Shown: one piece after another, positions 1-64,000 of the stretch
Layout of the letters: each line of letters starts with the position of its first letter
Position numbering within the stretch: position 1 is the first letter of the stretch
NCBI GenBank assembly: GCA_964545975.1
Contig: CAZJHY010000001.1
Span: forward strand, 24,094 to 88,093
DNA length: 64,000 bases
Reading direction: 5' to 3'
DNA from: an uncultured Clostridia bacterium
Lineage (GTDB): Bacteria; Bacillota; DTU025; MWDF01
The notes under the pieces: generated by a model
Databases searched by the model: none
Seen by the model: the letters and a program-made list of their open reading frames with translations, nothing else
What the model was told of the DNA's origin: nothing
Translations under genes and position numbers: made by a program

Positions 1-328
1 AATCGTTTCCATATTGCGTGCGGCATTACTGATTAATATATTGCCTGCATGTATGGCATATCAATCTTCTTTGTGGCATATAGATGCGAAAATAGATAAT
101 GGAACAATGGGAACGGCTTGTGGTTACAGATTTGTAAAACTTTGTTGTATATCGCATCGCCACATGGCAAAGAACGAATAAAGTGCCATAGTATAAGCCG
201 ATTGCAGAACAATGGGGATTTTTGTGGAGAATGGAAGAGGATTTTCAATAACGATGGGGAATATCAATATTATATGAAATCCTTACCACATATGAGCGCA
301 GGTAAGTCTGTAGAAGGAAGGTGCGGCG

Positions 329-1339
329 ATGGCAACGATATACGAAATTGCCAAAGCGGCGAAGGTGTCACCCTCCACCGTGTCGCGGGCGCTTTCAGGA
401 AACGGTTACGTTAGCAGAGAGAAGAAGGAAAGAATAGAAGCAGTAGCTGCGACGCTATATTACAGGCCGAACGCGCTTGCAAGGGCCTTGGTTACGAAGA
501 GGAGCAATACGATTGCATTCGTTGTAGCTGATATCGGAAATCCTTTCTTCCCGGCGATTGCCCGCGGGGTGGAGGACGAGGCAAGCTCCAGCAACTACAA
601 CGTCATACTATGCAACACAGATTCGAACAGGATAAAAGCCGATGAATACATAAGGGCATTGAGCAGCAGGCAGACTGATGGGGTGATATTCTGCACAGCC
701 AGCGTAAATGACAGGCACGTGAAGGAAGTAATCTCCGGGGGCATCCCTGTAGTGCTCGGCTACCCTAGCAAGACTATCAAGTGCGACACTGTGTCCTGCG
801 ACAATCTGCACGGAGGGATGATCGCAACGGAACACCTCATAGGGTTGGGACATACGACTATCGGCATAATCAGCGCCCTTGTCAAAAGGGTTACAGGAGG
901 AGACAGGCTCAGAGGATATAAGAAGGCGCTTTCAAAACACGGACTGCCGCTTCGCAAGGAACTCATAGTTGAGGGCGATTACAGCATGGAAAGCGGCTAT
1001 GAGAAGGCCAGGCTTCTTCTCAGGCTTAAAGACCGGCCTACGGCGATTTTCGCTACGAACGACCTAATGGCGATAGGCGCCATGAATGCGATAGAGGAGA
1101 TCGGGCTAAGGGTGCCAGATGACATCGCGATTATCGGATACGACGACATACCGATGGCATCCATAGTGAAACCCAAGCTTACCACGGTCGCTCAGCCGAA
1201 ATATGAGATAGGGCAGCTTGCCTGCAAGGCGATCCTTGAAAGGATGGGCAACCCCAATAAACCATGGGAGAATACTGTCCTTAAGCCAAAGCTGATTGTT
1301 AGGAACTCAAGCGTGGTTATGGATACCGGCAGGTCCTAG
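329..1339 (+). CDS. LacI/GalR family transcriptional regulator
   Basis: N-terminal HTH (TIYEIAKAAKVSPSTVSRAL) followed by periplasmic-binding-like sugar-binding fold; RBS GAAGGAAGG upstream of ATG. Confidence 0.85.
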   Translation: MATIYEIAKAAKVSPSTVSRALSGNGYVSREKKERIEAVAATLYYRPNALARALVTKRSNTIAFVVADIGNPFFPAIARGVEDEASSSNYNVILCNTDSNRIKADEYIRALSSRQTDGVIFCTASVNDRHVKEVISGGIPVVLGYPSKTIKCDTVSCDNLHGGMIATEHLIGLGHTTIGIISALVKRVTGGDRLRGYKKALSKHGLPLRKELIVEGDYSMESGYEKARLLLRLKDRPTAIFATNDLMAIGAMNAIEEIGLRVPDDIAIIGYDDIPMASIVKPKLTTVAQPKYEIGQLACKAILERMGNPNKPWENTVLKPKLIVRNSSVVMDTGRS

Positions 1340-1352
1340 GAGCAGGATATGC

Positions 1353-2579
1353 ATGGACACGAAGAATAACAGGAAAGGAATGACCCAGATGTCTGTATTC
1401 GAGCTAAACCCAGCAGAAAGAATGAGGCAGGTTCCGTTCTCCGGGATCCGCCGGATGTTCGAGAAGGCCAAAGCCCTTGAAAGAGAGGGTAAAGACGTAA
1501 TCATGATGGAGACCGGGCGTCCAGACTTCGACACCCCGGCCCACATCAAGCTGGCTGCCATGAAGGCCCTCGAACTGGGTCATGTGCACTACACATCCAA
1601 TTTCGGAATACCGGAGCTAAGGTCCGCCATAGCAGACAAGCTTAGAACTGAAAACGGGCTAAACTATGATTACGAAACGGAAATCATCGTGACCGCCGGA
1701 GCCTCAGAGGCTGTACTTGATGCGTTCCTTGCATTCCTCAACCCGGGCGATGAGGTCCTCTTCCCCGAACCAAGCTGGTTGAACTACGCCGCCGCCGCAA
1801 GATTGACCGGAGCTGTTCCTGTTCCCATGCCTATGAGGGAGAAGGCGAATTTCCAGCTGGACCCCCAAGAGATTGAGAAGCTCATCACGCCAAAGACCAA
1901 GGCTATGGTGCTAGTATCCCCTCATAACCCTACAGGCACAGTCCAGCGTGGAGAAGTGGTGAAAGCGCTTGCTGAAATCGCCGTTAGGCACAACCTTCTT
2001 GTGATATCGGACGAGATATACGAGAGAATCATATTCGGGACAGCCAGACATGTAAGCATTGCATCCTTTCCCGGCTTGAAAGAGAGGACCATTGTCATCA
2101 ATGGTTTCTCCAAGGCCTACTCAATGACAGGCTGGAGGCTCGGATATCTGGCTGCCACGCCTCAACTCATACAGGCGATGAACAGAGTTCACCAGTACAA
2201 TACCGCGTGTGCGAACTCCTTTGCCCAGGAAGGCGCCGTGGCAGCGCTAAGAGGCCCGCAGGACTGCGTAAGGGACATGGTCGCTGAGTTTTCGAGAAGG
2301 CGCGACCTTGTTATAGGAGAGCTTCAGTCCATGAAGGGGATTACCTGCCCTACACCTGAGGGGGCTTTCTATGCGTTCATCAATGTCAGCGGCTTGAACC
2401 TTACCTCAGAGGAGTTCTGCGAAAAGCTTATAGAGGAAACGTACGTATCCTCTGTGCCAGGACCAGTATTCGGGGAGGCGGGGCGCGGCTTTGCCAGATT
2501 TTCCTATGCTACCTCCTACGAGAAGCTCCAGGAGGCAATGCGCAGGATCAGGAAATTCACCGAGAAATATGCCGAATAG
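1353..2579 (+). CDS. PLP-dependent aminotransferase class I/II (aspartate aminotransferase-like)
   Basis: SKAYSMTGWRLGY PLP-lysine motif, NPTG motif; start chosen at ATG 1353 after AGGAGCAGGA (alternative ATG 1380). Confidence 0.8.
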   Translation: MDTKNNRKGMTQMSVFELNPAERMRQVPFSGIRRMFEKAKALEREGKDVIMMETGRPDFDTPAHIKLAAMKALELGHVHYTSNFGIPELRSAIADKLRTENGLNYDYETEIIVTAGASEAVLDAFLAFLNPGDEVLFPEPSWLNYAAAARLTGAVPVPMPMREKANFQLDPQEIEKLITPKTKAMVLVSPHNPTGTVQRGEVVKALAEIAVRHNLLVISDEIYERIIFGTARHVSIASFPGLKERTIVINGFSKAYSMTGWRLGYLAATPQLIQAMNRVHQYNTACANSFAQEGAVAALRGPQDCVRDMVAEFSRRRDLVIGELQSMKGITCPTPEGAFYAFINVSGLNLTSEEFCEKLIEETYVSSVPGPVFGEAGRGFARFSYATSYEKLQEAMRRIRKFTEKYAE

Positions 2580-2605
2580 ATCGGAAGAGGCATCAATCAA
2601 GAACT

Positions 2606-4324
2606 ATGAGAAGCGAGGTGTATCGATTGGCATTTCTGCATTCTAAGGAGGAAAGCGTAGAAAGGTTGTCAGGGCTAAGCCTTAAAGGAACCATGCTCAC
2701 CACGACCCAGTATCACGACAGAAGGCATGTGCTGCCTTTTGTCCTTGAGAAGGGCGGCAAGAGCTATTTCCTGGTAAGGGAGATGGATAGCGGCAATGTA
2801 CAGGGGGCTGGATTCAATGCTCTTCCGCAGGTTCATTTCATGCCGTATTTCCTGCCTGGCGTGAAATCGGAGATTCCGGGCAATATGGCCAAGGTTGTCC
2901 TTTCCATGCTCGGGAAGGAACCTCTTGTTGTTGACGTCGAAATGCCCGTATCGGTATATAGGGAGCTCAAGGCATCAGCCGATGTCTCCATTGAGAAGCT
3001 TCCGACAAAACCGGTAGAGGCTTTCCGGATGACTGCCAAGCAAGTCCTATCAAAGTTCAACCATCACAGGGCGGACGTTGTAAGGGCTGCCAACGAGATT
3101 ACGGCGGGGCACCCGCAGTACAAGAGGCTTAATGCGCTATACAACCAGAAGGGAGATCCTTTCGGGATATTGGATGCCAAGGGCAAAGCAGCAGGGATAG
3201 GGGCTTTTCTTGGCACATGGGTTACTGACTTCCAGGAGCTCAGCGGACTTAAGGGCACCCTTTCAGAGTGCTGCGGTTATGCTGCGCTTTATCTTGCAGA
3301 GAAGGCCGAAACATGGATAATTGTCCCGGCTGGAGATGCCAAGGGGTATTCGAGCTCCTTCAGGTCGTTCGGAAGCTTCGCAGAGGCAGTGAGGGAACTT
3401 TCTGCAGGCGCAGTAGTCGGCATAGAGGAGGACACTCTGGGAGCGGAGCGCTTCGAGACCATGGCAAGACAGGGCGTGGCGATGAAGGACGCAGGGGCGA
3501 TGCTGAAAGAATGGCGCGACGAGAAAGTCAAATTCGACGTGCCATACTTCGTGCTTGCGGCGATGGCGACAAGATATGCAATGGAGGGAGCCTACGACTT
3601 CGCCGACCTTGCCATCAGGGCGAATGTGGCTGTGACTGAAAGGGAAGTGGACAGCGTATACCGCTCAAGGCTGGACGAATTTGCCAAGAAGTACAAGCTG
3701 CAGGTAGAGCTCAAGTTCTTCTTCGTGAACACACACGCAGGTTCACGGACCATCTTCCCTTCAAGGCCGACTGACTACGTAATCCATAAGGGAATCAACT
3801 CACTCAAGCTTGATTCGGGCATATTCGTGTTCGATGACGGCTTGTTCCATGCCTCGAGCGACATAGCTCGGACAGTCACGACAACGGAAGCTGCCGACGA
3901 AGTCGCGGACATCATGGAGAGGGTGCTCGTAGAGCAGACAATACCCGGTATCAAACCGGGAATGACAGGCGATGAGATACATCGTATGGGAGTAAACCAG
4001 ATGGCTGAGCAGGCAGAAGTGTTCCAGAGGAACGGATACATGCCTAGCTCATTCTCATGGAGGGATGGCTATCCCAGGGACATCGGACACTCCATGGATC
4101 GCCAGGAGACTACGCATTTCCATTTCAAACCAGGCGCTGCACTTAAAGTTCTCTCCGGAATGGTCGGTTGCATAGAGTACCATTGCGCTTACGACAATCA
4201 TGCGATAGCGGCAGAGGACACTTTCGTGCTGGATGATCAGGGCGCAATCATAATCAGCAGGGGTGCCGAGGAGTTCGGCCCCGACGGAAAAGTAACGAAG
4301 AGGCGCCGCTTGACTCGTATCTAG
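2606..4324 (+). CDS. M24 family metallohydrolase (creatinase/Xaa-Pro peptidase/ectoine-hydrolase-like)
   Basis: C-terminal pita-bread fold motifs (GHSMDRQE...; MVGCIEYHCAYDNHAIAAEDTFVLDD resembles M24 E-x-E metal ligands); start uncertain (2606 lacks a clear RBS). Confidence 0.55.
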   Translation: MRSEVYRLAFLHSKEESVERLSGLSLKGTMLTTTQYHDRRHVLPFVLEKGGKSYFLVREMDSGNVQGAGFNALPQVHFMPYFLPGVKSEIPGNMAKVVLSMLGKEPLVVDVEMPVSVYRELKASADVSIEKLPTKPVEAFRMTAKQVLSKFNHHRADVVRAANEITAGHPQYKRLNALYNQKGDPFGILDAKGKAAGIGAFLGTWVTDFQELSGLKGTLSECCGYAALYLAEKAETWIIVPAGDAKGYSSSFRSFGSFAEAVRELSAGAVVGIEEDTLGAERFETMARQGVAMKDAGAMLKEWRDEKVKFDVPYFVLAAMATRYAMEGAYDFADLAIRANVAVTEREVDSVYRSRLDEFAKKYKLQVELKFFFVNTHAGSRTIFPSRPTDYVIHKGINSLKLDSGIFVFDDGLFHASSDIARTVTTTEAADEVADIMERVLVEQTIPGIKPGMTGDEIHRMGVNQMAEQAEVFQRNGYMPSSFSWRDGYPRDIGHSMDRQETTHFHFKPGAALKVLSGMVGCIEYHCAYDNHAIAAEDTFVLDDQGAIIISRGAEEFGPDGKVTKRRRLTRI

Positions 4325-4355
4325 TGGACCAAGCCAAATTAAGGAGGACAGAACA

Positions 4356-5480
4356 ATGAAGCGTCTAATGGCAATGATGACACTAATGCTTGCGCTGCTC
4401 ATGGTTTCGGCGATGGTCGGGGCTGCCGCAGTGCCGTTCAAGGTCGGTTGCATAGTGCCCCTGACCGGCGGATCTGCAGCAAACGGCATGTACATCAAGA
4501 GGGGTTCTGAACTGGCGATTGCGGAAATCAACGCAAACGGTGGATTGGGCGGACGTCCCATAGAGCTCATAATGGCCGACGACGCAGGTGTACCGGCGAC
4601 TTCGGTCTCTGCCATGAACAAGCTCGTCTACCAGGACAAGGTCGACTTCCTCATCGGCGGCAACATCAGCTCGACAGTGCTTGCTCACATGCAAATCTCC
4701 GAGAAGGAAGGAATACCTTACATAGTGACCACAGCTTCCAATGCACAGATCACCACCAAAGCAAACAAATGGACAGTAAGGCTTCACCAGAATGACCTTA
4801 CTCAGGCAGTCCAACTTGCCGACTTCGTCGTGAACGTAATCAAGAAGACGAAGGTCGCTGTGATGTTTGACACAGGAGACTATGGCACCGGATGCAAGAA
4901 CGCCTTCAACGAGCAGCTCATTAAGCTGGGCTACCAGCCTCTTATCACAGTAGGCTTCAATACCGGCGACAAAGACTTCATGTCGCAGGTAATCCAGGTC
5001 AAGGGCAAGAACCCTGACGCGGTGATGGTGTTCGCAGTTCAGGCGGAGGCTGCCATAGTGACCAACCAGCTCAGGCAGATGGGCGTCAATGGAACCATCT
5101 GTGGCACCGGCGGCTACATTGTGCCTAAGTATATCGAGCTTGCTCCCGGATCCTCAGAAGGCGCGGTCGGAATGACAACCTACAGCCCGTTCGATCTGAC
5201 TCCCGAAATAAAGAAGTTCACTGATGCTTATCAGAAGACTTACGGCGAAGTTGCCACGCATCATGCCTGGAATACCTACGAGGCGTACATGTACCTGCTC
5301 AAGCCCATAACCGACAAGGTAGGGACTTCCGACAAGGCTGCTATTATGAACGCCTTGAAGTCATGGAAGTGGACAGTGGGAAGCAACTCCAAGTATTTCG
5401 ACGAGACTGGTCAGGTGATAATGCCCTCGATATTCATCTCGGTGCAGAATGGTCAGTGGAGACCCTTCAAGGCGCAGTAG
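4356..5480 (+). CDS. ABC transporter substrate-binding protein, LivJ/LivK (branched-chain amino acid/amide/hydroxy-acid) family
   Basis: signal peptide MKRLMAMMTLMLALLMVSAMVGAAA; type I PBP; RBS AAGGAGGA. Confidence 0.85.
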   Translation: MKRLMAMMTLMLALLMVSAMVGAAAVPFKVGCIVPLTGGSAANGMYIKRGSELAIAEINANGGLGGRPIELIMADDAGVPATSVSAMNKLVYQDKVDFLIGGNISSTVLAHMQISEKEGIPYIVTTASNAQITTKANKWTVRLHQNDLTQAVQLADFVVNVIKKTKVAVMFDTGDYGTGCKNAFNEQLIKLGYQPLITVGFNTGDKDFMSQVIQVKGKNPDAVMVFAVQAEAAIVTNQLRQMGVNGTICGTGGYIVPKYIELAPGSSEGAVGMTTYSPFDLTPEIKKFTDAYQKTYGEVATHHAWNTYEAYMYLLKPITDKVGTSDKAAIMNALKSWKWTVGSNSKYFDETGQVIMPSIFISVQNGQWRPFKAQ

Positions 5481-5491
5481 AGATTTTCCAA

Positions 5492-5524
5492 GGGCCGGGC
5501 CGCAGAATACCCGCGGTTCGGCCC
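5492..5524 (+). other. GC-rich intercistronic hairpin after SBP gene
   Basis: GGGCCGGGCCGC (loop 9) GCGGTTCGGCCC with 2-nt internal bulge. Confidence 0.45.
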
Positions 5525-5548
5525 ATCTCATGAATCGGGGGGATACGC

Positions 5549-6466
5549 TTGAGTTTTCTTACTCTTATACAGTACATCATTAGCGGACTTGCGATAGGCA
5601 GCATATATGCGTTGATAGCCGTCGGTTATGCTATGATTTGGAAAGCCATGGGTGTCCTGAATTTCTCGCAGGGCCAGGTCTTCATGCTGGGCGGGTTCTT
5701 CGGCCTAACATCCCTCAGGCTTATGGGAACTCCTAGTGCAGGAACCCTTCCGGTAATAATCGGAGTCGCCGTTTTCGTGGGAGGGCTGGCAATCTTGCTT
5801 GCGCTCTTCACTCAGACATTCGTGTTCGCTCCGATACAGAGAAGAACCCCGCCCGAGAGGCTTAAGGTGAATATGCTGGTCTCAACAATGGCCGTGGGCA
5901 TAATACTGGAAAATGCCGCAAGGCTCATATGGGGTACGGAGCCGATATTCTTTCCCAGGATATTCGGTTCAAGGGTATTCATGTTCGCAGACATATTCAT
6001 ACCTGAGCACTATATAAGGATCATCGGGCTTGCCGTGGTGCTGGTCGTGTTTCTTCAGGTACTCCTTTACAAGACAAAAATGGGCCGCGCTATGAGGGCC
6101 ATCGCACAGGACAGAGATACGGCTGCATTAATGGGTGTGAACGTGAAACAGGGTATCTATATAACGCTGTGCGTGACTTATGTCCTAGGAGCCCTGGCAG
6201 GCATGCTGGTTGCACCCCTGCTATATGTATCGTTTGACTACGGTGGGCTATTCGGCCTTAAAGGCTTCACTGCCGCTGTCATCGGCGGCATAGGCACTGT
6301 ACCGGGGGCAATTATAGGAGGGCTTGTCTTGGGCGTTGTAGAGAATGTGGGAGCTGGTCTCATAGATGCCACATACAAAAGCGCAATCGCATTCCTAATC
6401 TTGATCCTTGTGCTGCTGATTAAGCCATCCGGCCTGCTCGGCAAGCGCACGGTTCAGAAAGTGTAG
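5549..6466 (+). CDS. ABC transporter permease, LivH family
   Basis: multi-TM protein, LivH-like N-terminus and GGhGs motifs; TTG start. Confidence 0.8.
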   Translation: MSFLTLIQYIISGLAIGSIYALIAVGYAMIWKAMGVLNFSQGQVFMLGGFFGLTSLRLMGTPSAGTLPVIIGVAVFVGGLAILLALFTQTFVFAPIQRRTPPERLKVNMLVSTMAVGIILENAARLIWGTEPIFFPRIFGSRVFMFADIFIPEHYIRIIGLAVVLVVFLQVLLYKTKMGRAMRAIAQDRDTAALMGVNVKQGIYITLCVTYVLGALAGMLVAPLLYVSFDYGGLFGLKGFTAAVIGGIGTVPGAIIGGLVLGVVENVGAGLIDATYKSAIAFLILILVLLIKPSGLLGKRTVQKV

Positions 6467-6473
6467 GGCTGCG

Positions 6474-7451
6474 ATGAGGAAAAAACTGCCTAAGGTGACA
6501 ATCTGGATAGCGGTTGCACTTGCAGCACTCCTTCTGCCGACCGTATCACAGCAGTATACAGTCCATATAATGGTTCTAGCCGGGATATATCTTGTGATGG
6601 CCGTAGGCTTGAGCCTTGTAAGCGGGTTTGCCGGACAGCTGTCGCTGGGGCAGGCTGCCTTCTATGCGGTTGGGGCTTACATATCGGGCCTGCTTGCGGT
6701 CAATACAGGGCTCTCATTCTGGCTTGCGCTTATTGTCGGGACAGCCGCAGCCGGCCTTCTGGGGATAATACTCGGATTGCCGACGCTAAGGCTTTCGGGC
6801 GTCTATCTTACTGTGGCGACGGTAGGCTTCGGCGAGATAGTAAGGCTTGTCCTCCTTAACTGGACACCGGTCACCAGAGGGGCGATGGGAGTGCGCGGAG
6901 TGCCACCTCCATCACTTTTCGGGTTTCTGATAGACGATCCTTACAAATACTACTACCTCGTTCTTGCAGCAGTCGTCGTGAGCCTCTTCATTGCTTCGAG
7001 GATCGTCAACTCAAGGATAGGAAGGGCGTTCATCTCCGTTGCCGACAAAGAGGTGGCGGCAAAATCGGTAGGCATAAACCCTACTTACTATAAGACCTTA
7101 GCCTTTGTGATGGGAGCATGCTTCGCAGGAGCGGCGGGAAGCCTCTATGCGCACTATATTGGCTATATCCACCCTGATGCCTTCACTCAGGCTGAATCGA
7201 TAATGGTGGTCACGATAATGGCAGTGGGCGGTGTCAGGAGTTTTCTGGGTATAACGGTCTCAGCGCTGGTGCTTGTGACGGCCATGGAATACCTGAGGGC
7301 ATTCTCTGAGTTCAGGCTGATAATGTATGCTCTTATGCTGGTGCTTAGCCTGATATTCATGCCTAATGGGGTCGGTGGTTATGTTTCGGCGCTCATGTCC
7401 AAGTCGAGCAGGAAAAAAGCTAAAGCGACCGGAGAAGGGAGGGCATCCTGA
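6474..7451 (+). CDS. ABC transporter permease, LivM family
   Basis: multi-TM protein, LivM-like; follows LivH. Confidence 0.8.
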   Translation: MRKKLPKVTIWIAVALAALLLPTVSQQYTVHIMVLAGIYLVMAVGLSLVSGFAGQLSLGQAAFYAVGAYISGLLAVNTGLSFWLALIVGTAAAGLLGIILGLPTLRLSGVYLTVATVGFGEIVRLVLLNWTPVTRGAMGVRGVPPPSLFGFLIDDPYKYYYLVLAAVVVSLFIASRIVNSRIGRAFISVADKEVAAKSVGINPTYYKTLAFVMGACFAGAAGSLYAHYIGYIHPDAFTQAESIMVVTIMAVGGVRSFLGITVSALVLVTAMEYLRAFSEFRLIMYALMLVLSLIFMPNGVGGYVSALMSKSSRKKAKATGEGRAS

Positions 7452-8227
7452 TGGCTGACATGCTAAGAGTGGACAACCTCACAATGATGTTCGGCGGACT
7501 TGCTGCCCTTAAGGATGTGTCGCTGAATGTAGAGCAGGGAGAGCTCCTCTCAGTAATCGGGCCCAACGGTTCGGGAAAGACAACCCTGTTCAATGTGATT
7601 ACCGGAATCTATGTACCAACATCCGGGAAAGTAGGCTTTGACGGGCAGGACATCACGCGCTTGAGTGCATATGGTATATCAGCGCGGGGATTGGCGAGGA
7701 CCTTTCAGAACATCAACCTCTTTGATTCAATGACAGTCCTGGATAACGTTAAGGTGGGGCAGCACAGCTCTACCAAATCTGGTGTTGTCGATGCTGTACT
7801 GCGCAGCAGGCGCTACAAGCAGGAGGAGATGGAAACTGAAGCAAGGGCTAAGGAGCTCGTGGATTTCGTGGGCCTCTCGAAAGTATCCGGCGAGCTTGCC
7901 AAGAACCTTCCTTACGGAGAACAAAAAAGGCTGGAGATAGCAAGATCGCTTGCATCGAGCCCTAAGATGCTTCTTCTGGACGAACCTACCGCAGGTTTGA
8001 ACACGAGCGAGAAGGCAATGGTCGCGGACCTGATAAAAGCCGTACATGCTAAGGGGATAACCATAGTTCTCATAGAGCATGATATGCGCGTTGTTATGGG
8101 TATTTCCAGGAGGATCATAGTGCTTGACCATGGTGAGAAGATCGCTTCGGGCAACCCGATGGAGGTCAAGACCGACAAGAGGGTTATTGAGGCATACTTG
8201 GGAAAGCAGACAGCTGCAAATTGCTGA
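7451..8227 (+). CDS. ABC transporter ATP-binding protein, LivG family
   Basis: Walker A GPNGSGKTT, signature LSGGEQ-like (PYGEQKRLEI), Walker B LLLDEP; overlaps upstream stop (ATGA). Confidence 0.9.
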   Translation: MADMLRVDNLTMMFGGLAALKDVSLNVEQGELLSVIGPNGSGKTTLFNVITGIYVPTSGKVGFDGQDITRLSAYGISARGLARTFQNINLFDSMTVLDNVKVGQHSSTKSGVVDAVLRSRRYKQEEMETEARAKELVDFVGLSKVSGELAKNLPYGEQKRLEIARSLASSPKMLLLDEPTAGLNTSEKAMVADLIKAVHAKGITIVLIEHDMRVVMGISRRIIVLDHGEKIASGNPMEVKTDKRVIEAYLGKQTAANC

Positions 8228-8952
8228 GTCTGGAGGGAACGCCGTTGCTTAGAATTAAGGGACTGAATGTATATTATGGTGCCATCCACGCCCTTAAGGG
8301 CATATCCCTTGAAGTCAACGAGGGCGAGATAGTAACCCTGATAGGATCGAACGGAGCAGGGAAAAGCACCACGATTAAAACCATAAGCGGGCTGATCGCT
8401 CCACACTCAGGAAGCGTGGAATTCCTTAACAAGCAGATAGGTGGCTTCCCTGCCCATCAGATCAATGCAATGGGTATCATCCAGATCCCCGAGGGAAGGA
8501 GGGTATTCCCTGAGATGACCGTCGGGGAGAACCTTCTGATAGGGGCATTCCTAAGAAAGGACACGAAAGGAATCAAGGATGATCTTGATAAGGTCTACGA
8601 CAGGTTTCCAAGGATGAAGGAAAGAGAAAGACAGGTAGCAGCAACTCTCAGCGGAGGAGAGCAGCAGATGCTGGCCGTCGGTAGGGCGCTAATGGCGCGC
8701 CCGAAGCTCCTGCTCCTAGATGAGCCGTCGATGGGCTTGGCTCCGATACTCGTAGACGAAGTGTTCGAGATAGTACAGGAGATCAACAGGCAGGGAACGA
8801 CGATACTTCTCGTCGAGCAGAACGCCAAGATGGCTTTAAGCGTTGCCAACAGGGGTTATGTGCTGCAGACGGGTGAGGTTGCGCTTTCGGGCACCGCCTG
8901 TGAACTGCTTCAGACTGAGGAGGTTAGAAAAGTATACCTAGGAGAGAGCTAG
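8221..8952 (+). CDS. ABC transporter ATP-binding protein, LivF family
   Basis: Walker A GSNGAGKST, LSGGEQQM, LLLDEPS. Confidence 0.9.
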   Translation: MLSLEGTPLLRIKGLNVYYGAIHALKGISLEVNEGEIVTLIGSNGAGKSTTIKTISGLIAPHSGSVEFLNKQIGGFPAHQINAMGIIQIPEGRRVFPEMTVGENLLIGAFLRKDTKGIKDDLDKVYDRFPRMKERERQVAATLSGGEQQMLAVGRALMARPKLLLLDEPSMGLAPILVDEVFEIVQEINRQGTTILLVEQNAKMALSVANRGYVLQTGEVALSGTACELLQTEEVRKVYLGES

Positions 8953-8980
8953 CGACATAACATTAACGGAGGTGCAACCA

Positions 8981-9868
8981 ATGTCTCTTAAGGTCAGAGG
9001 AATCATCCCTGCAATGGTCACGCCATTCGACAAAGACGGCAAGTTAAATCTGCCAGCGCTAAGGAAGCTTACGGATCACCTGATAGATGCAGGAGTCCAT
9101 GGGCTCTTCGCAGTAGGAGGCCAGGGCGAGTTCTGGGCTTTGGATGCTGAGGAGAAGAAGAAGGTAATTGAGACCGTCGTCGATGAGACCCGTGGCCGTG
9201 TGCCGGTATATGCAGGCACGGGAGCTGAGACCACCTGGGAAACCATCAAGCTGACCCAGATGGCCGAAGCGGCAGGCGCTGATGCCGTGTCGATAATAAC
9301 CCCTTACTATGTTGCCCCATCACAGGACGAGATGCTAGAGCACTACAAGATGGTGGCCAAGGCTACAAAGCTGCCAGTACTCATATATAACAATCCTCCA
9401 AGAACTGGGAATAACGTTTCGCCTGCCACCATGGAGAAGGCTTCCAAAGTGGAGAATATTGTTGGGGTGAAGGATTCGGGTGGCGACATGACGCAGGCTT
9501 GTGAATACATCAGGCGTACAAACAAGGATTTTGCAGTCCTGATGGGTCGCGATACGATGATTTTCGCCGGGCTATGTGTCGGCGCTAAGGGATCGATAAC
9601 CGCAACAGCAAACGTTGCTCCGAGGCTCGTCGTGGAGATTTTTGAAGCCTTCGTTGCCGGAGATATGGCAAGGGCGATTAAGGGCCAAGAGCAGCTAGCT
9701 CCTTTACGCTTAGCTTTTGAGCTAGGAACATTCCCTGTGGTAATCAAGGAAGGCCTTGAGCTGATAGGAATCGAGGCAGGGCCAACAAGAATGCCGGTGG
9801 GACCTATGAAGCCTGACAAGCGGGAAGAGCTGAAGAAGGTCCTCATAGATATGGGTCTTGTCAATTAA
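8981..9868 (+). CDS. DapA/NAL family pyruvate-dependent class I aldolase (dihydrodipicolinate synthase family)
   Basis: GxxGE and Schiff-base lysine motif IVGVKDSGGD; RBS AACGGAGG then ATG 8981. Confidence 0.8.
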   Translation: MSLKVRGIIPAMVTPFDKDGKLNLPALRKLTDHLIDAGVHGLFAVGGQGEFWALDAEEKKKVIETVVDETRGRVPVYAGTGAETTWETIKLTQMAEAAGADAVSIITPYYVAPSQDEMLEHYKMVAKATKLPVLIYNNPPRTGNNVSPATMEKASKVENIVGVKDSGGDMTQACEYIRRTNKDFAVLMGRDTMIFAGLCVGAKGSITATANVAPRLVVEIFEAFVAGDMARAIKGQEQLAPLRLAFELGTFPVVIKEGLELIGIEAGPTRMPVGPMKPDKREELKKVLIDMGLVN

Positions 9869-9901
9869 CCGGGCAATAGAAACAGGCAGACAGTCAATAA
9901 T

Positions 9902-9945
9902 AGCCCCCTTGCCAGAGAGTTTATGGTAGGGGGCTTCTTGATATT
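9902..9945. terminator. candidate bidirectional rho-independent terminator between convergent genes
   Basis: AGCCCCCT (18-nt loop) AGGGGGCT followed by TCTTGATATT; lies between + DapA-like and - MarR. Confidence 0.45.
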
Positions 9946-9991
9946 ATGAGTATGCTCTGTAGCATGGATATCGAGTTTCTGGCAAAGGTCA

Positions 9992-10414
9992 TTACATTCG
10001 CAATATCCTATAGGCACCTTTATAAAGTGCTGAGAACTCCTCTTCAGTCAAATTCAGGCACTCTGCCATCTTGTCGGGAATGCCCTTGGCCTTGGCCTTC
10101 AAATCCTTGCCTTCCTTCGTAAGGTTGATTATGACGCTTCTCTCATCCCTGGGATCTCTCGCCCTGGTTATAAGCCTCTGCCCTTCAAGCGATTTAAGAA
10201 GGGGAGTGAGAGTCCCCGAGTCGAGGAAGAGCCTCTCTCCGATGTCCTTGAGCCCTATCCCGTCCTCCTCCCACAGCACAAGCATCACGATGTATTTTGT
10301 ATAAGTGAGTTGTAAAGGCTCAAGGAAGGGCCTGTATCTTTTTATTATCTCCCTGGAGCAAGCATATAGAGGGAAACACAACTGAGCGTCCAGCTTCAAT
10401 AGGTCCTTTTCCAT
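9992..10414 (-). CDS. MarR family transcriptional regulator
   Basis: winged-helix MarR pattern (TYTKYIVMLVLWEEDGIGLKDIGERLFLDSGTLTPLLKSLEGQRLITRARDPRDERSV). Confidence 0.8.
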   Translation of the reverse strand: MEKDLLKLDAQLCFPLYACSREIIKRYRPFLEPLQLTYTKYIVMLVLWEEDGIGLKDIGERLFLDSGTLTPLLKSLEGQRLITRARDPRDERSVIINLTKEGKDLKAKAKGIPDKMAECLNLTEEEFSALYKGAYRILRM

Positions 10415-10437
10415 ACGCAGCCCTCCCTGTATGCTGC

Positions 10438-10971
10438 CTATAGCAGCTCCGCTATCTTACCGTCAAGGTCTTCGGGCTTTACCGTGGGTGAGAACCTTCC
10501 AACGACCTTGCCGTTTCTATCCACGAGGAATTTCGTGAAGTTCCATCGGATGTCGTCTCCCAGCACTGTCTGCTTGAGCTCCTCTAGCCGTTTTTTGAAC
10601 CTAGGCATATCCTCGTTCTCAAGTTCCGCCCTCGCCTCTTTCTTGAGGAAGGTTATCAATGGTTCGGCATTTTGCCCGTTAACATCTATCTTGGAGAAAG
10701 TCCTGAACTTGGTGCCGAAATTGAGCTGGCAGAACTCAACTATCTCGTCATTTGTCCCCGGAGCCTGGTTCAGGAATTGGTTGCTGGGGAAGTCGAGCAC
10801 CTCAAAGCCCCTGTCGCGGTATTTCTCATACAGGGCTTCAAGCCCCTTATATTGAGGTGTGAAGCCGCATTTGGTTGCGGTGTTAACTATTAGAAGAACT
10901 TTTCCCTTGTAATCGGACATGGACAAATCGTTGTACTTTGCGTCCTTGACCTTGAAATCATATATCGTCAT
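10438..10971 (-). CDS. glutathione peroxidase family protein
   Basis: GPx motifs NTATKCGFT, FPSNQF, WNFTKFLV. Confidence 0.85.
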   Translation of the reverse strand: MTIYDFKVKDAKYNDLSMSDYKGKVLLIVNTATKCGFTPQYKGLEALYEKYRDRGFEVLDFPSNQFLNQAPGTNDEIVEFCQLNFGTKFRTFSKIDVNGQNAEPLITFLKKEARAELENEDMPRFKKRLEELKQTVLGDDIRWNFTKFLVDRNGKVVGRFSPTVKPEDLDGKIAELL

Positions 10972-11065
10972 GGGATAACCTCCTCGATGTTAACATGTTA
11001 GACGATTAAATTGTATCAAATACAAACGGCATGTCAACATCATCCAAGGGGCTCTCCTTGATTTT

Positions 11066-11713
11066 CTACTTGTTCTGCCCGTAAGTCCTGCCGAGGGTGG
11101 AGACCAATGCCTTCACCTGTTCGTCAGTTAGTGAGGATGCCCTGCCTATTTGCGAGGCGTGTATATAGCACGAGCACATCTTCTCCAGAAGCTCGCACCT
11201 TTCAAGGGCCTTCTCAGGCGTGTCAGCGACGCAGACTGACCCGTGATTGGACATTATTGCTGCATTCTTGCTTCCTAGCGCCTTCGCGACGTTCTTTGCT
11301 AGGTCGTCGCTTCCAGACATAGCATAATCCGCTACCTCTACAGCGCCTCCGAAGCTGAAAGCGCATATATCAGTTATGACCGGAAGAGGCATCCTTGCTA
11401 CGCCAAGGGCTATCGCCATGGGTGAATGAACATGAACGACGGCTTTAACCTCAGGCCTGGCAATGTAGATCTCCCTGTGCAGCATGCTTTCTACCGAGGG
11501 CTTAAGCTTTGATGAGGAATACAGTGTCGCCAGATCCAGCTCTACTATCTGCTCAGGGGAAAGCGCCTCATAAGGTATGCCGCTGGGGGTTATCAGCATC
11601 CCGGTTCCTGATTCATTCCTGCAGCTGACATTCCCTCCGGTGCCTATAGTAAGCCCCATTTCCATCATCTTGATGCCGGTCTGGATAATTCTTCTGTTAA
11701 GCTGCTCGTTCAT
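11066..11713 (-). CDS. class II aldolase/adducin family protein (L-fuculose-1-P aldolase / L-ribulose-5-P 4-epimerase-like)
   Basis: TGIKMMEMGLTIGTGGNVSCR N-terminal motif, HVHSPMAIA metal-His motif. Confidence 0.8.
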   Translation of the reverse strand: MNEQLNRRIIQTGIKMMEMGLTIGTGGNVSCRNESGTGMLITPSGIPYEALSPEQIVELDLATLYSSSKLKPSVESMLHREIYIARPEVKAVVHVHSPMAIALGVARMPLPVITDICAFSFGGAVEVADYAMSGSDDLAKNVAKALGSKNAAIMSNHGSVCVADTPEKALERCELLEKMCSCYIHASQIGRASSLTDEQVKALVSTLGRTYGQNK

Positions 11714-12151
11714 CTTTCTCCTCCATCTGTGGCTGTTGTATTGCCAGTACGAAATTATACAGTCAATTGCATATTAATATAGCACAATAACCTAACCAGG
11801 TGCGAAGGAGCACGCTGTTTTTAATGTGAGTCAAATACATTGCAAAAGCACAGCATAAAAGCGGTATTGCTTGCATCAGCAGGACACTGCTTCCTGAATA
11901 CTGGATTCAGCTTCCTGACGCTTGTCTAGGCAGTTTGATGTATATTTTCCTCCACATAAATGATATTCTATATTAAAGCGTTTCCGGATAGTTGTATATT
12001 ATTGGTACAATCTCCATTAGTATACAATCCAGAAAGGGGTGTTCGGCAGGCAGCTAACCACGGTAGTACCAAAATTACTAGCGACCAATCGCAAGTGGGA
12101 CAAGAAATCAATCTCCAGCGAGAAGTATAAGCAATTAGGGGAGGGAATCTT

Positions 12152-13162
12152 GTGAAGAGAACATTGTTAATCGCGGTTGTACTAGTCATGGCACTAACCA
12201 TCGTAACCGGCACTTTCGCAGCGACTACGCCTCTGTTGGTATCGGGCGGCGGTCTTAAGACGACCACTACCGTCAAGGCCAACTCGAAGTATCTCATCGC
12301 TTGCATCGTTAAGAACTCCACCAATCCTTACATGATCAAGCAGCTTGACGGCTTCAAAGCCGCCGGCGCATTCATGGGCTTCGACGCCGTCGCACTGGCT
12401 CCCGCCAAGGCCGACAACATCGAAGAGCAGGTCAAGATAATCGAAGACCTCATCCAGAAGGGCGTCAAGGGCCTCGTCATCCATCCTTCCGACTCCAACG
12501 GCATAGTCCCGATAGTCGAGAAGGCCATGTCGCTCGGCATCCCCGTGGTCGTAATAGGTACCCCGGCGAATACCGACAAGATATTCTTCCGCACCGGCAT
12601 GGACTATACCGACTCTGGCCGCAAGATCACCGAAGCTGCCATCCAGAAGATGGGCGGCAAGGGCAACGTCATAATACTTGAGGGCCCGCCCCAGGCGATC
12701 AACGCCAAGGAAAGGCTCAACGGCATGCTCGAAACTATAGCCAAGTACCCCGGCGTAAAGGTGCTTGACTCCCAGACCGCAAACTTCAACAGGCTCAACG
12801 CCCTCCAGGTCATGGAGAACCTCCTTCAGAAGCACAAGGACGTGCAGGGAGTCTTCGCGGCCAACGACGAGATGGCCCTCGGCGCGATCCAGGCTCTTGA
12901 AGCCGCCGGCAGGAAGAACGTGGTAGTCTCCGGCGTCGACGGAAGCAAGGACGCCTCGCAGGCGGTCCTCGAAGGCAGGCTCACAGTGACCTCGAATGCA
13001 GACCCCTATTCCAGCTCCTGGTGCGCCGCAGCATACATCGTGAAGTACTTGAACGACGGCACCATGCCGCCCTCCAAGTTCATCCCGTATCCCGCTGAAG
13101 TCGCCATCATCGACAAGAGCAACGTTCAGAACTACATCAACAACGACGCGTGGTGGAAGTAG
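12152..13162 (+). CDS. sugar ABC transporter substrate-binding protein (RbsB/ribose-type PBP family)
   Basis: signal peptide, type I PBP with FAANDEMALGA motif; GTG start after GGGGAGGGAA. Confidence 0.85.
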   Translation: MKRTLLIAVVLVMALTIVTGTFAATTPLLVSGGGLKTTTTVKANSKYLIACIVKNSTNPYMIKQLDGFKAAGAFMGFDAVALAPAKADNIEEQVKIIEDLIQKGVKGLVIHPSDSNGIVPIVEKAMSLGIPVVVIGTPANTDKIFFRTGMDYTDSGRKITEAAIQKMGGKGNVIILEGPPQAINAKERLNGMLETIAKYPGVKVLDSQTANFNRLNALQVMENLLQKHKDVQGVFAANDEMALGAIQALEAAGRKNVVVSGVDGSKDASQAVLEGRLTVTSNADPYSSSWCAAAYIVKYLNDGTMPPSKFIPYPAEVAIIDKSNVQNYINNDAWWK

Positions 13163-13180
13163 TCTCATAGAAGTCCTGCT

Positions 13181-13210
13181 ATGGAGCCCTGTCGCAAGAC
13201 GGGGCTCCAT
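13181..13210 (+). other. GC-rich intercistronic hairpin after SBP gene
   Basis: ATGGAGCCC (loop 12) GGGCTCCAT, 9 bp perfect stem. Confidence 0.5.
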
Positions 13211-13231
13211 GCACCCAAGGGGGCGTTATTT

Positions 13232-14752
13232 TTGGAGATAGTACCTATCCTCGAAGCGAGGAACATCAGCAAGGAGTTCCCGGGCGTAAAGGCGTTGGAT
13301 GAAGTATCCATACAGGTAAGGCCCGGCGAGGTCCATGTACTGATAGGAGAGAACGGGGCCGGAAAGAGCACGCTGTCCAAGATACTCATGGGAGTGTATA
13401 CCAGCGACAAGGGCGAGATCCTGTTCGATGGTAAGCCCGCCCACATTAGGAACCCTCATGACGCAAGGGCATTAGGCATATGCGGTGTCCATCAGGAGTT
13501 CATGCTTGTACCCTGGATGAACGTCGCACAGAACATCTTCATCAACAGAGAGCCCAGGATTTGGCCGGGGCTTCCCTTCATAGACCACAAGAAGATGCAC
13601 GAGGACAGCAGGAAGCTGCTTTCCTCCTTCAACGTGAACATCAACACCAAGCAGCCGGTGAAATACCTGGACACCGCGCTCCAGCAGATGGTGGAGATAG
13701 TAAAGGCGCTATCTACGAACCCCAAGGTCCTGATACTTGACGAACCGACTGCAGTCCTCACGGACAGGGAGGTCAACAGCCTCTTCGCCCATATAGAGGA
13801 GCTGAGAAGCCGAGGGGTTGCGATCATATACATATCGCACAGGCTTCCTGAGATCAGAAGGATAGGCGACAGGGTCACGGTCCTAAGAGACGGGAAGTAT
13901 GTAGCAACGGTTGACATCAAGGACACCCCCGACGAGGAGCTCATCAAGATGATGGTGGGCAGGAGCGTTTCGCAGCTTTATACCAGAAACCGCCAGGTTC
14001 CCGGGAAAGAGGCCCTGAGGCTTGAGAATTTCAGCGTGAAGGGCGGACCGCAGAATGTCGACCTGGTGCTGCACTACGGAGAGATCATTGGGCTTGCGGG
14101 CCTGATTGGTTCAGGGCGCACCGAGCTTGTCAGGGGCATCATGGGAATTGACCAGCAGACAGGCGGTTCCCTTTACATCGATGGCAACAAAGTCACGGTC
14201 GGAAGCCCTGACAAGGCGATAGGACTGGGGCTGGGGCTTCTGCCTGAGGACCGCAAGAGGTATGGCCTCGCCCTTAAGACGAACATCGCCTGGAATACCA
14301 TAATGGCGAGCCTCAAGCGGGAGTTCCCCAAGGGAGTAGTAAGGGAGCGCAAGGTGCGCGACATCGCCCAGGGCTATGTTAAGCAGCTGAAAATCGCCAC
14401 AGACTCGGTATCTAAGGTGGTGGGCTTCCTAAGCGGAGGCAACCAGCAGAAGGTTGTCGTCGCCAAGTGGATCAACACCAAGGCCAAGATCCTCATCTTC
14501 GACGAACCTACAAGGGGCATCGACGTGGGGGCCAAGGCAGAGGTGCACGCCCTCATGGACAAACTGGTGGCCGAAGGAAACGCGATCATAATGATTTCCT
14601 CCGACCTGCCGGAAGTCCTCGGGATGAGCGACCGCGTCTACACGATATTCCAGTGCCGTTCCATGGGGGACTGCTGCTTCCAGGAGGCGAACCAGCAGAG
14701 AATCGGCTCCCTTATGCTGGGAGTGGGGGTGAAGACAGATGCAAACCAGTAA
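13232..14752 (+). CDS. sugar ABC transporter ATP-binding protein with two NBDs (RbsA/MglA-like)
   Basis: two Walker A/signature sets (GENGAGKST; LSGGNQQK); TTG start at 13232 after AAGGGGG; the longer ORF from 13181 is rejected because it overlaps the hairpin. Confidence 0.8.
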   Translation: MEIVPILEARNISKEFPGVKALDEVSIQVRPGEVHVLIGENGAGKSTLSKILMGVYTSDKGEILFDGKPAHIRNPHDARALGICGVHQEFMLVPWMNVAQNIFINREPRIWPGLPFIDHKKMHEDSRKLLSSFNVNINTKQPVKYLDTALQQMVEIVKALSTNPKVLILDEPTAVLTDREVNSLFAHIEELRSRGVAIIYISHRLPEIRRIGDRVTVLRDGKYVATVDIKDTPDEELIKMMVGRSVSQLYTRNRQVPGKEALRLENFSVKGGPQNVDLVLHYGEIIGLAGLIGSGRTELVRGIMGIDQQTGGSLYIDGNKVTVGSPDKAIGLGLGLLPEDRKRYGLALKTNIAWNTIMASLKREFPKGVVRERKVRDIAQGYVKQLKIATDSVSKVVGFLSGGNQQKVVVAKWINTKAKILIFDEPTRGIDVGAKAEVHALMDKLVAEGNAIIMISSDLPEVLGMSDRVYTIFQCRSMGDCCFQEANQQRIGSLMLGVGVKTDANQ

Positions 14753-15704
14753 GCTCATGGGCTTTTTGAGGAAGGTCCCGCCGGCGACATACATCATACT
14801 GCTCATGATAGCCATATACGGCATCGCCGCGCCCGGCTTCTTCACCCTTGGAAACCTCGAGAACGTCGGAAACCAGGCGGCCCCCCTTCTCATCGTCGCC
14901 ATAGGTGTGACCATGGTCATCATGACGGAGGGTACAGACCTTTCGATCGGTTATGTGATGGGCATGGTCGGAGTCGTTGTATCGATTATGCTTAGGGCGA
15001 AAATCTGGATAGGCTGGGCGTTCCTTGCCGGCATCGCGGTAGGGGTGTTCTGCGGCTTCATAAACGGCGTCGCAGTCGCAAAGCTCAAGCTTCCTCCGTT
15101 CATTGCTACGCTTGGTACCGGAAACGTCATATTCGGAATAGGCCTCGTCATAACCGAAGGATACTCCATACAGGCACTTGATCCTGCGCTGCTTTTTCTG
15201 GCAAGCGGCAAGGTGTTCGGAATAAGCATGCCGATACTGATTGCCACGGTGGTCTTCGGGTTATGCTGGGTACTCATGAACTACACGCCGTTCGGGCGCA
15301 ACATAGTCTCTCTCGGAGGCAACTCCGAGGCGCTTAGAGGCGTTGGCCTTAACGTCGGGAAAGCCTCCATATCGGTATACATGATGTGTGGCTTCCTTGC
15401 GGCAATAGGAGGCCTCATAGTGGCGTCAAGGACAGGCTCAGGCTATTCGGCGGCTGCCATGGGATGGGAGTTCGACGCCATCGGAGCCAGTATAATCGGC
15501 GGTACATCCTTCGAGGAGGGCAATGGATCCATAAGCAGGACCGTAATTGGTGTCGCGCTCATATCGATACTCAGAAACGGCCTTAATGTCGTGGGCGTGC
15601 CGAACATGTACCAGTACGCGCTCATCGGCGCCATAGTGCTGACGGCCATAATCCTGGACGTTCGCTTCAGGCAGGCCGCGAAGGGAGGCGTCAAGAGAGT
15701 ATGA
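14739..15704 (+). CDS. sugar ABC transporter permease (RbsC family)
   Basis: multi-TM; overlaps ATPase stop. Confidence 0.8.
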   Translation: MQTSKLMGFLRKVPPATYIILLMIAIYGIAAPGFFTLGNLENVGNQAAPLLIVAIGVTMVIMTEGTDLSIGYVMGMVGVVVSIMLRAKIWIGWAFLAGIAVGVFCGFINGVAVAKLKLPPFIATLGTGNVIFGIGLVITEGYSIQALDPALLFLASGKVFGISMPILIATVVFGLCWVLMNYTPFGRNIVSLGGNSEALRGVGLNVGKASISVYMMCGFLAAIGGLIVASRTGSGYSAAAMGWEFDAIGASIIGGTSFEEGNGSISRTVIGVALISILRNGLNVVGVPNMYQYALIGAIVLTAIILDVRFRQAAKGGVKRV

Positions 15705-16696
15705 ACGAAGGTTCAAGGATGAAGGACACCCCCAAGGCGGTCGCAATCGTAAACGACAGGCTCAAGGCAAGGGAGGCCATAGCTCCCCTCTTCAGGCTCA
15801 CGTTCCTGATAGTCCTCATGATCGCACTTTCCATACTCAGCGAGGACTTCTTCACATGGAGCAACCTAATTAACGTTCTCAGGCAGTCGACTTTCCTGAT
15901 AGTAATCGGCCTCGGGCTCACAGGGGTGCTGCTTACCGGAGGCATCGACCTGTCCGTAGGCGGTGTGCTCGCATTCGTGGGCTGCGCGACTGGACAGATG
16001 ATGAGATCCGGCGTTCCGCTTTATCTTGCAGTGCCAATCGGTCTTCTAATCGGAGCGGGAGTCGGATGCTTCAACGGTTTCATGGTGGGGTACATCAAGC
16101 TTCCTCCGTTTGTGGCCACTTACGGTTCCAAGTGGATATCCGAGGGCATGGCGCTGCTTCTTATGCAGGGGCAGGTCATCTACGGCTTCCCGAGGGTGTA
16201 CCGCTGGATCGGCATCGGCTACATAGGACCCATACCAGTGCCCATCATAATTGCTGCCATCCTTGCGGTAATAATGAACTTCCTGTTCGTGAAGACCGTA
16301 TTCGGCAGGCAGGTATATGCACTGGGCGCCAACAAGGAAGCAGCATTCTACTCGGGCATCAAAGTCAAGAAGAACATCATGGTGGTATACACCCTTGCTG
16401 GCCTCATGGCGGGCATTGCCGGCCTTCTGATGCTTGCAAGGCTTGACGCCGCCGAGGTGAACATGGGAGAGGCCCTGCAGCTGCAGTCCCTCGCCGCGGT
16501 CATCATCGGGGGTGCATCCCTTCGCGGAGGCGAGGGCAGCATATTCGGCACGATAATTGGCGCCATAACCCTTACGCTGGTCGTAAACGGGCTTAACCTG
16601 CTTGGCGTGCGCTCTTTGTGGCACTCAGTGGTGCTCGGCGGCGTCATCCTGGCATCCGTGATAATGGACCTGCGCATGAAGAAGCTGGCGCAATAA
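15701..16696 (+). CDS. sugar ABC transporter permease (RbsC family, second copy)
   Basis: multi-TM paralog of preceding gene, ATGA overlap. Confidence 0.8.
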   Translation: MNEGSRMKDTPKAVAIVNDRLKAREAIAPLFRLTFLIVLMIALSILSEDFFTWSNLINVLRQSTFLIVIGLGLTGVLLTGGIDLSVGGVLAFVGCATGQMMRSGVPLYLAVPIGLLIGAGVGCFNGFMVGYIKLPPFVATYGSKWISEGMALLLMQGQVIYGFPRVYRWIGIGYIGPIPVPIIIAAILAVIMNFLFVKTVFGRQVYALGANKEAAFYSGIKVKKNIMVVYTLAGLMAGIAGLLMLARLDAAEVNMGEALQLQSLAAVIIGGASLRGGEGSIFGTIIGAITLTLVVNGLNLLGVRSLWHSVVLGGVILASVIMDLRMKKLAQ

Positions 16697-16727
16697 GGAT
16701 TAGCAGAAAGAAAAAGGAGGAACACCA

Positions 16728-17537
16728 ATGGCCAACCTTACGATCAGACCCATAAACACCGGTTACGCGGAAACCTACAAGAAGCAGTACCAGTACCATC
16801 ATTCTACCCACAAGTACCACAACGTCGACGACGGAAAGCTTCTTCTGCCCTGCATGGCATTCCTTATCGAGGGCGGAGACAAGCTCGTGCTGGTAGACAC
16901 CGGCATGTCCAACACCGAGATAGCCAACAAGTATCATCATCCGGGTTCGTACCAGCCTGACGGCTTTGCGATACATGAGCAGCTGGCGAAGCTGGGCATC
17001 AAGTGCGAGGACATCGACATTGTCATCTTCACGCACATGCACTGGGACCACATGCACAACATGGAGAAGTTCGTAAACGCCAGGTTCATCGCCCACAAGA
17101 AGGAATGGGAGTTCTGCCAGAACCCCATCCCGCTGTACTACAAATCATACGAGCATCCCAAGCTCGGCATAAAGGCTCCCTTCACTGGCCTTAAGATCGA
17201 GACCGTAGAGGGCGAGCAGGAGATAGTCCCCGGCATAAGGGTGTTCGAGAGCTTCGGGCATTCGCCGGGCCACATGTCCGTGGAAGTCGACTGCGAGGAC
17301 GGATCCTACATCCTCTGCGGCGATGCGGTATTCATCTACGACAACCTTAAGCCCGTGCCGGACATGTTCTATGAGATTACTCCCCCGGCCAGGTATGCCA
17401 ACATCGTCGAGTGCTGGAACAGCATAGTCGAGATGAAGCATAGGGCCAAGGAGCAGCGCTTCATACTGCCCTCCCATGAGCCTGAGATAGAGGAGCTCGC
17501 GAAGAAGTACGGAACTTTCCCGATACCCAAGAAGTAA
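16728..17537 (+). CDS. MBL-fold metallo-hydrolase (AiiA-like lactonase family)
   Basis: HxHxDH zinc motif in FTHMHWDHMHN; RBS AAAAGGAGG. Confidence 0.75.
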   Translation: MANLTIRPINTGYAETYKKQYQYHHSTHKYHNVDDGKLLLPCMAFLIEGGDKLVLVDTGMSNTEIANKYHHPGSYQPDGFAIHEQLAKLGIKCEDIDIVIFTHMHWDHMHNMEKFVNARFIAHKKEWEFCQNPIPLYYKSYEHPKLGIKAPFTGLKIETVEGEQEIVPGIRVFESFGHSPGHMSVEVDCEDGSYILCGDAVFIYDNLKPVPDMFYEITPPARYANIVECWNSIVEMKHRAKEQRFILPSHEPEIEELAKKYGTFPIPKK

Positions 17538-17619
17538 CATCACACCGATTGGGGGTGCGGCCGGGAGGCAGGTCCAAGGGGGCGCGGGCCTCCGAAGACA
17601 GCCAACCCGGCCTTGTCAT

Positions 17620-18843
17620 ATGAAGACTATCGCAGTGATAACCTCGCTGGACACGAAGGGGAAAGAGACCCTCTATATAAAGGATGCGATCGAGAGGTTC
17701 GGCTCGAAGGCTCTCATCATAGACGTAGGGGTCAAGGAGCCGCCATATTTCACGCCTGATATCGCAAGGCACGAGGTGGCCGCCGCCGCCGGCATCGACT
17801 GGGATACGGTGAAGGACAAGGAGAAAAGGGTGAGGATAAGCACCATGACCTCAGGCCTTGAGGTGCTTATACCCAAGCTATATGCCGAGGGGAAGCTTTC
17901 GGCCGTGTTCTCGATGGGAGGCCTTCAGAACACAACGATGGGAACATCGGCGATGAAGACCCTGCCGCTCGGGGTGCCTAAGCTCATGCTTTCCACGATG
18001 GCGTCCAGCAACAGGCCTTTCGGTCCGTTCGTGGGAACCAAGGACATGACCCTCATGCACTCGGTGGGCGACATCCTAGGGGTAAACCCCGTCACCAAGG
18101 CCGTGATGGATAACGCCGTCGGAGCCATCGTGGGGATGGCGGAGCACGCCGGAAACAGGGTGCAGAAAACTGACAGGATCCTTGTGGGTGCCACTATGCT
18201 CGGCGTAACGAACGACGGAGTGAGCCGCGCGGTATCCTACCTCGAGGAGGCAGGCTACGACGTGGTCACCTTCCATGCGAACGGTGCGGGAGGACCGGCC
18301 ATGGAGGAGCTCATAGGACAGGACACGATAGACGCCGCGATGGATCTTACGCTGCATGAGATAGACGCTGAATTCTTCGGGGGGCACTGTTCGGGGGCGA
18401 CCAACAGGCTCCTTATGGCCGCCGAGAAGGGGATACCCCAGGTTGTTTCGCTTGGTGCCTCCGACGTCATAGACTATGAGGTCGTGGACCTCGACAAGGT
18501 AAGGGAGTATGGAAGGCGCAAGTTCGTCTATCAGCACCCCACCATCCAGCACATAAAGCTCATAGAGGAAGAGGCGCACAAGGTCGGGACGGTAATCGGG
18601 GAGAGGCTCTCAAAGGCCAAGGGTCCCCTAACCCTCGTCATACCTAGGGGAGGCTTCCACCAGAGCAGCTACAAAGGCGGTCCCATATGGGATCCTGCCA
18701 TCGACGAGATAATCATAGGACACATACTAAGCAGGATTGCGCCTTCCACAAGGGTGGTAGAGACCGCAGCCCATATCAACGAGCCCGCCTTCAGCAGGGT
18801 GGCGGCCGATGAGATGATTAAGCTTCTGAAGGCCATGCGCTAA
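17620..18843 (+). CDS. UPF0261 (Tm-1-like N-terminal domain) family protein
   Basis: N-terminal MKTIAVITSLDTKGKE pattern and ~400 aa length typical of UPF0261; product by recollection of family only. Confidence 0.5.
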   Translation: MKTIAVITSLDTKGKETLYIKDAIERFGSKALIIDVGVKEPPYFTPDIARHEVAAAAGIDWDTVKDKEKRVRISTMTSGLEVLIPKLYAEGKLSAVFSMGGLQNTTMGTSAMKTLPLGVPKLMLSTMASSNRPFGPFVGTKDMTLMHSVGDILGVNPVTKAVMDNAVGAIVGMAEHAGNRVQKTDRILVGATMLGVTNDGVSRAVSYLEEAGYDVVTFHANGAGGPAMEELIGQDTIDAAMDLTLHEIDAEFFGGHCSGATNRLLMAAEKGIPQVVSLGASDVIDYEVVDLDKVREYGRRKFVYQHPTIQHIKLIEEEAHKVGTVIGERLSKAKGPLTLVIPRGGFHQSSYKGGPIWDPAIDEIIIGHILSRIAPSTRVVETAAHINEPAFSRVAADEMIKLLKAMR

Positions 18844-18875
18844 GCAGGGCCAGAAGCCTCACAAGGAGGATTCCG

Positions 18876-20132
18876 ATGTTCTACGGACTGCCTTTCGACA
18901 ACCCCGAGTCCATTTATGGCAGGGATTACGTTCTGGGCACCTATTTCGTGACCGGCGTCACAGGAGACGATGCGCTTAATAAGCTGGGCATGTTTGCAGT
19001 CGGCCAGTCCACCGGCACGTGGATGCCGGTGCCCGGCATAACCAGGCAGATGGTGGAGGATCATCAGGGAAGAGTCGTCGGATGCTATCCGGTGCCCGCC
19101 CAGGAGCCCGGCGCCTACGTTCTTAGGGTGGCGTTTCCCTACAGCAACATAGGCGGGTCCATCTCGATGCTGCTTACCACGCTTGCGGGAAACGACGCTT
19201 CGACTGCGCTGTGCGCGAAGCTCATAGACGTGGAGCTTGTCGGCAAGGCGAAGTCGGCCTTCCACGGTCCGCACTTCGGAATAGACGGGGTGAGGAAGCT
19301 CACGGGAGTCTACGACAGGCCCATAGTCATGAATATGATCAAGCCTTGCACGGGCTTTCCGGCTACGGCAGGGGCGGAGTTCTTCTACGCGTCCGGATCA
19401 GGCGGCGTAGACATAATAAAAGATGACGAGCTTATGGGCAACACCAGCTTCAATTCCGTCGCCGACAGGGTGAGGGAGTATGGTAAGGCTCAAGCGAGAA
19501 TCGGAGGAGAGAGGGGCAAGGCCCCTATATACCTTCCCAATGTGACCGACAGGCACGATAAAATGCGCGACAACATCAAGGCGGCGATAGACGGCGGAGC
19601 GAAGGGCGTCATGGTCAACTTCGTCTTCACCGGACTCGACAGCCTTGCCGCGCTTACATCGGAGTTCGGCGACAAGGTGATGTTCCTCGCTCATGCGGCA
19701 GGAGTTGGCGTCATGACCGGTTATCCGCAGGGCTTAAGCACCTCGCTTCTTCTAGGAAGGCTCGGAAGGCTGGCAGGCGCGGACGCGGTGGTCACCCTTT
19801 ATCCTCTCGGCATGGGAGGAGACGGCTTCCAGGAGCTTCAGATGACGGTGCAGAAGCACAGGCTGCCTCTGGGAGATGTCAAGCAAGCCTTGACCGTGGT
19901 CGGAGGAGGCGTCACGCCGCTTACCGTACCGTTTGCGGTGAAGAGCTTCGGCAAGGACATAATCATCGCCGTTGGCGGTGGCATCCAGGGCCACCCGGAC
20001 GGGGCGACGGCAGGCGCAAAGGCCATGATGGCTGCGGTGGATGCGACCATGAAGGGCGTAAGCCTGGAAGACGCGGTTAAGGACAGCCCGGAGCTCGGAA
20101 GGGCGATAACCAGATGGGGCAAGAAGGCTTAA
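18876..20132 (+). CDS. RuBisCO-like protein (form IV RuBisCO large-subunit homolog)
   Basis: GGVDIIKDDE aligns with RuBisCO GGLDFTKDDE (carbamylated Lys and Mg ligands retained); IKP (K175 equivalent) present; no small subunit or PRK nearby; RBS AAGGAGGA. Confidence 0.8.
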   Translation: MFYGLPFDNPESIYGRDYVLGTYFVTGVTGDDALNKLGMFAVGQSTGTWMPVPGITRQMVEDHQGRVVGCYPVPAQEPGAYVLRVAFPYSNIGGSISMLLTTLAGNDASTALCAKLIDVELVGKAKSAFHGPHFGIDGVRKLTGVYDRPIVMNMIKPCTGFPATAGAEFFYASGSGGVDIIKDDELMGNTSFNSVADRVREYGKAQARIGGERGKAPIYLPNVTDRHDKMRDNIKAAIDGGAKGVMVNFVFTGLDSLAALTSEFGDKVMFLAHAAGVGVMTGYPQGLSTSLLLGRLGRLAGADAVVTLYPLGMGGDGFQELQMTVQKHRLPLGDVKQALTVVGGGVTPLTVPFAVKSFGKDIIIAVGGGIQGHPDGATAGAKAMMAAVDATMKGVSLEDAVKDSPELGRAITRWGKKA

Positions 20133-20169
20133 GGGCCGCCCGAATGATGACCGTATGGAGGTAAAGCAG

Positions 20170-20793
20170 ATGGAAGATCTTATCATGAGCATAAAAAGGG
20201 ACGTGGAGCTCGCCTGCAGGAGGGCGTACACGAGGGGAATACAGACCGGAAGCGGCGGAAACGTCAGCGCAAGGATACCGGGCACGGACCATATGATAGT
20301 GAAGCCAAGCAAGGTGTCGCTCATCGAATGCGACCCCGAGACGCTTATCATAACCGACTTCGACGGAAACTTGGTGCAGGGCTCTCTTCCTCCTACGAGG
20401 GAGGCGGTGCTTCACGGCTGGCTGTATAAGAAGTTCGGCAAGATCGGAGCGGTGGTTCACACCCATTCGCCCTGGGCTATATCCTGGTCCTTCACCAGGA
20501 GGGACCTTCCCAATATTACCATGCATACTCAGCTTAAGCTGGGATGCCCCATCCCGGTCAGGTTCTTCTCCAGCCCCAAGGGGGTTCTGAAGGAGGAGAT
20601 GCCAGAAGTCTACGGCCTTTTCGAGAAGGAACCGAACCTCGCCGCCTTCATACTCGGTGCGCACGGTGTGGTCGCAGTCGGCGACAATATCATAGAGGCC
20701 GAGCACACGGCGGAGCTCATAGAGGAGACGGCACAGATAGCATACCTGCACGAGATGGGATTGAAGCTCGGGATGTTCCCCGAGGGCAGATAA
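20170..20793 (+). CDS. class II aldolase/adducin family protein
   Basis: GIQTGSGGNVSAR, HTHSPWAI motifs; start at ATG 20170 after GGAGGT. Confidence 0.8.
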   Translation: MEDLIMSIKRDVELACRRAYTRGIQTGSGGNVSARIPGTDHMIVKPSKVSLIECDPETLIITDFDGNLVQGSLPPTREAVLHGWLYKKFGKIGAVVHTHSPWAISWSFTRRDLPNITMHTQLKLGCPIPVRFFSSPKGVLKEEMPEVYGLFEKEPNLAAFILGAHGVVAVGDNIIEAEHTAELIEETAQIAYLHEMGLKLGMFPEGR

Positions 20794-20822
20794 GACGAAG
20801 ACAATCCGAACGGAGTGATCAT

Positions 20823-21284
20823 ATGTACAGGAAGATGGTAATAGGCTGCGACGAGGCGGCCTGTGAGCTGAAAAACGCCCTTATCGAGGTCCTTAAGAAG
20901 AAGGGAATTGAGTATGAGGACGTCGGAGTGCCGGATGCAAGCGACAAGACCTATTATCCCCTGGTGGCAGAGAAGGTGGCCGAGGCGATAATAGAAAGCG
21001 GCTATGAGAAGCACGGGATGCTCCTCTGCGGAACGGGCATCGGCATGGCCATATCCGCGAACAAGCACCCCGGGGTATTTGCCGCTGTATGCCACGACCA
21101 GTATTCTACCGAGAGGGCGAAGCTGAGCAACAACTGCAACGTCATCTGCATGGGGGCAAGGGTCATAGGGCCAGAGCTTGCCAAGAAGAACCTGGAGCAA
21201 TGGCTTGAGCTGACGTTCAAGGACGGCTCCTCGACCCCTAAGGTGGAGGCTGTGAAGGATATCGAGAAGAGGCATATGAAATGA
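20823..21284 (+). CDS. RpiB/LacA/LacB family sugar-phosphate isomerase (ribose-5-P isomerase B-like; possible tetrose-P isomerase)
   Basis: MVIGCDEAA...LLCGTGIGMAISANK with catalytic Cys-region; ~153 aa. Confidence 0.8.
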   Translation: MYRKMVIGCDEAACELKNALIEVLKKKGIEYEDVGVPDASDKTYYPLVAEKVAEAIIESGYEKHGMLLCGTGIGMAISANKHPGVFAAVCHDQYSTERAKLSNNCNVICMGARVIGPELAKKNLEQWLELTFKDGSSTPKVEAVKDIEKRHMK

Positions 21285-22075
21285 GGAGCCCGCTTCTTGT
21301 CGGCACGAACCTCAAGATGTACAAGGGCGTGAAGGAGACGCTGGAGTTCCTTTCGCGCCTTGCGGGAAACGTCAGCCACATAGGCAGCGAAGACATGACG
21401 CTCTTCGTCATACCCTCCTACCTTGCCCTTCATGCGGCATGCGGGTCTGATGCGCACAGCAGGATACTCCTTGGCGCGCAGAATCTGCACTGGGAGGACT
21501 CCGGGCAGTTCACCGGTGAGATATCCCCCATGATGCTCAAGGAGATAGGCATAGATATCGCTGAGATCGGCCACTCGGAACGAAGGCAGCTTTTCGGTGA
21601 GACGGACGTGACAGTGGGGCTTAAGGCCAAGGCAGCGCTCAGGCACGGCATGAGGGCCCTGGTATGCATAGGGGAGACCGCAGACGACAAGGCGTCGGGC
21701 ATTACCTATGAGAAGCTGAGGATGCAGGTGAAGGTGGCCTTAAAGGGGATTTCTGCGGATGAGCTCGAGGGGCTTTGGGTAGCATACGAGCCGGTATGGG
21801 CCATCGGGATCCACGGGGTCCCGGCTGAGCCCGGATACGCCGAGAAGAGCCACAGGATGATAAAAGACGTGCTGGAAGAGCTTTACCCTAATAAGGGCGC
21901 AGGCGTTCCCGTGCTGTACGGCGGAAGCGTCAACATGGAAAACGCCATGGAGCTCATCGTCCAGCCGAGCATAGACGGCTTGTTCATAGGAAGGACCGCT
22001 TGGGACGCGGACAGGTTCGCGTCGCTGATCAAGGATGTCCTCCCCTTGTGGAAGGCCAAGGCTGAGAGAGAATAG
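21281..22075 (+). CDS. triose-phosphate isomerase family protein (TpiA-like, divergent N-terminus)
   Basis: GHSERR, AYEPVWAIG (catalytic Glu), YGGSV; N-terminal GTNLKMYKG instead of canonical GNWKMNK. Confidence 0.8.
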   Translation: MRSPLLVGTNLKMYKGVKETLEFLSRLAGNVSHIGSEDMTLFVIPSYLALHAACGSDAHSRILLGAQNLHWEDSGQFTGEISPMMLKEIGIDIAEIGHSERRQLFGETDVTVGLKAKAALRHGMRALVCIGETADDKASGITYEKLRMQVKVALKGISADELEGLWVAYEPVWAIGIHGVPAEPGYAEKSHRMIKDVLEELYPNKGAGVPVLYGGSVNMENAMELIVQPSIDGLFIGRTAWDADRFASLIKDVLPLWKAKAERE

Positions 22076-22104
22076 GGCAAGGCTTACGAAGGCGGTGTGA
22101 TGCA

Positions 22105-22776
22105 ATGGCGGACATGGTCATGGAGGCGAAAAGGCAGTTAATAGAGATCGGAAGGCAGATAGCTGCCAAGGGACTTGTGATAGGACCCGGCGGAAATACC
22201 AGCTTAAGGGCAGGCGCCCTCATGGTGATATCCGCCAGCGGCTCTTCATTCGAGTGCTCCGACGAGAGCGACTACGTCGCGATAGACATAGAGACAGGAA
22301 AACAGGCCGACGGCGGCAAGAGGCCGTCTTCCGAAGTGCTGATGCACCTTGAGTGCTACAGGAGGCGCCCGGATGTAAACGCTGTAGTCCATACCCATCC
22401 GACGTGGTCGACATCTGTAGCAAGCTCGGGCACCAAGATGCCCCCGATGTTCCCGGATTACGTCGTGTTCGTGGGCAAGCCCGCGACCCTGGATTACGTG
22501 ATACCGACGACGAAGCTTCTGGCCGATGCCGTGGCCGAAGTCATAGGGGAGCATAATGTGGTGCTCATGAGCAATCACGGGGTGCTTGCCGTCGCAGGCG
22601 ACCTCAAGATGGCGCTATTAAGGGTGGAGCTGGCAGAGGAGAACGCAAGGATGCTCGTGATAGCAAACTCCCTCGGCAAGCCGCGATCCCTTACGGATGC
22701 CGAAGTCCAGGCGATATTTGACCTGGAGAGCGAGAAGTACAGGCAGAGGCTTCTGAAAAACGAGGGCGGGAAGTAG
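22105..22776 (+). CDS. class II aldolase/adducin family protein
   Basis: GLVIGPGGNTSLR, HTHPTWS motifs. Confidence 0.8.
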   Translation: MADMVMEAKRQLIEIGRQIAAKGLVIGPGGNTSLRAGALMVISASGSSFECSDESDYVAIDIETGKQADGGKRPSSEVLMHLECYRRRPDVNAVVHTHPTWSTSVASSGTKMPPMFPDYVVFVGKPATLDYVIPTTKLLADAVAEVIGEHNVVLMSNHGVLAVAGDLKMALLRVELAEENARMLVIANSLGKPRSLTDAEVQAIFDLESEKYRQRLLKNEGGK

Positions 22777-22798
22777 TCCTAAAAAGGAGGACGCACCA

Positions 22799-24271
22799 TT
22801 GTCCGACAGGCTTTTCATGGGGATAGACGTGGGCACGGGCGGAGCCAGGGTCATAGTCTGCGACGAGTACGGGTTGCCCCTGGCGGAAAGCTCGAGGCCG
22901 TTTGCCGCAGGTGCCGGCGCATCTGACATGCCCCAGGGCTGGCATCAGCAGTCGCCCGCAGCCTGGTGGGACGCGACTTCCGCATGTATAAGGCAGGTCA
23001 TGGGCTCACCCGGACTCGGCGGAAATCCTGGCAGGGTGTTCTCTGTTTCCGTCACATCCACATCAGGTACTGTGATCCCGCTTAGGGAGGATTGCGAACC
23101 GCTCTGGGATGCGGTCATGTACAACGACAGCAGGTCGTCCGCGCAGGCGGAAAGGGCGAACGAGGCGCTTAAGGAATTATGCGGGAAGCTCGCCTACAGG
23201 TTCGACACATCCTTCGGGCTTCCGAAGATGCTATGGTTCATGGACAGCAAGCCTGAGCTGTTCAGAAGGACCAGATTCTTCGTCCACGCTGGCGATTATA
23301 TTATCGGGAAGCTCTGCGGCTGCTTCGGTTTCACCGACTATTCCAACTCGCTGAAGTCTGGATACGACATCGATGAGCTGATATGGCCGAAGGAGATAGA
23401 GGAGAAACTGGGCGTCCCGGCGTCCAAACTGCCGGAAGTGCTCGCCCCGGGCACGGTAGTCGGGAAGGTCTGCGCCGCCTGCTCCGCAGAGACGGGCCTT
23501 CCGGAAAGCACCAACGTCGCGCTGGGCATGACGGACGGCTGCGCCTCGCAGATTGCATCGGGTGCCGCGTCCTTAGGCGACTGGAACACCACGATCGGCA
23601 CAACGCTTGTAATCAAGGGGGTCACCGAGAGGCTCCTCTTCGACCCGAAGGGAAGGATATACAGCCACAGGCATCCCGACGGGCACTGGATGCCAGGCGG
23701 GGCCAGCAACGTCGGCGGCGACTGCATAAGAAGCAACTTCCGCGACGATGAGCTGGATACGCTGAACGCGTCCGTGCGCCCTGAGAAGCCGACAGGCATG
23801 CTGGTGTACCCTCTGGAGAAGAAGGGCGAGAGGTTCCCGAACAGAGATCCTTTGGCAGAGGGGTTCATAATGGGAAGCCCATCAGGAAGGCCCGAGCTCT
23901 ATCAGGCCTACCTTGAGGGTGTTGCGCTGGTGGAGAAGATGTCATACGAGATGCTTCAGAGCTTGGGGGCGGCAATCGGTGACACGATCTTTGCGGCGGG
24001 AGGCGCCACGAAAAGCGAGCCATGGCTCAAGGTAAGGTCGAATATGCTCGACCGGCGCATTGCAGTCCCGGAGATTGCAGGAGGATTCATGGGAGCCGCC
24101 ATACTAGCAGCTTCCCTCTCCCATTGGGGCTCGCTCGGTGAGGCTGCCAAAAACATGGTAAAAATTTCCAAGACGATATGCCCGGACCCTGCCGCTGTCG
24201 ATGCCTATAAGGATAAGTACGGGCAGTTCATAAGAGAGATGGGAAGCAGGGGATATACCCTGGAGGGATGA
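22799..24271 (+). CDS. FGGY family carbohydrate kinase (xylulo-/ribulo-/erythritol-kinase-like)
   Basis: N-terminal GIDVGTGGARV, ~490 aa two-domain ASKHA kinase; TTG start after AAAGGAGG. Confidence 0.8.
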   Translation: MSDRLFMGIDVGTGGARVIVCDEYGLPLAESSRPFAAGAGASDMPQGWHQQSPAAWWDATSACIRQVMGSPGLGGNPGRVFSVSVTSTSGTVIPLREDCEPLWDAVMYNDSRSSAQAERANEALKELCGKLAYRFDTSFGLPKMLWFMDSKPELFRRTRFFVHAGDYIIGKLCGCFGFTDYSNSLKSGYDIDELIWPKEIEEKLGVPASKLPEVLAPGTVVGKVCAACSAETGLPESTNVALGMTDGCASQIASGAASLGDWNTTIGTTLVIKGVTERLLFDPKGRIYSHRHPDGHWMPGGASNVGGDCIRSNFRDDELDTLNASVRPEKPTGMLVYPLEKKGERFPNRDPLAEGFIMGSPSGRPELYQAYLEGVALVEKMSYEMLQSLGAAIGDTIFAAGGATKSEPWLKVRSNMLDRRIAVPEIAGGFMGAAILAASLSHWGSLGEAAKNMVKISKTICPDPAAVDAYKDKYGQFIREMGSRGYTLEG

Positions 24272-24275
24272 TGAT

Positions 24276-25673
24276 ATGAGCATTTACAAGGCCTGCGACA
24301 TAAGGGGAGTCTACCCTTCGTCGCTCGACGAGAAGACGTCATACGATATAGGAGCGGCTTTGGGGGAGATGCTCGGCCCTGTAAGCATGCTCGTCGCAGG
24401 CGACGTGAGGGTCAGCACGCCGCCTTTGAAGCAAAGCCTTATAAACGGCCTTGTGGACGCCGGATGCGAAGTAGTGGACATCGGCATGGCCCCGACCCCG
24501 GCCTTCTACTACGCGCTTCATAAGCTGGGCACCGAGTCGGGCGTGACGGTGACGGCATCCCATAATCCGGCCAAGTACAACGGCTTCAAGATAGCGCCGC
24601 ACGGGCAGCCCATGACTGAAGACGTGATGGACGACCTGAGGAAGATGGTCGAAGCTGGAGGATTCAAGCCATATGGGCAAGGGAGCGTAAGGAAGGCTGA
24701 GGTCATCGAGGATTACAAGAGATTCGTGCTTGATAAGATAGGAGAGCTAACGGGAACGAAGTGCAGCGCTCATGGTTCGAGTAATGCCCTCAAAGCCGTG
24801 GTGGACTGCGGCAACGGCTGCTACAGCACGATAGCCCCTGAAGTTCTAAGGCAAGCTGGCATCGCGGTTGAGGAGCTCTATTGCTGGGAGGATGGAACTT
24901 TCCCTAACAGGGAGCCAAACCCAGCTGTAGCTGAGAATCTCGAGGCTTTATGCGGCAAGGTCAGAGATACGGGGGCAGACCTTGGCATTGCCTTCGACGG
25001 GGACGGTGACAGGGTGGTCTTCGTGGACGAGCTGGGCAAAGTGGTCCCTAGCGACAATGCGATAGCACTTTTCGCCGGCTTCCTCCTTAAGAATCACCCC
25101 GGCTCGAAGGTGGTTTTCGACATCAAGTGCTCAAGCCTTGTGTCGGATTCGATCAAGGCGGCGGGCGGCATTCCAGTGATGGAGAAGTCAGGCCACGCTT
25201 ACATCAAGAACAACCTGCTGAGAAACGGCGCGGTTTTCGCAGGCGAGATCAGCGGGCACTTCTTCTTCCAGGTGCTCAAGGGGGATGACGGGCTGTTCGC
25301 GGCTCTTCTGATGGCCGAGATCATGATGTCGGAGGGCAGAAGCCTGGGGAAGATGGTGGAGTCGCAGCCGAAGTACTTCACTACAAGAGACTTCAGGATA
25401 CCGTTCTCGGGGAGCACGGCCGAGCTGTTCGGAAGGCTCAAAGCGCGCCTTGAGGCAAGCGGAGGCGCAAACCTGTCGTACCTGGACGGCATAAGGGCGG
25501 AGTTTTCTGAAGGCTGGGGGCTTATAAGGGCATCAGTCACTGAGCCACTGGTTACGCTGAGGTTCGAGGGGAAGTCGTTGGAGAGCCTTGATAGGATAAG
25601 GGATAGCTTCCTTGCTGCAGATGAGGACTTGCTTGATGCCGTAAGGGAGGTTTGGGCAAACCATCTTCCTTAG
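24276..25673 (+). CDS. phosphohexomutase (phosphomannomutase/phosphoglucomutase family)
   Basis: active-site TASHNPAKYNGFK phosphoserine loop. Confidence 0.85.
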   Translation: MSIYKACDIRGVYPSSLDEKTSYDIGAALGEMLGPVSMLVAGDVRVSTPPLKQSLINGLVDAGCEVVDIGMAPTPAFYYALHKLGTESGVTVTASHNPAKYNGFKIAPHGQPMTEDVMDDLRKMVEAGGFKPYGQGSVRKAEVIEDYKRFVLDKIGELTGTKCSAHGSSNALKAVVDCGNGCYSTIAPEVLRQAGIAVEELYCWEDGTFPNREPNPAVAENLEALCGKVRDTGADLGIAFDGDGDRVVFVDELGKVVPSDNAIALFAGFLLKNHPGSKVVFDIKCSSLVSDSIKAAGGIPVMEKSGHAYIKNNLLRNGAVFAGEISGHFFFQVLKGDDGLFAALLMAEIMMSEGRSLGKMVESQPKYFTTRDFRIPFSGSTAELFGRLKARLEASGGANLSYLDGIRAEFSEGWGLIRASVTEPLVTLRFEGKSLESLDRIRDSFLAADEDLLDAVREVWANHLP

Positions 25674-25685
25674 CCGAATGGACGT

Positions 25686-26372
25686 CTACTTCTCGGTGAA
25701 CTCCCTCATATAGCACTCGTATTTGCTGCAGTTCACCTGTATTCTCCTGTTTACGCTCCGGATGAATCCTTCGTTGGCAAGCTCGTTCATTAGCTTGCTT
25801 ACGGTCACCCTTGCAGCTCCTACGATGACTCCCAGCTCATAGTGCGTGTATCTCACCTTGAGCTCATACCAGCCGGGGTCGGCCTCGGCTTCCCTGTCGA
25901 CAGAGGAGCAGAGAAGCCTTGCTATCCTGTCCTTGCATGAGTTGAAGGTCAGGTTTTCAATCTCGAACCTGGTAATCAGGAGCTTCGTCGCCAGGCAACG
26001 GATGAATGCGTCCCTGAAGACAGCGCTGCTGTCCAGAAGCTGCCTCACCTTGTCCGGCGGTATCTTGCAAAGGACGACATCGGTCTCGGCTTGGGAGTAA
26101 AGTCCGGTCTTCCTTCCCAGGTAGAAGCCCATCTCACCGAAGAGCCAGCCCGGAGTGAGAGCATAGAGGACCTTTTCAAGCCCGTCCTCGTTCGCCATGA
26201 AATGCTTGGTCCTGCCCGACTTGATGTACAAGACGCCGCCGAAATCGCTCCCGGGCACAGAGAAGAGCGTCTTGGCAGGATAGGTAACCCTAATCGAGTT
26301 CTGCTCGATTATCTTCTCCAGTGCCTCGTTGTATGCATCGGGCATTAAGAGCCCCGTCTCCTCAAGGCGCAA
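25686..26372 (-). CDS. Crp/Fnr family transcriptional regulator
   Basis: cNMP-binding beta-roll then C-terminal HTH (HYELGVIVGAARVTVSKLMNELANEGFI). Confidence 0.8.
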   Translation of the reverse strand: MRLEETGLLMPDAYNEALEKIIEQNSIRVTYPAKTLFSVPGSDFGGVLYIKSGRTKHFMANEDGLEKVLYALTPGWLFGEMGFYLGRKTGLYSQAETDVVLCKIPPDKVRQLLDSSAVFRDAFIRCLATKLLITRFEIENLTFNSCKDRIARLLCSSVDREAEADPGWYELKVRYTHYELGVIVGAARVTVSKLMNELANEGFIRSVNRRIQVNCSKYECYMREFTEK

Positions 26373-26495
26373 AATGAACCACCTCCTGCAACTTTCATTC
26401 TACCATCACTGGAGATCCTTTTCCCTCTGCCTTGAGTTGAGGTGAAAAAGGTTTCATTAGCAGCAATGATGCAGAGCTGTTCCGTATTGCCGCAA

Positions 26496-26513
26496 TTGTA
26501 ACAAAGTATACAA
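26496..26513. promoter_or_regulatory. candidate palindromic operator TTGTA-N8-TACAA in divergent promoter region
   Basis: inverted repeat in the 226-bp gap between Crp/Fnr regulator and DapA-like/TAXI operon. Confidence 0.3.
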
Positions 26514-26598
26514 ATCCTATTCATATACTGAAATACTTTGAGCTTCGTCCTATATTTGAATCGGAGGCCATTAATCTTCCCGCATAAGGAGGGATATC

Positions 26599-27513
26599 TT
26601 GATAAAACCTACCGGCTCATGGGTGGCGATGCCGACCCCTTTCAATCAGGATGAAACCATCGACTTCGGTGGATTCAAGACGCTCATCGACAGGCAGATA
26701 GAGTACGGGACCTCTTTATTGTTCGTGCTCGGATCGTGCGGAGAGACCACGCTTCTTACGATTGATGAGAAGAAGCAGATAGTCAAGCAGGTCGTAGCGA
26801 TGACCAAGGGGCGCATTCCGGTGTTCTTCAACGCATCCGCCCCCACTACGGCCCAGAGCGTAGAGTTTGCCAAGTTCTGCGAGGCGGAGCACGCCGACGG
26901 TGTGATATTCACCGTGCCGCCATATGTGCTCATACCGCAGAATGCGGTATATGAGCACCTCAACACGTGCATGTCAGCGACCGGCCTTCCCTGCGGAATC
27001 TACAACAACCCTTCCAGGGTGGGCGTGCACATCGAACCTGAGACGATAGCGAAGCTTTCGGCCAACAATCCCAACTTCATAGTGGACAAGGAAGCCATGC
27101 CCAGCGTAAAGCAGCTTGTGGAAGTCAAGCGCAAGTGCGGCGACAACATCAACATACTCTGCTGCGACTTCCCTAACTACTCCATAGTGCTTCCAACACT
27201 AGCAATAGGTGGAAACGGAACCGCGAACATAGGAGGAAACGTCATACCTGAGGAGATGGCCGCAATCTCCAGGCCGTGGGACAGCATCGAGAAGATGTTT
27301 GAGGCGCGCGAGCTGTACTTCAAGTATTTCCCCGTCCTTCAGGGCCTGTATATGTTCTCGAACCCCATCGTGGTCAAGGCGGCCATGAAGATGCTCGGCC
27401 TTCCCGGCGGGCCGCTCAGGAAGCCCTACCTAGAGCTCTCAGGGCAGAAGTACGACGAGTTCGAGGCGCTCCTCAAGGAAATGGGCATAGTCGAGAAATA
27501 TGGCGTCAAGTAA
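26599..27513 (+). CDS. DapA/NAL family pyruvate-dependent class I aldolase (second paralog)
   Basis: GSCGE and lysine motif FIVDKEAMP; TTG start after AAGGAGGG. Confidence 0.75.
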   Translation: MIKPTGSWVAMPTPFNQDETIDFGGFKTLIDRQIEYGTSLLFVLGSCGETTLLTIDEKKQIVKQVVAMTKGRIPVFFNASAPTTAQSVEFAKFCEAEHADGVIFTVPPYVLIPQNAVYEHLNTCMSATGLPCGIYNNPSRVGVHIEPETIAKLSANNPNFIVDKEAMPSVKQLVEVKRKCGDNINILCCDFPNYSIVLPTLAIGGNGTANIGGNVIPEEMAAISRPWDSIEKMFEARELYFKYFPVLQGLYMFSNPIVVKAAMKMLGLPGGPLRKPYLELSGQKYDEFEALLKEMGIVEKYGVK

Positions 27514-27602
27514 GCTCGAAAGACCTGATCGAATAGAATTGGCAAGTTGCTTCGAAGCATAGTGGGAAGCAGATAAAAAGAAACGAAGGAGGAAGACCTG
27601 TC

Positions 27603-28577
27603 ATGAAGAAGACTTCCATGCGCCTGATGCTGGCAGCAGCCCTCGTGATCTCGATCATGTTCTCGTCCGTGGCAGCCGCACCTAAGTTCCTTACCATATC
27701 CACCGGCCCTGTGGGCGGGGAATGGTACATACTTGGCGGAATACTCTCCGAGCTCCTGAAACCGGTGCTTCCTGACACCAAGGTAACCGCAACAACCGGC
27801 GGCGGCGTCGCAAACCTCAGCACAGTGGCCTCCGGCAAGAGCGACATAGGCACCACGCAGGATCAGCTCCTGTATGATGCCCGCAATGGCACGACTGACT
27901 TCACCTCAGGAAAGCTCACCAACGTCGTCGCCATCGGATACCTGGCAGACATCTACATGAGCGTATTCCTCGTGCGCGAGGACTACAACATAACATCTCT
28001 TGATGACCTTGCAGCCAGGAAGATCGGCATGCGCATACTAACCGCCCCCACGGGCTCGACGCCTTCAAGGGCCGCGGTCAGGATGCTTGAGGAATACGGA
28101 GTGACCCCCGATCTCCTTAAGTCATGGGGGGGAAGCTTGAGCTACGTCGCCTATGCGGACGCAAGCTCGATGATCAGGGACGGCCATGCCGACGCCTATG
28201 TGGGCCCCATCATGCCCGCCATCATAGAGCTCACCGTCTCCCGCAAGATGAAGATGCTGCCGGTGAAAGAGACCGTCCTTAAGGCCATGACTGCCAAGTA
28301 CGCATATGGCAGGGCCACAATACCCGCTGGAGCATATGACTTCGTGAAGGCCAACACGCCCGTCATGACCGAGTCGCCCGTCCTCATCGTCAGGGATGAC
28401 GTCGACGAGCAGACCGTATACCTCATAACCAAGGCGATAGCCGAGAACCCTGCGAAGATCCAGGGCGCCGGCGCGACCTATGCAAAGTTCGACCCCAAGA
28501 TGATGCCCAACATATCGGGCGGTCCCATACATCCCGGAGCCCTCAGGTACTATAAGGAGAAGGGCTGGGTCAAGTAG
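27603..28577 (+). CDS. TAXI family TRAP transporter solute-binding protein
   Basis: signal peptide; TAXI-type SBP pattern (ISTGPVGGEWYILGG). Confidence 0.8.
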   Translation: MKKTSMRLMLAAALVISIMFSSVAAAPKFLTISTGPVGGEWYILGGILSELLKPVLPDTKVTATTGGGVANLSTVASGKSDIGTTQDQLLYDARNGTTDFTSGKLTNVVAIGYLADIYMSVFLVREDYNITSLDDLAARKIGMRILTAPTGSTPSRAAVRMLEEYGVTPDLLKSWGGSLSYVAYADASSMIRDGHADAYVGPIMPAIIELTVSRKMKMLPVKETVLKAMTAKYAYGRATIPAGAYDFVKANTPVMTESPVLIVRDDVDEQTVYLITKAIAENPAKIQGAGATYAKFDPKMMPNISGGPIHPGALRYYKEKGWVK

Positions 28578-28594
28578 GCTTCCTTAAAGCAGCA

Positions 28595-28617
28595 GAGGGG
28601 CCGGAAACCGGCCCCTC
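28595..28617 (+). other. GC-rich intercistronic hairpin after SBP gene
   Basis: GAGGGGCCGG AAA CCGGCCCCTC, 10-bp perfect stem, no U-tail. Confidence 0.55.
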
Positions 28618-28640
28618 CAAGACTTATGGGGGTATATGCC

Positions 28641-30506
28641 ATGAAGGACAACAAGATACTTAAGTCGGTCCTGGCGGTGCTTTCGCTCGCCTTTCTGTGC
28701 TTTCATCTCTATACAGCGGTCTACGGCACTTTCATCCCTCAGCTTCAGCGGCCGCTCCACCTGGCGTTCGCCGTCGTAATCGGCTTCCTGGCATATCCCA
28801 TGTTCCAGAAGAGGGACTACAAGTGGCTCGACATAATCCTTGCTCTGATATCGGCAGGGGCTTACGGGTACATTGCCGTGAAAGCCCAGGAGATATCGAT
28901 GAGGCAGACAATGGTGAGCCCCCTTTCGGCTCTTGACCTTATAGTAGGCGCAGTGATCATTGTGCTGCTTCTGGAGCTTACGAGAAGGGCCGTCGGCTGG
29001 ATAATGAGCTTCGTTGCCATAGTATTCCTCATCTATGCCGTGGCGGGCCCTTACTTGCCGGATCTTATCTCCCACAGGGGATTTCCCATCGCGGACCTCA
29101 TCGACTATCAGGTATTCGGCCTGGACGGCATCTATTCCATACCGCTTAGCATCTCTGCGACATACATCGTCCTGTTCATCATCCTGGGCACCTTGATGGA
29201 GTATACCGGGGCGGGCGATGTGATAATGGACATCGGCAAGGCAGTGGCGGGAGGATTCAGAGGCGGCCCCGCAAAGGTCGCGACTATATCCTCAGCCCTG
29301 TTCGGATCGATTTCAGGAAGCGCCGCTGCCAATGTATATGCAACAGGCACCTTCACCATCCCTATGATGAAGAAGATAGGATACAGCCCAGCGTTCTCTG
29401 GGGCCGTCGAGGCTGTCGCATCGACAGGAGGCCAAATAATGCCCCCCGTAATGGGCGCTGCGGCCTTCCTCATGGCTGAGCTTCTGGGAATGCCCTACAT
29501 CGAGATATGCAAAGTGGCCCTCATCCCGGCCATACTCTACTATGTATCCCTGTTCATAGTCCTGGATTTCGAGGCGGCAAGGATAGGAATCAAGGGGCTT
29601 GACAGGAAGGACCTGCCTAAGTGGAAGGACATCCTTCCCAGGCTCTACCTGATGCTTCCCCTGATAGTCCTGGTAGCGATACTTATGATGGGCTATACGC
29701 CGTTCCGCTCCGCTTATTATGCGATAGTGCTCACCTTCGCGCTCAGCTTCTTCAGCAAGAAGACGCGGTTTACAGTAGCGACCTTCATCGACGCAATGGT
29801 AGTGTCGGCGAAGCGCACAGTGATGATAGCGGCAGCCTGCGGGGCGGCGGGCATCGTAATAGGGGTGATAACGCTGACCGGAGTGGGGCTGTCCCTCTCC
29901 AGCGTGATAATCTCCCTGTCAGGCGGAGTGAAGATACTGGCGCTTATCATGGTGATGATATCTGCGATAATCATGGGGATGGGAACCCCCACAACAGTCG
30001 CCTACATCGTTGTATCGACCCTTGCTGTGCCTATCATGAAGGACCTGGGGTACGCAGCCCTTCCCTCGCACCTTTTCGTATTCTACTTTGCTGTGCTCTC
30101 AATGATAACCCCGCCTGTTGCGCTTGCTGCCTATGCGGCGGCTGACATCGCCAAGGAGAGCTCCATGAAAATCGGCTTCACCGCGATGAGGATAGGGGCA
30201 ATCGTGTTCACCATACCGTTCATCTTCCTTCTGGACCCGCCACTTCTCATGCAGGGTTCATGGGGGATGATAGCCTTCAGGTTCGTGATGACGGTGTTCT
30301 CGGCTGTGGCCTTCGCCGGAGCGGCGACAGGATGGTTCGGTAAGAGCATCAATATCATAGGAAGGCTGCTCATGCTAGCGATATTCGGACTGATAATCTC
30401 GCCTGAGACGGTGACTACATTCATCGGTCTGGGCCTTCTCTGTGGGATGTGGTTTCTTAAGGGTCTGTTTGAAGTAAAGCGCGTGGCTAATGCGGGACGC
30501 GCTTAA
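28641..30506 (+). CDS. TRAP transporter fused permease (TAXI-associated DctQM-like)
   Basis: ~620 aa polytopic membrane protein downstream of TAXI SBP; start at ATG 28641 after GGGGGT. Confidence 0.8.
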   Translation: MKDNKILKSVLAVLSLAFLCFHLYTAVYGTFIPQLQRPLHLAFAVVIGFLAYPMFQKRDYKWLDIILALISAGAYGYIAVKAQEISMRQTMVSPLSALDLIVGAVIIVLLLELTRRAVGWIMSFVAIVFLIYAVAGPYLPDLISHRGFPIADLIDYQVFGLDGIYSIPLSISATYIVLFIILGTLMEYTGAGDVIMDIGKAVAGGFRGGPAKVATISSALFGSISGSAAANVYATGTFTIPMMKKIGYSPAFSGAVEAVASTGGQIMPPVMGAAAFLMAELLGMPYIEICKVALIPAILYYVSLFIVLDFEAARIGIKGLDRKDLPKWKDILPRLYLMLPLIVLVAILMMGYTPFRSAYYAIVLTFALSFFSKKTRFTVATFIDAMVVSAKRTVMIAAACGAAGIVIGVITLTGVGLSLSSVIISLSGGVKILALIMVMISAIIMGMGTPTTVAYIVVSTLAVPIMKDLGYAALPSHLFVFYFAVLSMITPPVALAAYAAADIAKESSMKIGFTAMRIGAIVFTIPFIFLLDPPLLMQGSWGMIAFRFVMTVFSAVAFAGAATGWFGKSINIIGRLLMLAIFGLIISPETVTTFIGLGLLCGMWFLKGLFEVKRVANAGRA

Positions 30507-30520
30507 GACGGAGGTTACAT

Positions 30521-30907
30521 ATGCCTGATCTTAGAATGCTTGACGGGGCCATTGCAGGTGTCCTTCATCTGGAGGAGCACTCGGACCTCTTCTCTGAGCT
30601 GAGGGAGTTCCTCACCGAAGGAGGATGGACCGAGGTGGTCATCACAGGATGCGCCGGTTCCCTTGAGAAAGCGGTGGCAAATTACCCCAGGGACATGACG
30701 CTTCCTCCCATAGTGGAGCATGTGGTCATGGAAGGGGCATACGAGGTGTGCACCCTGAACGGGAACGTAACCTGGTACGAGGGGAAACCCAAGGTGCACA
30801 TACACGGATCGTTTGCGGAGAAGGGCACCAAGGTCTACGGAGGGGCCATCGGGGACGGCACCAGGATATTCAAGTCTGCGGACCTGTTCGTCCTCTGCCA
30901 TAAGTAG
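30521..30907 (+). CDS. PPC/DUF296 domain protein
   Basis: ~128 aa; pattern of PPC (plants and prokaryotes conserved) domain; RBS ACGGAGGT. Confidence 0.5.
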   Translation: MPDLRMLDGAIAGVLHLEEHSDLFSELREFLTEGGWTEVVITGCAGSLEKAVANYPRDMTLPPIVEHVVMEGAYEVCTLNGNVTWYEGKPKVHIHGSFAEKGTKVYGGAIGDGTRIFKSADLFVLCHK

Positions 30908-30912
30908 TCGCA

Positions 30913-30941
30913 GCAGCCCGCCTCGACCAGAGGCGGGCTGC
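30913..30941 (+). terminator. stem-loop downstream of PPC gene (weak terminator)
   Basis: GCAGCCCGCCT (loop) AGGCGGGCTGC 11-bp stem; no clear U-tail. Confidence 0.4.
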
Positions 30942-31079
30942 CTCACTGGCAAAACTTTACATAGTGCAATATATATGTTTTAATACTGTTGTCGGTCCGC
31001 CCTCAGGACCGAATTCCATCCTATTGTCATCGATTTGCCGCCAAGGCTTTGTTTACGTAGTTTGAGGGGTGTATACGAA

Positions 31080-31109
31080 ATGACGATTATTACCTGTTGG
31101 CACAGATAA
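31080..31109 (+). other. 9-codon upstream ORF (MTIITCWHR) with its own SD
   Basis: GAGGGGTGTATACGAAATG context repeated at the start of downstream gene 31250. Confidence 0.35.
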
Positions 31110-31249
31110 CTGAATAGGGTTCATGAAGGCGGCGAGGCTCCTGTTCATTCATGTGGGCCTTTCGGTCCTTCGCTTTCCCGCGGAGGGGGCTTAACCTCCC
31201 CGCTTCAAGATAGAACCGGTGCTGTTTACTAAGAAAGGGGTGTCTACAA

Positions 31250-31618
31250 ATGGCTTCAGTAAGGGATCTGACTTCATTCATCAGAAGACCGGGCGCGTTC
31301 GAGAGCATAAGGTGTGGAGTATGCGGAAGCATATGTGATGTGGAGAGGGGCGCGATGGGGCCTACGTGCTTCGTGGAGGCCATGGCCGGCAGGTCAAGAG
31401 AACATGACAGGTTCGAGTGCCCTCACACAGGCGAGGCTTGGCACGACAGGTGCCTCATATTCCACTCTGCATGGAGGCACATCGACGACTGGGAGCTGAC
31501 AGAAGTCGCCCGCGAGGAGCTTCTGGCGGCAGTGAGGGAGAATGCCGGGGGCGACAATGCTGAATGGGTGGAATCCGCCTCCGAATGCGAAGGCGGCGCG
31601 GTCAGGTGGCGGGAATAA
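31250..31618 (+). CDS. hypothetical Cys/His-rich small protein
   Basis: CGVCGSIC...CPH...C motifs; RBS GAAAGGGG; terminator downstream. Confidence 0.5.
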   Translation: MASVRDLTSFIRRPGAFESIRCGVCGSICDVERGAMGPTCFVEAMAGRSREHDRFECPHTGEAWHDRCLIFHSAWRHIDDWELTEVAREELLAAVRENAGGDNAEWVESASECEGGAVRWRE

Positions 31619-31637
31619 GGGTACTGCTTGAACAGTT

Positions 31638-31665
31638 AGGAGGGCGCAAGCCCTCCTTTATTCTT
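31638..31665 (+). terminator. rho-independent terminator
   Basis: AGGAGGGC GCAA GCCCTCCT followed by TTATTCTT. Confidence 0.7.
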
Positions 31666-31772
31666 ATGGTATATTCCTGCGCTTTTTGGTATTAATTATT
31701 TCATATGGATATCGGGAAAAGGTAGCGTCCTTCGGCAGGAACTAGCCTCGGTTATCTTCAGGGAGGGAACAT

Positions 31773-32711
31773 ATGCCGTTCAGCAGGAACGAAAAGATGG
31801 GATATGCAGCGTTTTTAGGAGCCTCGCTCATCTGGGGCTTCTCTTTCATGTTCACCAAGAGGGCGCTTGACCACTTGGACGGGAGGCTGTTCGACCTTCT
31901 GACATACAGGTTTGTAATCAGCTCCGCAGTCATGCTAATCCTGTGGGCGGCAAAGGCAATAAAGATAGACTTCAGGGGCAAGGACATGAAGGGCCTAATG
32001 GTGATGGCTATACTTCAACCCGGCGCCTACTTCATCTTCGAGACCATGGGCATCGACAGGGTGGCGACCTCTGAAGTGGGCCTCATCCTAGCGATGTTCC
32101 CCATAGTCACGACCGTCTTCGGCGTAGCCTTCCTGAAAGAGAAGGTCACGTCGAAGCACTGGGGATTCATCATCTTCTCCGTGATAGGCGTGGTAATAAT
32201 AAACGGGTTCGGATACAAACCGGGAAGCAGCACCAACCTGGGAAGGCTACTTCTGATGATGGCGGTGCTAATCGGCACTATTTACAACATGCTTTCAAGG
32301 AAGCTGTCCACTCAGTTCACAGCCGAGGAGAGGACGCTTGCGATGATGGTCCTCGGTGCGGTATTCTTCGGGGCCATCTCCCTGACAAACCACATCAAGG
32401 CGGGAACGCTTGGCATGCTAGTGACCAGCCTCATTGATCCAAGCTTCACTTTCTCTATCGCCTACCTATCTATAGGCTGCTCGCTGTTGGCCTTCTTCTT
32501 CGTCAGCTTTTCGGCAACGCACCTTGAGCTTTCCAGGGCTTCCGTGCTGGGTAACACCAACACGCTTGTGTCGGTTCTGGCCGGAGTTCTGATTCTGAAG
32601 GAGCCCTTCTATTGGTACCACGTCCTGGGGGGCCTGGTGATAGTATCAGGCGTCATAGGTGCGGCGCTTGCATCAAGGGCTATGGTGAGCGATACAAGGA
32701 AGCTGACCTAA
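31773..32711 (+). CDS. DMT superfamily (EamA) transporter
   Basis: 10-TM duplicated EamA pattern. Confidence 0.75.
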   Translation: MPFSRNEKMGYAAFLGASLIWGFSFMFTKRALDHLDGRLFDLLTYRFVISSAVMLILWAAKAIKIDFRGKDMKGLMVMAILQPGAYFIFETMGIDRVATSEVGLILAMFPIVTTVFGVAFLKEKVTSKHWGFIIFSVIGVVIINGFGYKPGSSTNLGRLLLMMAVLIGTIYNMLSRKLSTQFTAEERTLAMMVLGAVFFGAISLTNHIKAGTLGMLVTSLIDPSFTFSIAYLSIGCSLLAFFFVSFSATHLELSRASVLGNTNTLVSVLAGVLILKEPFYWYHVLGGLVIVSGVIGAALASRAMVSDTRKLT

Positions 32712-32895
32712 GGTCGGTAAGGCTGACATTGCCGTCCGCCTGATGCATCATTTTGCCTGGGGAAACCTGCACCCCTGGCGTTCTATCTTTCTGCGCCAGA
32801 TTCATAATATTATAAGGTTATCAGGGGAAATGTAAACAAGTGCTTCAGTAGTAAGGTCCAGTTGCAAGCCTTGAAGAAGGAAAGCGGTGGAGACG

Positions 32896-34758
32896 ATGAG
32901 AGAAACCATTGTTATCGGTGCAGGGCTGTCGGGTCTGGCAGCAGCAAGCCTTTTAGCCAAAAGGGGACTTAAGGTTACCGTCGTGGAGCACGCATTCAAG
33001 CCGGGCGGCTCATGCGGCATCTTCAAAAGGGACGGAGCGATATTCGACCAAGGCGCCGCGATGATGTACGGTTTCGGCAAAAGGGGCTTCAACTCCCATC
33101 GCTTCATATTCAACTGCCTTGAAGAACCTATAGACGTGATTAGAAACGAAGCGCTCTACGACGTCCATTACCAAGGGCACAGGATCAGGTTCCATAGGGA
33201 CATCGACAGGTACATCGATGAGCTGACAAAGGTGTTTCCGAACGAGAAGGAGAACCTCAGGCGCTTCTACGCAGACATGAAGGTGCTCTACAATGACGTT
33301 ATAGCAAACGAACCCAACTTCACGACTCCGGACAGGACCGACCGTATAGGGGCTATAAAGCAGGTGCTTAAGCACCCGGTCTCCTTCATCAAGTTCCTTA
33401 CATACCTGAACAGGAGCACTGAGAGCGTCCTCAGGAGCTACTTCAAGGATGGGGCGATACTGGCCTACTTCAACAAGCTCACTTCGACATACTGCTATAC
33501 TGATGTATCCGAGACACCTGCTGTAATGGCCGCTGTGATGTTCGTTGACAACCATATGGGCGGAAGCTTCTACCCCAAAGGCTCCACCATATTCGTTCCA
33601 GGTAAGCTAGAGAAGTCGATAGAGGAGCATGGGGGCACCATGCTTTACGAGAAGACTGTAGAGAGGATATTGGTGGAGAACAACAGGGCTACGGGCGTCC
33701 TGCTTGATGACGGCACCCGGCTAATGGCCGACGCAGTCATTTACTCAGGCACTGTATGGAACCTCTATGGCAAGCTTCTTGAGGATGCGCCGGTACCTGA
33801 TACCAGGAGGAAGTGGGCGCAGGGCCTCAAAGCCTCTTATCCGAGCGTTCTTCTGTACACCATCGTGAAAAAGGATGCCATCCCGGAAGGCACCGGCCCC
33901 ATCACTCTTTTCTCGAACGACTCGGACCGCCTCGACGATAACGAGGTCACTACCTATATCTTCAGCATCGACGACCCTTCCATATGCCCTCCGGACTGCC
34001 ATGCGGTGACTGTCATAGGGCCTACCTACAAGAAGTGGCCCGAATTCACCGAGCGCTATCAGTCCTCAGAAGAGTACAGGAGGCTCAAGTCCGAGGAGGA
34101 AGAAAGGCTTCTTGCCCTTCTTGAAAGCAAGTTCCCCGGCTTCAGCTCGAAGGTGGTGCACAAGGAGGTGGCAACGCCCCTTAGCATAGAAAGGTATACC
34201 ATGAAGAACCGCGGAAGCGTGGCAGGCCCGCTGCAGTCCATGGGGCAGCACATGTTCAGGAGGCTTCATATCAATTCTGAGTTCACAGGGCTGTACTATT
34301 GCGGGGAATCGACGATCATGGGCACCGGGACTCCGACTGTCACAGTCTCTGGGATCAGCGCGGCGAACGCCCTTCTTAAGGAGCTTGGCATGGAGGAGTT
34401 CAAATATCGCGAGGGGATGAAGGATTACGTGCGCGAGCATGCTCCCGGAGCAGTCGTCGTACAGGACGAAGAGCCGAAGGGCGATATAACCGAGCTGGCT
34501 AGGCTTGCGTGGAGATGCGAATTCTGCGAGCATCCGGCCTGTATGGCTGGCATCGGGCTTGATATCCGCGGCATCAACAGGAGGCTTGCTGTAGGCAACG
34601 TCTGCGGAGCAAACAAGCTGGCAAAAGCCTCCCCGCAAGCAGATGACGCCCTTGAAGCTGCCGAGAGAAGGTGCGTGCTCGGCAGGAGGGGCGAGCCGGT
34701 CGCAATCAAGAGGATCATAGGCATGCTTACGAGAACAGAAGACCCGGATTGTATGTGA
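32896..34758 (+). CDS. FAD-dependent oxidoreductase, phytoene desaturase (CrtI)/amine-oxidase-like, with Cys-rich C-terminal extension
   Basis: Rossmann GAGLSGLAAA...VVE; C-terminal CEFCEHPAC...C...C tail. Confidence 0.7.
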   Translation: MRETIVIGAGLSGLAAASLLAKRGLKVTVVEHAFKPGGSCGIFKRDGAIFDQGAAMMYGFGKRGFNSHRFIFNCLEEPIDVIRNEALYDVHYQGHRIRFHRDIDRYIDELTKVFPNEKENLRRFYADMKVLYNDVIANEPNFTTPDRTDRIGAIKQVLKHPVSFIKFLTYLNRSTESVLRSYFKDGAILAYFNKLTSTYCYTDVSETPAVMAAVMFVDNHMGGSFYPKGSTIFVPGKLEKSIEEHGGTMLYEKTVERILVENNRATGVLLDDGTRLMADAVIYSGTVWNLYGKLLEDAPVPDTRRKWAQGLKASYPSVLLYTIVKKDAIPEGTGPITLFSNDSDRLDDNEVTTYIFSIDDPSICPPDCHAVTVIGPTYKKWPEFTERYQSSEEYRRLKSEEEERLLALLESKFPGFSSKVVHKEVATPLSIERYTMKNRGSVAGPLQSMGQHMFRRLHINSEFTGLYYCGESTIMGTGTPTVTVSGISAANALLKELGMEEFKYREGMKDYVREHAPGAVVVQDEEPKGDITELARLAWRCEFCEHPACMAGIGLDIRGINRRLAVGNVCGANKLAKASPQADDALEAAERRCVLGRRGEPVAIKRIIGMLTRTEDPDCM

Positions 34759-35101
34759 AAATATTCACAGCTAAGCGAAGGAATCCGCCCAAGAGCCATA
34801 CAAGCAAATAAGAGTCACAATACTGCCTGAGGCCTTTCCTTAGCTCGAACAAGGACGGAACGGGCATACTACGCTCCGTATATGGCGATTTCACTGCTAC
34901 TGCAACTATCATTGCTAAGTAGACCTGGAAACAGCGGCAACCGGAGAGGCGACCAATCAGTAAGCCATGGCTTACCGGAACCGCCGGAGCCAACTGCCCC
35001 AATTTGAAAATGGTATAATCCTCAGTAATGATGCGACCTGGCGGGATGCCGGGTCGTTCGGGCGCCGAGGGCAGAAAAGCTTCGCGCCCGGGAGGGATAC
35101 C

Positions 35102-35758
35102 ATGGCAGCGGACCCAAGGCAGGAGATAGTTTCGACAGGGCAGTACCTTCTTTCCCATCAGCTCGCATGGGGAAGCACCGGCAACATCAGCGCGCGCTTC
35201 GACGACAGCTCATTTTTCATAAGCGCATCAGGTGCGAGCCTCGGGACCCTTACGACCGAGAGCCTCTCTTTGTGCAAGGTCAACGGCGAGATGGTCACCC
35301 ACAACGTAACCCCGTCGAAAGAGCATAGGGTGCACGCCGCAGTCTATATAAACGATCCGAAGGCGCGGGCCGTGATACACACTTCGCCTCCTTATGTGTC
35401 GCTGATAGCGGCAGCCAGGAATTTCGGGGATTTCACCGTGGAGCATTTCATCGAAGCGGCTGTCATGCTGCAGAAGGTAGCATGGATAACGTTCATGCTG
35501 CCCGGAAGCGCTGAGATAATTGAGGCTGTTGGTAAAGCAGCAAAGGAATCCGATGTGCTCATGATGCAGAACCACGGCATCATGGTGACAGGCGAGAGCA
35601 TGAGGAAGGCGCTCAACAAGGTGGACACTATGGAGTTCCTTTGCCGCATGGTTATAACCGCCAGGTCCGCCGGGATAGACCTCAGGGCGCTTTCTAGGGA
35701 AGAGCTGGAGATGCTTCTAAGCGATTCGCGAGCAAGGAACCTAAACTACGGCTCCTGA
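35102..35758 (+). CDS. class II aldolase/adducin family protein
   Basis: AWGSTGNISAR, HTSPPYV motifs; start at ATG 35102. Confidence 0.7.
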   Translation: MAADPRQEIVSTGQYLLSHQLAWGSTGNISARFDDSSFFISASGASLGTLTTESLSLCKVNGEMVTHNVTPSKEHRVHAAVYINDPKARAVIHTSPPYVSLIAAARNFGDFTVEHFIEAAVMLQKVAWITFMLPGSAEIIEAVGKAAKESDVLMMQNHGIMVTGESMRKALNKVDTMEFLCRMVITARSAGIDLRALSREELEMLLSDSRARNLNYGS

Positions 35759-35856
35759 TTTGTTAGAATCCATAGCAGGGAAAGCCTGTTCCCGACCATC
35801 TAAAGTAGGGATTAACTATCATCACCACTGCACTGGTCTGCTAGAGAGATTCGGCA

Positions 35857-37152
35857 GTGGCGGATTTCTGCTCGGAGGATATGGCAATGAACAAGATGAA
35901 ACAAGAGCATATTAGGGCTGGTAAAGGCGAAGTCCTTTTCTTCATTGTCCTCCTTGCCGCTTATTTTCTTACATACTTTTTCAGAGTGTCAGCCTCTGTG
36001 GTTATGCCCATGATTGCTTCTCAGTGGGGGCTTACTGCCACCATTACAGGGCTTCTTTCATCAATGTACTTCTATACATATGCCTTGATGCAACCGATAA
36101 GTGGCGTGCTTAACGACAGCTTCGGACCCTCCAGGGTAGTGTCGGCAGGACTGCTTGTCGCAGGATCGGGGGCTCTGCTGATGGCTTTCGCAAGAGGGGC
36201 TTTTATAATGGGACTGGGACGCCTTCTGACAGGGCTCGGTCTTGCGCCGATGCTGTCCGGAGCCCTTGTTTTCCAGGGCGCTGCCTTTAACCCGGAAAGG
36301 TATTCGACATATTCAGGACTAATTCTGTTCATCGGAAACTTGGGAGCGGTAAGCTCTGTGGTGCCTCTTCAGAAGGCGTTGGACGCATGGGGAAGAGAGA
36401 GCGTTTTCACTGGCATATTCCTTATCACGTTATTAATCGCAGCCTTGCTCATCATAGGAAGAGGGTTTGACAAGGTTGCAATTCGGAGCACAGGCAGAAA
36501 AACATCATTATTAGTTGCCATCAAAGGCCTTGGTCCAGCTTTTAAGGTAGTTTTCTCTTCGAGGCCACTAATTGCGATTACTTTCATATGGTGCGGTTCG
36601 ATGAGCGCGCTTATGTCCTTGCAAGGCTTATGGGCAGTGACATGGAGCAGGCAGATCTATGGATCGGGAGAAGGAGTTGCCGGTCTATGGGCAACCTTGA
36701 TAGGAGTAGGTGTAATGGCAGGAAGTCTTGCGGGTGCATCGGTTCTTATGAACAGGAAGCGACGCAGAATGGCTGTGGTGCAACTACAGGTTCTACTCCT
36801 GGCTTCATGGGCGGTTCTTCTTGCTGGCATGCACTATGTATTGCCATTCTGGTTCACTGCGGGAGTATGCTTTCTAATCGGAGCGATTGTTGGGTTCTTG
36901 CATACGCATCTTACCGCGGCAGTGAACGAGCTTGCTCCTGTAGGGCAGGGAGGTTCTGTGTTCGGGGCAGCTAACATGCTCATCTTCGGCTCTGTGATAA
37001 TCATGCAGTCATTAACCGGGGTAATCATAACGAGGATATCAGGAGGAAGCGGATACAGCTCTGAAGCATTCCTGGGAGCCTTTGGCATGGTAGGGTTAGT
37101 GTTGCTGCTAGGAATGCTTGCAGTACCAGCATTATTAAGTGAAGATAGATGA
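35857..37152 (+). CDS. MFS transporter
   Basis: 12-TM pattern; start may be ATG 35881. Confidence 0.75.
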   Translation: MADFCSEDMAMNKMKQEHIRAGKGEVLFFIVLLAAYFLTYFFRVSASVVMPMIASQWGLTATITGLLSSMYFYTYALMQPISGVLNDSFGPSRVVSAGLLVAGSGALLMAFARGAFIMGLGRLLTGLGLAPMLSGALVFQGAAFNPERYSTYSGLILFIGNLGAVSSVVPLQKALDAWGRESVFTGIFLITLLIAALLIIGRGFDKVAIRSTGRKTSLLVAIKGLGPAFKVVFSSRPLIAITFIWCGSMSALMSLQGLWAVTWSRQIYGSGEGVAGLWATLIGVGVMAGSLAGASVLMNRKRRRMAVVQLQVLLLASWAVLLAGMHYVLPFWFTAGVCFLIGAIVGFLHTHLTAAVNELAPVGQGGSVFGAANMLIFGSVIIMQSLTGVIITRISGGSGYSSEAFLGAFGMVGLVLLLGMLAVPALLSEDR

Positions 37153-37651
37153 ATCTGCACAAGCGCTCCGCGTAAAGCAGCAACCATGATGCTAGTCAAT
37201 AATAGTGGAGTAATCGGCGATAAAATGGCTATCTGAGGGAGCAGAGACATGAAGAGGAGCATGAACTTCCGTGCTCAAGAAGTTCAGCTGGGTTCACCAG
37301 TCGAGGAAATATTCTAAAAATGCTAACCAGAGAGCATTTCTTAGGCGGAGACTGTGTTCGTAGGGATTCCTCCGGAAGGCATTTGTCCTGAAGTAATATT
37401 AATCAGGAAAACTCTAAGTTCAGGGAGGCACTTGAGGAGCCAGGCATGGATAGGGTCATGTTGCAGGATTCGTAATCCTATCAGAAGAATTCTGTAACCT
37501 ACCCGCCACTGCAAGATAATCCGCATGTATCGCTCTAAGGCAATAGAAGCAAGTGCAGGCTTCCTAGGAAAAAAGGCTAGCAATCACATGCGCATTCGTG
37601 GCGCCATTTAAGAGAAGAGGTCTTTGTGTGGCAGGGGAGAAAGGGAAGATC

Positions 37652-38182
37652 ATGGACAAAAACATTGAAGCTAAGTTAATTAAAAGGGCATTTGAAACAG
37701 GGTTCAATTATGAGAAGACTTATCGCGGGTGCGCACAGTGCACATTGGCAACTTTCTTCGACATTTCCGGGCACACGGATCCTGCACTTTTCAAAGCTGC
37801 AAGCGGTTTATCGGCCGGAATCGGAATCAATGGAGACGGTTCCTGTGGCGGATACACAGGAGGGGTGCTCTTCATGAGTTCGCTCGTTGGGCGCAGGCTT
37901 GATCGCATACCTATCGATAGAGACAGGGCAGCCCAGCTGAAATCCTATGAGATGGCGCAAAAGCTCCATGACAAGTTCATTGAGACTTATGGCAGCGTCA
38001 CTTGTGCTGAGATTCATAAGAGCATCTTCGGTAAGTCCTATTGCTTAAGGGAACCTGGAGTACTGGAAGCATTCGAAGAGGCGGGCGCCCATGTTGATAA
38101 GTGCACAACCGTTGTAGGGAATGCATGTGCCTGGGTGGCGAAAATTCTAATAGACGAAGGATTGCTCAATATCGAAGAATGA
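37652..38182 (+). CDS. C_GCAxxG_C_C family protein
   Basis: YRGCAQCTLATF motif and downstream Cys pair. Confidence 0.65.
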   Translation: MDKNIEAKLIKRAFETGFNYEKTYRGCAQCTLATFFDISGHTDPALFKAASGLSAGIGINGDGSCGGYTGGVLFMSSLVGRRLDRIPIDRDRAAQLKSYEMAQKLHDKFIETYGSVTCAEIHKSIFGKSYCLREPGVLEAFEEAGAHVDKCTTVVGNACAWVAKILIDEGLLNIEE

Positions 38183-38567
38183 TGCCCTGGGTGTTCCAAT
38201 TTACCTCGAGCAATACTGGCTTCGTCATTCTGAATTGCCCTCATGCGAGAATTCCCATTTATGAGGTTTGAGGTGGATTTCCATTTGGTGAGGCTCGGGC
38301 ATATCTTCAGTGGCAGAGTGCAGAAGGCAAAGCGCCTTATTGTTGTTGTCCTGCTAGGCGCGGACGATGACCATCTTTCTGCTGATTGGCCAACTAAAGG
38401 TAAGGGGAACGCAGGTCATATTGTTGAATGCAGAAATGCACGGAAATCTCTGTGCCGTTTAGCTAACAATGGAAACCGGTTCATTAGCAATACCTGTATA
38501 AAGGGAATGGCTATGATGACGTAGAAGATACCCACATATGAAGGATGATAGCTAAGGAGATGTTTAT

Positions 38568-39245
38568 ATGAAGCTTTTGAGAGCGTCTAAGATCCTACTT
38601 GTGATGATAATACTAGTTATGCTTTCCGGGTGTTTAAATGCCAGCTACTATTTCAATTTTGCAGATGAGCAGTCTGTTTCGAATGCCGAGGGCGAATGGT
38701 TGCTGCAGGGGGAGGGCCTCACCGGGTTCAATGCTTTCGGGATTTATGTAAACGGAGTGTGTCTAACATCCCCTTTGAAATTCGCAGGAGACTTCTCGGT
38801 AACAGCCAACTTCTGGCTTGGAGTTACTGCCGAGTATCCGGGTTATGTTGGGGTCGTGCTCTCTGATTTGCCCTTCGAGGGATTACCCGGAAATTGGTTG
38901 GACATCGAATTCTTAGACTTAGCCACAGATAACGAGACGCTCAGGATAACAGACAGCGACGGTACTGAGTTATTCACCCATGCGGATGCATTAGGCGAGA
39001 TAAAGGCATTGAACAAAGGTCATTGGAACAAGCTGGAGGTCAGTAAGAAAGGCAATAGGATCACCCTGAGCGTGAACTCGAGAAGGCTTTCTGCGTTCGA
39101 CATTGTTTATTGCTCGGCTGACTACCTGTACTTAAATATCGTATCTGAGTCAAGTTCCGTAGAGGATCCAACCGACCCATCGCTTGGCTTCATACTAAAA
39201 GATGTGAAGGTCGATTACATGGAAGGACAGGCCGCAACTTTGTAA
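38568..39245 (+). CDS. hypothetical lipoprotein
   Basis: signal peptide with lipobox LSGC; no recognisable domain. Confidence 0.55.
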   Translation: MKLLRASKILLVMIILVMLSGCLNASYYFNFADEQSVSNAEGEWLLQGEGLTGFNAFGIYVNGVCLTSPLKFAGDFSVTANFWLGVTAEYPGYVGVVLSDLPFEGLPGNWLDIEFLDLATDNETLRITDSDGTELFTHADALGEIKALNKGHWNKLEVSKKGNRITLSVNSRRLSAFDIVYCSADYLYLNIVSESSSVEDPTDPSLGFILKDVKVDYMEGQAATL

Positions 39246-39279
39246 GAGCCCCGTTCAAGATACTGAGAACGAAAGCTTA

Positions 39280-39311
39280 CCGGCCCTCCTAAGCAGGGCC
39301 GGTTTCTTGTT
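39280..39311 (+). terminator. rho-independent terminator
   Basis: CCGGCCCT CCTAAGC AGGGCCGG followed by TTTCTTGTT. Confidence 0.75.
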
Positions 39312-39590
39312 AAGATCGCACAAGATTTTCCCTTGGTAGGACCAAGGCGGGAAGCTTTCTGCGATCAAGCAGTCAAATGATTGTTGTAATCGCCAGCGCG
39401 CGGCCTTCAGGCTATTTAAGTGCAGATATATGAAGTTGACTGAAATGAGTCTGGAATAATTGTTTGCTGATATGAGTATGTGAAATAAATATTTATGTTT
39501 GAGAAGCGCGAAATATGGTGTAGGATTTAGTTGGTTGTCATACCATCATACAAAGCAAGCCTAAATGCTAATGAAGGTTATGGTGGAACG

Positions 39591-40286
39591 ATGAGGATAC
39601 AGCCAATAGAACGTAGTACCCTGCCGGATGCCATTATCGAGCGGATTAAAGGAATGATCATCGACGGGAATCTCAAACCCGGCGACAAGCTCCCTCCCGA
39701 AAGGGATCTGGCTGCCAGCATGCAAGTAGGGAGAGCCACTGTAAGGGAGGCTCTAAAGGCGTTATCTTCAATCGGTCTCCTGCAAAGAAGCACCGAAGGG
39801 ACATATATAAAAGAGAAGATCGAGTACTTCCAGCAACCTCTTACATACAGCCTAATAATGGACCACATAACGCTCAAGGAGCTAATCGAGGCTAGAAGGA
39901 TACTTGAAGTCAAGATTTCTGAATTGGCAGCATTAAGGGCTACTGACGAAGAAATCGCTGGCATAGAAGATGCTGTTATGATACAGAAGATGCACCCGAG
40001 AGATACAGATTACCTCTTCTATGAGGCCGACTTGAAGTTTCATCTGACATTAGCAGCTGCTGCAAAGAATAGGGTTCTCAGCGAGACCATTGTCTGTACA
40101 AGGCATTTGTTGTTTAAGGCGCAGCAGGCAGTGGGTAAACTCCCGGGAATGACAGATAAAGCCCTAGTTAGTCATTCAGCCCTCTTGGAAGCAATCAAGA
40201 GCAAAGATGCCGAGAAGGCCAGAAGCGTAATGGAAGATCATATAGATGACGTGGAAGAAGGCTTCAGGAAGCTCAACTTGATTTAG
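39591..40286 (+). CDS. GntR family transcriptional regulator (FadR/FCD subfamily)
   Basis: N-terminal wHTH (ERDLAASMQVGRATVREALKAL) plus C-terminal all-helical FCD-like domain. Confidence 0.8.
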   Translation: MRIQPIERSTLPDAIIERIKGMIIDGNLKPGDKLPPERDLAASMQVGRATVREALKALSSIGLLQRSTEGTYIKEKIEYFQQPLTYSLIMDHITLKELIEARRILEVKISELAALRATDEEIAGIEDAVMIQKMHPRDTDYLFYEADLKFHLTLAAAAKNRVLSETIVCTRHLLFKAQQAVGKLPGMTDKALVSHSALLEAIKSKDAEKARSVMEDHIDDVEEGFRKLNLI

Positions 40287-40482
40287 TTGGCGATTGGCCT
40301 TCTTTTCTATTTGGGTTCATCATTGGTAGGACAATGCGACCATTGGCAATCGCTACAAAAAAGCCATGACTGATGCTGAAGCATAATGAAAATGCTAAGA
40401 CTATTGCGAGTAGCGAGATACCATTAATAGCAATAGATAGGGGCAAGAACCGAACATTCCATCTTGTTAGGAGGAATATCAG

Positions 40483-41451
40483 ATGAGTGGGATCAAGAAA
40501 GTGCTCGTTACAGACTACGTATTCCCCAACTTAGATCCGGAGAAGGCGATCATTGGAGCTGCTGGCGGAGAAGTCATATTCGCCGGAAAAGACGCCGATG
40601 ATGCCAAGATCTTGGAGCTTGCCAAGGACGCGGATGCAATCCTCAACTGCTACAAGAAGATACCTGCCGAGCTTTACTCAACTGCAAGTAAGTGCAAGCT
40701 CATCGTAAGATACGGCATCGGCACAGACACCATAGACATCCCAGAGGCCACGAAGCACCATATTGCGGTGAGCAATATGCCCGACTATTGCATAGACGAG
40801 GTTTCAGACCACGCTTTGACACTCATACTAAGCAGCATAAGGAAGATCACCACTGCCAACAAGCTTATCAAGAGCGGAACTTGGAGCCTCGGTCCTTTGA
40901 AGCCGATAAGAAGACTTAAGACCCTCACGCTTGGTTTGCACGGCTTCGGCCGCATCCCGAGGATGGTAGCTGAGAAGGCGAAGTCATTCGGGTTTAAGAT
41001 CATCGCCTGCGATCCGTACATTAGCAAGGAGTTGGCCGATAAGATGGGAGTCCAGACGGTAAGCTTCGATGAGCTTTGCGCAATGTCGGACGTCATATCG
41101 ATACATGCCCCCCTTACGAAGGAGACCAGCGAGATATTCAACGGAGAAGCTTTTGCAAAGATGAAAGACGGTGTAGTGATAGTTAACACAGCAAGAGGCG
41201 GGCTTATAAAAGAAGCCGACCTGGTTGAGGCACTTAAGTCTGGCAAAGTCGGGGCTGCTGGCTTAGACGTAACCAATCCCGAGCCACCGGCAAAGAACAA
41301 TCCGCTATTCGACTTCGATAATGTGACCTTCACACCGCATGAGGCATGGTATAGCGAGGAAGCGTTGGTAGAGCTACAGAACAAGGCAGCTGGCGAAATT
41401 GCCCGCTCACTTAAGGGAGAACCTCTCAAGTACCAACTCAATAAGCTCTAG
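40483..41451 (+). CDS. D-isomer-specific 2-hydroxyacid dehydrogenase (PGDH/CtBP-like)
   Basis: NAD-binding GLHGFGRIPRM, catalytic R...E...H triad region (TPHEAW). Confidence 0.8.
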   Translation: MSGIKKVLVTDYVFPNLDPEKAIIGAAGGEVIFAGKDADDAKILELAKDADAILNCYKKIPAELYSTASKCKLIVRYGIGTDTIDIPEATKHHIAVSNMPDYCIDEVSDHALTLILSSIRKITTANKLIKSGTWSLGPLKPIRRLKTLTLGLHGFGRIPRMVAEKAKSFGFKIIACDPYISKELADKMGVQTVSFDELCAMSDVISIHAPLTKETSEIFNGEAFAKMKDGVVIVNTARGGLIKEADLVEALKSGKVGAAGLDVTNPEPPAKNNPLFDFDNVTFTPHEAWYSEEALVELQNKAAGEIARSLKGEPLKYQLNKL

Positions 41452-41462
41452 GAAGGGTGCAG

Positions 41463-42677
41463 ATGTATAAGACTGCCTGGAGAATTGCGCCTAGGGAGTA
41501 TCCCGGGGTGCCCAATATTAGAGAGGCCGTCAAAGAAGCTCTAAGGAAGCCTTTGGGGATTGGCCTTGCTGAACTGGTCAAGCCTGGCAACAAAGTAGCG
41601 ATTGCCGTGGATGATCTTACCAGGCCTACACCACAGGCGGAGCTTCTACCCGTCATCCTAGATGAGCTGGCAATGCTGGGCATCGACGAAAAGGACATAA
41701 CAATTATCATCGGGCTCGGTGCGCACAGGCGCATGAGCAAGGCAGAGATCGAGACCCGTTTCGGGGCTGCAGCGCAGAGGGTAGGCGCAATAATCAACCA
41801 CGATGTGGAAGACTGTATAGCGATAGGAAGGACCTCAACGGGTGGCGATATTGCCGTTAATAGGATTTTCTGTGAGGCTGATGCCAAAATTGCGGTTGGT
41901 TGCATTCTGCCCCACATATATGCGGGGTGGAGCGGCGGCGCAAAAATGATTCAACCTGGAATATCCAGCGTGAAGACCACAACGCACGTACACAGAATTG
42001 CCAATTTGCACCTTTACGAGATACTCGGCAATACCGAGAACCTCGTGAGAATTGAAATGGAACAGATAGCAGCACTTGCTGGTCTGAAATTCATTATCAA
42101 TGTCGTGCTCAATGACAAAAACGAAGTTATCGCCGTCGTCGCTGGGGACACAGTGGAGGCTCACAGGAAGGGCGTCGGCAAAGCCGAGAAGGTTTACGGT
42201 TGGAACGGCTTGAAACCCGTGGACGTAGCGGTAGCGTACGCACCTGGTGTAGCAACAGACCTCTGGCAAAGCGCAAAGAGCCTTACGGTCGGTGCGATGG
42301 CAATCAAGCAGGGTGGAACTGTGGTGCTAGTCGCAGCCTGCCCCGAGGGGATTGCGCCTGGGCACCCGATAATAAAGGAATTGGGAACAGCCTCTTTCGA
42401 AGAGGTGCTGTACAAGGTAGATAATGGGCTCTTGGAAGATACGGTAGGGGCGTTGGTCCATATGACCATAGCCAAATGCCGGGAAAAAGGCAGGGTGATA
42501 CTAGTGTCATCCGGCATATCAAAACAAGAGGCAACCTGTCTGGGAATGGAGTCAGCAGCCGATGTGGAAGAGGCATTGAGAATGGCCGTCAGCCGTTACA
42601 ATGTTGCGCCTGAGGTCGGCTTCATAGAGTGCGCTGGCGAGTTGTCTATTTCAATTAAGGAGGAATACTGCAAATGA
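41463..42677 (+). CDS. LarA-like (lactate racemase family, DUF2088) 2-hydroxyacid racemase/epimerase
   Basis: N-terminal DUF2088-like organisation, GLGAHRRM His motif, WSGGAKM lysine region, HVH; ~400 aa. Confidence 0.65.
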   Translation: MYKTAWRIAPREYPGVPNIREAVKEALRKPLGIGLAELVKPGNKVAIAVDDLTRPTPQAELLPVILDELAMLGIDEKDITIIIGLGAHRRMSKAEIETRFGAAAQRVGAIINHDVEDCIAIGRTSTGGDIAVNRIFCEADAKIAVGCILPHIYAGWSGGAKMIQPGISSVKTTTHVHRIANLHLYEILGNTENLVRIEMEQIAALAGLKFIINVVLNDKNEVIAVVAGDTVEAHRKGVGKAEKVYGWNGLKPVDVAVAYAPGVATDLWQSAKSLTVGAMAIKQGGTVVLVAACPEGIAPGHPIIKELGTASFEEVLYKVDNGLLEDTVGALVHMTIAKCREKGRVILVSSGISKQEATCLGMESAADVEEALRMAVSRYNVAPEVGFIECAGELSISIKEEYCK

Positions 42678-43924
42678 GCGAATGGAAAAAGGAAGAGCTA
42701 AACGGCAAACCTTGGTTCGACAATGAGAAATTCTGGGGATCCCCGCATAACTACTCGCCCAGTATCACGAAGCTTCTACCTAAGAGCGTCTATATCCATG
42801 ACGTGACTCTCCGGGACGGCGAGCAGACCCCGGGAGTGGCATTCAAAGCTGACGAAAGAATAGTTATCGCCGAAGCCCTTAACGAATTGGGAGTGGCGAG
42901 AATCGAAGCCGGGATGCCCATAGTCTCCAAGGATATCGCCAACGGCATAAAGAAGCTCGTCAATATGAACCTCAAGTCGCAGGTAGTCGCCTTCGCCAGA
43001 GCACATAAGGACGACATCAATGCCTCTCTCGACTGTGGTGTTAAGGCAATCGTAGTAGAGCATACAGTAAACCCGTACCTTTGCAGATGGGGCTATGACC
43101 TCACAGAGGACAAGGTAATCGAGAGGCTCATCACCAGCGTCAGGATGGCTAAGGACAATGGTCTGCATACAACGTTCATGGGTTGGGACTTCTTCAGAGC
43201 CCCGCTCGATTTCTCCAAGAAGATCTACACAGAAGTAGTCAAGAACGCACATCCCGACGCCCTTACATTAGTAGACACCCTCGGCGTTGCCACACCGGCA
43301 GCAGTCCAGGAGACCTTCGTCGAGTTCAGGAAGATGTTCCCCGATATGGTGCTTGAGTTCCACGTGCATAACGACTATGGTATGGCAGTAGGCGCAGTCC
43401 TCGCAGCAGTGATTGGCGGCGCAAACGGCATCCACACCGCAATGAACGGCATAGGCGAGAGGACCGGCAACGTTGCGACAGAGGAAGTCTGTATGGCCCT
43501 TGAAATGCTCTGGGGCATAAAGACCGGCGTAGACACCACCAAGTTCATGTATGTCAGCAAGATAGTGGAGGAGATCTCCAAGTTCAAGCTCGCCAAGAAC
43601 AAGCCCATAGTCGGCGAACACCTCTTCGATATCGAATCCGGCGTTGTTACCCATATCGTCAACGAGATGAATAAGCAGGGCTTCAAGCCTGTTATGACAC
43701 CGTTCACACCCGAAATGGTTAATCAGAAGCCCGTCCGTTTCGTCCTTGGCAAGGGATCAGGAAAGGTCACCATTCTACAGCATTTGGACAAGCTTGGTAT
43801 CAAGTGCACTGATGAGCAGGCAGACGAGATAACCGAAGAAGTCAAGGCCTACGGAAGAGTCATGAAGGCTCTACTCAGCGATGACGACCTCGTAAGAATA
43901 ACTAAGCGCATCCTGGCAAAGTAA
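42674..43924 (+). CDS. HMGL-like (pyruvate carboxyltransferase/DRE-TIM) family aldolase/synthase
   Basis: DVTLRDGEQ, FHVHNDYGMA, LVDTLG motifs. Confidence 0.75.
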   Translation: MSEWKKEELNGKPWFDNEKFWGSPHNYSPSITKLLPKSVYIHDVTLRDGEQTPGVAFKADERIVIAEALNELGVARIEAGMPIVSKDIANGIKKLVNMNLKSQVVAFARAHKDDINASLDCGVKAIVVEHTVNPYLCRWGYDLTEDKVIERLITSVRMAKDNGLHTTFMGWDFFRAPLDFSKKIYTEVVKNAHPDALTLVDTLGVATPAAVQETFVEFRKMFPDMVLEFHVHNDYGMAVGAVLAAVIGGANGIHTAMNGIGERTGNVATEEVCMALEMLWGIKTGVDTTKFMYVSKIVEEISKFKLAKNKPIVGEHLFDIESGVVTHIVNEMNKQGFKPVMTPFTPEMVNQKPVRFVLGKGSGKVTILQHLDKLGIKCTDEQADEITEEVKAYGRVMKALLSDDDLVRITKRILAK

Positions 43925-43959
43925 GGGTCCAGCTAAAAAAGAAAGGAGTCTAAAAAAGA

Positions 43960-45099
43960 ATGAAGCTGAACAGAATTCTAGTTGCATTCTCAATCCTGGC
44001 GCTAATGATGGTAGCGACAGTAGGAGCAGCAGCTCCGAAGACTTACAAAATCGCCCATCTATCGCCACTGACCGGCTCCGCATCATCCTACGGCTACTAC
44101 ATGGTAAACGCCGCCAAGATGGCCGTTGAGGAAATCAACGCCAAAGGTGGAGTCAACGGAGTAATGCTGGAGTACATGGAAATCGATGAGACTTCCAACT
44201 CGGCTCAAGCCATTGACGCAGCTTACAAGGCAGTCGCATGGGATCCGCTAGTAATACTAGGCCCCAACCGCTCCGGCGGTGTACTTGCCGCAGAGTTCGT
44301 ATGGAAAGAGGCCAAGATCCCCACAATAACCGACGGAACGAGCGCTGAGACAACTAGGAAGGGCAACCCCTATACTTTCAGGATGCAGATCTCCTCTGAG
44401 TATTGGATCCCGTTGCTCGTCCGTACGGCCGTTGAAGTATACAAGTCGAAGAAGATTGCCGTCATGTACGGCCTCAATGACTATTCCAAGGCCAACTGGG
44501 TTGCCACTGAACCCGCGATGAAGAAGTACGGCATCACCCCAGTAACGGTTCAGACGTTCAACGACGGCGACCAGGACTTCACAGCCCAGCTGCTGAAGGT
44601 AAAGGCCTCCGGCGCCGATGCTCTGTTCGTATACTCCTACACGCCTGAAATCGGCATGATCCTCAAGCAGAGGGCCGAGCTTGGTATGCCTAACCTGCTC
44701 GTATTCAGCGAGCGCGCGGCAAGCGTCCCCTCAGTTGAGGACCTCGCTGGCACCAAGAACTATGAGGGTCTCGTCTGCACAACCACCCTGTCCCCCGGAG
44801 ACCCAAGGCCAGGCGTGCAGAAGTTCATTAAGGACTACGAAGCCAAGTATAAGCACATCGTATCCTCGACGCATATCAATCACTACGACTCCGTATACAT
44901 CGTAGCTGACATTATCAAGAGGGTCGGTCCCGACCGTGAGAAGATCAGGCAGGAACTCGCCAAGCTGGATTACGTAGGCGTACTAGGCCACTATGTAGCC
45001 GATAAGGAAGGCAACTTCGTACACACCATGTACACCCAGGTCCGCGAGAACGGCAAGTGGAAGCTGCTCTTGACGGAGGAGTATCCGGTAGTAAGGTAG
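43960..45099 (+). CDS. ABC transporter substrate-binding protein, LivJ/LivK family
   Basis: signal peptide; type I PBP. Confidence 0.8.
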   Translation: MKLNRILVAFSILALMMVATVGAAAPKTYKIAHLSPLTGSASSYGYYMVNAAKMAVEEINAKGGVNGVMLEYMEIDETSNSAQAIDAAYKAVAWDPLVILGPNRSGGVLAAEFVWKEAKIPTITDGTSAETTRKGNPYTFRMQISSEYWIPLLVRTAVEVYKSKKIAVMYGLNDYSKANWVATEPAMKKYGITPVTVQTFNDGDQDFTAQLLKVKASGADALFVYSYTPEIGMILKQRAELGMPNLLVFSERAASVPSVEDLAGTKNYEGLVCTTTLSPGDPRPGVQKFIKDYEAKYKHIVSSTHINHYDSVYIVADIIKRVGPDREKIRQELAKLDYVGVLGHYVADKEGNFVHTMYTQVRENGKWKLLLTEEYPVVR

Positions 45100-45113
45100 T
45101 CTAGTAACAGTCG

Positions 45114-45137
45114 CCCGGCGCGGGTAACCGCGCCGGG
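45114..45137 (+). other. GC-rich intercistronic hairpin after SBP gene
   Basis: CCCGGCGCGG GTAA CCGCGCCGGG 10-bp stem. Confidence 0.55.
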
Positions 45138-45169
45138 TAACCTTGCTTATCGTAAGGAGGCTTAAGCCC

Positions 45170-46057
45170 TTGAACCTCACAACTTTGATTCAATTGGTTA
45201 TCAACGGACTGGCCATGGGCCTTCTCTATGCGCTTCCCGCGCTGGGCATCTCCCTTATCTGGAACGCCTCCGGGCTTTTCAACTTCGCTCAAGGGGACCT
45301 GCTTACATTTGGGGCATACATCATGCTATCGCTCTTCAGCAAAGTGGGCCTGCCTTACGTGCTGTCCTTCCTGCTCACATTTCTGCTTTTGGGTTCGATA
45401 GGCTACATACTCAGCTCAATCTACTTCTACCCGATGTTCCGGGCTAGGATAAACCCCCAGATCATACTAATAGGCACGGTCGCCCTTTCTGTATTCATAA
45501 GGAATGCGATCCTTCTAATCTGGGGCCCCCATGCTCAGTCCTACCAGAACCCGTTCGGCTCGTCCGCCATCCAGTTTGGCGAGGTATATGTCATGCCGCA
45601 CATTTTCGGCATATTCATAATAGTCACCCTGCTGTTGGGCGCTTTACAGCTGTTCCTCAGGGGCACGATCACAGGCATCGGCATGAGGGCGGTCGCCCAA
45701 AGGCCCGTAGCCTCGTCTCTGATGGGAATAAAGAACAACAGGATGGTGGCCCTCACATTCTTCATGTCGACAGGCATAGCTGCTGTGTCAGGCATATTGA
45801 TCGCCCCAATACTTCCTCTGACGCCTGAAACCGGCGGCATGATAGCCATCAAGGCCTTCGCTGCGGTACTTATCGGAGGCCTGGGAAGCTTCTCAGGAGC
45901 GCTCGTAGGAGGCATAGCCGTCGGCATAACCGAGATGGTTTTTGCCACCTTGCTGGCTCCGACCTACAAGGACGTCTTCATATTCATAGTCCTTGCGATA
46001 TTCCTGGTATTAAGGCCCGGCGGCATATTCAGGGCCCAGATATCAGAGAAAGTGTAG
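45170..46057 (+). CDS. ABC transporter permease, LivH family
   Basis: TTG start after AGGAGG; LivH-like N-terminus LVINGLAMGLLYAL. Confidence 0.75.
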   Translation: MNLTTLIQLVINGLAMGLLYALPALGISLIWNASGLFNFAQGDLLTFGAYIMLSLFSKVGLPYVLSFLLTFLLLGSIGYILSSIYFYPMFRARINPQIILIGTVALSVFIRNAILLIWGPHAQSYQNPFGSSAIQFGEVYVMPHIFGIFIIVTLLLGALQLFLRGTITGIGMRAVAQRPVASSLMGIKNNRMVALTFFMSTGIAAVSGILIAPILPLTPETGGMIAIKAFAAVLIGGLGSFSGALVGGIAVGITEMVFATLLAPTYKDVFIFIVLAIFLVLRPGGIFRAQISEKV

Positions 46058-46067
46058 GAGGGGTCAC

Positions 46068-47021
46068 ATGCGTGCAGTGTTAAAGTTTTTGAAGGACAAA
46101 GCATTCTTCGCCCTGGCGCTGTTCCTTGTGATCGCACCTTATGTGATGCAGCGCTACCAGTTCTACATCCTGCAGCGCGGGGTGCAGAACTCGATACATG
46201 TGCTGGGCTTGGTCATACTAGTAGGCTTCACGGGCCTTCTGTCATTGGGTCATGCGGGCTTCGTGGCGCTGGGGGCCTACGCCTACGGGATTGCAATGGT
46301 GAAGCTGGGGCTTCCTGTATGGGCGGCGCTCATTATAGCGCCCCTATTCTCTATGCTCATCAGCATGTTGCTGGCATATCCTTCCTTCAAGCTATCGGGC
46401 CCGTTCCTAGTGGTTATCACGATAGCCTTCGGCGAGATAGTGAGGATATTGATACTTAACCTGCAGGGCATCACAGGAGGTCCTTACGGACTGACGGGGT
46501 ACAAAGTGCTCTTCACAAACTCCAAGGTGCTCTACTACGTCATGCTCGGAACATTGTTCCTGCTTGCCCTGTTTGTTCGGAGGCTCGGCAACTCCAGAAT
46601 CGGACTTGCTTTCAAGGCAATCAAGGAGGACGAGGTCGCAGCAGACGTCATGGGCGTAAACGTCAGGAAGCACAAGCTCATGGCATTCATGCTAAGCTCG
46701 GCGCTGGCCGGCCTTTCAGGCGTGTTCCTTGCGAGCCTTACAAGGTACATCAACCCAGACTCGTTCACGTTCGCGGAGAGCTCGACCTACCTTCTGATGG
46801 TGGTCATGGGCGGTATGCAGAATGTGTTCGGCGCGATAACCTCGACCATAGTCATCACAGCGCTCCCTGAGGTGTTGAGGTTCCTTGCGCGCAGCAGGCT
46901 GCTTATATACTCACTAACGCTTCTGGTATATCTCAGGATGTACGGCAACAAGGGCGGCCTACTGCAGATGTTCGGCATTAAGCCCAAGAAGGCGAATATA
47001 AATACAGGTTCGAGGAGCTGA
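46068..47021 (+). CDS. ABC transporter permease, LivM family
   Basis: multi-TM. Confidence 0.75.
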   Translation: MRAVLKFLKDKAFFALALFLVIAPYVMQRYQFYILQRGVQNSIHVLGLVILVGFTGLLSLGHAGFVALGAYAYGIAMVKLGLPVWAALIIAPLFSMLISMLLAYPSFKLSGPFLVVITIAFGEIVRILILNLQGITGGPYGLTGYKVLFTNSKVLYYVMLGTLFLLALFVRRLGNSRIGLAFKAIKEDEVAADVMGVNVRKHKLMAFMLSSALAGLSGVFLASLTRYINPDSFTFAESSTYLLMVVMGGMQNVFGAITSTIVITALPEVLRFLARSRLLIYSLTLLVYLRMYGNKGGLLQMFGIKPKKANINTGSRS

Positions 47022-47025
47022 GACT

Positions 47026-47808
47026 ATGGAACTACTAAGGACTGAGGGCATAGTCAGGAAGTTCGGCGGCCTTGTGGCTGTCAGCGAACTTTGCGTGAAC
47101 GTCAACGAGGGCGAGATAGTGGCACTTATCGGTCCCAACGGTTCAGGAAAGACCACAGCCCTGAACCTCATCACGGGCATCTACTCATGCGATGAGGGAA
47201 AGATACTGCTGAAGGGCCAGGAGATCCAGAGCGCGGCCCCCTTCTCGATAACGCAGAAGGGAATAGCCAGGACCTTCCAGAACATAAGGATACTCGAGTC
47301 CCTCTCCGTTTTCGACAACGCGAGGCTTGGAACCATATTCTCCACGAAGTCCAACCTGCTGGACATCGCCCTTGAGACGCCAAGGTTCAGAAGGGAGAAG
47401 AAGGCGGTGACAGAGGAGGTCAACAAGGTCCTGGATTTCGTGGGACTTCTGGACCAGGCGAATGAGATTGCCGCCAACTTGCCTTACGGCAAGAAGAGGG
47501 CGCTTGAGATCGCAAGGGCGCTTGTAACGAAGCCCAACCTGCTTCTTCTGGACGAGCCCGCGGCTGGTCTGAATACGCAGGAAGTCTACAACCTAATGGA
47601 GCTCATTAAGAAGATAAGAGGCCTTGGCATCACCATATTCCTGGTAGAGCATAGGATGGAGCTAGTCGGCGGCCTCGCTGACAGGGTCTACGTGCTCAAC
47701 TACGGCAAAAAGATCTGCGAGGGCCCGTTCTGCGACATCAAAGAGGACACCTCCGTCATCGAGGCGTATCTCGGCAAGAGGAGGCAGGTCGATGCTAAAG
47801 GTAGATAA
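47026..47808 (+). CDS. ABC transporter ATP-binding protein, LivG family
   Basis: GPNGSGKTT, LLLDEPAAGL. Confidence 0.85.
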   Translation: MELLRTEGIVRKFGGLVAVSELCVNVNEGEIVALIGPNGSGKTTALNLITGIYSCDEGKILLKGQEIQSAAPFSITQKGIARTFQNIRILESLSVFDNARLGTIFSTKSNLLDIALETPRFRREKKAVTEEVNKVLDFVGLLDQANEIAANLPYGKKRALEIARALVTKPNLLLLDEPAAGLNTQEVYNLMELIKKIRGLGITIFLVEHRMELVGGLADRVYVLNYGKKICEGPFCDIKEDTSVIEAYLGKRRQVDAKGR

Positions 47809-48517
47809 GGTCGTAGTCGCCTACGGCGTAGCCCCGGTAATCCATGAAGTCTCGCTTACCGTCCCCGACGGCAAGATCGTAACGCTCCTCGGTGCCAACG
47901 GCGCCGGCAAGTCTACGATACTGAAGACCATATCCGGCCTCTTGAAGCCCATAAGCGGAGAGGTAACATTCGACGGAGCGGTAATATCAAAGGAGCCGCC
48001 CGAAGCGATAGTAAAAAGAGGTATAGCTCACGTTCCGGAGGGAAGGCTCGTGTTCCCCGGGCTCACTGTGCTTGAGAACCTGAAGATGGGATCCTACGTG
48101 ATAAGGCACAAGCGGAAGAACCTCAAAGAGAACTTAGAAAAGGTGTATGAGCTGTTCCCCAGGCTACTTGAGAGGAAGAACCAGACCGCCGGTACGCTAT
48201 CAGGCGGAGAGCAGCAGATGCTCGCCATCGGCAGGGGCCTCATGAGCGAGCCTAAGCTTCTTATGCTTGACGAGCCGTCGCTGGGGCTTGCTCCCGTAAT
48301 CATCGACAGCATCATCGACAAGATAATCGAGATCAACAAGCAGGGGATGACCATCCTCCTGATAGAGCAGAACGCGCATCTGGCCCTTGAAGTCTGCGAC
48401 TATGGTTACTTGCTTTCTGTCGGCAACATAATGATGCACGGCGAGAAGCAGAAGCTGGTGAGCGAAGAGGGCATGATTAATGCCTATCTGGGCGGAGGCA
48501 AGCAGGAGGCCGTCTGA
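47792..48517 (+). CDS. ABC transporter ATP-binding protein, LivF family
   Basis: GANGAGKST, LSGGEQQML, LMLDEPS. Confidence 0.85.
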   Translation: MLKVDKVVVAYGVAPVIHEVSLTVPDGKIVTLLGANGAGKSTILKTISGLLKPISGEVTFDGAVISKEPPEAIVKRGIAHVPEGRLVFPGLTVLENLKMGSYVIRHKRKNLKENLEKVYELFPRLLERKNQTAGTLSGGEQQMLAIGRGLMSEPKLLMLDEPSLGLAPVIIDSIIDKIIEINKQGMTILLIEQNAHLALEVCDYGYLLSVGNIMMHGEKQKLVSEEGMINAYLGGGKQEAV

Positions 48518-49704
48518 TGAAGATCCTTATATGCAATGTGGGTAGCACTTCATTGAAGTACCGCCTGTTCGAGGACACTGCATGGGAATGCATATCAAAG
48601 GGCAAGGTGGAGAGGATCGGCAGCGATAGCTCCACCTTCCAGTTTTCATTGCTCAATGGGGCAGTCCAAAGCGGCACAGTCGCGATAACGGACTATGAGT
48701 CCGCGATATCCCTGATGCTAGAGCACCTGGTGGGGGCTGCAGCTCCGCTAAAAAGCCTGGAAGAGCTGTCTGCCGTAGGCTTCAAGGTAGTGCACGCTAA
48801 GGGCATAACTGGCGTGCAGCTGCTGGATGAGCGGGTCATAAAGGCCATGGAGGACTACAACTCCATAGCGCCTGCGCATAATCCCCCCTATATAAAGGCC
48901 ATTAAGATATTCTCCAAACTTCTTCCCGGAGTGCCGATGGTGGGAAGCTTCGAGACCGGCTTTCATTCCAGGATGCCGAGATGCGCATATCTCTACGGCA
49001 TACCCTATGAGTGGTATGAGAAGTACGGTATAAGAAGGTACGGATTTCACGGGGCATCGCACCAGTACGTATCGGAGAGGATCACGGCGCTTCTCGGTCA
49101 CAGGCCAAAGAGGCTTATTACATGCCACCTTGGCGGAAGCTCATCGCTTTGCGCCATCAAGGACGGCGTATCTATAGATACTAGCCTTGGCTTCTCTCTT
49201 CAAAGCGGCGTCGAGCACCAATACAGGTGCGGGGACATCGATTCATTTATCATGCCGTTTCTTATGAAAAGCGCAGGTATGAGCGAGGAAGATATCGAGA
49301 TTGGCATGACGAAGAAGGGCGGCTTAGCCGGAATCTCCGGGCTGTCGGGAGACATAAGGGACCTTGAGGAGGCTTCGGGGGCCGGCAACGACCGCGCCCT
49401 TGCGGCGCTCGAAGTGTTCGCCTATGAGGTGAAGAAATACATAGGGGCATATGCCGCGGCTTTAGGAGGCGCCGATGCCATCTGCTTTGCAGGCGGAATC
49501 GGTGAAAACGGTTCAAAGATGCGCGCAAGGATTCTGAAAGGTATGGAATACCTGGGTATCGAGATAGACGAAACAAAAAATTACGAGCTCAAGGGCGAAG
49601 GGGAGATTTCTGCGCCTGAATCCAAAGTGAAGGTCTTCATAATCCCGACCGATGAAGAGCAGATAGTAGCTAAGCTAACAATAAACCTTGTAAAAGGGGC
49701 ATAG
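48517..49704 (+). CDS. acetate/propionate/butyrate kinase family protein
   Basis: N-terminal ILICNVGSTSLKY ASKHA motif; ~395 aa; start overlaps LivF stop (TGATGA). Confidence 0.75.
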   Translation: MKILICNVGSTSLKYRLFEDTAWECISKGKVERIGSDSSTFQFSLLNGAVQSGTVAITDYESAISLMLEHLVGAAAPLKSLEELSAVGFKVVHAKGITGVQLLDERVIKAMEDYNSIAPAHNPPYIKAIKIFSKLLPGVPMVGSFETGFHSRMPRCAYLYGIPYEWYEKYGIRRYGFHGASHQYVSERITALLGHRPKRLITCHLGGSSSLCAIKDGVSIDTSLGFSLQSGVEHQYRCGDIDSFIMPFLMKSAGMSEEDIEIGMTKKGGLAGISGLSGDIRDLEEASGAGNDRALAALEVFAYEVKKYIGAYAAALGGADAICFAGGIGENGSKMRARILKGMEYLGIEIDETKNYELKGEGEISAPESKVKVFIIPTDEEQIVAKLTINLVKGA

Positions 49705-49732
49705 TTGCCGGTTGTCCGGTAGAGGAGCAAAA

Positions 49733-50020
49733 ATGGACAAGCGTACATTGATGATTAATGAGGAAGACAACGTTGCGACTGCTATGCAAAAGATCATGCC
49801 AGGAGACAAGCTGGACGGTTACGTCGCCCTTCAGGTGATACCGTTCGGGCACAAGGTTTCGGTAGTCCCGATTATGAAGGGAGAGCACATTATCAAATAT
49901 GGCGAAGTGATAGGGGTCGCCAGCGTCGATATAAGAGCTGGTGAACACGTGCATATTCACAACATGGATGGGATCAGGGGAAGAGGGGATGTTTACTCAG
50001 AACCGGGTCATAAGGAGTAG
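49733..50020 (+). CDS. SAF-domain small subunit of split UxaA/GarD/SuyA-like dehydratase/lyase
   Basis: ~96 aa SAF-like beta protein immediately upstream of UxaA-C-terminal-domain gene. Confidence 0.6.
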   Translation: MDKRTLMINEEDNVATAMQKIMPGDKLDGYVALQVIPFGHKVSVVPIMKGEHIIKYGEVIGVASVDIRAGEHVHIHNMDGIRGRGDVYSEPGHKE

Positions 50021-50023
50021 ACA

Positions 50024-51196
50024 ATGAATCAAAATACAAACCAGTTCATGGGGTACCTCAGGGAGAACGGCACAGTCGGCGTTAGGAACTACGTTTTAAT
50101 CCTACCTACCGTAGTTTGCGCCAATGCCACTGCAAGATCGATTGCTTCCATGGTGCCGGGCAGCACCGTTGTAACTCACCAGCACGGTTGTGCCCAGCTA
50201 GGAGCGGATTTTGCGCAGACACAAAGGACGCTTATTGGCTTAGGAAAGAACCCTAATGTCAGATCTGTACTTGTTGTGGGGCTCGGCTGCGAGAACATGG
50301 AAGGTGAGGTTGTCGCGGTTTCAATTGCAACAACTGGCAAGAAAGTAGAGCTCATCACCATACAGAAGCTTGGCGGCACATTGAAGGCAACCGAGCTGGG
50401 AGTTCGCATCGCATCTGAGATGATGCGATCAAAGTCAACCGACTTAAGGGTCCCAGTAGGAATAGAGAAGCTTACGCTCGCACTCGAGTGCGGGGCCTCT
50501 GATTCGACTTCGGGAATAACAGCTAACCCCGCAACCGGGATTGCTGTGGATATGCTTGTCGAAAAGGGAGGCTCAGCCATACTCTCAGAGACTCCGGAAA
50601 TGATAGGAGCGGAACACATTCTGGCCAAGAGATGCTTCTCGATAGTAGTTAAAGACGCCTTGTACGGTATTATCGGAGATGCTGAGAGGGGCATAAGTGG
50701 CATGGGCGTAGACGTTAGAGGCTCGAATCCGACACCTGGGAATATTGCAGGTGGCTTAAGCAGCATAGAGGAGAAGTCCCTTGGTTGCATCTACAAGGCT
50801 GGGTCTGGCAAGATAATGCAGGTAGTCAGATATGCCGAGACACCCACCGAGAAGGGTCTTGTTATAATGGACACACCAGGTCATGATGTAGAATCGATGA
50901 CAGGGATGGCTGCAGGTGGTGCTCAGGTTTGCGTTTTCACGACCGGCCTTGGCGCAGTAACAGGATTTCCTATAATGCCTGTCATCAAGGTATGCGGCAA
51001 TCCTAGGACAAGCGCCTTCATAAGCGATAACATTGATATCGACGCGGGCCAAGTGCTAGATGGCAAGGCTAGCCTCCAGCAGGTGGCGGAGCAGATTTTA
51101 TGCGAGGTCATGGAAGTCTCGTCGGGCAAAGCCACCAAGGCTGAGAGCCTCGGATATGCAGACATCGCGATTAACAGAATCGGCCCTACTACATGA
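50024..51196 (+). CDS. large subunit of split UxaA/GarD/SuyB-like (altronate dehydratase family) dehydratase/lyase
   Basis: ~390 aa; GD_AH_C-like pattern; 4-bp gap to small subunit. Confidence 0.6.
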   Translation: MNQNTNQFMGYLRENGTVGVRNYVLILPTVVCANATARSIASMVPGSTVVTHQHGCAQLGADFAQTQRTLIGLGKNPNVRSVLVVGLGCENMEGEVVAVSIATTGKKVELITIQKLGGTLKATELGVRIASEMMRSKSTDLRVPVGIEKLTLALECGASDSTSGITANPATGIAVDMLVEKGGSAILSETPEMIGAEHILAKRCFSIVVKDALYGIIGDAERGISGMGVDVRGSNPTPGNIAGGLSSIEEKSLGCIYKAGSGKIMQVVRYAETPTEKGLVIMDTPGHDVESMTGMAAGGAQVCVFTTGLGAVTGFPIMPVIKVCGNPRTSAFISDNIDIDAGQVLDGKASLQQVAEQILCEVMEVSSGKATKAESLGYADIAINRIGPTT

Positions 51197-52215
51197 TTGT
51201 AGATAAGGAAATGAGGGATTCTTCGGAAAGGTACAGAATGCAGAAGTTCAAGAAATGGGTCGAAGAGAACGGCTTGAGGTTCGCTTTCTTCAGAAGCTGC
51301 GATATCGACATGGCGGTGTCTAGGGTACGCAACCTTGCTCCTGCCATAGACCAGGTGATCTTCAATAGGTATTTCGAAAGCTTCAAGACGTCTGGCGAGC
51401 TTGGGCTTTCAGCGGAAGAGCTGGCTCTCATTATCTACATCCCCAAGGAAGTCCGCACTGTTCAGTTCGAACTCTGCGATAAACGATATGAGGCGAGCAT
51501 CCCACCGCCCATATACTGCGATGAACCTTCCGATATCGATGAGTTCGACAAGGCGGTGAACGATAGGCTCGACGGTAAAGCAAGACCAGTAAGATTGCCC
51601 ATGAAATCATTGAGCGTGCTGCTTGGCATCTCACGCTATGGCAGGAACAACATCACCTATATCGATGGATTAGGAAGCCTTTTCATCATGCGATCTTATG
51701 CGGTGAAGGGGCTTGATGAGAACGATATCGAAATCAGCAAGCCGCTGGGTGGGTTCATCGATGAGGACTTGCAATGCCCGGAGTGCGATGGCTGTTTCGC
51801 ATGTATTGCCTCATGCCCTACAGGCGCTATCTCAAACGATCGTTTCCTATTGCATGCTGAGAGGTGTATGACCTACCATAACAAGAATGACAAGGAATTT
51901 CCAGCATGGATTGACGGAAGCTCTCACAATTGCATCTTCGGATGCCTTCAATGCCAAGTCTGCTGCCCGATGGATTTTGGCAAGCTAATCAAGAAGCCAT
52001 CGGGAGTAGTTTTCGATGAAGATGAGACCAGGTACCTTGTAGGAATCCACGAGACTTCTGAAGTCAAGGCCATCGAGGCAGGAATTGAAAGTAAGCTCGC
52101 AAAACTGGGCATAGCATATCTGAGAGAGTTGATGCCAAGAAACCTAAGAGCCCTCTTCGCAAGCGGGAATCTTATAAACACGGAGCCAAAGTTGGAGGAA
52201 ACTGATGCCAAGTAA
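51193..52215 (+). CDS. QueG-like (epoxyqueuosine reductase/reductive-dehalogenase-like) 4Fe-4S protein
   Basis: LGISRYGRNNITYIDGLGS...CPECDGCFACIASCPTGAI matches QueG cluster region; second CxxCxxCC site. Confidence 0.5.
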   Translation: MIVDKEMRDSSERYRMQKFKKWVEENGLRFAFFRSCDIDMAVSRVRNLAPAIDQVIFNRYFESFKTSGELGLSAEELALIIYIPKEVRTVQFELCDKRYEASIPPPIYCDEPSDIDEFDKAVNDRLDGKARPVRLPMKSLSVLLGISRYGRNNITYIDGLGSLFIMRSYAVKGLDENDIEISKPLGGFIDEDLQCPECDGCFACIASCPTGAISNDRFLLHAERCMTYHNKNDKEFPAWIDGSSHNCIFGCLQCQVCCPMDFGKLIKKPSGVVFDEDETRYLVGIHETSEVKAIEAGIESKLAKLGIAYLRELMPRNLRALFASGNLINTEPKLEETDAK

Positions 52216-53095
52216 AAGAAGTCAACAACTTCTAGGCTACCTTTTCATAATGTTCACTGGGGTGATGTTCGGCTCGTTGGAAGTCGCTTCCAAGCTTGTG
52301 CCCCATATAAACCCATTCCAGATGAACTTCGTTCGTTTTTTGATCGGAGGGCTAGTCATCATACCGTTCGCATTGTACGAAGTTAGATCCAGGAAGCTCA
52401 AAGTAAGCTTCGGAGATATCGTCTATTCAGGGTTCCTGGGGTTGATCTTGGTCGGTTTCTCCATGACGCTCATGCAGGTAGGAATATCGAAAGTGCCTGC
52501 ACCTCAGGTAGCTTTTATATTCGCCTCTAACCCGATAATCATCGCTGTGCTCGCGGCCTTCATATTAAAGGAGAAGCCGGGGTTGTTCACCTTCATATTC
52601 ATAGCACTGGGCATGACAGGCATAGTGTTCATTGTCGACCCCTTCCAGAAATCATTCAACCTGGACGTGTTATACCCTATAGCGGCTGTGACCCTTATGG
52701 GGACCTATATAGTGCTTGCTAGGAAGCTGTCCATGAGGCTTGGAAGCCTATATGTAACTGGTACGGCGATAATCCTGGGAACAATAGGATTAGGCATATT
52801 CAACCTGATTATCGGAAAGGGGTTATTCTCTGACATAAGGCCTGCGGATGTTCCTATCGTTTTCTTCATGGGGGCGTTCATCTCAGGGCTTGCGTACGTT
52901 ACCTATTTCAAGGGTATGGAGTTCATTAACACGAGCACGGGCAGCATTACATTCTTTTTAAAGGCCATAACTGCGACTGTACTATCCATATTGGTACTGA
53001 AGGATACCCCTGCGTTGTCCACGTACATAGGTGCAGCTTTCATCTTGGCCGGTACCGTGGTCCTAATAATCTCAAACAACCGTGCAGTTCGGTAA
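52205..53095 (+). CDS. DMT superfamily (EamA) transporter
   Basis: 10-TM EamA pattern; overlaps upstream gene. Confidence 0.75.
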   Translation: MPSKRSQQLLGYLFIMFTGVMFGSLEVASKLVPHINPFQMNFVRFLIGGLVIIPFALYEVRSRKLKVSFGDIVYSGFLGLILVGFSMTLMQVGISKVPAPQVAFIFASNPIIIAVLAAFILKEKPGLFTFIFIALGMTGIVFIVDPFQKSFNLDVLYPIAAVTLMGTYIVLARKLSMRLGSLYVTGTAIILGTIGLGIFNLIIGKGLFSDIRPADVPIVFFMGAFISGLAYVTYFKGMEFINTSTGSITFFLKAITATVLSILVLKDTPALSTYIGAAFILAGTVVLIISNNRAVR

Positions 53096-53145
53096 AGAAG
53101 TAGCGTAAAGACGTCACTACAATACTAAGAATGGAGGTAATCTGA

Positions 53146-53331
53146 ATGCCAATCATCGAGGTTAAGGTGCTTGAAGGTAAGTCCATCGAGCAGAAGCGCA
53201 AGGTGGCGGAAGGAATTACTCAGGTGTGCATAAACGAGTTCGGTGTAGCTCCAGATGCGGTAAGGGTAATCTTCACGATTATGAGGAAGGAAGACTTTGC
53301 GGTCGCTGGAAAGCTTAGAAGCGACAGCTAG
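53146..53331 (+). CDS. 4-oxalocrotonate tautomerase family protein
   Basis: 61 aa starting MPIIEVK (Pro1 catalytic base). Confidence 0.75.
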   Translation: MPIIEVKVLEGKSIEQKRKVAEGITQVCINEFGVAPDAVRVIFTIMRKEDFAVAGKLRSDS

Positions 53332-53483
53332 TAGCATCAAATAGCTGGGAGCAAGAGAAGGTGCGACCCCAAAGCCCTCTTTTTCATACTATATGCTTCA
53401 CATCTTGAGAGGCAGTCGGAGAGAGGGTTGCTTATGGTGGTTCTTGGACCTTAGAACGTACGAGGGAGAATTCTCCATAATGG

Positions 53484-53525
53484 TGACCTGCCCCCGAAGC
53501 TAGTGGCATCCAAGGGGGAAGGTCA
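53484..53525. terminator. long imperfect hairpin in convergent intergenic gap
   Basis: TGACCTGCCCCC (18-nt loop) GGGGGAAGGTCA, 11/12 pairs. Confidence 0.3.
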
Positions 53526-53608
53526 CTTCGCTTATGCAGACGCTGCCTCCTTTGCATATTCTGAGTGCGCCTCTATGTCCACTTAGGGGGGATCATATCA
53601 ACCCGCCC

Positions 53609-54487
53609 CTACCTTTCCTGTTTTACTTGTTCATAACGCACTTCCACCTGATAATAGGACCTTATGTGCCGAAAGCCGCAGGCGATTGCGGTCCTGAAAG
53701 AAGGGGTGTTATCGGAGTAGCAGTTCCAGCCAACTTTCTGCATGCCATGGTCGCTGCACTCCACGAGGAACCTGTCTGTAAGGGCTTTGGCTATGCCGCG
53801 CCCTCTGTGATCTTCCAGGACTTCTATCCCTATCTCGCATCCGACCGAACACATATACTCGCTCAGGCACCATCCGGCCAGAGCGTTTCCGTGAATCGCA
53901 GCAACTCCCAGGAAACCGTCGGATTTCTTTGTCATGCTGTCGAAGCGGTAAGCGCATTCAGATCTGAGAAGGTCAATATCCGATATCGTGTCGTCTCTCA
54001 ATAGGTCATTTTCGACATCTGCGAAGCGGTAGCCCTCGATTAGAGGGTGAGGCATCGATTCGAAAGGCAGGGAAGCCTCAAGATACTCCCTGCCCCGTGC
54101 AGTATGCGCAATTCCCTTCAGCATCCCCGACAGGGCGTCACCGATGGTTCGGTCGAATGCCCGCACGATCGCCCTGTCATGGGCGTGCCCCTCGAGCTTT
54201 CGCAAGGACACCTCTTTTCTGACGAACTTTCCGAGGAAATCTGCGTCCTGCTGTGTGTTTATTGATCCGGCCAGGTAGAGCTTGTTCTCAAACCTTATCG
54301 CCCCGAAACGAGGGTTCTCTTCGTCGTCCACCCAGGCATCGCAATCTTTTATCCCCTCAAGCACCGCAACAAGGCGGACTATCCGGGAGCTGTCCCCGAG
54401 CAGTTCGATTACCTGCCTTATAGTTTTCCTTCGGAAATGCATCTTCTGCCTCCGCGCCTGAAAAGGGCTTTGGCAACCACGCCCCAT
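53609..54487 (-). CDS. GNAT family N-acetyltransferase with N-terminal extra domain
   Basis: C-terminal GNAT motif RGRGIAKAL and acetyl-CoA site. Confidence 0.65.
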   Translation of the reverse strand: MGRGCQSPFQARRQKMHFRRKTIRQVIELLGDSSRIVRLVAVLEGIKDCDAWVDDEENPRFGAIRFENKLYLAGSINTQQDADFLGKFVRKEVSLRKLEGHAHDRAIVRAFDRTIGDALSGMLKGIAHTARGREYLEASLPFESMPHPLIEGYRFADVENDLLRDDTISDIDLLRSECAYRFDSMTKKSDGFLGVAAIHGNALAGWCLSEYMCSVGCEIGIEVLEDHRGRGIAKALTDRFLVECSDHGMQKVGWNCYSDNTPSFRTAIACGFRHIRSYYQVEVRYEQVKQER

Positions 54488-54590
54488 AGGCGCTTTTTGC
54501 CATTATGAACCGGACTGGGGCTTTTTTCAACTGCCAGACAGGGCGACGGGCTGCGTTAATTGCAGCCCGTCACTGCATTTACCCTTCTTG

Positions 54591-55016
54591 CTACTTGGCA
54601 GGCATATCGGGCCTCTCAAGCTCACCATAGGCCTTAAGAAGGATGCCTATCTGACCTGAGAGCCTCTCCATGCGCCTCATCCAGGAAGCTAGCTGGACCA
54701 TGCCCTCTTCGCTAAGCATGTAGACCCGCCTTGCCGGACCTGTGCCGCTTGTGTCCCACTCGGAGTAGGTGAAACCCATCATGTCCATCCTTCTGAGGGT
54801 GCGATAGACAGCTGCCTGATCCATCTCAGTGTCTGCAACAGATAGCCTGGATGCCTCCTGGGCTATCTGGTACCCGTGCGCCTTTCCCAGCTTTGCAAGG
54901 GCTATGGCGACTACAGGCACCATGAACCTGAACATCTTGCCGAGCCCGTGTCCCTCCATGCCCCCCTCAATGCCGCGCATCCTGCCCAACCCGAAACCGC
55001 CTCTTGCTCCGTGCAT
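54591..55016 (-). CDS. PadR family transcriptional regulator
   Basis: GYQIAQ...YRTLRRM...RRVYMLSEEG wHTH; Gly-rich N-terminus; true start may be Met at 54935. Confidence 0.7.
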   Translation of the reverse strand: MHGARGGFGLGRMRGIEGGMEGHGLGKMFRFMVPVVAIALAKLGKAHGYQIAQEASRLSVADTEMDQAAVYRTLRRMDMMGFTYSEWDTSGTGPARRVYMLSEEGMVQLASWMRRMERLSGQIGILLKAYGELERPDMPAK

Positions 55017-55143
55017 GATATCACTCCTTTAAGTGTCATTAACATCTATATACATTAAGCATAATGATGTGTCAATAGAGAAAGTAAAGCGATGGCGTTG
55101 ACACGGAAGCTTTGCTGTGCGATTTTCATATTGAGGTGATCGA

Positions 55144-55362
55144 ATGATTGAGATAAGGGGCAGGGTTCCCCTCGAGAAGTACTCCGGTTTCTTACCAGTC
55201 TCTTCTGACACAAAGGTAAGGCAGCTCTTCGACATCCTCGGCATCCCCGAGGATCTCAGAGGTTACATACTTGCCATAAGAAACGGCAAGATAATCCAGC
55301 ACAGCGACATTGTTGCGGACGGAAGCGCAATCGATCTGATTATTATCCCCGAGGGCGGTTGA
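55144..55362 (+). CDS. ThiS/MoaD-like ubiquitin-fold small protein ending in Gly-Gly
   Basis: 72 aa, C-terminal IRNGKII...ADGSAIDLIIIPEGG. Confidence 0.65.
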   Translation: MIEIRGRVPLEKYSGFLPVSSDTKVRQLFDILGIPEDLRGYILAIRNGKIIQHSDIVADGSAIDLIIIPEGG

Positions 55363-55496
55363 TCCTCGAAGGCATCCGAAAAACATGTGAAATGTGCCGC
55401 TGAAAAGGCGGCACATCTCTTATACCTGAAGGAATATGTCAACAGATGAAGAAACATACTCCGACGGGCCGACAGCCCGTAAAAGGAGTGAGGCAT

Positions 55497-57107
55497 ATGG
55501 CAATGAGGATGATCAAATTCCTCGCGGCGGCTATCCTTCTATCAATGCTAACCGGCGCAGCCGCCGGAGCGCCTGTTCCTGTGACGCCCCTGATAAACCT
55601 TCCGCCTTCTGTCCTTACTACGAAGATAACCAGCCTTGCCCTCTCAAACCTCATAACCATGGGCGATGTCGAGGGGACCACCTTCGGGGCATCAAGAAAC
55701 CAGATGGTGGCTCTTGACGCTGAGGGCAAGGTGACAAGGACCATAGCGATACCGATAGAGCAGCCCGCAGGCATATCGGCATATACGGCGGGCAAGGCGA
55801 TAGTGGGCGACGCTGGGACCGGCTCGGTTTTCTCGGTGGACGTCAGGTCAGGCCAGGCGATTAAGCTGCTGGACTTAAGGTCCACCCAAGCCGGAAGCCT
55901 GATTGCAGGCGATATCCTGAAAAGCGGCAGGCTTTCGAGCGTGGCATTCGACGGCAAATATGTATACGTGGCGATATCGGCAGGATACTCAAGCTCCATT
56001 TTCGCGGTCGACCCTGCGACCAACAGGGCGCTCATGCAGGCATGGTCGCCTGGAGACGAACCGACCGCCATGCAGTTCACGGCAGGAAACCTCTATGTGC
56101 TGGACGGGGCGAACGGACAGCTGAGGCTCTATGATTCCGCGTTCAAGCTAAGCATGCAGTCCATCGACCTTGCAGTACCCGATGCGAAAGGCATAGTCAT
56201 AAGGGGCAACGAAGTAAGGGTGCTCTCGCCTACGGAAAGGAGCATCACCCTTCTTAAGCCGGACCTGAACCTTCTCAAGATACAGCTGATAGAACCGGTC
56301 TGGCGGCCGATAGATGTGGTGATCGGCCCCATACTCACACTTGCGAGGCACTATGCCCTCCTTATCTGCGGCGATGTCGCCGAGAGCGGGTACGATGAGT
56401 TCTGGAACGACACCGTATGGATGTACAAGACGCTTCTTGACGCAGGGTACAAGGAGGACAATATTTATGTCCTCTATGGCTGGGGAAACGATTACATCTC
56501 AGCCAATCCAAACTACAAGCACGCCAGCAAGGTCACCGACTTCCCGGCTACAGTCGCATGGGTGAACAAAGTCCTGAACGGCTTGAAGAACGGAGACTCC
56601 TCCATAGGGGTCAACAAGCTGACGGCGAATGACAGCCTGTTCATTTGGGTGTTCGACCATGGAGGAGGGGGAAACCCCGCATACTTCTGCCTTAGAGACG
56701 GAGTGTATTACGATTCGGATTTCGCCAACAGCCTGAACCCCCTTCCTTACAGCAAGAGGGCGATTTTCATGCAGCAGTGCAGAAGCGGAGGCTTCCTGGA
56801 CAACATGCAGAATGACAGGAGCTTCGTGTCTACAGCCTGCCTTTGGAGCGAGAATGCGCACAGGTCAGATTCGGAGAATGAAACCTACGGAGGGAAAATA
56901 TACCATCACGGCGAGTACAATTACTATGTAATAAGCGCTTTGGCAGGCAAGACCGCGACTGGCGCCTCCGTGAACGCGGACAGCAACGGAGACGGCAAGA
57001 TAAGCGCCAGGGAGATGCACCAGTTCATGAGCGCCAGGGAGAATCAGCCCGAGACCCCGCAGATATGGGACAGCTTCGGAATAGGTAGCAGCTTCGCGGT
57101 GAAGTAA
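55497..57107 (+). CDS. secreted beta-propeller plus C13 (legumain-like) cysteine peptidase domain protein
   Basis: signal peptide; C-terminal LFIWVFDHGGGG (His motif) and AIFMQQCRSGGF (Cys motif) as in legumain/GPI8. Confidence 0.65.
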   Translation: MAMRMIKFLAAAILLSMLTGAAAGAPVPVTPLINLPPSVLTTKITSLALSNLITMGDVEGTTFGASRNQMVALDAEGKVTRTIAIPIEQPAGISAYTAGKAIVGDAGTGSVFSVDVRSGQAIKLLDLRSTQAGSLIAGDILKSGRLSSVAFDGKYVYVAISAGYSSSIFAVDPATNRALMQAWSPGDEPTAMQFTAGNLYVLDGANGQLRLYDSAFKLSMQSIDLAVPDAKGIVIRGNEVRVLSPTERSITLLKPDLNLLKIQLIEPVWRPIDVVIGPILTLARHYALLICGDVAESGYDEFWNDTVWMYKTLLDAGYKEDNIYVLYGWGNDYISANPNYKHASKVTDFPATVAWVNKVLNGLKNGDSSIGVNKLTANDSLFIWVFDHGGGGNPAYFCLRDGVYYDSDFANSLNPLPYSKRAIFMQQCRSGGFLDNMQNDRSFVSTACLWSENAHRSDSENETYGGKIYHHGEYNYYVISALAGKTATGASVNADSNGDGKISAREMHQFMSARENQPETPQIWDSFGIGSSFAVK

Positions 57108-57160
57108 TGCAACAGAAAACCGAGCCACAGGAACCCGGCTGAGCATCAGGAAGCGGCAGG

Positions 57161-58297
57161 TCAGGACCTGCCGCTTTCCTTCTTGTTCTTGTACATAAGC
57201 TCGTCAATCCTTCTTAGGAACTGCTCCGCCGTCATCTTCGACTCCGGCATGTATATCGACCAGCCGTAGCTAAGGACCAGAGGGAAAGGAAACCTTTCAA
57301 GCCTGTTGAAGTCGTTGAAGCTCTCCCTTATCCTTTCAACGGTCCTTGTCAGGGCCTCATCCGAGCTCATCTTGGGAGCTATGACCAGGAATTCATCGCC
57401 GCCGTACCTGGCGATGAAGTCGTCTGACCTGAGGCTTCTTTTCAGTATGTCCGCGGTGACTCTAAGCGCCTCATCGCCGGTGCTGTGGCCGTACTTGTCA
57501 TTTATCTCCTTGAAACCGTCTATATCCATGAATATTCCGCTGAAGCCTCCATCCTTGGAGGCGGATCTGATCTGGGAGTTGAGGAAGGAATCTATGTCCC
57601 GCCTGTTAGACACCCCCGTCAGATAATCGGAACCCAGCTCAGTCTCCTGAAGGTTCATATAGGTGAATAGGAGCATAAGCGTCACTCCTGCCCACATCGA
57701 CGGCATGCCGTAAAGGAAAGCCTGCAGTATGCCGCCTGCAGTTGGAGGAACATTGAAAAGCAGGAGGGTATAAAAAGCCCTTTTAGAAAATCTCCGCCTG
57801 TTCAGATAGGTTATGCAAAGTGAGTAGAAGATATAAAGGGTATACATGGCGGCAATCAGCGCGAAACCAGGCCCTCTTTCATATACATTTGCGCTGTCTA
57901 CGCTGAACATGAAACCCGTGTAAGCCGTAGCGAGAGTCGGGATCACCTGCACAAGCCCCGGGATGATGAGGATTGCATTGAGAGTTCTGTTCCATACCGT
58001 GTCCCCGAATATCTTGGAATGCAGGTAGACTATCCATAGATAGAAGGCCAGAGCCCCCGATGTATAATAAGCGATGTTGAAAGCGTAGTTCAGAAGGATG
58101 CAATAAGGATGTGGCCTCTTGTCTACCGCCCAGGCAAGGGCTTCGAAGGCGATGACAAGGATGGTGGCATAGATAAGCCGTATAAATGGCCTCTGCTTAT
58201 GCGACCTCAGCTCGTTCTGATTCCTTATGCCGGTGAGTATAGCCCCCAGAATCATCATTGAGAAGAGGCTCATGCTCACCTGAAGAATCGTATACAT
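57161..58297 (-). CDS. membrane-anchored GGDEF diguanylate cyclase
   Basis: 6-7 TM N-terminus; RYGGDEF motif. Confidence 0.85.
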   Translation of the reverse strand: MYTILQVSMSLFSMMILGAILTGIRNQNELRSHKQRPFIRLIYATILVIAFEALAWAVDKRPHPYCILLNYAFNIAYYTSGALAFYLWIVYLHSKIFGDTVWNRTLNAILIIPGLVQVIPTLATAYTGFMFSVDSANVYERGPGFALIAAMYTLYIFYSLCITYLNRRRFSKRAFYTLLLFNVPPTAGGILQAFLYGMPSMWAGVTLMLLFTYMNLQETELGSDYLTGVSNRRDIDSFLNSQIRSASKDGGFSGIFMDIDGFKEINDKYGHSTGDEALRVTADILKRSLRSDDFIARYGGDEFLVIAPKMSSDEALTRTVERIRESFNDFNRLERFPFPLVLSYGWSIYMPESKMTAEQFLRRIDELMYKNKKESGRS

Positions 58298-58421
58298 GGG
58301 ATCCTCCGGTGATACGATTGTTTGACTTTACAAATACTTTACTACATCCTGCGTTTGAATACCTGCACATACTGATGCTGCCCATGGATTATAATACGAG
58401 TATCGTCAGTGAGGTGATCTG

Positions 58422-60044
58422 ATGGAAAACCCGGCGAGGGATGCTTCGAAGGCGAAGCTATTCAAAGGAGCTGCCATACTTGCGGCTGCCAGCCTGTTTG
58501 CAAGGGTCCTGGGGGCAGTGTACCGCATACCTCTGGCCAACATGCTTGGAGACGAGGGCATGGGTCTGTTCGAGATGGCAAACCCCATATACTTCTTCCT
58601 GCTTTCGATATCCGTATCGGGCATACCACTTGCCATATCGAAGCTCATAGCTGAGAAGAAGGCAAAAGAGGACGGCCTGGGGGCAAGCAGGGTAGTGAAG
58701 GTCGCAGTGGCAATGATGGCAGCGGCAGGGCTTGCCGCGAGCCTCTCGCTTTTCATCCTTGCTCCCTATATTGCAGAGAGGGTCTTCCACGATCCAAGGT
58801 CGGTTCTTCCCCTGCGGGCGATTTCACCTGCGCTTGCGTTCATGACGGTCATGTCTGCGATGAGGGGCTACTTCCAGGGGATGCAAAGAATGGGTCCATC
58901 GGCTGTCTCCCAGATGATCGAGCAGGTGGCTAGGGTGGCCTTCATGCTGCTTATGGCGATGCTGCTTCTCCCGAAGGGCATCGAATACGGCGCGGCTGGC
59001 GCTGCAAGCGGTGCTGCAGTTGGCGCCTTCATGGGGATGGGCTTCCTGCTTATGGCCTACTACCTTCTCAGGAAAAGGACTGACTACCACATACCACGCG
59101 GGAATGCCGCTCAAGAATCCGGCAAGGGCATAGCCTACAGGATACTGAGGCTTGCCGTGCCGGTGTCGATAACAGGATCCCTGGCATCGATAAAAAGCGT
59201 CATAGATGCGGCTATCGTGCCTGGAAGGCTCGCTCGCGCCGGGTTTGCCCAAAGCGAGGCCACCGCGCTCTACGGCCAGTTCAACGGCATGGCCTATCCT
59301 ATAGTGTACTTCCCCACTTCAATAACAGCCGGCATAGCATCTGCCGCCGTGCCTTCAATTGCGGAATGCCACGCCAGGGGGGATGCAGCAGGAATCCGCG
59401 AAAGGTCGATATATGTCCTGAAGCTGACCAGCATAATCGCCATACCGGCAACAGCGGGGCTGCTGGTCCTGGCCTCCCCTATTACCTCCCTGCTGTACGG
59501 AAGGCCGGATGTAGGCCCGATTCTCGCAACGCTTTCGGCGGCGAGCGCCCTTCTGTGCCTGCAGCAGACCAGCGCGTCCATATTAAGCGGAATGGGGTTC
59601 GTTGCAGACCCTCTAATAAGCGCGCTCATAGGGGTGCTGGCGAAAATCGCCCTTGAGTTCTGGCTGACGTCCATGCCCGGGCTCAATGTGAAGGGGGCTG
59701 CCATCAGCACGGTGGTCGGATCGCTTATTACAGTTGTGATTAACCTCATGAGGGTTGAGAAGAGGCTTGGCATAAAGGTGGGCTATGCCAAAGCATTCTC
59801 GGGTCCGATGGTAGCCTCACTGATCATGGGTGCCGCAGTATTCGCGTTCAGGGCGCTTGCTTTGCGGCTCTTGCCCGAAGGCAGGCTCATAACAGTTGCA
59901 GCGGTGGGAGTAGGAGGCGCGGTCTATGCCGCAGCAGTGCTTCTCATGGGCATAATGACTGCAGAGGAGCTGGAGGCTATACCGCTTATGGGAAGGCATG
60001 CGGCAAGGCTTTCGTCCAAATTGGGGGCAAGGAGGGGCAGATGA
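58422..60044 (+). CDS. MOP superfamily flippase (SpoVB/MurJ-like polysaccharide biosynthesis protein)
   Basis: ~540 aa, 14-TM pattern typical of SpoVB/MurJ. Confidence 0.7.
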   Translation: MENPARDASKAKLFKGAAILAAASLFARVLGAVYRIPLANMLGDEGMGLFEMANPIYFFLLSISVSGIPLAISKLIAEKKAKEDGLGASRVVKVAVAMMAAAGLAASLSLFILAPYIAERVFHDPRSVLPLRAISPALAFMTVMSAMRGYFQGMQRMGPSAVSQMIEQVARVAFMLLMAMLLLPKGIEYGAAGAASGAAVGAFMGMGFLLMAYYLLRKRTDYHIPRGNAAQESGKGIAYRILRLAVPVSITGSLASIKSVIDAAIVPGRLARAGFAQSEATALYGQFNGMAYPIVYFPTSITAGIASAAVPSIAECHARGDAAGIRERSIYVLKLTSIIAIPATAGLLVLASPITSLLYGRPDVGPILATLSAASALLCLQQTSASILSGMGFVADPLISALIGVLAKIALEFWLTSMPGLNVKGAAISTVVGSLITVVINLMRVEKRLGIKVGYAKAFSGPMVASLIMGAAVFAFRALALRLLPEGRLITVAAVGVGGAVYAAAVLLMGIMTAEELEAIPLMGRHAARLSSKLGARRGR

Positions 60045-60367
60045 TGCTAAACGAGCTGGCAGCAAGGCTCAATGACACCGCCGTAAGGCACGGATGGTGG
60101 GATGAGGACAAGCCTTTTCCGGAGGTGATAGCCCTTTGCCATAGCGAGCTGTCTGAAGCCCTGGAGGAGTACCGGGCGCACAGAAGGCTGGATGAGGTCT
60201 ATTTGAACGGCGGCAAACCGGAGGGGATACCGGTAGAGCTGGCTGACTGCATGATAAGGATACTTGATTTCTGCGGAAGGCATGGCATCGACATAGATGC
60301 AGCCCTGGAGGCTAAGGCTGCCTATAACGAATCAAGGCCATTCAGGCACGGCGGAAAGAGGATCTGA
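60041..60367 (+). CDS. MazG-like nucleotide pyrophosphohydrolase domain protein
   Basis: EAxE-type motifs HSELSEALEE and ELADCMIRILD; overlaps upstream stop. Confidence 0.6.
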   Translation: MMLNELAARLNDTAVRHGWWDEDKPFPEVIALCHSELSEALEEYRAHRRLDEVYLNGGKPEGIPVELADCMIRILDFCGRHGIDIDAALEAKAAYNESRPFRHGGKRI

Positions 60368-60434
60368 TAGGCAAGGCATAATGGCGAAGGACTCATTAAG
60401 GCGCTGCGGCGTAGGATGGGTTGCCTGCGGCGCC

Positions 60435-61646
60435 TTAAAGCTGCTTGAAACCCCTGACCTTAAGAAGAAACAGCGAGGCTGACATTATTAGAAGCCCTGT
60501 CACGGCGGGGAAGTAGAACACGAGGTCCATATTCGCACGCGCCACAAGGCTGAAAAGTGCAAGGCTTATTGGAGACAGAAGCGATGTAATGAAATGTGTG
60601 AAAGCGGTCATCTTTCCCCTCATGTTGTCAGGGGTATGCGAAAGCAGGAGCACACCGGCGTTTATCGTTATGATGACCATCATGAAGCCAGAGACCACGC
60701 TAATAGCGTAGAACCACCAAAGTGTGGGGATCATTATCCAGGAGATAAGCGCTAATCCTATGCCTATGCCCGCAAGGACTATCATGGGCGAGCGCCTTCT
60801 GGGGTTCTTCATCGTACCCATCATCACAGACCCGGTAATGCTCCCGATGCTAAGAAACGTCATCACGAGCCCAAGCTCGGTAGCCGTCTTTCCCAGCCTG
60901 TCCTTAATGATGTACGGGACGGTCACGCTTGAAAGCGGCGCGAGGGCGAAGTTCATCAGGCCGAACACGAGCAGAATCCCGATTATGGTGGGAGTGCCGA
61001 AAGTGAAGTCCACGGCTTTCTTGAGGGCCTTCCAGCCATCTGCCTCGTTGTCTAAGGGCATGTATCCGCACCTTATGAACACCTCGGAGATTCCTGACAG
61101 CATCAGGGCGATAGCGTTCACCAGGAAAGCCGTCGCATAACCGAAGCTTGATACAAGCAGGCCACCGATGACAGGACCGAAGATGCCGACCATGCCGCCG
61201 AAGGCCTGCGTAACGCTTTGGGCTCTTTGCAGGTTCTCCACCCCGACGAGCTGGGGTATCAAGGCCGAGCATGCGGGGCTGAAGAAAGAGGAGATTATCC
61301 CGATCAGCACGCTTGACAGGACGACGTGCCAAATCCGAAGCCTGCCGTAAAAGGCGAGAAGGGCTATGGCTCCTATCACCGCCGCCCGGCAGAAGTCCAT
61401 GCTGTATACTATCCTCCTCCTGTCCAGCCTGTCGGCAAGCACTCCAAGGTAAGGGCCGAGCACGAGGGCGGGTATCATCGCCGCCATTGTCAGCAGCCCT
61501 GTGGTTCCGGGGGAGCCCGTTACGTTATAAAGCCACCAGATGAGGGCAACCTGGTGTATGCTGTCTCCGCAAAGCGAAGTGAAGTAACCTATGGCTAGCA
61601 GAGCGAAGTTCCTGTTGATAAGCGGATTGAAGCGCAAAGCATCCAC
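60435..61646 (-). CDS. MFS transporter (EntS/YbdA-like)
   Basis: 12-TM; N-terminus nearly identical in pattern to next gene. Confidence 0.75.
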   Translation of the reverse strand: MDALRFNPLINRNFALLAIGYFTSLCGDSIHQVALIWWLYNVTGSPGTTGLLTMAAMIPALVLGPYLGVLADRLDRRRIVYSMDFCRAAVIGAIALLAFYGRLRIWHVVLSSVLIGIISSFFSPACSALIPQLVGVENLQRAQSVTQAFGGMVGIFGPVIGGLLVSSFGYATAFLVNAIALMLSGISEVFIRCGYMPLDNEADGWKALKKAVDFTFGTPTIIGILLVFGLMNFALAPLSSVTVPYIIKDRLGKTATELGLVMTFLSIGSITGSVMMGTMKNPRRRSPMIVLAGIGIGLALISWIMIPTLWWFYAISVVSGFMMVIITINAGVLLLSHTPDNMRGKMTAFTHFITSLLSPISLALFSLVARANMDLVFYFPAVTGLLIMSASLFLLKVRGFKQL

Positions 61647-61726
61647 TCCTTAATAAAGACTGACAGGCCGGCGCCTCCATAAGCTTGCCAGTTATGGCCT
61701 CGATTATTCCTTACTGCATAATTCTA

Positions 61727-62929
61727 TCAAAGCTCCCTGTATCCCTTTATGGCGAGCATGCCCAATGTTATCGATAATATGAGAATCCCGCTTACGACCG
61801 GGTAGTAGAAGATCAGCCCTTCATTGGACTTGGCCGCAAGGCTGAAGAGCGACAGGCCTATTGGTGCCATGAACTGGGTTAACGAGTTCATGAAGGCGCT
61901 AAGTTTTCCCATCATCCGGTCCGGTGTGACCTGCACGAAGATTACTCCGGCGTTGATGTTTATGAGAGATGCGGCGAAACCCACAGCCGCGTTGATTACA
62001 TACAGCCACATGAGCTGCGGAAGAATCACCCATGAGGCTAAGAATCCGCCCATTACGACAGCGCCGGCTGTAATCAGGTTTGAGCGCCTCTTCGGGTTCT
62101 TGAGCACCCCCATAAGAAGCGAGCCTGCGATACCACCGACGCTTATCGCCGTCATTGAGAAGCCCAGCTCCGCTGATCCTGCTGCAAGTCTTGCCTTGAT
62201 GAGATATGGGAGAGTGAGCGAGCCGAGGTGCGAGACAGAGAAGTTCATCATTGCGAAAACGAGGAGGATTCCCATTATAGTGGGCATTCCAAGTGCGAAG
62301 CGCATCGCCTCGGCCATCTCTGCGAAATGGCCCCGCTTGGAAGCATGCACAGCCTGCTTATACTTTATGAACATCTCCGATACGGCAGACAGGACGAAGG
62401 AGATTGCGTTCATAAGGAACACCGCCGAATAGCCTATGGCCGCAACAAGCGCGCCGCCCAGAGCCGGGCCGATTATCCCGACCATACCCATCATCATCTG
62501 AAGCATGCCCTGCGCCTTCTGCAGCTTGTCCATGCCTACCAGGCCCGGGATCATAGCACTCACGGCGGGATTGAACAATGAGGAGCATGCGCTCACAAGC
62601 ACGCTTGATGCCACGAGGTGCCAAGTCCTCAGGCTCCCTGTGAAGGACAGGACCGCTACTGCCGCGATGACAGCCCCTCTTGCATAGTCCATCATGTACA
62701 CTATCTTGCGCCTGTCCCACCTGTCGGCAAGCACCCCCATGTAAGGGGAGAGAAGTATCGATGGTATCATGGATGCAAGGGACAGGAGTCCGGTGGTGGA
62801 GGGCGAACCGGTCACATTGTAGATCCACCAGATAAGGGCCACCCTATGGATGCCGTCGCCGATTGCGGAGACGAACTGCCCTATGGAAAGCAGGGCGAAA
62901 TCCCTATTGATTAGAGGGTTGACCGCCAT
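61727..62929 (-). CDS. MFS transporter (tandem paralog)
   Basis: 12-TM; ~60% identity by eye to 60435..61646. Confidence 0.75.
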   Translation of the reverse strand: MAVNPLINRDFALLSIGQFVSAIGDGIHRVALIWWIYNVTGSPSTTGLLSLASMIPSILLSPYMGVLADRWDRRKIVYMMDYARGAVIAAVAVLSFTGSLRTWHLVASSVLVSACSSLFNPAVSAMIPGLVGMDKLQKAQGMLQMMMGMVGIIGPALGGALVAAIGYSAVFLMNAISFVLSAVSEMFIKYKQAVHASKRGHFAEMAEAMRFALGMPTIMGILLVFAMMNFSVSHLGSLTLPYLIKARLAAGSAELGFSMTAISVGGIAGSLLMGVLKNPKRRSNLITAGAVVMGGFLASWVILPQLMWLYVINAAVGFAASLININAGVIFVQVTPDRMMGKLSAFMNSLTQFMAPIGLSLFSLAAKSNEGLIFYYPVVSGILILSITLGMLAIKGYREL

Positions 62930-62953
62930 GGTTATCCTCCTTTGCAGGTATCT

Positions 62954-63754
62954 CTACAGTTTTATTAAGCTTCGTTTCCTTTCGCTGAACGTAGCCGCAC
63001 AGGTGAAACCGGCCGACTTCGCATATTCGGCCAGATCTCCGAAACCATAGGCTACATGCTCCGGGTAGTGCGCATCTGAGGCGAGGCTTATATGGCATCC
63101 GGCTTTGAAGGCGGCTTTCAGGAGCATCCTGCCGGGATAGTATTCGCCCACCGGCTTTCTCAACCCTGCCGAGGAGACCTCAAGGCAGGTATCCGATCCC
63201 GCAGCAGCTTCAGCAAGCGCCCTGTGCCATCCAGCAAGCTCCTCATCGAAGCCTGGTCCGGGCCTAATGCCGAAGACCTTGATAACGTCCGGGTGGGCGA
63301 AGATGTCGAACATCCCGGAAGAGACCGCCTTCACCGCCGTCTTGAAATATGACCTCCAGACATCCTCGACGGACATGCCCTCCCATGCCTCCGATTTCCA
63401 ATCGAAGACCCAGCCTTCCAGCCAGTGCACAGAACCAATGCAGTAGTCGAACGGGTTAGACTCAAGATATGCCCTCAGCTCGTTTTCGGTCTCGGGTATG
63501 TAGTCGGCTTCGATTCCAACCTTTGCGCCGGATGCCTTCACGGCATCTATGTAGGAGGAGGTGGACCAGCCGAGAAGAGGGATTCCTTCCGGCAGAGGCC
63601 TACCTAAAAGCGCGGGCCCCATGTCAAGGTTGTGAAGATGCTCTGATATGCCGTAGTCGCTCAAACCGGCCTTCCTTGCCGCCTCCGCATAAAGCCTAAG
63701 GTATCCGGGTTCTGGAGAACCGTTCTCAATGTGCATGTGATAGTCCGCTGCCAA
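62954..63754 (-). CDS. PHP-domain phosphoesterase (histidinol-phosphatase HisK-like)
   Basis: N-terminal YHMHIE metal motif, PHP fold length. Confidence 0.7.
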   Translation of the reverse strand: MAADYHMHIENGSPEPGYLRLYAEAARKAGLSDYGISEHLHNLDMGPALLGRPLPEGIPLLGWSTSSYIDAVKASGAKVGIEADYIPETENELRAYLESNPFDYCIGSVHWLEGWVFDWKSEAWEGMSVEDVWRSYFKTAVKAVSSGMFDIFAHPDVIKVFGIRPGPGFDEELAGWHRALAEAAAGSDTCLEVSSAGLRKPVGEYYPGRMLLKAAFKAGCHISLASDAHYPEHVAYGFGDLAEYAKSAGFTCAATFSERKRSLIKL

Positions 63755-64000
63755 AACAATGCCCCCTATCGGAGTAGAATCGCCGTCATGCTTCGTTTCA
63801 TATTATGATTAAGATATCATAGCTTGGAGGAGCGCGCCTCCCCGGCACCTTGTTATTTCCCACGGGAGGCGCTTCGCTGGTGATTATTGATTGGCCGAGC
63901 CTCTTAAGGGATTATCCTGTCACCTGCATCTGGCCTTGGGAAACCAAAGGGTCGGGAGAAGGCGGTATGGCAGGAAGGAAGGCGCCGGTAAGCGCAATGG

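Follow-up and report, generated by a model that had tools for sequence, protein, structure and literature searches.

The window, a 64,000-nucleotide stretch of DNA from an uncultured Clostridia bacterium, carries a gene for a RuBisCO-like protein (RLP) within a string of genes on the plus strand. The genes of this string are as follows.

12152..16696, plus strand: ribose-type ABC transporter; the best solved matches are ribose-binding proteins
12152-13162, plus strand: ABC binding protein
13181-14752, plus strand: ABC ATPase
14739-15704 and 15701-16696, plus strand: ABC permeases
16728..17537, plus strand: metallo-beta-lactamase (MBL)-fold hydrolase, AiiA/4-pyridoxolactonase-like, with an HxHxDH motif; putative lactonase
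17620..18843, plus strand: UPF0261 (Tm-1-like) protein, putative ATP-dependent kinase (PF06792, PF23189)
18876..20132, plus strand: RLP, 418 aa, N-terminal domain and TIM barrel (PF00016, PF02788, AF2, Foldseek)
20155..20793, plus strand: class II aldolase-family protein, nearest to FucA, AraD, and OtnC and under every family cut-off
20823..21284, plus strand: RpiB-type isomerase, DerI-like (154 bits to the DerI model, cut-off 240)
21281..22075, plus strand: TIM paralogue, LerI/EryH-like; the best solved match is L-erythrulose-1-phosphate isomerase
22105..25673, plus strand: downstream genes of the same string; Pfam names transferred from L001 and L004, two syntenic loci
22105-22776, plus strand: second class II aldolase
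22799-24271, plus strand: FGGY kinase
24276-25673, plus strand: PGM/PMM-family mutase

A promoter and terminator scan gave nothing above shuffled controls; hence, the extent of the operon was judged solely from how the genes are spaced and oriented. The block at 22105..25673 is not conserved across the RLP family. The UPF0261 protein matched the MarK structure 9mpy (1.3e-43), and its K13 aligned with MarK K16 and with Tm-1 K20, an ATP contact. MarK establishes UPF0261 as a family of ATP-dependent kinases, and K16 is the position of an activating change, E16K (PMC12624787). The sole characterised UPF0261 relative phosphorylates phenols. The class II aldolase at 20155..20793 scored 85 bits to the OtnC model. 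The TIM paralogue scored 202 bits to L-erythrulose-1-phosphate isomerase (11ef) versus at most 179 bits to canonical TIMs, and its loop 6 is non-canonical (YEPVWAIGIHGVPA). The canonical loop-6 IGTGK was likewise missing from all 36 RLP-linked TIM homologues, 22 of which had LerI as best match.

The RLP matched Pfam RuBisCO_large (PF00016; E 2.5e-39, 135.8 bits, residues 135-414) and, weakly, RuBisCO_large_N (PF02788; 21.2 bits versus a cut-off of 20.7). The AlphaFold (AF2) model (pLDDT 91.6, pTM 0.91) predicts a two-domain fold consisting of an N-terminal alpha/beta domain and a (beta/alpha)8 barrel. Foldseek aligned this model over its whole length with RuBisCO and RLP structures (2cwx, 1tel, 2oek, 2zvi, and 4nas) at TM 0.86-0.90. 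The positions of interest within the gene are listed below.

19191..19196, plus strand: N106-D107; N106 corresponds to RuBisCO N123 and to the position of the MtnW general base, Lys98
19341..19349, plus strand: K156-P157-C158; K156 corresponds to K175, and C158 stands in place of K177
19401..19430, plus strand: GGVDIIKDDE motif; K182, D184, and E185 invariant in 117/117 homologues
19692..19694, plus strand: H273, corresponding to RuBisCO H294
19812..19814, plus strand: M313, at the loop-6 K334 position; no Lys, variable across the family

GGVDIIKDDE had been proposed in a preliminary description to be the carbamate-lysine and Mg-ligand motif of RuBisCO. It is encoded in frame with the RLP gene (GGC GGC GTA GAC ATA ATA AAA GAT GAC GAG), with K182 at 19419-19421, followed by D183 and D184, and with E185 closing the motif at 19428-19430. 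In an L-INS-i alignment whose spinach RbcL reference was identical to PDB 1ir1/8ruc at 475/475 positions, K182, D184, and E185 fell opposite K201, D203, and E204, and K156 (codon 19341-19343) fell opposite K175. The upstream IKP (I155-K156-P157) is indeed the K175 region, as had been suggested. By HMMER, the motif was aligned with GGVDLVKDDE of Geobacillus kaustophilus MtnW, so that it is paired with K173/D175/E176, the solved carbamate/Mg site of that enzyme. In the predicted fold, K156, K182, and H273 each occupy the C-terminal end of a barrel strand (150-154, 180-182, and 269-273, respectively) or a position shortly past it, as in RuBisCO. Sequence and predicted fold both place KDDE at the RuBisCO Mg-site position, and the misalignment that could have overturned the assignment did not occur. 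Of the six RuBisCO positions proposed for inspection, K175, K201, D203, E204, and H294 are present and K334 is absent (M313).

Active-site conservation was read from alignments of 38 and 117 sequences. K156, K182, D184, E185, and H273 were unchanged in 117/117 homologues (43-97% identity) and were found in 92/93 related loci. That over 100 homologues keep the metal site so strictly speaks for a functional metal and enolisation site and against a degenerate scaffold, in agreement with the preliminary description. K182 is the predicted carbamylated lysine, with D184 and E185 as predicted Mg2+ ligands; activation of K182 by CO2 is inferred from homology. Characterised RLPs as a rule retain KDDE, and its presence is ordinary by itself. 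It is therefore unsurprising here, and matters only as an entry point to the rest of the site.

Beyond the motif, the alignment to spinach RbcL showed that the first-phosphate site is kept, namely T48 and W49 (T65 and W66 of RuBisCO) and the glycine loops G344-G345 and G367-G368. The residues of carboxylation are replaced (E60 by G43, K177 by C158, and K334 by M313), as are those of the second-phosphate site (R295 by A274, H298 by V277, and H327 by V306); most of the RLP family has Y, A/V, and M at the latter three positions. C158 is Cys in 117/117 homologues and in 89/93 loci, N106 is Asn in 116/117 homologues, and D107 is specific to the RLP family and invariant. The site signature GQTWNDMKCKDEH (G-Q-T-W-N-D-M-K-C-K-D-E-H) was exact in 80/93 loci. 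As judged by alignment, the RLP comes closer than MtnW to the full enolisation apparatus of RuBisCO, N123 included. The best explanation of this pattern is a catalytically competent RLP that does not carboxylate its substrate.

A database search at E <= 1e-10 returned approximately 970 proteins, perhaps including other RuBisCO and RLP relatives. The clade comprises at least 120 clusters among the matches listed (43-97% identity) and 91 related loci; a single-protein scan of genome contigs gave five loci, two of them close. Public (JGI) annotation calls many of the homologues methionine-salvage enolase and so often mislabels the clade. In the literature on RLPs, UPF0261, apiose, erythritol, lactonase, and 3-epimerase, nothing relevant to the RLP clade was found. 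The clade and its gene context are new; retention of the motif is not.

Gene context was counted in 45 non-redundant loci with flanks of at least 8 kb, in which genes were called homology-first. The recurrent neighbours were the TIM paralogue (26 loci), UPF0261 (25, adjoining the RLP gene in each), the class II aldolase (23), RpiB (21), the MBL gene (20), and an upstream sugar ABC transporter (20). The MBL gene adjoins UPF0261 in at least 20 loci, and 12-17 related loci have GntR/FCD regulators. Seven loci of a polyol type (L010, L033, L039, L058, L050, L057, and L093) have the RLP and TIM paralogue genes alongside an FGGY kinase and a GlpD-like or Fe-ADH_2 dehydrogenase, RpiB being an optional member; no carboxylate-handling genes were found in them. 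In one of these, L010, the RLP takes the place of EryC in what is otherwise the EryA/B/H/I/D set of Brucella. AP_endonuc_2, the family of EryC, is rare near these RLPs (4/111 otherwise unassigned neighbour ORFs). Locus L013 has the RLP together with several AP_endonuc_2 genes. Other contexts contain UROD and DeoC (L011, L030, and L040), Amidohydro_2 and PEP_hydrolase (L047, L051, L068, and L086), or transketolase-like subunits (L081 and L087).

Site and context together suggest that the RLP is probably an enolising, non-carboxylating enzyme of sugar catabolism whose substrate is a monophosphate of a ketose or keto acid. Of the specific roles considered, the most likely is that of an erythrulose-1-phosphate (Eu1P) 3-epimerase, which would interconvert D-Eu1P and L-Eu1P as a non-homologous stand-in for EryC; we infer this from the site and the gene context, and regard it as a good possibility somewhat short of likely. 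RuBisCO is known to misprotonate its intermediate in a side reaction that converts RuBP to xylulose-1,5-bisphosphate, and epimerisation would be a physiological use of that misprotonation. The RLP would hold a monophosphorylated 2-keto-3-hydroxy sugar (a ketose-1-phosphate) in the manner in which the C1-C3 end of RuBP is bound by RuBisCO. The carbamate would take the C3 proton and Mg2+ would hold the cis-2,3-enediolate, with no CO2 added. In the pathway, the phosphorylated substrate would be made by the adjoining UPF0261 kinase or, in other family members, by an FGGY or Dak kinase with a polyol-phosphate dehydrogenase, or by a PTS. The RLP would then yield L-Eu1P, which the LerI-like TIM paralogue and the RpiB-type isomerase would convert to D-erythrulose-4-P and then to erythrose-4-P, and the FucA-like class II aldolase would connect Eu1P, or a related ketose-1-P, with DHAP. 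The RLP, the FucA-like aldolase, the RpiB-like isomerase, and the LerI-like isomerase are encoded by four consecutive genes of the window. In E. coli, FucA, EryC, LerI, and DerI convert DHAP and formaldehyde to E4P, with EryC as the D-Eu1P 3-epimerase (PMC10733421). The four-gene run is this module of PMC10733421, except for an RLP where EryC would be. The preliminary description had limited the chemistry to enolase, isomerase, or transcarboxylase reactions. That list was too narrow, given that characterised RLPs include a decarboxylase and an oxygenase (PMC10176493), and the context here favours epimerisation.

The conserved MBL lactonase-like gene of the window-type operon has no role in the erythrulose scheme and counts against the epimerase. 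With the GntR/FCD regulators of many relatives, it hints at a lactone or sugar-acid substrate. Further points against the epimerase are the divergent contexts of some family members, the AP_endonuc_2 genes beside the RLP in L013, the phenol substrates of the one characterised UPF0261 relative, and NCBIfam and PDB searches that did not discriminate among specificities for the aldolase-like and RpiB-like proteins. The main rival, which we consider unlikely, is an OiaC/OiaX-type enzyme that decarboxylates a beta-keto-acid phosphate: the MBL protein would open an imported lactone, UPF0261 would phosphorylate the (keto-)acid sugar, and the RLP would decarboxylate it at the Mg2+/carbamate site. This would give the same erythrulose-1-P enediolate, and its protonation would yield L-Eu1P, on which the LerI-like and DerI-like isomerases would act. 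OiaC/OiaX-type RLPs were reportedly associated with tetrulose-phosphate isomerases in the 2018 work of Carter et al., in which the product of the decarboxylating RLP is said to be L-Eu1P, handed to LerI and DerI. That downstream pair would be the same as the one in the window operon. The MBL gene and the ribose/apiose-type binding protein upstream of the RLP fit this scheme, as do the GntR/FCD regulators and the putative decarboxylase families UROD and Amidohydro_2 of variant loci, and one characterised RLP decarboxylates 3-oxo-isoapionate-4-phosphate (PMC6302742; PMC10176493). Against it, no DUF1537 kinase, apionate oxidoisomerase, or dehydrogenase that could supply a beta-keto acid was seen among the recurrent neighbour families, the polyol-type loci share the active-site signature without acid-forming genes, and the neighbouring class II aldolase could itself be the decarboxylase, given its OtnC score. 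The identity of the RLP as OiaX itself was rejected, at 128 bits versus an equivalog cut-off of 700. Less probable still is an isomerase of the kind represented by the RLP of Rhodospirillum rubrum, which would shift the carbonyl by 1,2- or 1,3-proton transfer. Such an enzyme would relocate the keto group of a ketose-1-phosphate, for instance a pentulose-1-P, and feed the class II aldolase or the TIM/RpiB-type isomerases. The same enolisation machinery would serve it, the varied kinases and aldolases of the neighbourhoods would permit C5 or C6 ketose-1-phosphates, and there is precedent in a characterised RLP isomerase (PMC10176493). However, a dedicated LerI-like isomerase is already encoded next door, and no cupin or methylthio-handling partners lie nearby. 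The RLP structure 3qfw, which we take to be of the R. rubrum/DeepYkr type, was only a weak match (117 bits).

The two remaining readings are far less credible. Among named relatives, models and structures of the MtnW-type 2,3-diketo-5-methylthiopentyl-1-phosphate enolases of methionine salvage score highest (PRK09549, 266 bits; 4nas, 2e-60; 2oek, 2e-55), and the adjacent gene is in the class II aldolase family, to which MtnB belongs. Yet the RLP scored under the equivalog cut-offs (265.8 versus 409 for NF007095; 220 versus 513.6 for TIGR03332), the general base Lys98 of the G. kaustophilus enzyme is replaced by Asn in the 116 of 117 family members noted above, and neither the window nor any of nine annotated loci contained MtnK, MtnA, MtnX, or MtnD families. 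The context is a sugar ABC transporter and sugar-phosphate isomerases. An MtnW assignment, which we hold to be very improbable, is effectively refuted by the score, the Lys98 to Asn replacement, and the absent methionine-salvage neighbours. Least probable of all is a CO2-fixing, form III-like RuBisCO or an inactive or regulatory scaffold. The fold is equally near to form III RuBisCO and to RLPs (2cwx, TM 0.88), and N123, K175, K201, D203, E204, and H294 are all kept. Nevertheless, K334, E60, K177, R295, H298, and H327 are all substituted, NCBIfam scores lie under the cut-offs (207/497 for form III, 100/489 for form II, and 195/438 for the large subunit), and neither phosphoribulokinase nor AMP-pathway genes were seen in the window. 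A dead scaffold is at odds with the strict conservation of the metal site and family-specific residues in more than 100 sequences. A bona fide RuBisCO and a dead scaffold were thus rejected on residue, score, and context tests.

Should the RLP be the erythrulose-1-phosphate 3-epimerase, a wider and more doubtful proposal follows: the clade could be the first RuBisCO-superfamily enzyme with misprotonation as its job, and could have displaced the unrelated EryC from tetrose and tetritol breakdown in anaerobic Bacillota and Chloroflexota, with a UPF0261 kinase acting before the RLP. If true, this would be the first sugar-kinase role for the widespread UPF0261 family, and the run of RLP, FucA-like, DerI-like, and LerI-like genes would represent in nature what the erythrulose-monophosphate module is as a synthetic construct. 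To our knowledge, only a handful of RLP reactions have been described (enolase, 1,3-isomerase, decarboxylase, transcarboxylase/hydrolase, and oxygenase), and each shows reuse of RuBisCO partial reactions. Assigning the reaction of this clade would add a branch to the RuBisCO functional tree, give the MBL-UPF0261 gene pair a function, and correct a propagated annotation error. Engineered formaldehyde-assimilation (EuMP) pathways might also gain a new Eu1P epimerase from the clade.

Among known systems, the MtnW/YkrW enolases (G. kaustophilus 2oek/2oem, B. subtilis 2zvi, and A. acidocaldarius 4nas) are the best-scoring characterised relatives and share size and the two-domain fold with the RLP (31-33% identity, TM 0.86-0.89). 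Both have the KDDE triad and the K175 and H294 equivalents, and both are without the loop-6 Lys and the second-phosphate site; 4nas even has Cys at the K177 position, as in the RLP. The RLP differs from MtnW in having Asn, as in RuBisCO, for Lys98, and in the invariant Asp inserted directly after this Asn. Form III RuBisCO (P. horikoshii 2cwx and T. kodakarensis 3a12) is an equally good structural match (TM 0.88-0.90) and shares N123, T65, W66, K175, K201, D203, E204, H294, and the glycine phosphate loops, but the RLP is without E60, K177, R295, H298, H327, and K334 and without a carboxylase context. OiaC/OiaX-type RLPs are alike in belonging to a sugar catabolic pathway with a kinase-made monophosphate substrate; the partner kinase is DUF1537 there, whereas it is UPF0261 with the window RLP. 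EryC is a xylose-isomerase-like TIM barrel. It is not homologous to the RLP and has another fold and catalytic apparatus, so that the equivalence is a hypothesis from gene context; the proposed reaction and the pathway slot, between Eu1P formation and LerI/EryH with DerI/EryI, would be the same (PMC10733421; locus L010). The R. rubrum RLP, a 5-methylthio-D-ribulose-1-phosphate 1,3-isomerase, is likewise an enolising enzyme with a ketose-1-phosphate substrate and no CO2 chemistry (PMC10176493), but differs in the tail of its substrate and in its gene context.

The motif GGVDIIKDDE is encoded at 19401-19430 (+) by GGC GGC GTA GAC ATA ATA AAA GAT GAC GAG, in frame with the RuBisCO-like protein (RLP) ORF (18876..20132, 418 aa). 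Residues 135-414 match Pfam RuBisCO_large (E 2.5e-39); the RuBisCO_large_N match is barely over threshold. The preliminary description thus located the motif correctly. It also took KDDE as the RuBisCO activation site, and pairwise HMMER, an L-INS-i multiple alignment, and an AlphaFold2 model all agree with this reading. HMMER comparison with solved structures pairs the motif with GGVDLVKDDE of the Geobacillus kaustophilus methionine-salvage enolase MtnW (2oek), where the paired residues, counted along the pairwise alignment, are K173/D175/E176. Upstream, query 'MNMIKPC' stands opposite 2oek 'MSIFKGM', which contains K147. The L-INS-i alignment comprised the query, spinach RbcL (reference sequence 1ir1/8ruc, 475/475 residues identical), 2oek, 4nas, and 117 homologues.

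Spinach RbcL residues and the query residues aligned with them (L-INS-i)
E60: G43
T65: T48
W66: W49
N123: N106
T173: M154
K175: K156
K177: C158
K201: K182
D203: D184
E204: E185
H294: H273
R295: A274
H298: V277
H327: V306
K334: M313
S379: G343
G380/G381: G344/G345
G403/G404: G367/G368

The upstream IKP, assigned beforehand to the K175 region, supplies K156, which aligns with K175. Among the six active-site residues singled out earlier, K175, K201, D203, E204, and H294 are kept, but K334 is replaced (M313). The motif was therefore read rightly; as a feature it is ordinary, since KDDE, K175, and H294 are kept in most characterised RLPs. The AlphaFold2 model (38-sequence family alignment as input; pLDDT 91.6, pTM 0.91) places K156, K182, H273, G343-345, and G367-368 at or just past the C-terminal ends of barrel strands 150-154, 180-182, 269-273, 339-343, and 362-366, which in the predicted structure is the RuBisCO arrangement. 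By Foldseek, the whole chain aligns to form III RuBisCO 2cwx (TM 0.88) and to the RLPs 1tel, 2oek, 2zvi, and 4nas (TM 0.86-0.89).

In RuBisCO, K334, E60, and K177 serve to stabilise the addition of CO2 and to close loop 6. All three are replaced in the RLP, as is the basic second-phosphate site R295/H298/H327. The carbamate/Mg triad, K175, H294, N123, and the first-phosphate site (T65, W66, both glycine loops) are kept. RuBisCO enzymology allows function to be read from such a pattern, which predicts an enzyme able to bind a monophosphate and to enolise it at the alpha carbon of a Mg2+-held carbonyl, but unable to carboxylate and lacking any second-phosphate pocket. The whole family shares this pattern: K156, C158, K182, D184, E185, and H273 are invariant (117/117 homologues), and N106 occurs in 116/117. 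The signature G-Q-T-W-N-D-M-K-C-K-D-E-H (spinach positions 60, 61, 65, 66, 123, 124, 173, 175, 177, 201, 203, 204, and 294) is matched exactly by 80 of the 93 related loci, and the five core residues are found in 92. Most members carry bulky residues at the second-phosphate site, Tyr at 295 and Met at 327, which would fit a short unphosphorylated substrate tail.

The clade signature is distinct: N123 is retained and followed by an inserted Asp, and positions 177 and 173 hold Cys and Met. A literature search found no characterised member of the clade and no paper on it. What is new is the clade, not the motif, together with the way it is consistently linked to UPF0261 kinases and tetrulose-phosphate isomerases. 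Its members are widely distributed among uncultured Bacillota and Chloroflexota; one MAG contig is 96% identical over the RLP to the window, whose source is an uncultured Clostridia bacterium. C158 (19347-19349), the Cys found for K177 in 117/117 members, also occurs in the A. acidocaldarius 'MtnW' 4nas, but not in G. kaustophilus MtnW; it may serve as a second acid/base or tune the pKa of K175. A sister subgroup (L049, L052, L056, L063, L066; RLP genes e.g. L052:8709-10034, L066:1044-2315) is ~40% identical to the query and likewise to MtnW. It has N123, K175, KDDE, H294, and Cys at 177, and it also retains the E60 glutamate and, in alignment with K334 of loop 6, a lysine. This pair is a hint of chemistry involving CO2, either carboxylation or transcarboxylation. 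Its neighbours are TRAP transporters, PEP_hydrolase-like proteins, UPF0261, and metallo-beta-lactamase-fold (MBL) proteins.

The top-scoring named relatives are MtnW models and structures (266 bits; 4nas, 2e-60; 2oek, 2e-55). The MtnW score is under both equivalog cut-offs (409, 514), and the general base Lys98 is replaced by Asn106, as in true RuBisCO, followed by the inserted invariant Asp107. Methionine-salvage families occur in 0/9 annotated loci and nowhere else in the window. Scores for OiaX, an RLP of a sugar catabolic pathway (128 bits vs cut-off 700), and form III RuBisCO (207 vs 497) are also too low. Even jointly, an MtnW enolase, a true carboxylase, and a dead scaffold are very improbable. 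JGI names many members (P0009, P0011, P0015, others) '2,3-diketo-5-methylthiopentyl-1-phosphate enolase', whereas 'transcriptional regulator' is the name in one NCBI record; with no Lys98 equivalent and a sugar context, both names are probably annotation errors.

The RLP is gene seven in a closely spaced one-strand string (12152-25673):
12152-16696 (+), ribose-type ABC transporter, four genes
16728-17537 (+), MBL-fold lactonase-like hydrolase
17620-18843 (+), UPF0261 protein
18876-20132 (+), RLP
20155-20793 (+), class II aldolase
20823-21284 (+), RpiB-type isomerase
21281-22075 (+), TIM paralogue
22105-22776 (+), second class II aldolase
22799-24271 (+), FGGY kinase
24276-25673 (+), PGM/PMM mutase

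The string is taken as an operon from its spacing, as neither promoter nor terminator signals exceeded shuffled controls in a consensus scan. The window has one RLP and one UPF0261 copy. Four class II aldolase/adducin-family paralogues lie within 25 kb, at 11066-11713 (-), 20155-20793, 22105-22776, and 34967-35758 (+). The three inspected have Glu at the putative counterpart of FucA Glu73 (motifs PTRE, PSSE, PSVE), which would make them aldolase-like, not AraD-epimerase-like. A region elsewhere in the window is rich in sugar-acid catabolism genes: 2-hydroxyacid dehydrogenase, LarA-like (lactate-racemase family), and HMGL-like genes in a row behind a GntR/FCD regulator (40483-43924, +), and further on a galactarate/altronate dehydratase (50024-51196, +). 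Long ORFs antisense to real genes, such as the 338-aa ORF at 12194-13210 (-) across from the gene of the binding protein, lack homology support and should be regarded as artefacts.

Gene context was compared across nine loci with precomputed Pfam labels and 80 metagenome loci. Genes were called homology-first, and unassigned ORFs were clustered. Neighbours were counted in the 45 non-redundant loci that had 8 kb or more of flanking sequence.

Families found near the RLP (loci of 45)
TIM paralogue: 26
UPF0261: 25
Class II aldolase: 23
RpiB: 21
MBL: 20
Sugar ABC transporter: 20
GntR/FCD regulator: 12
FGGY kinase: 8
Zn-ADH: 7

The TIM paralogue is the most constant partner. Polyol-type loci (L010, L033, L039, L058, L050, L057, L093) combine the RLP and TIM paralogue with an FGGY kinase and a GlpD-like or Fe-ADH_2 (glycerol-1-P-dehydrogenase-like) protein; RpiB and Dak kinase are optional, and UPF0261, MBL, and aldolase are all absent. 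PTS-type loci (L032, L054, L091) carry EIIC-GAT and EIIA_2 with RpiB/TIM, RLP, and class II aldolase. Four loci (L047, L051, L068, L086) have the order RLP, Amidohydro_2, PEP_hydrolase, UPF0261, RpiB, TIM. AP_endonuc_2, the family of the erythrulose-1-phosphate (Eu1P) 3-epimerase EryC, is rare: it accounts for 4 of 111 same-strand neighbour ORFs that had no other assignment, and one locus, L013, holds several of the four. Three loci (L011:3528-11275, L030, L040) have the order MBL, UPF0261, UROD, DeoC, UPF0261, UROD, RLP, with a URO-D-family gene after each UPF0261 gene and a DeoC-type aldolase. TIM and RpiB are absent from this cluster, which may serve a different substrate or pathway; its RLP signature is unchanged.

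The first known UPF0261 activity is that of MarK, an ATP-dependent kinase forming ADP (PMC12624787). The window UPF0261 protein aligns to the MarK structure 9mpy (1.3e-43), and its Lys13 falls on MarK residue 16 and Tm-1 Lys20. MarK E16K raises activity ~1600-fold, and Tm-1 Lys20 contacts the ATP alpha-phosphate (PMC12624787). Because of this native Lys and the alignment, the window protein is likely a competent kinase. The Lys suggests that this kinase is active by nature and works in a setting of sugar genes; the sole characterised member phosphorylates phenols. In polyol- and PTS-type loci, other routes to a phosphorylated substrate stand where UPF0261 would, which supports the idea that the kinase makes the RLP substrate. 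The MBL hydrolase and UPF0261 form a conserved adjacent pair (16728-17537 and 17620-18843; at least 20 related loci), whose function is not explained by any scheme considered. In other loci UPF0261 is paired instead with a PEP_hydrolase-like TIM barrel, a partnership fused in plant Tm-1.

The best solved match of the window TIM paralogue is 11ef, the LerI structure ('L-erythrulose-1-phosphate isomerase'; 202 bits); no canonical TIM exceeds 179 bits. Both share an altered loop 6, longer by one residue (YEPVWAIGIHGVPA in the window, YEPVWDIGENGIPA in 11ef, canonical YEPVWAIGTGK). Among 36 RLP-linked TIM homologues, 11ef is the best match for 22 and none has the canonical IGTGK; the longer variant is typically IG[VE][NQH]G[IV]PA, as in 11ef. 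Polyol-type loci show a third variant, e.g. IGAAEPAPP or IGQPEPAPP. Against the model for D-erythrulose-4-phosphate (D-Eu4P) isomerase, the RpiB-type protein scores 154 bits, under the cut-off of 240, but it does pass the generic model of the RpiB subfamily. These partners point to erythrulose phosphates. Locus L010 (SorC regulator, ABC transporter, RLP, RpiB, Dak, TIM, FGGY, GlpD-like) reproduces the Brucella set, in which we take EryA to be FGGY, EryB GlpD-like, EryH TIM, EryI RpiB, and EryD SorC, with the RLP replacing EryC. In the tetritol route, EryC is D-Eu1P 3-epimerase, LerI converts L-Eu1P to D-Eu4P, DerI converts D-Eu4P to erythrose-4-P, and FucA and RhaD, both class II aldolases, interconvert DHAP plus formaldehyde and D-Eu1P (PMC10733421). 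An E. coli module of FucA, EryC, LerI, and DerI works, and growth is abolished without EryC (PMC10733421). The four consecutive window genes for RLP, FucA-like aldolase, and RpiB-like and LerI-like isomerases reproduce this module, with the RLP in the EryC slot.

The RLP is probably an enzyme of sugar catabolism that enolises a ketose or keto-acid monophosphate and does not carboxylate it. By analogy with the EryC slot, we tentatively suggest that it may be an Eu1P 3-epimerase. The conserved lactonase-like MBL partner and the GntR/FCD regulators sit poorly with an erythrulose scheme; they suggest a lactone or sugar acid in window-type operons, and so make decarboxylation the main rival. If a beta-keto-acid phosphate were decarboxylated in the manner of OiaC, the Eu1P enediolate would again be the intermediate and L-Eu1P again the product. 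It is unlikely, as the neighbour families include no recurrent dehydrogenase or oxidoisomerase for a beta-keto acid, similarity to OiaX is poor, and polyol-type loci without acid chemistry carry the same active-site signature. An R. rubrum-type carbonyl-shift isomerase, which looks redundant beside the adjacent LerI-like enzyme, is quite doubtful.

D-Eu1P, P-O-CH2-C(=O)-CH(OH)-CH2OH, is RuBP truncated after C4, with the C3 hydroxyl on the same Fischer side. In the suggested epimerisation, its phosphate would enter the retained first-phosphate site with O2/O3 on Mg2+, and the K182 carbamate would take H3, as in the first partial reaction of RuBisCO. No CO2 would be added, K334, E60, and the closing loop 6 being missing, and reprotonation from the opposite face would give L-Eu1P. 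K156 and H273 are candidate acids on that face, as are D107 and C158, two invariant residues specific to the family. If the epimerase assignment is true, it would add a new class of RLP reaction, one tied cleanly by mechanism to RuBisCO, the conversion of D-Eu1P to L-Eu1P being the analogue of the RuBisCO side reaction that turns RuBP into xylulose-1,5-bisphosphate.

Follow-up and report, generated by a model that had tools for sequence, protein, structure and literature searches.

The 64-kb window (the whole stretch of DNA analysed here) carries a gene of the ribose-5-phosphate isomerase B (RpiB) family directly before one of the triose-phosphate isomerase (TIM) family, which raises the question of whether the two encode housekeeping enzymes or a dedicated pair of sugar-phosphate isomerases. 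The sequence-only reading favoured a specialised pair, possibly acting on tetrose phosphates; ranking against the PDB, active-site motifs, tree position, the residues of the RpiB-like protein and gene linkage all point the same way, and on this sequence evidence the pair probably converts erythrulose phosphate to erythrose 4-phosphate as the end module of an operon for the breakdown of a sugar or sugar-acid. The pair adds to a kind of isomerase pair that is already known, and the operon that carries it is a new variant.

The two genes lie exactly where the earlier reading had placed them, and both products match the Pfam families expected (Table 1); the junction also bears out the proposed translational coupling, as the start codon ATG of the TIM gene overlaps the stop codon TGA of the RpiB gene by 4 nt (ATGA), with the purine-rich GAGAAGAGG upstream of this ATG. 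A longer in-frame ORF from 20544 was rejected as the start of the RpiB gene; it runs into the aldolase gene upstream, and the starts of orthologues correspond to 20823. The operon (12152-25673) comprises 13 genes, all on the forward strand with intergenic gaps of -14 to +82 nt; it is transporter-led and catabolic, in agreement with the non-glycolytic setting suggested for the pair, and the window contains no glycolytic neighbours of the pair and no neighbourhood of the gap-pgk-tpiA type. The pair follows genes for a ribose-type ABC transporter, a metallo-beta-lactamase-fold (MBL) hydrolase, a UPF0261 protein, a RuBisCO-like protein (RLP) and a class II aldolase-family protein. The convergent gene of the candidate regulator occupies the equivalent position in a 94%-identical contig (L002), and a 438-nt intergenic region separates the operon from a divergent aldolase-family gene; the promoter and terminator scan returned counts equal to chance expectation.

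Table 1. Genes of the operon and its flanks (feature, position in the window, strand, basis and remarks).
Third class II aldolase-family gene	11066..11713	-	Pfam Aldolase_II, E 6e-48; divergent, operon membership uncertain
ABC substrate-binding protein, ribose-binding type	12152..13162	+	Pfam Peripla_BP_4, E 4.6e-59; first operon gene
ABC transporter ATPase, two ATP-binding domains	13181..14752	+	Translation; Pfam ABC_tran x2 in the L093 orthologue
ABC transporter permease 1	14739..15704	+	Translation; BPD_transp_2 in orthologues
ABC transporter permease 2	15701..16696	+	Translation; BPD_transp_2 in orthologues
MBL hydrolase, lactonase-like	16728..17537	+	Pfam Lactamase_B, E 3e-24
UPF0261 (Tm-1-like) protein, putative ATP-dependent kinase	17620..18843	+	Pfam UPF0261 and UPF0261_C
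RLP (form IV)	18876..20132	+	Pfam RuBisCO_large, E 2.5e-39
Class II aldolase/adducin-family protein Ald1	20155..20793	+	Pfam Aldolase_II, E 9e-37; aldolase gene of the core cluster
RpiB-family isomerase, DerI/EryI-like, putative D-erythrulose-4-phosphate isomerase	20823..21284	+	Pfam PF02502 LacAB_rpiB, E 6e-47 (153 aa); residue pattern
TIM-family isomerase, LerI/EryH-like, putative L-erythrulose-1-phosphate isomerase	21281..22075	+	Pfam PF00121, E 1.5e-72 (264 aa); PDB ranking, motifs, tree
Class II aldolase-family protein Ald2	22105..22776	+	Pfam Aldolase_II, E 1.7e-42; add-on
FGGY-family sugar kinase	22799..24271	+	Pfam FGGY_N/FGGY_C; add-on
Phosphohexomutase-superfamily mutase (PMM/PGM type)	24276..25673	+	Pfam PGM_PMM I-IV; add-on, last operon gene
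Crp/Fnr-family regulator, candidate regulator	25686..26372	-	Pfam cNMP_binding and HTH_Crp_2; convergent with the operon

Among solved structures, the TIM-like protein is most similar to LerI, the L-erythrulose-1-phosphate isomerase of Brucella melitensis, which was the best of 182 PDB relatives found with phmmer (202.5 bits, E 8e-59); the highest-scoring triose-phosphate isomerase (TPI) in the PDB reached 179.3 bits. Three motifs are shared by the window protein, Brucella LerI, EryH of Rhizobium leguminosarum and the TIM of the R. etli apiose cluster, and are absent from five canonical references (E. coli, Thermotoga, Geobacillus, 7n8u and 7rgc): an N-terminal G[TS]x[LFW]KM; a one-residue insertion in loop 6, giving IGxxGxPA; and DGLFxGR[SAT]AW in loop 8, where the canonical proteins have DGxLVGGASL. 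The canonical TpiA motifs (A/G)GNWKM, IGTGKxAT and GGASL are not found in the window protein. Catalytic K12, H98 and E170 are invariant across the family alignment, and the catalytic motifs quoted in the sequence-only reading were located as GHSERR (residues 97-102) and YEPVWAIG (169-176). That reading had also described a non-canonical N-terminus; VGTNLKMYKG is present at residues 7-16 with the change from Gly to Thr, however it is less aberrant than implied, as both Asn and Lys of N-W-K-M are kept (N-L-K-M). The residue after the N-terminal GT is Asn in the window protein (GTNLKM) and Ser in LerI and EryH (GTSWKM); full TPI activity is plausible since the canonical Asn is retained.

A neighbour-joining tree separates the LerI type, including the window protein and EryH, from the canonical type in 188 of 200 bootstraps with five canonical TpiA sequences as the only outgroups. 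The Firmicutes-type clade to which the window protein belongs is sister to, rather than inside, the alphaproteobacterial LerI/EryH clade (176/200 and 200/200), and is 43-47% identical to its characterised members. The AlphaFold model of the protein is a TIM barrel (pLDDT 93.7), and Brucella LerI ranks second to fourth in fold comparison with the PDB; all TIMs score TM 0.84-0.91, so the fold cannot tell LerI apart from TPI. The exact TIM-like protein sequence is not on record, and the closest genome match is from an uncultured Clostridia MAG (92%, on a 2.5-kb contig); homologues are automatically annotated as triose-phosphate isomerase, and one 56%-identical homologue bears the JGI name L-erythrulose 1-phosphate isomerase. 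Two TPI models of NCBIfam are passed, the equivalog NF000722 marginally (295.8 vs 293) and TIGR00419 (151.4 vs 130.6), neither of which separates LerI from TPI. NCBIfam offers no model for LerI, and with NF000722 passed by so small a margin and the DerI model missed, library names alone mislead for this pair.

The RpiB-like protein keeps catalytic Asp9, Cys66 and Thr68 (E. coli numbering) and departs from canonical RpiB at other positions. At the 13 positions compared (D9, H10, R40, Y43, C66, T68, E89, P90, H99, N100, R133, H134 and R137 of E. coli RpiB) it reads D E K Y C T D Q S N S S K, R. leguminosarum EryI reads D S D Y C T D T S N R S N, and canonical RpiBs from the same loci read DH(R/S)YCT(E/D)PHNRHR; the loss of H10, H99, H134 and R137 is common to the window protein and rhizobial EryI, and R133 is Ser in the window protein. 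Its score against the RpiB subfamily of NCBIfam is 162 bits, and it stays below the cut-offs of both the rpiB equivalog TIGR01120 (126.1 vs 138.65) and the DerI equivalog NF051858 (154.3 bits vs 240). The latter model is built on rhizobial sequences, so the miss counts against orthology with rhizobial DerI and not against the activity.

The proposed chemistry follows that of the characterised LerI and DerI module, which takes erythrulose phosphates to erythrose 4-phosphate (PMC10733421; pathway chemistry also from PMC5468441). The TIM-like protein, as a LerI/EryH-type enzyme, would convert L-erythrulose 1-phosphate to D-erythrulose 4-phosphate by shifting the carbonyl one carbon, a step equivalent to TIM chemistry on a DHAP carrying an extra CH2OH; the RpiB-like protein, as a ketose/aldose isomerase of the DerI/EryI type, would interconvert D-erythrulose 4-phosphate and D-erythrose 4-phosphate. 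The closest precedent for the pair is EryH (TpiA2/LerI) and EryI (RpiB/DerI) of Brucella and Rhizobium, in which the same two families are adjacent in one operon and show the same diagnostic residue changes; identity to the window proteins is only 43-45% for the TIM and 44% for the RpiB member of the pair. The gene order differs, RpiB preceding TIM in the window and TIM preceding RpiB in the EryH/EryI loci, and the R. leguminosarum EryH derives from a classic eryA-B-C-D-R-tpiB-rpiB locus. Erythritol catabolism was ruled out for the window operon: there are no equivalents of EryA, EryB or EryC in the window, no DAO/GlpD-type gene and no EryC-like match, and the FGGY kinase is only 21% identical to R. 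leguminosarum EryA.

The rhizobial D-apiose cluster (R. etli CFN42 p42f: OiaX/OiaC RLP, OiaK DUF1537 kinase, LerI and DerI) is echoed in the architecture of the operon; the two share a ribose-type ABC importer, an ATP-dependent kinase, an RLP, and isomerases of the TIM and RpiB families, the TIMs being 47.5-49% identical with the same motifs. However, the kinase is of the UPF0261 family in the window and of DUF1537 in the D-apiose cluster, the RLP belongs to a clade other than OiaX/OiaC, and the MBL hydrolase and class II aldolase-family protein are extra in the window. The operon likewise does not fit the RLP branch of the oxidative D-apiose pathway, reportedly described by Carter et al. in 2018; agreement is confined to the LerI/DerI end and the kind of transporter, and the operon lacks an apiose dehydrogenase (Gfo/Idh/MocA), a PdxA-type oxidoisomerase and indeed any oxidoreductase. 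As far as PMC10733421 relates the work of Huang et al. 2015, LerI and DerI also act in the tetritol pathways of Mycobacterium smegmatis, together with the kinases LerK and DerK. The window operon differs from these in having neither a polyol dehydrogenase nor a Dak-type kinase. The anaerobic L-ascorbate (Ula) and tetronate (OtnK/OtnC) pathways of E. coli are redox-neutral; an MBL-fold lactonase (UlaG) or a kinase gives rise to a phosphorylated 3-keto acid, which loses CO2 through a decarboxylase, and the closing steps, by enzymes of the class II aldolase family, end in xylulose 5-phosphate or DHAP rather than in a TIM/RpiB pair. These are analogues of the operon in logic only; the second-best NCBIfam match of Ald1 is OtnC, and the window proteins fall short of every Ula and Otn family model in NCBIfam.

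The genomic neighbourhoods of related genes speak to the linkage of the pair. An RpiB gene lies within 1.5 kb of close TIM relatives in 41 of 80 genome loci, PdxA and a DUF1537 kinase lie beside them in 26 of 80, and DhaKL in 8 of 80; some relatives of the window TIM adjoin Dak-type kinases. Loci from R. etli p42f and R. anhuiense combine an OiaX RLP, a DUF1537 kinase, TIM, RpiB and a ribose-type ABC transporter; in Pasteurella multocida a 51%-identical TIM is found with DhaKL, an EryC-like TIM barrel, RpiB, transaldolase and transketolase. Two MAGs carry two paralogues each of the window TIM type (L029/L056 and L064/L083), and in loci L077 and L086 of related bacteria RpiB genes of the canonical type occur together with the window RpiB type. 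The same operon is present in L001, L002 and L011, and its core in approximately 14 further genomes, spanning Clostridia, Christensenella and Acidobacteriota; the conserved cluster comprises the transporter, MBL hydrolase, UPF0261 protein, RLP, class II aldolase-family protein and a GntR/FCD regulator, and the core includes no oxidoreductase. A cultured carrier is Muricomes intestini DSM 29489 (L088), and Blautia strains have a variant without the RLP.

One competing reading is that the TIM-like protein is a dedicated but genuine TPI, with the aldolase-family enzymes (aldolases or OtnC-like decarboxylases) releasing DHAP for conversion to GAP and the RpiB-like protein acting on a non-tetrose sugar phosphate. 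The protein retains all four catalytic residues of TPI (Asn, Lys, His and Glu) and passes the TPI equivalog; the usual product of the class II aldolase family, represented by three genes in the operon and its flank, is DHAP, which PdxA with a DUF1537 kinase, or DhaKL, also yield in known pathways; and TpiB of Sinorhizobium meliloti, the EryH orthologue, is reported to have TPI activity. This reading is nonetheless unlikely, as the changes in loops 6 and 8 match those of LerI, for which a structure is known, and occur in none of the five canonical TIMs, a non-canonical RpiB with the residue changes of EryI is persistently linked, transaldolase and transketolase stand in the P. multocida cluster, and a cell has no obvious reason to keep another TPI, its phosphate-gripper loop remodelled, just to handle DHAP.

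A further reading keeps the same chemistry on another chain length, with a C5 or C6 ketose 1-phosphate and ketose phosphate supplied by the RLP pathway. It would accommodate the modest identity of the clade to characterised LerI and the Asn/Ser difference, the nearness of the substrate-binding protein to ribose-binding proteins, and the add-on FGGY kinase, PMM-type mutase and FucA-like aldolase, which suggest pentose or hexose phosphates; however, the TIM active-site motifs are nearly invariant in relatives from very different contexts, including an erythritol-like locus (L094) and Dak-kinase loci, which argues for one common substrate, and the RpiB changes remove residues that, in the E. coli and M. 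tuberculosis RpiB structures, are reported to serve the longer ribose 5-phosphate; a longer substrate appears improbable. It is very improbable that the genes are an ordinary housekeeping tpiA and rpiB located by chance in a sugar operon, since the automatic names of the homologues and the lack of a second TIM homologue in the 64-kb window are set against a coupled pair inside a catabolic operon with no glycolytic neighbours, LerI-type rather than canonical TIM motifs, an RpiB-like protein below the rpiB cut-off and without four of the canonical residues, the canonical-type RpiB found alongside the window type, and MAGs with two copies of the window TIM type.

With conversion of erythrulose phosphate to erythrose 4-phosphate as the preferred reading, the proteins encoded upstream of the pair (the ABC importer, the MBL hydrolase resembling lactonases, the UPF0261 kinase, the RLP and the OtnC-like class II aldolase-family protein) would take up a ribose-like sugar, a sugar-acid or a lactone and turn it into erythrulose phosphate with no net redox change; by analogy, the rhizobial D-apiose route of kinase, RLP decarboxylase, LerI and DerI may serve as a model for the logic of this upstream part. 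The substrate-binding protein is nearest to ribose-binding proteins in the PDB (2ioy, 168 bits), and the R. etli substrate-binding proteins 5ibq and 4ry0 score lower (116 bits); its orthologues (50-88% identity) are first in the same cluster elsewhere, and the ABC ATPase is kept in 17 related loci. The MBL hydrolase is a member of the conserved core, and lactonases (4-pyridoxolactonase, AiiA) head its matches in NCBIfam and the PDB, none of them reaching the family cut-offs. Ald1, with orthologues (50-62% identity) in every core cluster, matches best the L-ribulose-5-phosphate 4-epimerase subfamily (117 bits) and OtnC, the 3-oxo-tetronate-4-phosphate decarboxylase (85 bits), both under cut-off, and contains an H-x-H aligned to the metal-binding histidines of fuculose-phosphate aldolase. 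Of the add-ons, Ald2 is closest to L-fuculose-phosphate aldolase (130 bits, cut-off 264) and has orthologues only in the closest relatives (L001, L002, L010 and L011); the FGGY kinase is closest to xylulokinase (194 bits, cut-off 380), and the mutase displays TASHNP and DGDGDR motifs.

The UPF0261 protein has its top PDB matches in 9mpy, a UPF0261 domain protein (153 bits), and tomato Tm-1; the first catalytic assignment in this family dates only from 2025, and the window protein natively has a Lys (in DTK) where MarK has the activating E16K change (PMC12624787). The RLP keeps the KDDE metal/carbamate motif and groups in 200 of 200 bootstraps with RLPs of the same cluster type, an uncharacterised clade of 964 proteins at E <= 1e-30 with names that are generic or transferred from MtnW. 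Identity as MtnW, the DK-MTP-1-P enolase of methionine salvage, was rejected; both MtnW models of NCBIfam are under threshold (265.8, cut-off 409; 220, cut-off 513.6) and there is no mtnK/A/X/D nearby. The OiaX model scores 128 bits (cut-off 700) at approximately 29% identity. A role of the window RLP as a substitute for EryC in this operon was considered as a possibility; its clade is the one associated with the MBL hydrolase, UPF0261 and class II aldolase-family genes, and one member of that clade (L098) is found without TIM or RpiB altogether. In a sister clade, RLPs (locus L094, erythritol-like) may replace EryC as erythrulose-1-phosphate 3-epimerase; if true, this would be a new RLP reaction.

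It is tentatively proposed, as a possibility that is still somewhat doubtful, that the operon is an undescribed redox-neutral route in which the MBL hydrolase, UPF0261 kinase, a new functional class of RLP and the OtnC-like enzyme lead to erythrulose phosphate and the LerI/DerI-type pair to erythrose 4-phosphate; candidate imported substrates for such a route are a keto-sugar-acid or lactone, either derived from D-apiose or of the ascorbate/erythroascorbate type. A search of the literature on RLPs paired with UPF0261 or with erythrulose phosphate found no published description of the operon.

Thousands of proteins of these two kinds are automatically named triose-phosphate isomerase or ribose-5-phosphate isomerase B, and the motif sets described here separate the tetrose type from the housekeeping type; with them, the metabolism reconstructed for Lachnospiraceae of the gut, Christensenella and Acidobacteriota of soil would be corrected. 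The pair also flags a conserved cluster for enzyme discovery, with its UPF0261 protein and uncharacterised RLP clade, and with erythrose 4-phosphate as the probable end product there is less ground to cover in looking for the substrate and the reaction of the RLP; with M. intestini as a cultured carrier the cluster is testable. If the redox-neutral route is true, it would provide the first carbohydrate or acid-sugar substrate for the UPF0261 family.

The RpiB-like and triose-phosphate isomerase (TIM)-like genes belong to a tight 13-gene operon; the start codon of the TIM gene overlaps the RpiB stop codon in an ATGA, with a purine-rich stretch upstream, which bears out the coupling proposed by the sequence-only reading, and the motifs it named (GTNLKMYKG, GHSERR and EPVWAIG) are all found in the TIM translation. 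The operon had also been called non-glycolytic, and family annotation of the operon and most of its neighbors indeed contains no glycolytic gene; no oxidoreductase was annotated within the operon, and a homologue search of the whole 64-kb window returned no second TIM homologue. A Crp-family regulator lies downstream in convergent orientation. Four class II aldolase/adducin-family genes fall within a 25-kb span, including the two listed outside the operon.

Features of the window and of homologous loci in other genomes or contigs (RLP, RuBisCO-like protein; MBL, metallo-beta-lactamase fold; Ald1 and Ald2, class II aldolase-family proteins of the operon)
Feature	Position	Strand	Description
Operon	12152-25673	+	13 genes; intergenic gaps -14 to +82 nt
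Genes 1-4		+	Ribose-type ABC substrate-binding protein, ATPase, two permeases
Genes 5-8		+	MBL-fold lactonase-like hydrolase, UPF0261/Tm-1-like protein, RLP, Ald1
UPF0261 protein	17620-18843	+	N-terminal DTK motif
Genes 9-13		+	RpiB-like, TIM-like, Ald2, FGGY kinase, PMM/PGM-type mutase
RpiB-family ORF	20823-21284	+	153 aa; PF02502, E 6e-47
TIM-family ORF	21281-22075	+	264 aa; PF00121, E 1.5e-72
Third class II aldolase-family gene	11066-11713	-	Upstream, divergent from operon; adjoins glutathione peroxidase and MarR genes
Further class II aldolase/adducin-family gene	34967-35758	+	Adjoins MFS transporter
Second DHDPS-family gene	8972-9868
DHDPS-family row	26599-30506		DapA/NanA-like gene, TAXI-type TRAP binding protein (NMT1_3), 626-aa ORF read as putative membrane protein
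Hydroxyacid row	40483-43924		D-2-hydroxyacid dehydrogenase, LarA-family (lactate racemase-like), HMGL-like/homocitrate-synthase-like; then branched-chain-type ABC binding protein
Spurious ORF	12194-13210	-	Antisense to substrate-binding protein gene; base-composition artefact, not a gene
Spurious ORF	20544-21284	+	In-frame upstream extension of RpiB gene, overlapping Ald1; base-composition artefact
L008 TIM	8001-9050		Pasteurella multocida NZ_CP113523.1; LerI-type, 349 aa, ~90-residue C-terminal extension
L024	8257-13208		RLP, RpiB, TIM beside Gat/Ula-type PTS EIIC; small EIIA/EIIB-sized ORFs; no MBL/UPF0261
L064	9548-15189		As L024, plus split transketolase, ribulose-phosphate 3-epimerase, Zn-dehydrogenase
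L094	213-13577		Metagenome contig ERZ11425702 NODE_70; erythritol-like: SorC regulator, DUF2291-ABC transporter, FGGY kinase, GlpD-like dehydrogenase, Dak kinase, TIM, RpiB, RLP; no EryC-type epimerase
L096	2528-10275		MBL hydrolase, UPF0261, URO-D-like, UPF0261, URO-D-like, RLP; no TIM/RpiB
L097	261-8188		As L096
L098	5952-13098		GntR/FCD regulator, MBL, UPF0261, RLP, class II aldolase-family protein, CitMHS carboxylate transporter, second aldolase-family protein
L016, L045, L060, L062, L076, L083	about 9500-15700 per locus		RLP-less variant (Faecalibacterium, Blautia, Ruminococcus, Lachnospiraceae): RpiB, TIM, KdgT-type transporter, MBL, UPF0261, Ald1-like, GntR/FCD regulator

Among all PDB sequences, the top match of the TIM-like protein is the L-erythrulose-1-phosphate isomerase 11ef (202.5 bits, E 8e-59), which a fold search traced to Brucella melitensis (entry released March 2026); TPIs score 179 bits at best in the same sequence search. 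An ery locus recovered from Rhizobium leguminosarum plasmid pRltTA1D (transporter, kinase, G3P-dehydrogenase-like, TIM-barrel, two regulators, TIM and RpiB) encodes a TIM with 83% identity to 11ef. Alignment of the window protein with more than 80 relatives, LerI/EryH proteins, R. etli and R. anhuiense apiose-cluster TIMs and five canonical TIMs revealed three signatures common to all LerI-type sequences and missing from the canonical references: an N-terminal G[TS]x[LFW]KM versus (A/G)GNWKM, a one-residue insertion in loop 6 (IGxxGxPA versus IGTGKxAT), and DGLFxGR[SAT]AW versus DGxLVGGASL in loop 8. LerI/EryH has Ser after GT, whereas the window clade keeps Asn. The protein is 45% identical to Brucella LerI and 47.5% to the apiose-cluster TIM, compared with 33-39% for E. 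coli, Geobacillus and Thermotoga TPIs. The phylogeny with EryH suggested earlier (neighbor-joining on 256 columns, with Kimura distances and 200 bootstraps) splits LerI-type sequences from canonical TIMs in 188/200 replicates and places the protein on the LerI side, where the window clade (176/200) and the alphaproteobacterial LerI/EryH clade (200/200) are sisters; by these comparisons the TIM-like protein is LerI/EryH-type. The Candidatus Absconditabacteria TIM 7rgc is intermediate, with an N-terminus (GANFKMYK) like that of the window clade and canonical loops 6 and 8; it joins the LerI-type side in 191/200 bootstraps. The main rival, a true TPI dedicated to this pathway, is considered unlikely; the protein retains every TPI catalytic residue and marginally passes the TPI equivalog, and several neighboring modules could yield DHAP.

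The RpiB-like protein falls in the RpiB subfamily of NCBIfam (162 bits), under the cut-offs of both the rpiB equivalog (126 vs 138.65) and the rhizobial DerI model (154 vs 240); PDB scores do not discriminate between types. In E. coli numbering, the protein retains catalytic D9, C66, T68, Y43 and N100, while H10, E89, H99, H134 and R137 become E, D, S, S and K; these positions are changed in a similar way in R. leguminosarum EryI (to S, D, S, S and N), and canonical-type RpiBs elsewhere in the same loci retain DH..CT(E/D)PHNRHR. Residue comparison thus marks the protein as EryI-type. In RpiB, opening of the furanose ring is aided by H99, and R133/H134/R137 bind the phosphate group of a five-carbon substrate; since a tetrose 4-phosphate has one carbon fewer and forms no ring, the losses would fit a tetrose substrate. 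Action of the pair by the same type of reaction on longer sugar phosphates appears more improbable still than a dedicated TPI. Housekeeping genes are the least credible reading, with operon context, motifs and multi-copy MAGs all speaking against it. The specialised isomerase pair originally proposed, possibly for tetrose phosphates, is supported by family, LerI/EryI signatures and synteny, its substrates being those predicted from these relatives.

Metagenome contigs L002 (94% TIM identity) and L001 (71%) and the Firmicutes MAG L011 carry the entire operon as well. Scanning a single genome for each species gave 80 loci with TIM relatives; 41 of these have an RpiB-family gene no more than 1.5 kb from the TIM, and 48 have one no more than 6 kb away. 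The context comprises RLP, UPF0261 and MBL in 14 loci (Bacillota, Christensenella, Acidobacteriota), UPF0261 and MBL without RLP in six (Blautia, Faecalibacterium, Ruminococcus), a PdxA-like protein and DUF1537 kinase in 26, a DhaKL-type kinase in eight and RLP only in four; no recognised context was seen in 22, short contigs among them. The aldolase-family gene of the core cluster is the Ald1 orthologue; Ald2, the FGGY kinase and the mutase are confined to the closest relatives. Clustering of all ORFs of the loci added one conserved family only, a GntR/FCD regulator, and yielded no conserved oxidoreductase. The RLP-less variant, which occurs in common gut bacteria, has an RpiB of yet another, third type (GCDPNA..., SD replacing HD). 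The nearest rhizobial-plasmid TIM homologues (47-49%) lie with an OiaX RLP, four-carbon acid sugar kinase, RpiB, ribose-type ABC transporter and Gfo/Idh/MocA oxidoreductase, which we take to be the D-apiose catabolic cluster of Carter et al. 2018 (cited in PMC6302742). P. multocida carries a 51%-identical TIM with DhaKL, an EryC-like TIM barrel, RpiB, transaldolase and transketolase; NZ_CP113523.1 is labelled a plasmid and carries rpoD, dnaG, tal and tkt, and so looks like a chromosome fragment.

The window RLP scores under the cut-offs of all named NCBIfam RLP models, and its homologues bear generic names or 'DK-MTP-1-P enolase' by transfer. It falls inside a 200/200 clade tied to MBL, UPF0261 and class II aldolase genes; in one member, L098, TIM and RpiB are not nearby, which shows that MBL, UPF0261, RLP and aldolase can function as a block independently of the two isomerases. 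A sister clade (197/200) includes RLPs that accompany RpiB and TIM without MBL/UPF0261, in two settings: beside a Gat/Ula-type PTS (L024, L064) and in the erythritol-like locus L094. L096 and L097 represent a different cluster formed around the MBL-UPF0261-RLP trio; its RLP is 45% identical to that of the window. In L094 the FGGY kinase and GlpD-like dehydrogenase are each 32% identical to EryA and EryB, respectively, and an EryD-like gene is also found; given its RLP and lack of EryC, the RLP of this single locus may replace EryC as erythrulose-1-phosphate 3-epimerase.

In published chemistry, LerI converts L-erythrulose 1-phosphate to D-erythrulose 4-phosphate, which DerI converts to D-erythrose 4-phosphate (PMC10733421; the five-step ery pathway is given in PMC5468441). 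The window pair probably performs both steps, the TIM-like protein the first and the RpiB-like protein the second, as judged from family, signatures and synteny. Upstream, the lactonase-like MBL enzyme would open the imported compound, the UPF0261 protein would phosphorylate it, and RLP and Ald1 would convert the product to erythrulose phosphate, probably losing one carbon; these roles are suggested by likeness to OiaK/OiaC, and OtnK/OtnC and UlaG/UlaD are further analogues. A 2025 report gave the UPF0261 family its first catalytic activity, that of an ATP-dependent kinase; an E16K change raises MarK kinase activity about 1600-fold, and Lys20 of Tm-1, at the same position, contacts ATP (PMC12624787). 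The window protein natively has Lys there, in its DTK motif, and is a putative kinase because of this residue and the family activity. The lack of an oxidoreductase and the presence of carboxylate-type GntR/FCD regulators suggest that the imported substrate already has the oxidation level of a keto acid or lactone; compounds derived from apiose or of the ascorbate/erythroascorbate type are no more than candidates.

The pair adds a new member, of Firmicutes type, to the known LerI/DerI enzymes, and the operon is a new version of the known 'kinase, RLP, LerI, DerI' design; it differs in using another kinase family and another RLP clade, in having an additional MBL hydrolase and aldolase-family enzyme, and in lacking any redox step. 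A literature search found no published description of this cluster, and the larger interest lies in the uncharacterised pathway that the pair flags rather than in the pair itself.

Follow-up and report, generated by a model that had tools for sequence, protein, structure and literature searches.

The closest described relatives of the gene considered here are the malate racemases Mar2 (group LarAH6; Thermoanaerobacterium thermosaccharolyticum, PDB 6D6Z/7S91) and Mar1 (LarAH5; Desulfitobacterium hafniense), along with the lactate racemase LarA of L. plantarum (LarA-Lp; 5HUQ) and the broad-spectrum LarA of Isosphaera pallida (9EIA), all members of the LarA family of nickel-pincer nucleotide (NPN)-dependent 2-hydroxyacid racemases and epimerases. 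Residue roles in LarA, including the catalytic pair His108/His174, have been described together with specificity signatures, namely, Y-F-(H/Q)-T for 2-hydroxyglutarate racemases, E-V-A-H for gluconate 2-epimerases, and Phe or Tyr at the W358 position as a rule for racemases of hydrophobic 2-hydroxyacids (PMC11770544). Malate racemases also epimerise tartrate, and D-arabinarate is epimerised by LarA homologs (PMC11770544). In a survey of genomic neighbourhoods, LarB, LarC and LarE were found next to LarA homologs in 5 of the 25 groups (groups 1, 3, 4, 19 and 22; Desguin et al. 2020, Table S1), and the MAR1 group showed a 100% association with COG2721 dehydratases (Desguin et al. 2020). For more than half of the groups in the LarA superfamily no substrate is known; new activities have each extended the known chemistry of the nickel-pincer cofactor and yielded racemases useful in synthesis.

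We analysed a LarA homolog in a 64-kb window (the whole stretch of DNA examined, 64,000 nucleotides). This gene is part of a roughly 12-gene uptake-and-breakdown operon that is conserved across two phyla and, judging by its specificity positions and profile scores, represents a new subgroup outside all characterised specificity groups.

The LarA gene and its operon

The LarA ORF starts with ATG and encodes 404 amino acids; an identical protein recorded on a 123,238-bp NCBI contig, which also carries ten other proteins of the window, supports the start codon. Two Pfam domains were detected, PF09861 Lar_N (1.9e-49, 168 bits against a cutoff of 23.3) and PF21113 LarA_C (2.6e-09, 37.6 bits against a cutoff of 25). 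In the AF2 model (pLDDT 96.9, pTM 0.93), the protein adopts the LarA fold: all 19 Foldseek matches in the PDB with E <= 0.001 belong to the LarA family, and the TM-scores are 0.89 to 9EIA_B and 0.88 to 5HUQ_A, two proteins that likewise combine Lar_N with LarA_C. Residues D51, T53, R54, H88, H151, K161, H177, Q269 and K272 correspond to D72, T74, R75, H108, H174, K184, H200, Q295 and K298 of LarA-Lp, respectively. Thus, the NPN-binding residues (R54, K161, H177, D51, T53), which are invariant in the LarA clade and its sister group, the catalytic His pair (H88 and H151), and the substrate-carboxylate binders (Q269 and K272, with W268 replacing Y294) are all in place, and none of the nine cofactor and catalytic residues varies among homologs sharing 37-90% identity, a pattern of purifying conservation. 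The gene is a genuine, intact member of the nickel-cofactor LarA-type 2-hydroxy-acid racemases/epimerases, its activity being predicted from sequence and structural model. The earlier note had already recognised a LarA homolog and pointed to His108, His156, Lys184 and His200 as the residues to compare. Equivalents of His108, Lys184 and His200 are present (H88, K161 and H177), but His156 was misassigned as a catalytic residue, given that residue 156 of LarA-Lp is Asn and the catalytic pair is H108/H174; the loss of catalytic His and Lys residues, one part of what that note would have taken as refutation, is not seen, these positions being conserved. A scan of genome contigs matched a single species representative (MAG CAWGMK01, 83% identity).

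From 40483 to 53095, every gene reads in the + direction, and the distances between neighbours range from -17 to +43 bp (Table 1), in line with the tightly coupled operon described previously. The D-2-hydroxyacid dehydrogenase gene ends 11 bp before LarA, and the end of the LarA gene shares 4 bp with the start of the HMGL-like gene (ATGA, in ...AAATGAGCG...), the length of overlap given in the earlier note. Between the regulator and the first enzyme gene lies a candidate operator, its function inferred from sequence, which occurs once in the window, where chance would give 0 copies, and recurs unchanged in L001, a related MAG locus; its core, CGACCAT, is also present in L007. A GntR/FCD gene is found with the module in each related locus that has sufficient sequence. 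The promoter and terminator scan remained at chance level, save for one terminator at 39279-39303. The operon tail is translationally coupled, with only the Fer4_16 gene kept, and only in the closest relative.

Table 1. Features of the LarA operon and its regulatory region in the window
Feature	Coordinates	Strand	Evidence or remark
GntR/FCD-family transcriptional regulator of the module	39531-40286	+	Pfam GntR 3.2e-19, FCD 2.5e-24
Candidate operator TTGGTAGGACAATGCGACCATTGG (TGGT-N11-ACCA)	40323-40346	+	Between regulator and first enzyme gene
D-isomer-specific 2-hydroxyacid dehydrogenase (PGDH/McyI/glyoxylate-reductase-like)	40483-41451	+	Pfam 2-Hacid_dh_C 7.6e-57
LarA-family NPN-dependent 2-hydroxyacid racemase/epimerase (predicted), uncharacterised subgroup	41463-42677	+	Lar_N and LarA_C
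Non-canonical DRE-TIM (HMGL-like/HCS_D2) enzyme	42674-43924	+	Pfam HMGL-like 9.7e-60
LivJ-type substrate-binding protein, remodelled polar/cationic pocket	43960-45099	+	Peripla_BP_6 8.2e-54
LivH, LivM, LivG and LivF-type ABC permease and ATPase subunits	45143-48517	+	BPD_transp_2 x2, ABC_tran x2
Acetate/propionate-family kinase	48517-49704	+	Pfam Acetate_kinase 4.8e-113; 1-bp overlap with livF end
SAF-domain small subunit, split UxaA/GarD-type dehydratase	49733-50020	+	Pfam SAF 6.9e-08
Large subunit, split UxaA/GarD-type dehydratase	50024-51196	+	GD_AH_second 1.9e-39, GD_AH_C 1.9e-90
Fer4_16 iron-sulfur protein	51193-52215	+	Operon tail
EamA-family transporter	52205-53095	+	Operon tail

Unlike LarA-Lp, the LarA of the window lies outside any lar operon and has no LarB, LarC, LarE, LarD or nickel transporter nearby. 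The Pfam search for AIRC (LarB), PF01969 (LarC) and PP-loop ATPases of the LarE type covered all 54 selected ORFs that reach 150 aa, the SAF ORF, and eight more ORFs inside or beside gaps (seven shorter than 150 aa and one of 156 aa at 53534-54004), and detected none of the three within the 64 kb, as the earlier note had maintained. Nor were larB, larC or larE seen in the related loci within their annotation (precomputed Pfam for L001-L014, partial Pfam for L044, L067 and L085). An Rfam scan of the window gave no matches and hence no Ni/Co riboswitch. That note had implied that this absence is odd; however, given that LarB, LarC or LarE are neighbours in only 5 of the 25 groups surveyed, it is ordinary and carries no weight alone, the conserved operon being the more interesting point. 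The same absence could be taken to mean that the genome encodes no NPN biosynthesis and that LarA is inactive or employs another cofactor or chemistry. We assign this a minimal probability because the invariant NPN-binding and catalytic residues, the published norm of separation from larBCE, and the embedding of LarA in a conserved, translationally coupled operon all argue against it. The cofactor would rather be supplied by larB, larC and larE located elsewhere in the genome.

Specificity of the LarA clade

The LarA protein scores under every NCBIfam cutoff: 298.9 bits against 500 for NF052593 (LarAH6, malate racemase), the best match, 252.4 against 460 for NF033504 (lactate racemase), 251.1 against 462 for NF052595 (LarAH5, malate racemase), 224.9 against 540 for the LarAH10 model, and 47 against 500 for the hexonate epimerase model. 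The specificity positions are I152, Y153, L331 and V332 (I-Y-L-V), a combination that matches none of the 2-hydroxyglutarate, gluconate or hydrophobic-acid classes. These positions were read from the first alignment and a direct comparison with Mar2 because the alignment of helix alpha14 to LarA-Lp was unstable between two alignments. The second MAFFT alignment, in which the helix alpha14 of L. plantarum is shifted by three residues, was rejected since it conflicts with the published equivalence of the Mar2 His/Lys pair to W358/T359.

The simplest assignment would be a plain malate racemase, the largest known class of LarA homologs, enabling the use of both D- and L-malate. Mar2 and Mar1 share with the LarA of the window the family, the fold, the NPN and catalytic residues, and the 'L/V-G-A' backbone motif of helix alpha14, and are its best matches by sequence and by Foldseek E-value (2.4e-49 for Mar2, the best PDB sequence match). 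A malic enzyme adjoins the module in the Chloroflexi locus L013, and the Mar1 group, which always adjoins a COG2721 (UxaA/GarD-type) dehydratase, resembles the LarA clade in this respect. Furthermore, the adjacent dehydrogenase, which is under all NCBIfam cutoffs, is close to McyI (8wph, 4.9e-53) as well as to PGDH (1ygy, 1e-53) among the best PDB matches. McyI acts on malate and 3-methylmalate. However, identity to Mar2 is only 32%, and the scores fall far under the equivalog cutoffs of both malate-racemase models. Moreover, the 'GHK' motif of the malate racemases (His/Gln and Lys at W358/T359 of LarA) is missing: L331 and V332 align to H350 and K351 of Mar2, the two residues to which contact with malate's second carboxylate is ascribed, and all LarAs of the module have Leu, Ser or Thr followed by Val or Thr there. 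Nor do the gene contexts published for groups 5 and 6 include the D-2-hydroxyacid dehydrogenase, the non-canonical DRE-TIM enzyme, the Liv-type ABC transporter or the acetate kinase. Taken together, these differences make a malate racemase unlikely.

A lactate racemase, the name given to relatives in several databases, appears highly improbable. The source annotation ('nickel-dependent lactate racemase') and the acetate kinase in the operon are compatible with it, but identity to LarA-Lp is 29%, the score is far below the lactate racemase cutoff, I-Y-L-V stands in place of the F-F-W-(E/Q/T) signature (F-F-W-T in LarA-Lp), and the context includes no lactate permease, LutABC, or lactate dehydrogenase/ETF.

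A conserved module with a split dehydratase and a modified DRE-TIM enzyme

About 10 independent loci carry the LarA module; they come from Firmicutes MAGs (L001, L002, L003, L007, L008, L009), an Anaerolineaceae MAG (L013/L014), and three metagenome contigs (L044, L067, L085). It consists of the GntR/FCD regulator, the D-2-hydroxyacid dehydrogenase, LarA, the HMGL-like enzyme, the Liv-type ABC transporter and the split GarD-type dehydratase, with an acetate kinase, a pyruvate-type oxidoreductase or a malic enzyme as extras. The dehydrogenase adjoins LarA or is one gene off in 9 of the 10 loci, and two genes off in L044; every locus of sufficient length also has the UxaA/GarD-type dehydratase, except L085, where a TRAP system replaces the ABC transporter and an HpcH/HpaI-family aldolase adjoins LarA. 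The acetate kinase (in the window, 375.8 bits to TIGR00016, above the cutoff of 293.4) belongs to the module in L001, L008, L009 and L067, and a VOR-like 4-subunit 2-oxoacid:ferredoxin oxidoreductase is present in L002 and L003. The kinase, this oxidoreductase and the malic enzyme all sit at the edges of the module. Co-inheritance of LarA with both the dehydrogenase and the dehydratase makes setting of the substrate stereochemistry for one or the other, the role suggested in the earlier note, the best reading. Literature searches for this gene combination returned nothing relevant.

Close to the module, L008, L009 and the window carry genes for DsrE-like and C_GCAxxG_C_C proteins. The metagenome scan mostly yielded a neighbouring LarA-homolog group, which occurs in a split-transketolase, sugar-type context and serves solely as a negative control.

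The enzyme encoded by the gene overlapping LarA combines an HMGL-like TIM barrel with HCS_D2, as do isopropylmalate, homocitrate, citramalate and methylthioalkylmalate synthases (best PDB match, homocitrate synthase 6KTQ, 3.6e-63), and shares with them the Arg-Asp...His-x-His metal/2-oxoacid site and the Asp-Thr motif (R47, D48, Q51, D201-T202, H230, H232). Residues R47, D48, T202, H230 and H232, equivalent to Arg89, Asp90, Thr257, His288 and His290 of BjMAMS, are conserved in all orthologs. The Glu227-Tyr399-His388 set of BjMAMS is the apparatus of acetyl-CoA enolisation, and the E227A/D, H388A and Y399S mutants are inactive (PMC11532901). In contrast to those synthases, the DRE-TIM enzyme lacks the LeuA regulatory domain as well as the equivalents of Glu227 and Tyr399, with W171 and K338 in their places. 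An equivalent of Glu227 is absent in 8 of 8 orthologs from the module (Trp or Ile); the Tyr399 position is occupied by Lys, His, Thr or Ala in the 7 that align there (L013 being unscored); and the general base His388 is either replaced by Val (5 of 8: L002, L003, L008, L009, L013) or shifted by two residues in the window subclade ('ESGVVTH', 3 of 8). The enzyme is also under every NCBIfam cutoff. Read from these missing residues only, it is probably not an acetyl-CoA-condensing synthase, and so no normal isopropylmalate or homocitrate synthase, but probably a pyruvate-forming lyase or decarboxylase.

The substrate-binding protein belongs to an orthogroup that is sharply bounded at an identity of at least 51%. 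Compared with mature E. coli LivJ, Y18, S79, T102, Y150, Y202 and E226 are kept, whereas L77N, C78R, A100D, G227R and F276T are changes invariant in 7 orthologs. The Glu of LivJ pairs with the alpha-ammonium group of the ligand; with this residue retained, an acidic amino acid may be imported in place of a hydroxy acid.

These two proteins, by their pocket and HMGL-like residues, speak against the idea to which automatic annotation points, namely, that LarA racemises hydrophobic, branched-chain 2-hydroxy acids (2-hydroxyisovalerate or 2-hydroxyisocaproate) that enter via a 'branched-chain amino acid' transporter, with an 'isopropylmalate synthase' acting next. The source names and Pfam labels agree with this idea, the LarA specificity positions are hydrophobic, and the VOR-like oxidoreductase fits it. 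However, the pocket is polar and cationic, with Asn, Arg, Asp, Arg and Thr for Leu, Cys, Ala, Gly and Phe; the 'synthase' is devoid of the residues required in IPMS/MAMS; the position of W358 is not Phe or Tyr as in racemases of hydrophobic acids; and the GarD-type dehydratase, malic enzyme, TRAP systems and HpcH aldolase are all out of place. The branched-chain assignment is, accordingly, very improbable.

The dehydratase is split into a large subunit of 390 aa and a 95-aa SAF ORF, missing from ORF lists of at least 150 aa, 3 bp upstream. The nearest relative is galactarate dehydratase: the large subunit best matches GarD in the PDB (6u7l, 2.1e-45), with orthologs in the module loci 52-90% identical, and the SAF subunit matches the N-terminal part of TIGR03248 (galactarate dehydratase; 2.9e-11) and has orthologs in L002, L003, L008, L009, L013 and L067. 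In other contexts (C. difficile, D. meridiei), the pair occurs without LarA. The names of the 120 homologs listed are all generic and offer no functional clue.

This architecture would also fit SuyAB, the (R)-sulfolactate sulfo-lyase, a two-subunit enzyme of the same kind, and a cysteate/sulfolactate pathway in which LarA is a 3-sulfolactate racemase and the split pair a sulfo-lyase releasing pyruvate and sulfite. The amino-acid clamp and the two Arg residues of the binding protein would suit cysteate, the DsrE-like and C_GCAxxG_C_C genes mentioned above are compatible, and pyruvate-processing enzymes are attached to the module. However, sulfite forms a covalent adduct with NPN (PDB entry titles 6c1w, 8ezf), so that a sulfite-releasing pathway would poison LarA; the conserved core contains no sulfite exporter, sulfite reductase or aminotransferase; the L085 variant, with its HpcH/HpaI aldolase and TRAP system, does not fit; and none of the 120 listed dehydratase homologs is named SuyB. 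The sulfolactate pathway is therefore improbable, and the same holds for its stereochemical scheme, in which the D-specific dehydrogenase yields one enantiomer and LarA turns it into the other.

A predicted route from hydroxy acids to pyruvate and its known counterparts

The reading that we favour, with modest confidence, is that LarA is an NPN-dependent C2-epimerase/racemase of new specificity acting within a hydroxy-acid import operon whose end point is pyruvate. A polar, anionic hydroxy-carboxylic acid would be taken up by the Liv-type ABC transporter through its two-arginine pocket, or by the TRAP system in one variant. In LarA, as residue conservation suggests, the C2 hydride would be transferred to the Lys-held, His-ligated NPN, with His88 and His151 alternating as base and acid; inversion at C2 would allow both stereoisomers to enter the D-specific dehydrogenase and/or the split GarD-type dehydratase. 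The DRE-TIM enzyme lacking the acetyl-CoA-condensing residues would cleave or decarboxylate the 2-oxo acid so produced, giving pyruvate. Pyruvate could then be converted to acetate and ATP via acetate kinase, with the pyruvate-type ferredoxin oxidoreductase involved in some loci, and would be linked to malate via malic enzyme in Chloroflexi.

The substrate is most likely a C4-C6 hydroxy-dicarboxylate, either of the tartrate/malate type or a pentaric or hexaric acid, although the hydrophobic I152, Y153, L331 and V332 and the absence of the malate-racemase His/Gln-Lys pair make a poor fit to a dicarboxylate. A more specific version is put forward tentatively, as possible rather than probable: the operon would encode an anaerobic pathway, not described before, that acts on a hydroxy-dicarboxylic acid of tartaric or aldaric type or on a related acidic compound, and is built from a LarA epimerase of new specificity, a split GarD-type dehydratase and a homocitrate-synthase-like DRE-TIM protein that, having lost Claisen-condensation residues, was recruited as a pyruvate-forming lyase or decarboxylase. 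If true, a single operon spread over uncultured Firmicutes and Chloroflexi would hold two enzyme activities that are both new.

The clade brings with it an unusually informative, phylum-spanning operon with a dedicated binding protein, dehydrogenase, dehydratase and lyase, so that a single ligand screen of the binding protein could give functions to five enzymes that are so far uncharacterised, one of them a synthase-like DRE-TIM protein whose reaction type has apparently changed. Such an assignment would also correct the present labels of these genes, 'lactate racemase', 'isopropylmalate synthase', 'branched-chain amino acid transporter' and 'altronate dehydratase'.

The proposed route follows the same logic as the galactarate/glucarate pathway (dehydratase GarD, aldolase GarL, reductase GarR) and the anaerobic fermentation of tartrate via oxaloacetate: an enzyme of the GarD family dehydrates a hydroxy-dicarboxylate, the 2-oxo-3-deoxy acid so formed is split at a C-C bond or decarboxylated to yield pyruvate, and a 2-hydroxyacid/aldehyde reductase deals with the second fragment. 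The L085 variant resembles the galactarate pathway also in its aldolase of the HpcH/HpaI family, to which GarL belongs. The module is predicted to differ from the galactarate pathway in that the dehydratase is split, cleavage is assigned to a DRE-TIM protein, uptake proceeds via a LivJ-type ABC system, and an NPN-dependent epimerase is added.

An intact LarA homolog with no cofactor genes in the window

The LarA homolog has an intact active site and fold and is encoded in a tightly coupled operon that belongs to a conserved module. ORF calling in the window gives a 404-aa product. An in-frame GTG lies two codons 5' of the ATG at 41463, which we take as the start because close homologs begin with MYKTAW and the exact 404-aa sequence is already on record, in a 123,238-bp NCBI contig. 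Pfam recognizes the Lar_N (1.9e-49) and LarA_C (2.6e-09) domains. When residues were mapped by HMMER against solved structures and by MAFFT together with 18 homologs, all nine key residues of Lactiplantibacillus plantarum LarA (D72, T74, R75, H108, H174, K184, H200, Q295, K298) found identical counterparts (D51, T53, R54, H88, H151, K161, H177, Q269, K272, respectively). The same nine are kept in the surrounding clade (clusters P0001-P0007, 55-90% identical), are shared by the sister group (about 37-44%), and are invariant among the module-associated LarAs in an 11-sequence alignment. Thus, the His108, Lys184 and His200 equivalents that the earlier note proposed to check are all present, and its catalytic "His156" has to be dropped: position 156 of L. 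plantarum LarA is Asn, and the catalytic pair is His108/His174 (PMC11770544). The AlphaFold2 model (89 sequences; pLDDT 96.9, pTM 0.93) has 19 significant PDB matches, all LarA-family structures, with TM values of 0.89 for Isosphaera LarA with bound substrate and 0.88 for 5HUQ. Taken together, residue conservation and modelled fold indicate that this protein has every testable defining feature of an enzyme dependent on the nickel-pincer nucleotide (NPN); that it is a cofactor-less relic is exceedingly improbable.

Within the window, the Pfam scan took in all 54 selected ORFs with 150 aa or more, the SAF ORF, and another 8 ORFs located in gaps or close to them (one of 156 aa, the other 7 shorter than 150 aa); it detected no AIRC (LarB), PF01969 (LarC) or LarE-type PP-loop ATPase domain, in agreement with the earlier note. 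The oddity that the note saw in this absence is, however, ordinary. In Table S1 of Desguin et al. 2020 (354 LarA homologs in 25 groups, three genes on either side), LarB/C/E are recurrent neighbours in groups 1, 3, 4, 19 and 22 only, and most groups, according to the text of that paper, have a substrate-related context of their own. Likewise, larBCE were not seen in the fetched loci carrying the module (precomputed Pfam for L001-L014, partial Pfam for L044, L067 and L085), and when 13 loci from a neighbouring group of LarA homologs were sampled, none of the three genes recurred as a neighbour. A larA homolog separate from larBCE is therefore the rule rather than an anomaly: the finding is real, its headline is not unusual.

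The operon and its relatives

Downstream of the regulator gene and a 196-bp spacer, the plus-strand genes follow each other with intergenic gaps of -17 to +43 bp, and the HMGL-like gene starts inside an ATGA, so that both the tight coupling and the 4-bp overlap reported previously hold. The SAF ORF, absent from ORF lists with a 150-aa minimum, sits in an apparent 320-bp gap 3' of the acetate kinase gene. The spacer contains a 24-nt element, TTGGTAGGACAATGCGACCATTGG (TGGT-N11-ACCA), which is unique in the window, is identical in the related locus L001, and is a candidate operator.

Features of the window
Feature	Operon order	Coordinates	Strand	Remark
Region with another Liv-type ABC system		2606-9868
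Liv-type ABC system		4356-8952
Second catabolic cluster		12152-25673
RuBisCO-like protein (RLP)		18876-20132		in second catabolic cluster
GntR/FCD regulator		39531-40286	+
TGGT-N11-ACCA element		40323-40346		24 nt
D-2-hydroxyacid dehydrogenase	1		+
LarA	2	41463-42677	+	404 aa
HMGL-like enzyme	3	42674-43924	+	DRE-TIM protein
LivJ-type binding protein	4		+
LivH, LivM, LivG, LivF	5		+
Acetate kinase	6		+
SAF small subunit	7	49733-50020	+	95 aa
GD_AH large subunit	8		+	SAF + GD_AH, 49733-51196
Fer4_16 protein	9		+
EamA transporter	10		+
Tautomerase-family ORF		53146-53331		61 aa
Scanned ORF		53534-54004		156 aa
PadR regulator		54591-55016	-	adjoins 72-aa ORF
Sulfur-carrier-like ORF		55144-55362		72 aa

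Loci with the module were found in a Firmicutes MAG (L001, LarA 83% identical), in L007 (60%), in L002 and L003 (56-58%; one from a biogas fermenter), in L008 and L009 (40-42%; acetate kinase is present in both, and one of them is a Thermoanaerobacteraceae MAG), in an Anaerolineaceae MAG (L013/L014, 37%), where a divergent malic enzyme adjoins the regulator, and in the metagenome contigs L044, L067 and L085. In L002 and L003, an M20 peptidase gene precedes the module, and genes for a four-subunit 2-oxoacid:ferredoxin oxidoreductase follow it. The core consists of the regulator, dehydrogenase, LarA, HMGL-like enzyme, Liv-type ABC transporter and SAF + GD_AH. The exception is L085 (1440-13638), which carries two TRAP (DctPQM) systems instead of the Liv-type transporter, an HpcH/HpaI-family aldolase immediately 5' of LarA and the non-canonical HMGL-like gene in two copies; Liv-type ABC, SAF and GD_AH genes were not found in the stretch fetched. 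None of the context COGs (COG0111, COG1052, COG0683, COG0282) appears in the context table of Desguin et al. 2020, and our literature search found no publication on this gene combination. The neighbouring LarA-homolog group (L015-L094, e.g. L026, L045 and L068; identity about 40-46%) is far more abundant and comes from metagenomes of soil and peat. Its members are encoded alongside split transketolase, xylose-isomerase-like TIM barrel, Asp/Glu racemase, MFS, GntR/FCD and TonB-type outer-membrane genes, another uncharacterised LarA context.

Several other features of the window deserve mention. A tautomerase-family ORF of the 4-oxalocrotonate type (Pfam Tautomerase, 4.3e-13) is located 50 bp past the last operon gene. 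Its product could turn an enol formed by the dehydratase into the keto form, but the ORF has no conserved counterpart in the related loci that were examined. The 72-aa ORF has a Gly-Gly end like ThiS/MoaD-type sulfur carriers and no Pfam match. The second catabolic cluster, an RLP-containing pathway of the acid-sugar type, encodes a sugar-type ABC transporter, a metallo-beta-lactamase-fold protein, a UPF0261 protein, two class II aldolase/adducin-family proteins, RpiB, triosephosphate isomerase, an FGGY kinase and a phosphomutase. Around the other Liv-type system, whose binding protein lacks equivalents of LivJ Glu226 and Tyr202, lie genes for a class I/II aminotransferase, a DHDPS-family enzyme and a 572-aa protein that matches M24 peptidase/creatinase only weakly. 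Across positions 1-64000, no Rfam family reached its gathering score, so the scan gave no sign of riboswitches, tRNAs or other known RNAs.

Specificity of LarA and its partners

The window LarA scores below every NCBIfam equivalog cutoff (MAR LarAH6, 299 bits, cutoff 500; LarA, 252, cutoff 460; MAR LarAH5, 251, cutoff 462; LarAH10, 225, cutoff 540). Specificity has been assigned from LarA positions F175, F176, W358 and T359, with the signatures F-F-W-E/Q for LAR, E-V-A-H for GntE, Y-F-H/Q-T for HGR and x-x-H/Q-K for MAR, and F/Y at position 358 in hydrophobic-acid racemases (Urdiain-Arraiza et al. 2024, PMC11770544). In the MAFFT alignment, the window LarA has I152, Y153, L331 and V332 at these positions; that it is a lactate racemase is highly unlikely. 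By direct alignment, the "LGAHK" of the malate racemase Mar2 corresponds to "VGALV", and to VGALT, VAASV or VAGTV in other module LarAs; a plain malate racemase is an unlikely reading. The clade is small, with seven 90%-identity clusters at 55% identity or above and the next homologs at 44%. Judging from its sequence, this is a new, uncharacterised specificity subgroup of the known LarA family.

The best-conserved component of the module is the binding protein (61-98% identity vs 37-83% for LarA), and its orthogroup is sharply bounded (at least 51%, then 35%). Relative to LivJ of E. coli in its mature form, it retains Y18, S79, T102, Y150, Y202 and E226, which form the alpha-carboxylate/alpha-ammonium clamp in the LivJ/LivK structures, and carries the changes L77N, C78R, A100D, G227R and F276T, invariant in seven orthologs. 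The predicted pocket is polar and doubly cationic, which argues for an acidic or polyhydroxylated ligand, not Leu/Ile/Val.

The HMGL-like enzyme, with homocitrate synthase 6KTQ as top PDB match and orthologs in L001-L003, L007-L009 and L013, keeps the metal and 2-oxoacid site. Equivalents of Glu227 and Tyr399 of the reference synthase BjMAMS are missing in all orthologs aligned, and the general base His388 is missing in five of eight; in the window subclade, a His lies two residues downstream. These equivalents are required for acetyl-CoA condensation in IPMS/MAMS, and the E227A/D, H388A/Q/D/E and Y399S variants of BjMAMS are inactive (PMC11532901), so the enzyme is probably not acetyl-CoA condensing and catalyses a different type of reaction, more likely by way of a pyruvate enolate, either as a decarboxylase of beta-keto acids or as a 4-hydroxy-2-oxoacid aldolase. 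The annotations would suggest a racemase of branched-chain hydroxy acids, but this is decidedly improbable: both the binding pocket and the loss of key residues in the "synthase" contradict it.

The dehydratase is of the split GarD/UxaA type, with galactarate dehydratase as best PDB and NCBIfam match; the SAF + GD_AH pair also occurs without LarA, e.g. beside the KdgT permease in C. difficile. That LarA is a sulfolactate racemase acting with a SuyAB-like lyase is improbable, a reading weakened by the ability of sulfite to form an NPN adduct (PDB titles 6C1W and 8EZF).

A proposed route to pyruvate

The dehydrogenase resembles PGDH, McyI and glyoxylate reductases, and the genes at the module edges encode acetate kinase, a pyruvate-type oxidoreductase or malic enzyme, with pyruvate, malate or acetyl units as substrates. 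We propose that LarA would invert C2 of an imported hydroxy acid or early intermediate, such that both stereoisomers would become accessible to the D-specific dehydrogenase and/or to the stereospecific dehydratase; the DRE-TIM enzyme would cut the resulting 2-oxo acid to pyruvate, which would yield acetate and ATP. The most likely substrates are C4-C6 hydroxy-dicarboxylates: tartrate would proceed via oxaloacetate to pyruvate, a pentarate via 4-hydroxy-2-oxoglutarate to pyruvate and glyoxylate, and a hexarate via 5-keto-4-deoxyglucarate to pyruvate and tartronate semialdehyde. Two points speak against this class: no cationic residue like that of malate racemases is present in the LarA pocket, and the binding-protein ligand could instead be an acidic amino acid.

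What keeps this LarA of interest is its membership in a small, uncharacterised subgroup locked into a phylum-spanning operon with an apparently reaction-switched DRE-TIM enzyme, which makes subgroup and operon a good, cheap target for substrate discovery. Hydroxy-dicarboxylates are favoured because the Chloroflexi copy lies beside a malic enzyme gene and because of the known systems: MAR-type LarAs epimerise tartrate and another LarA homolog epimerises D-arabinarate (PMC11770544), and the MAR1 group always adjoins a dehydratase of the UxaA/GarD type (Desguin et al. 2020).
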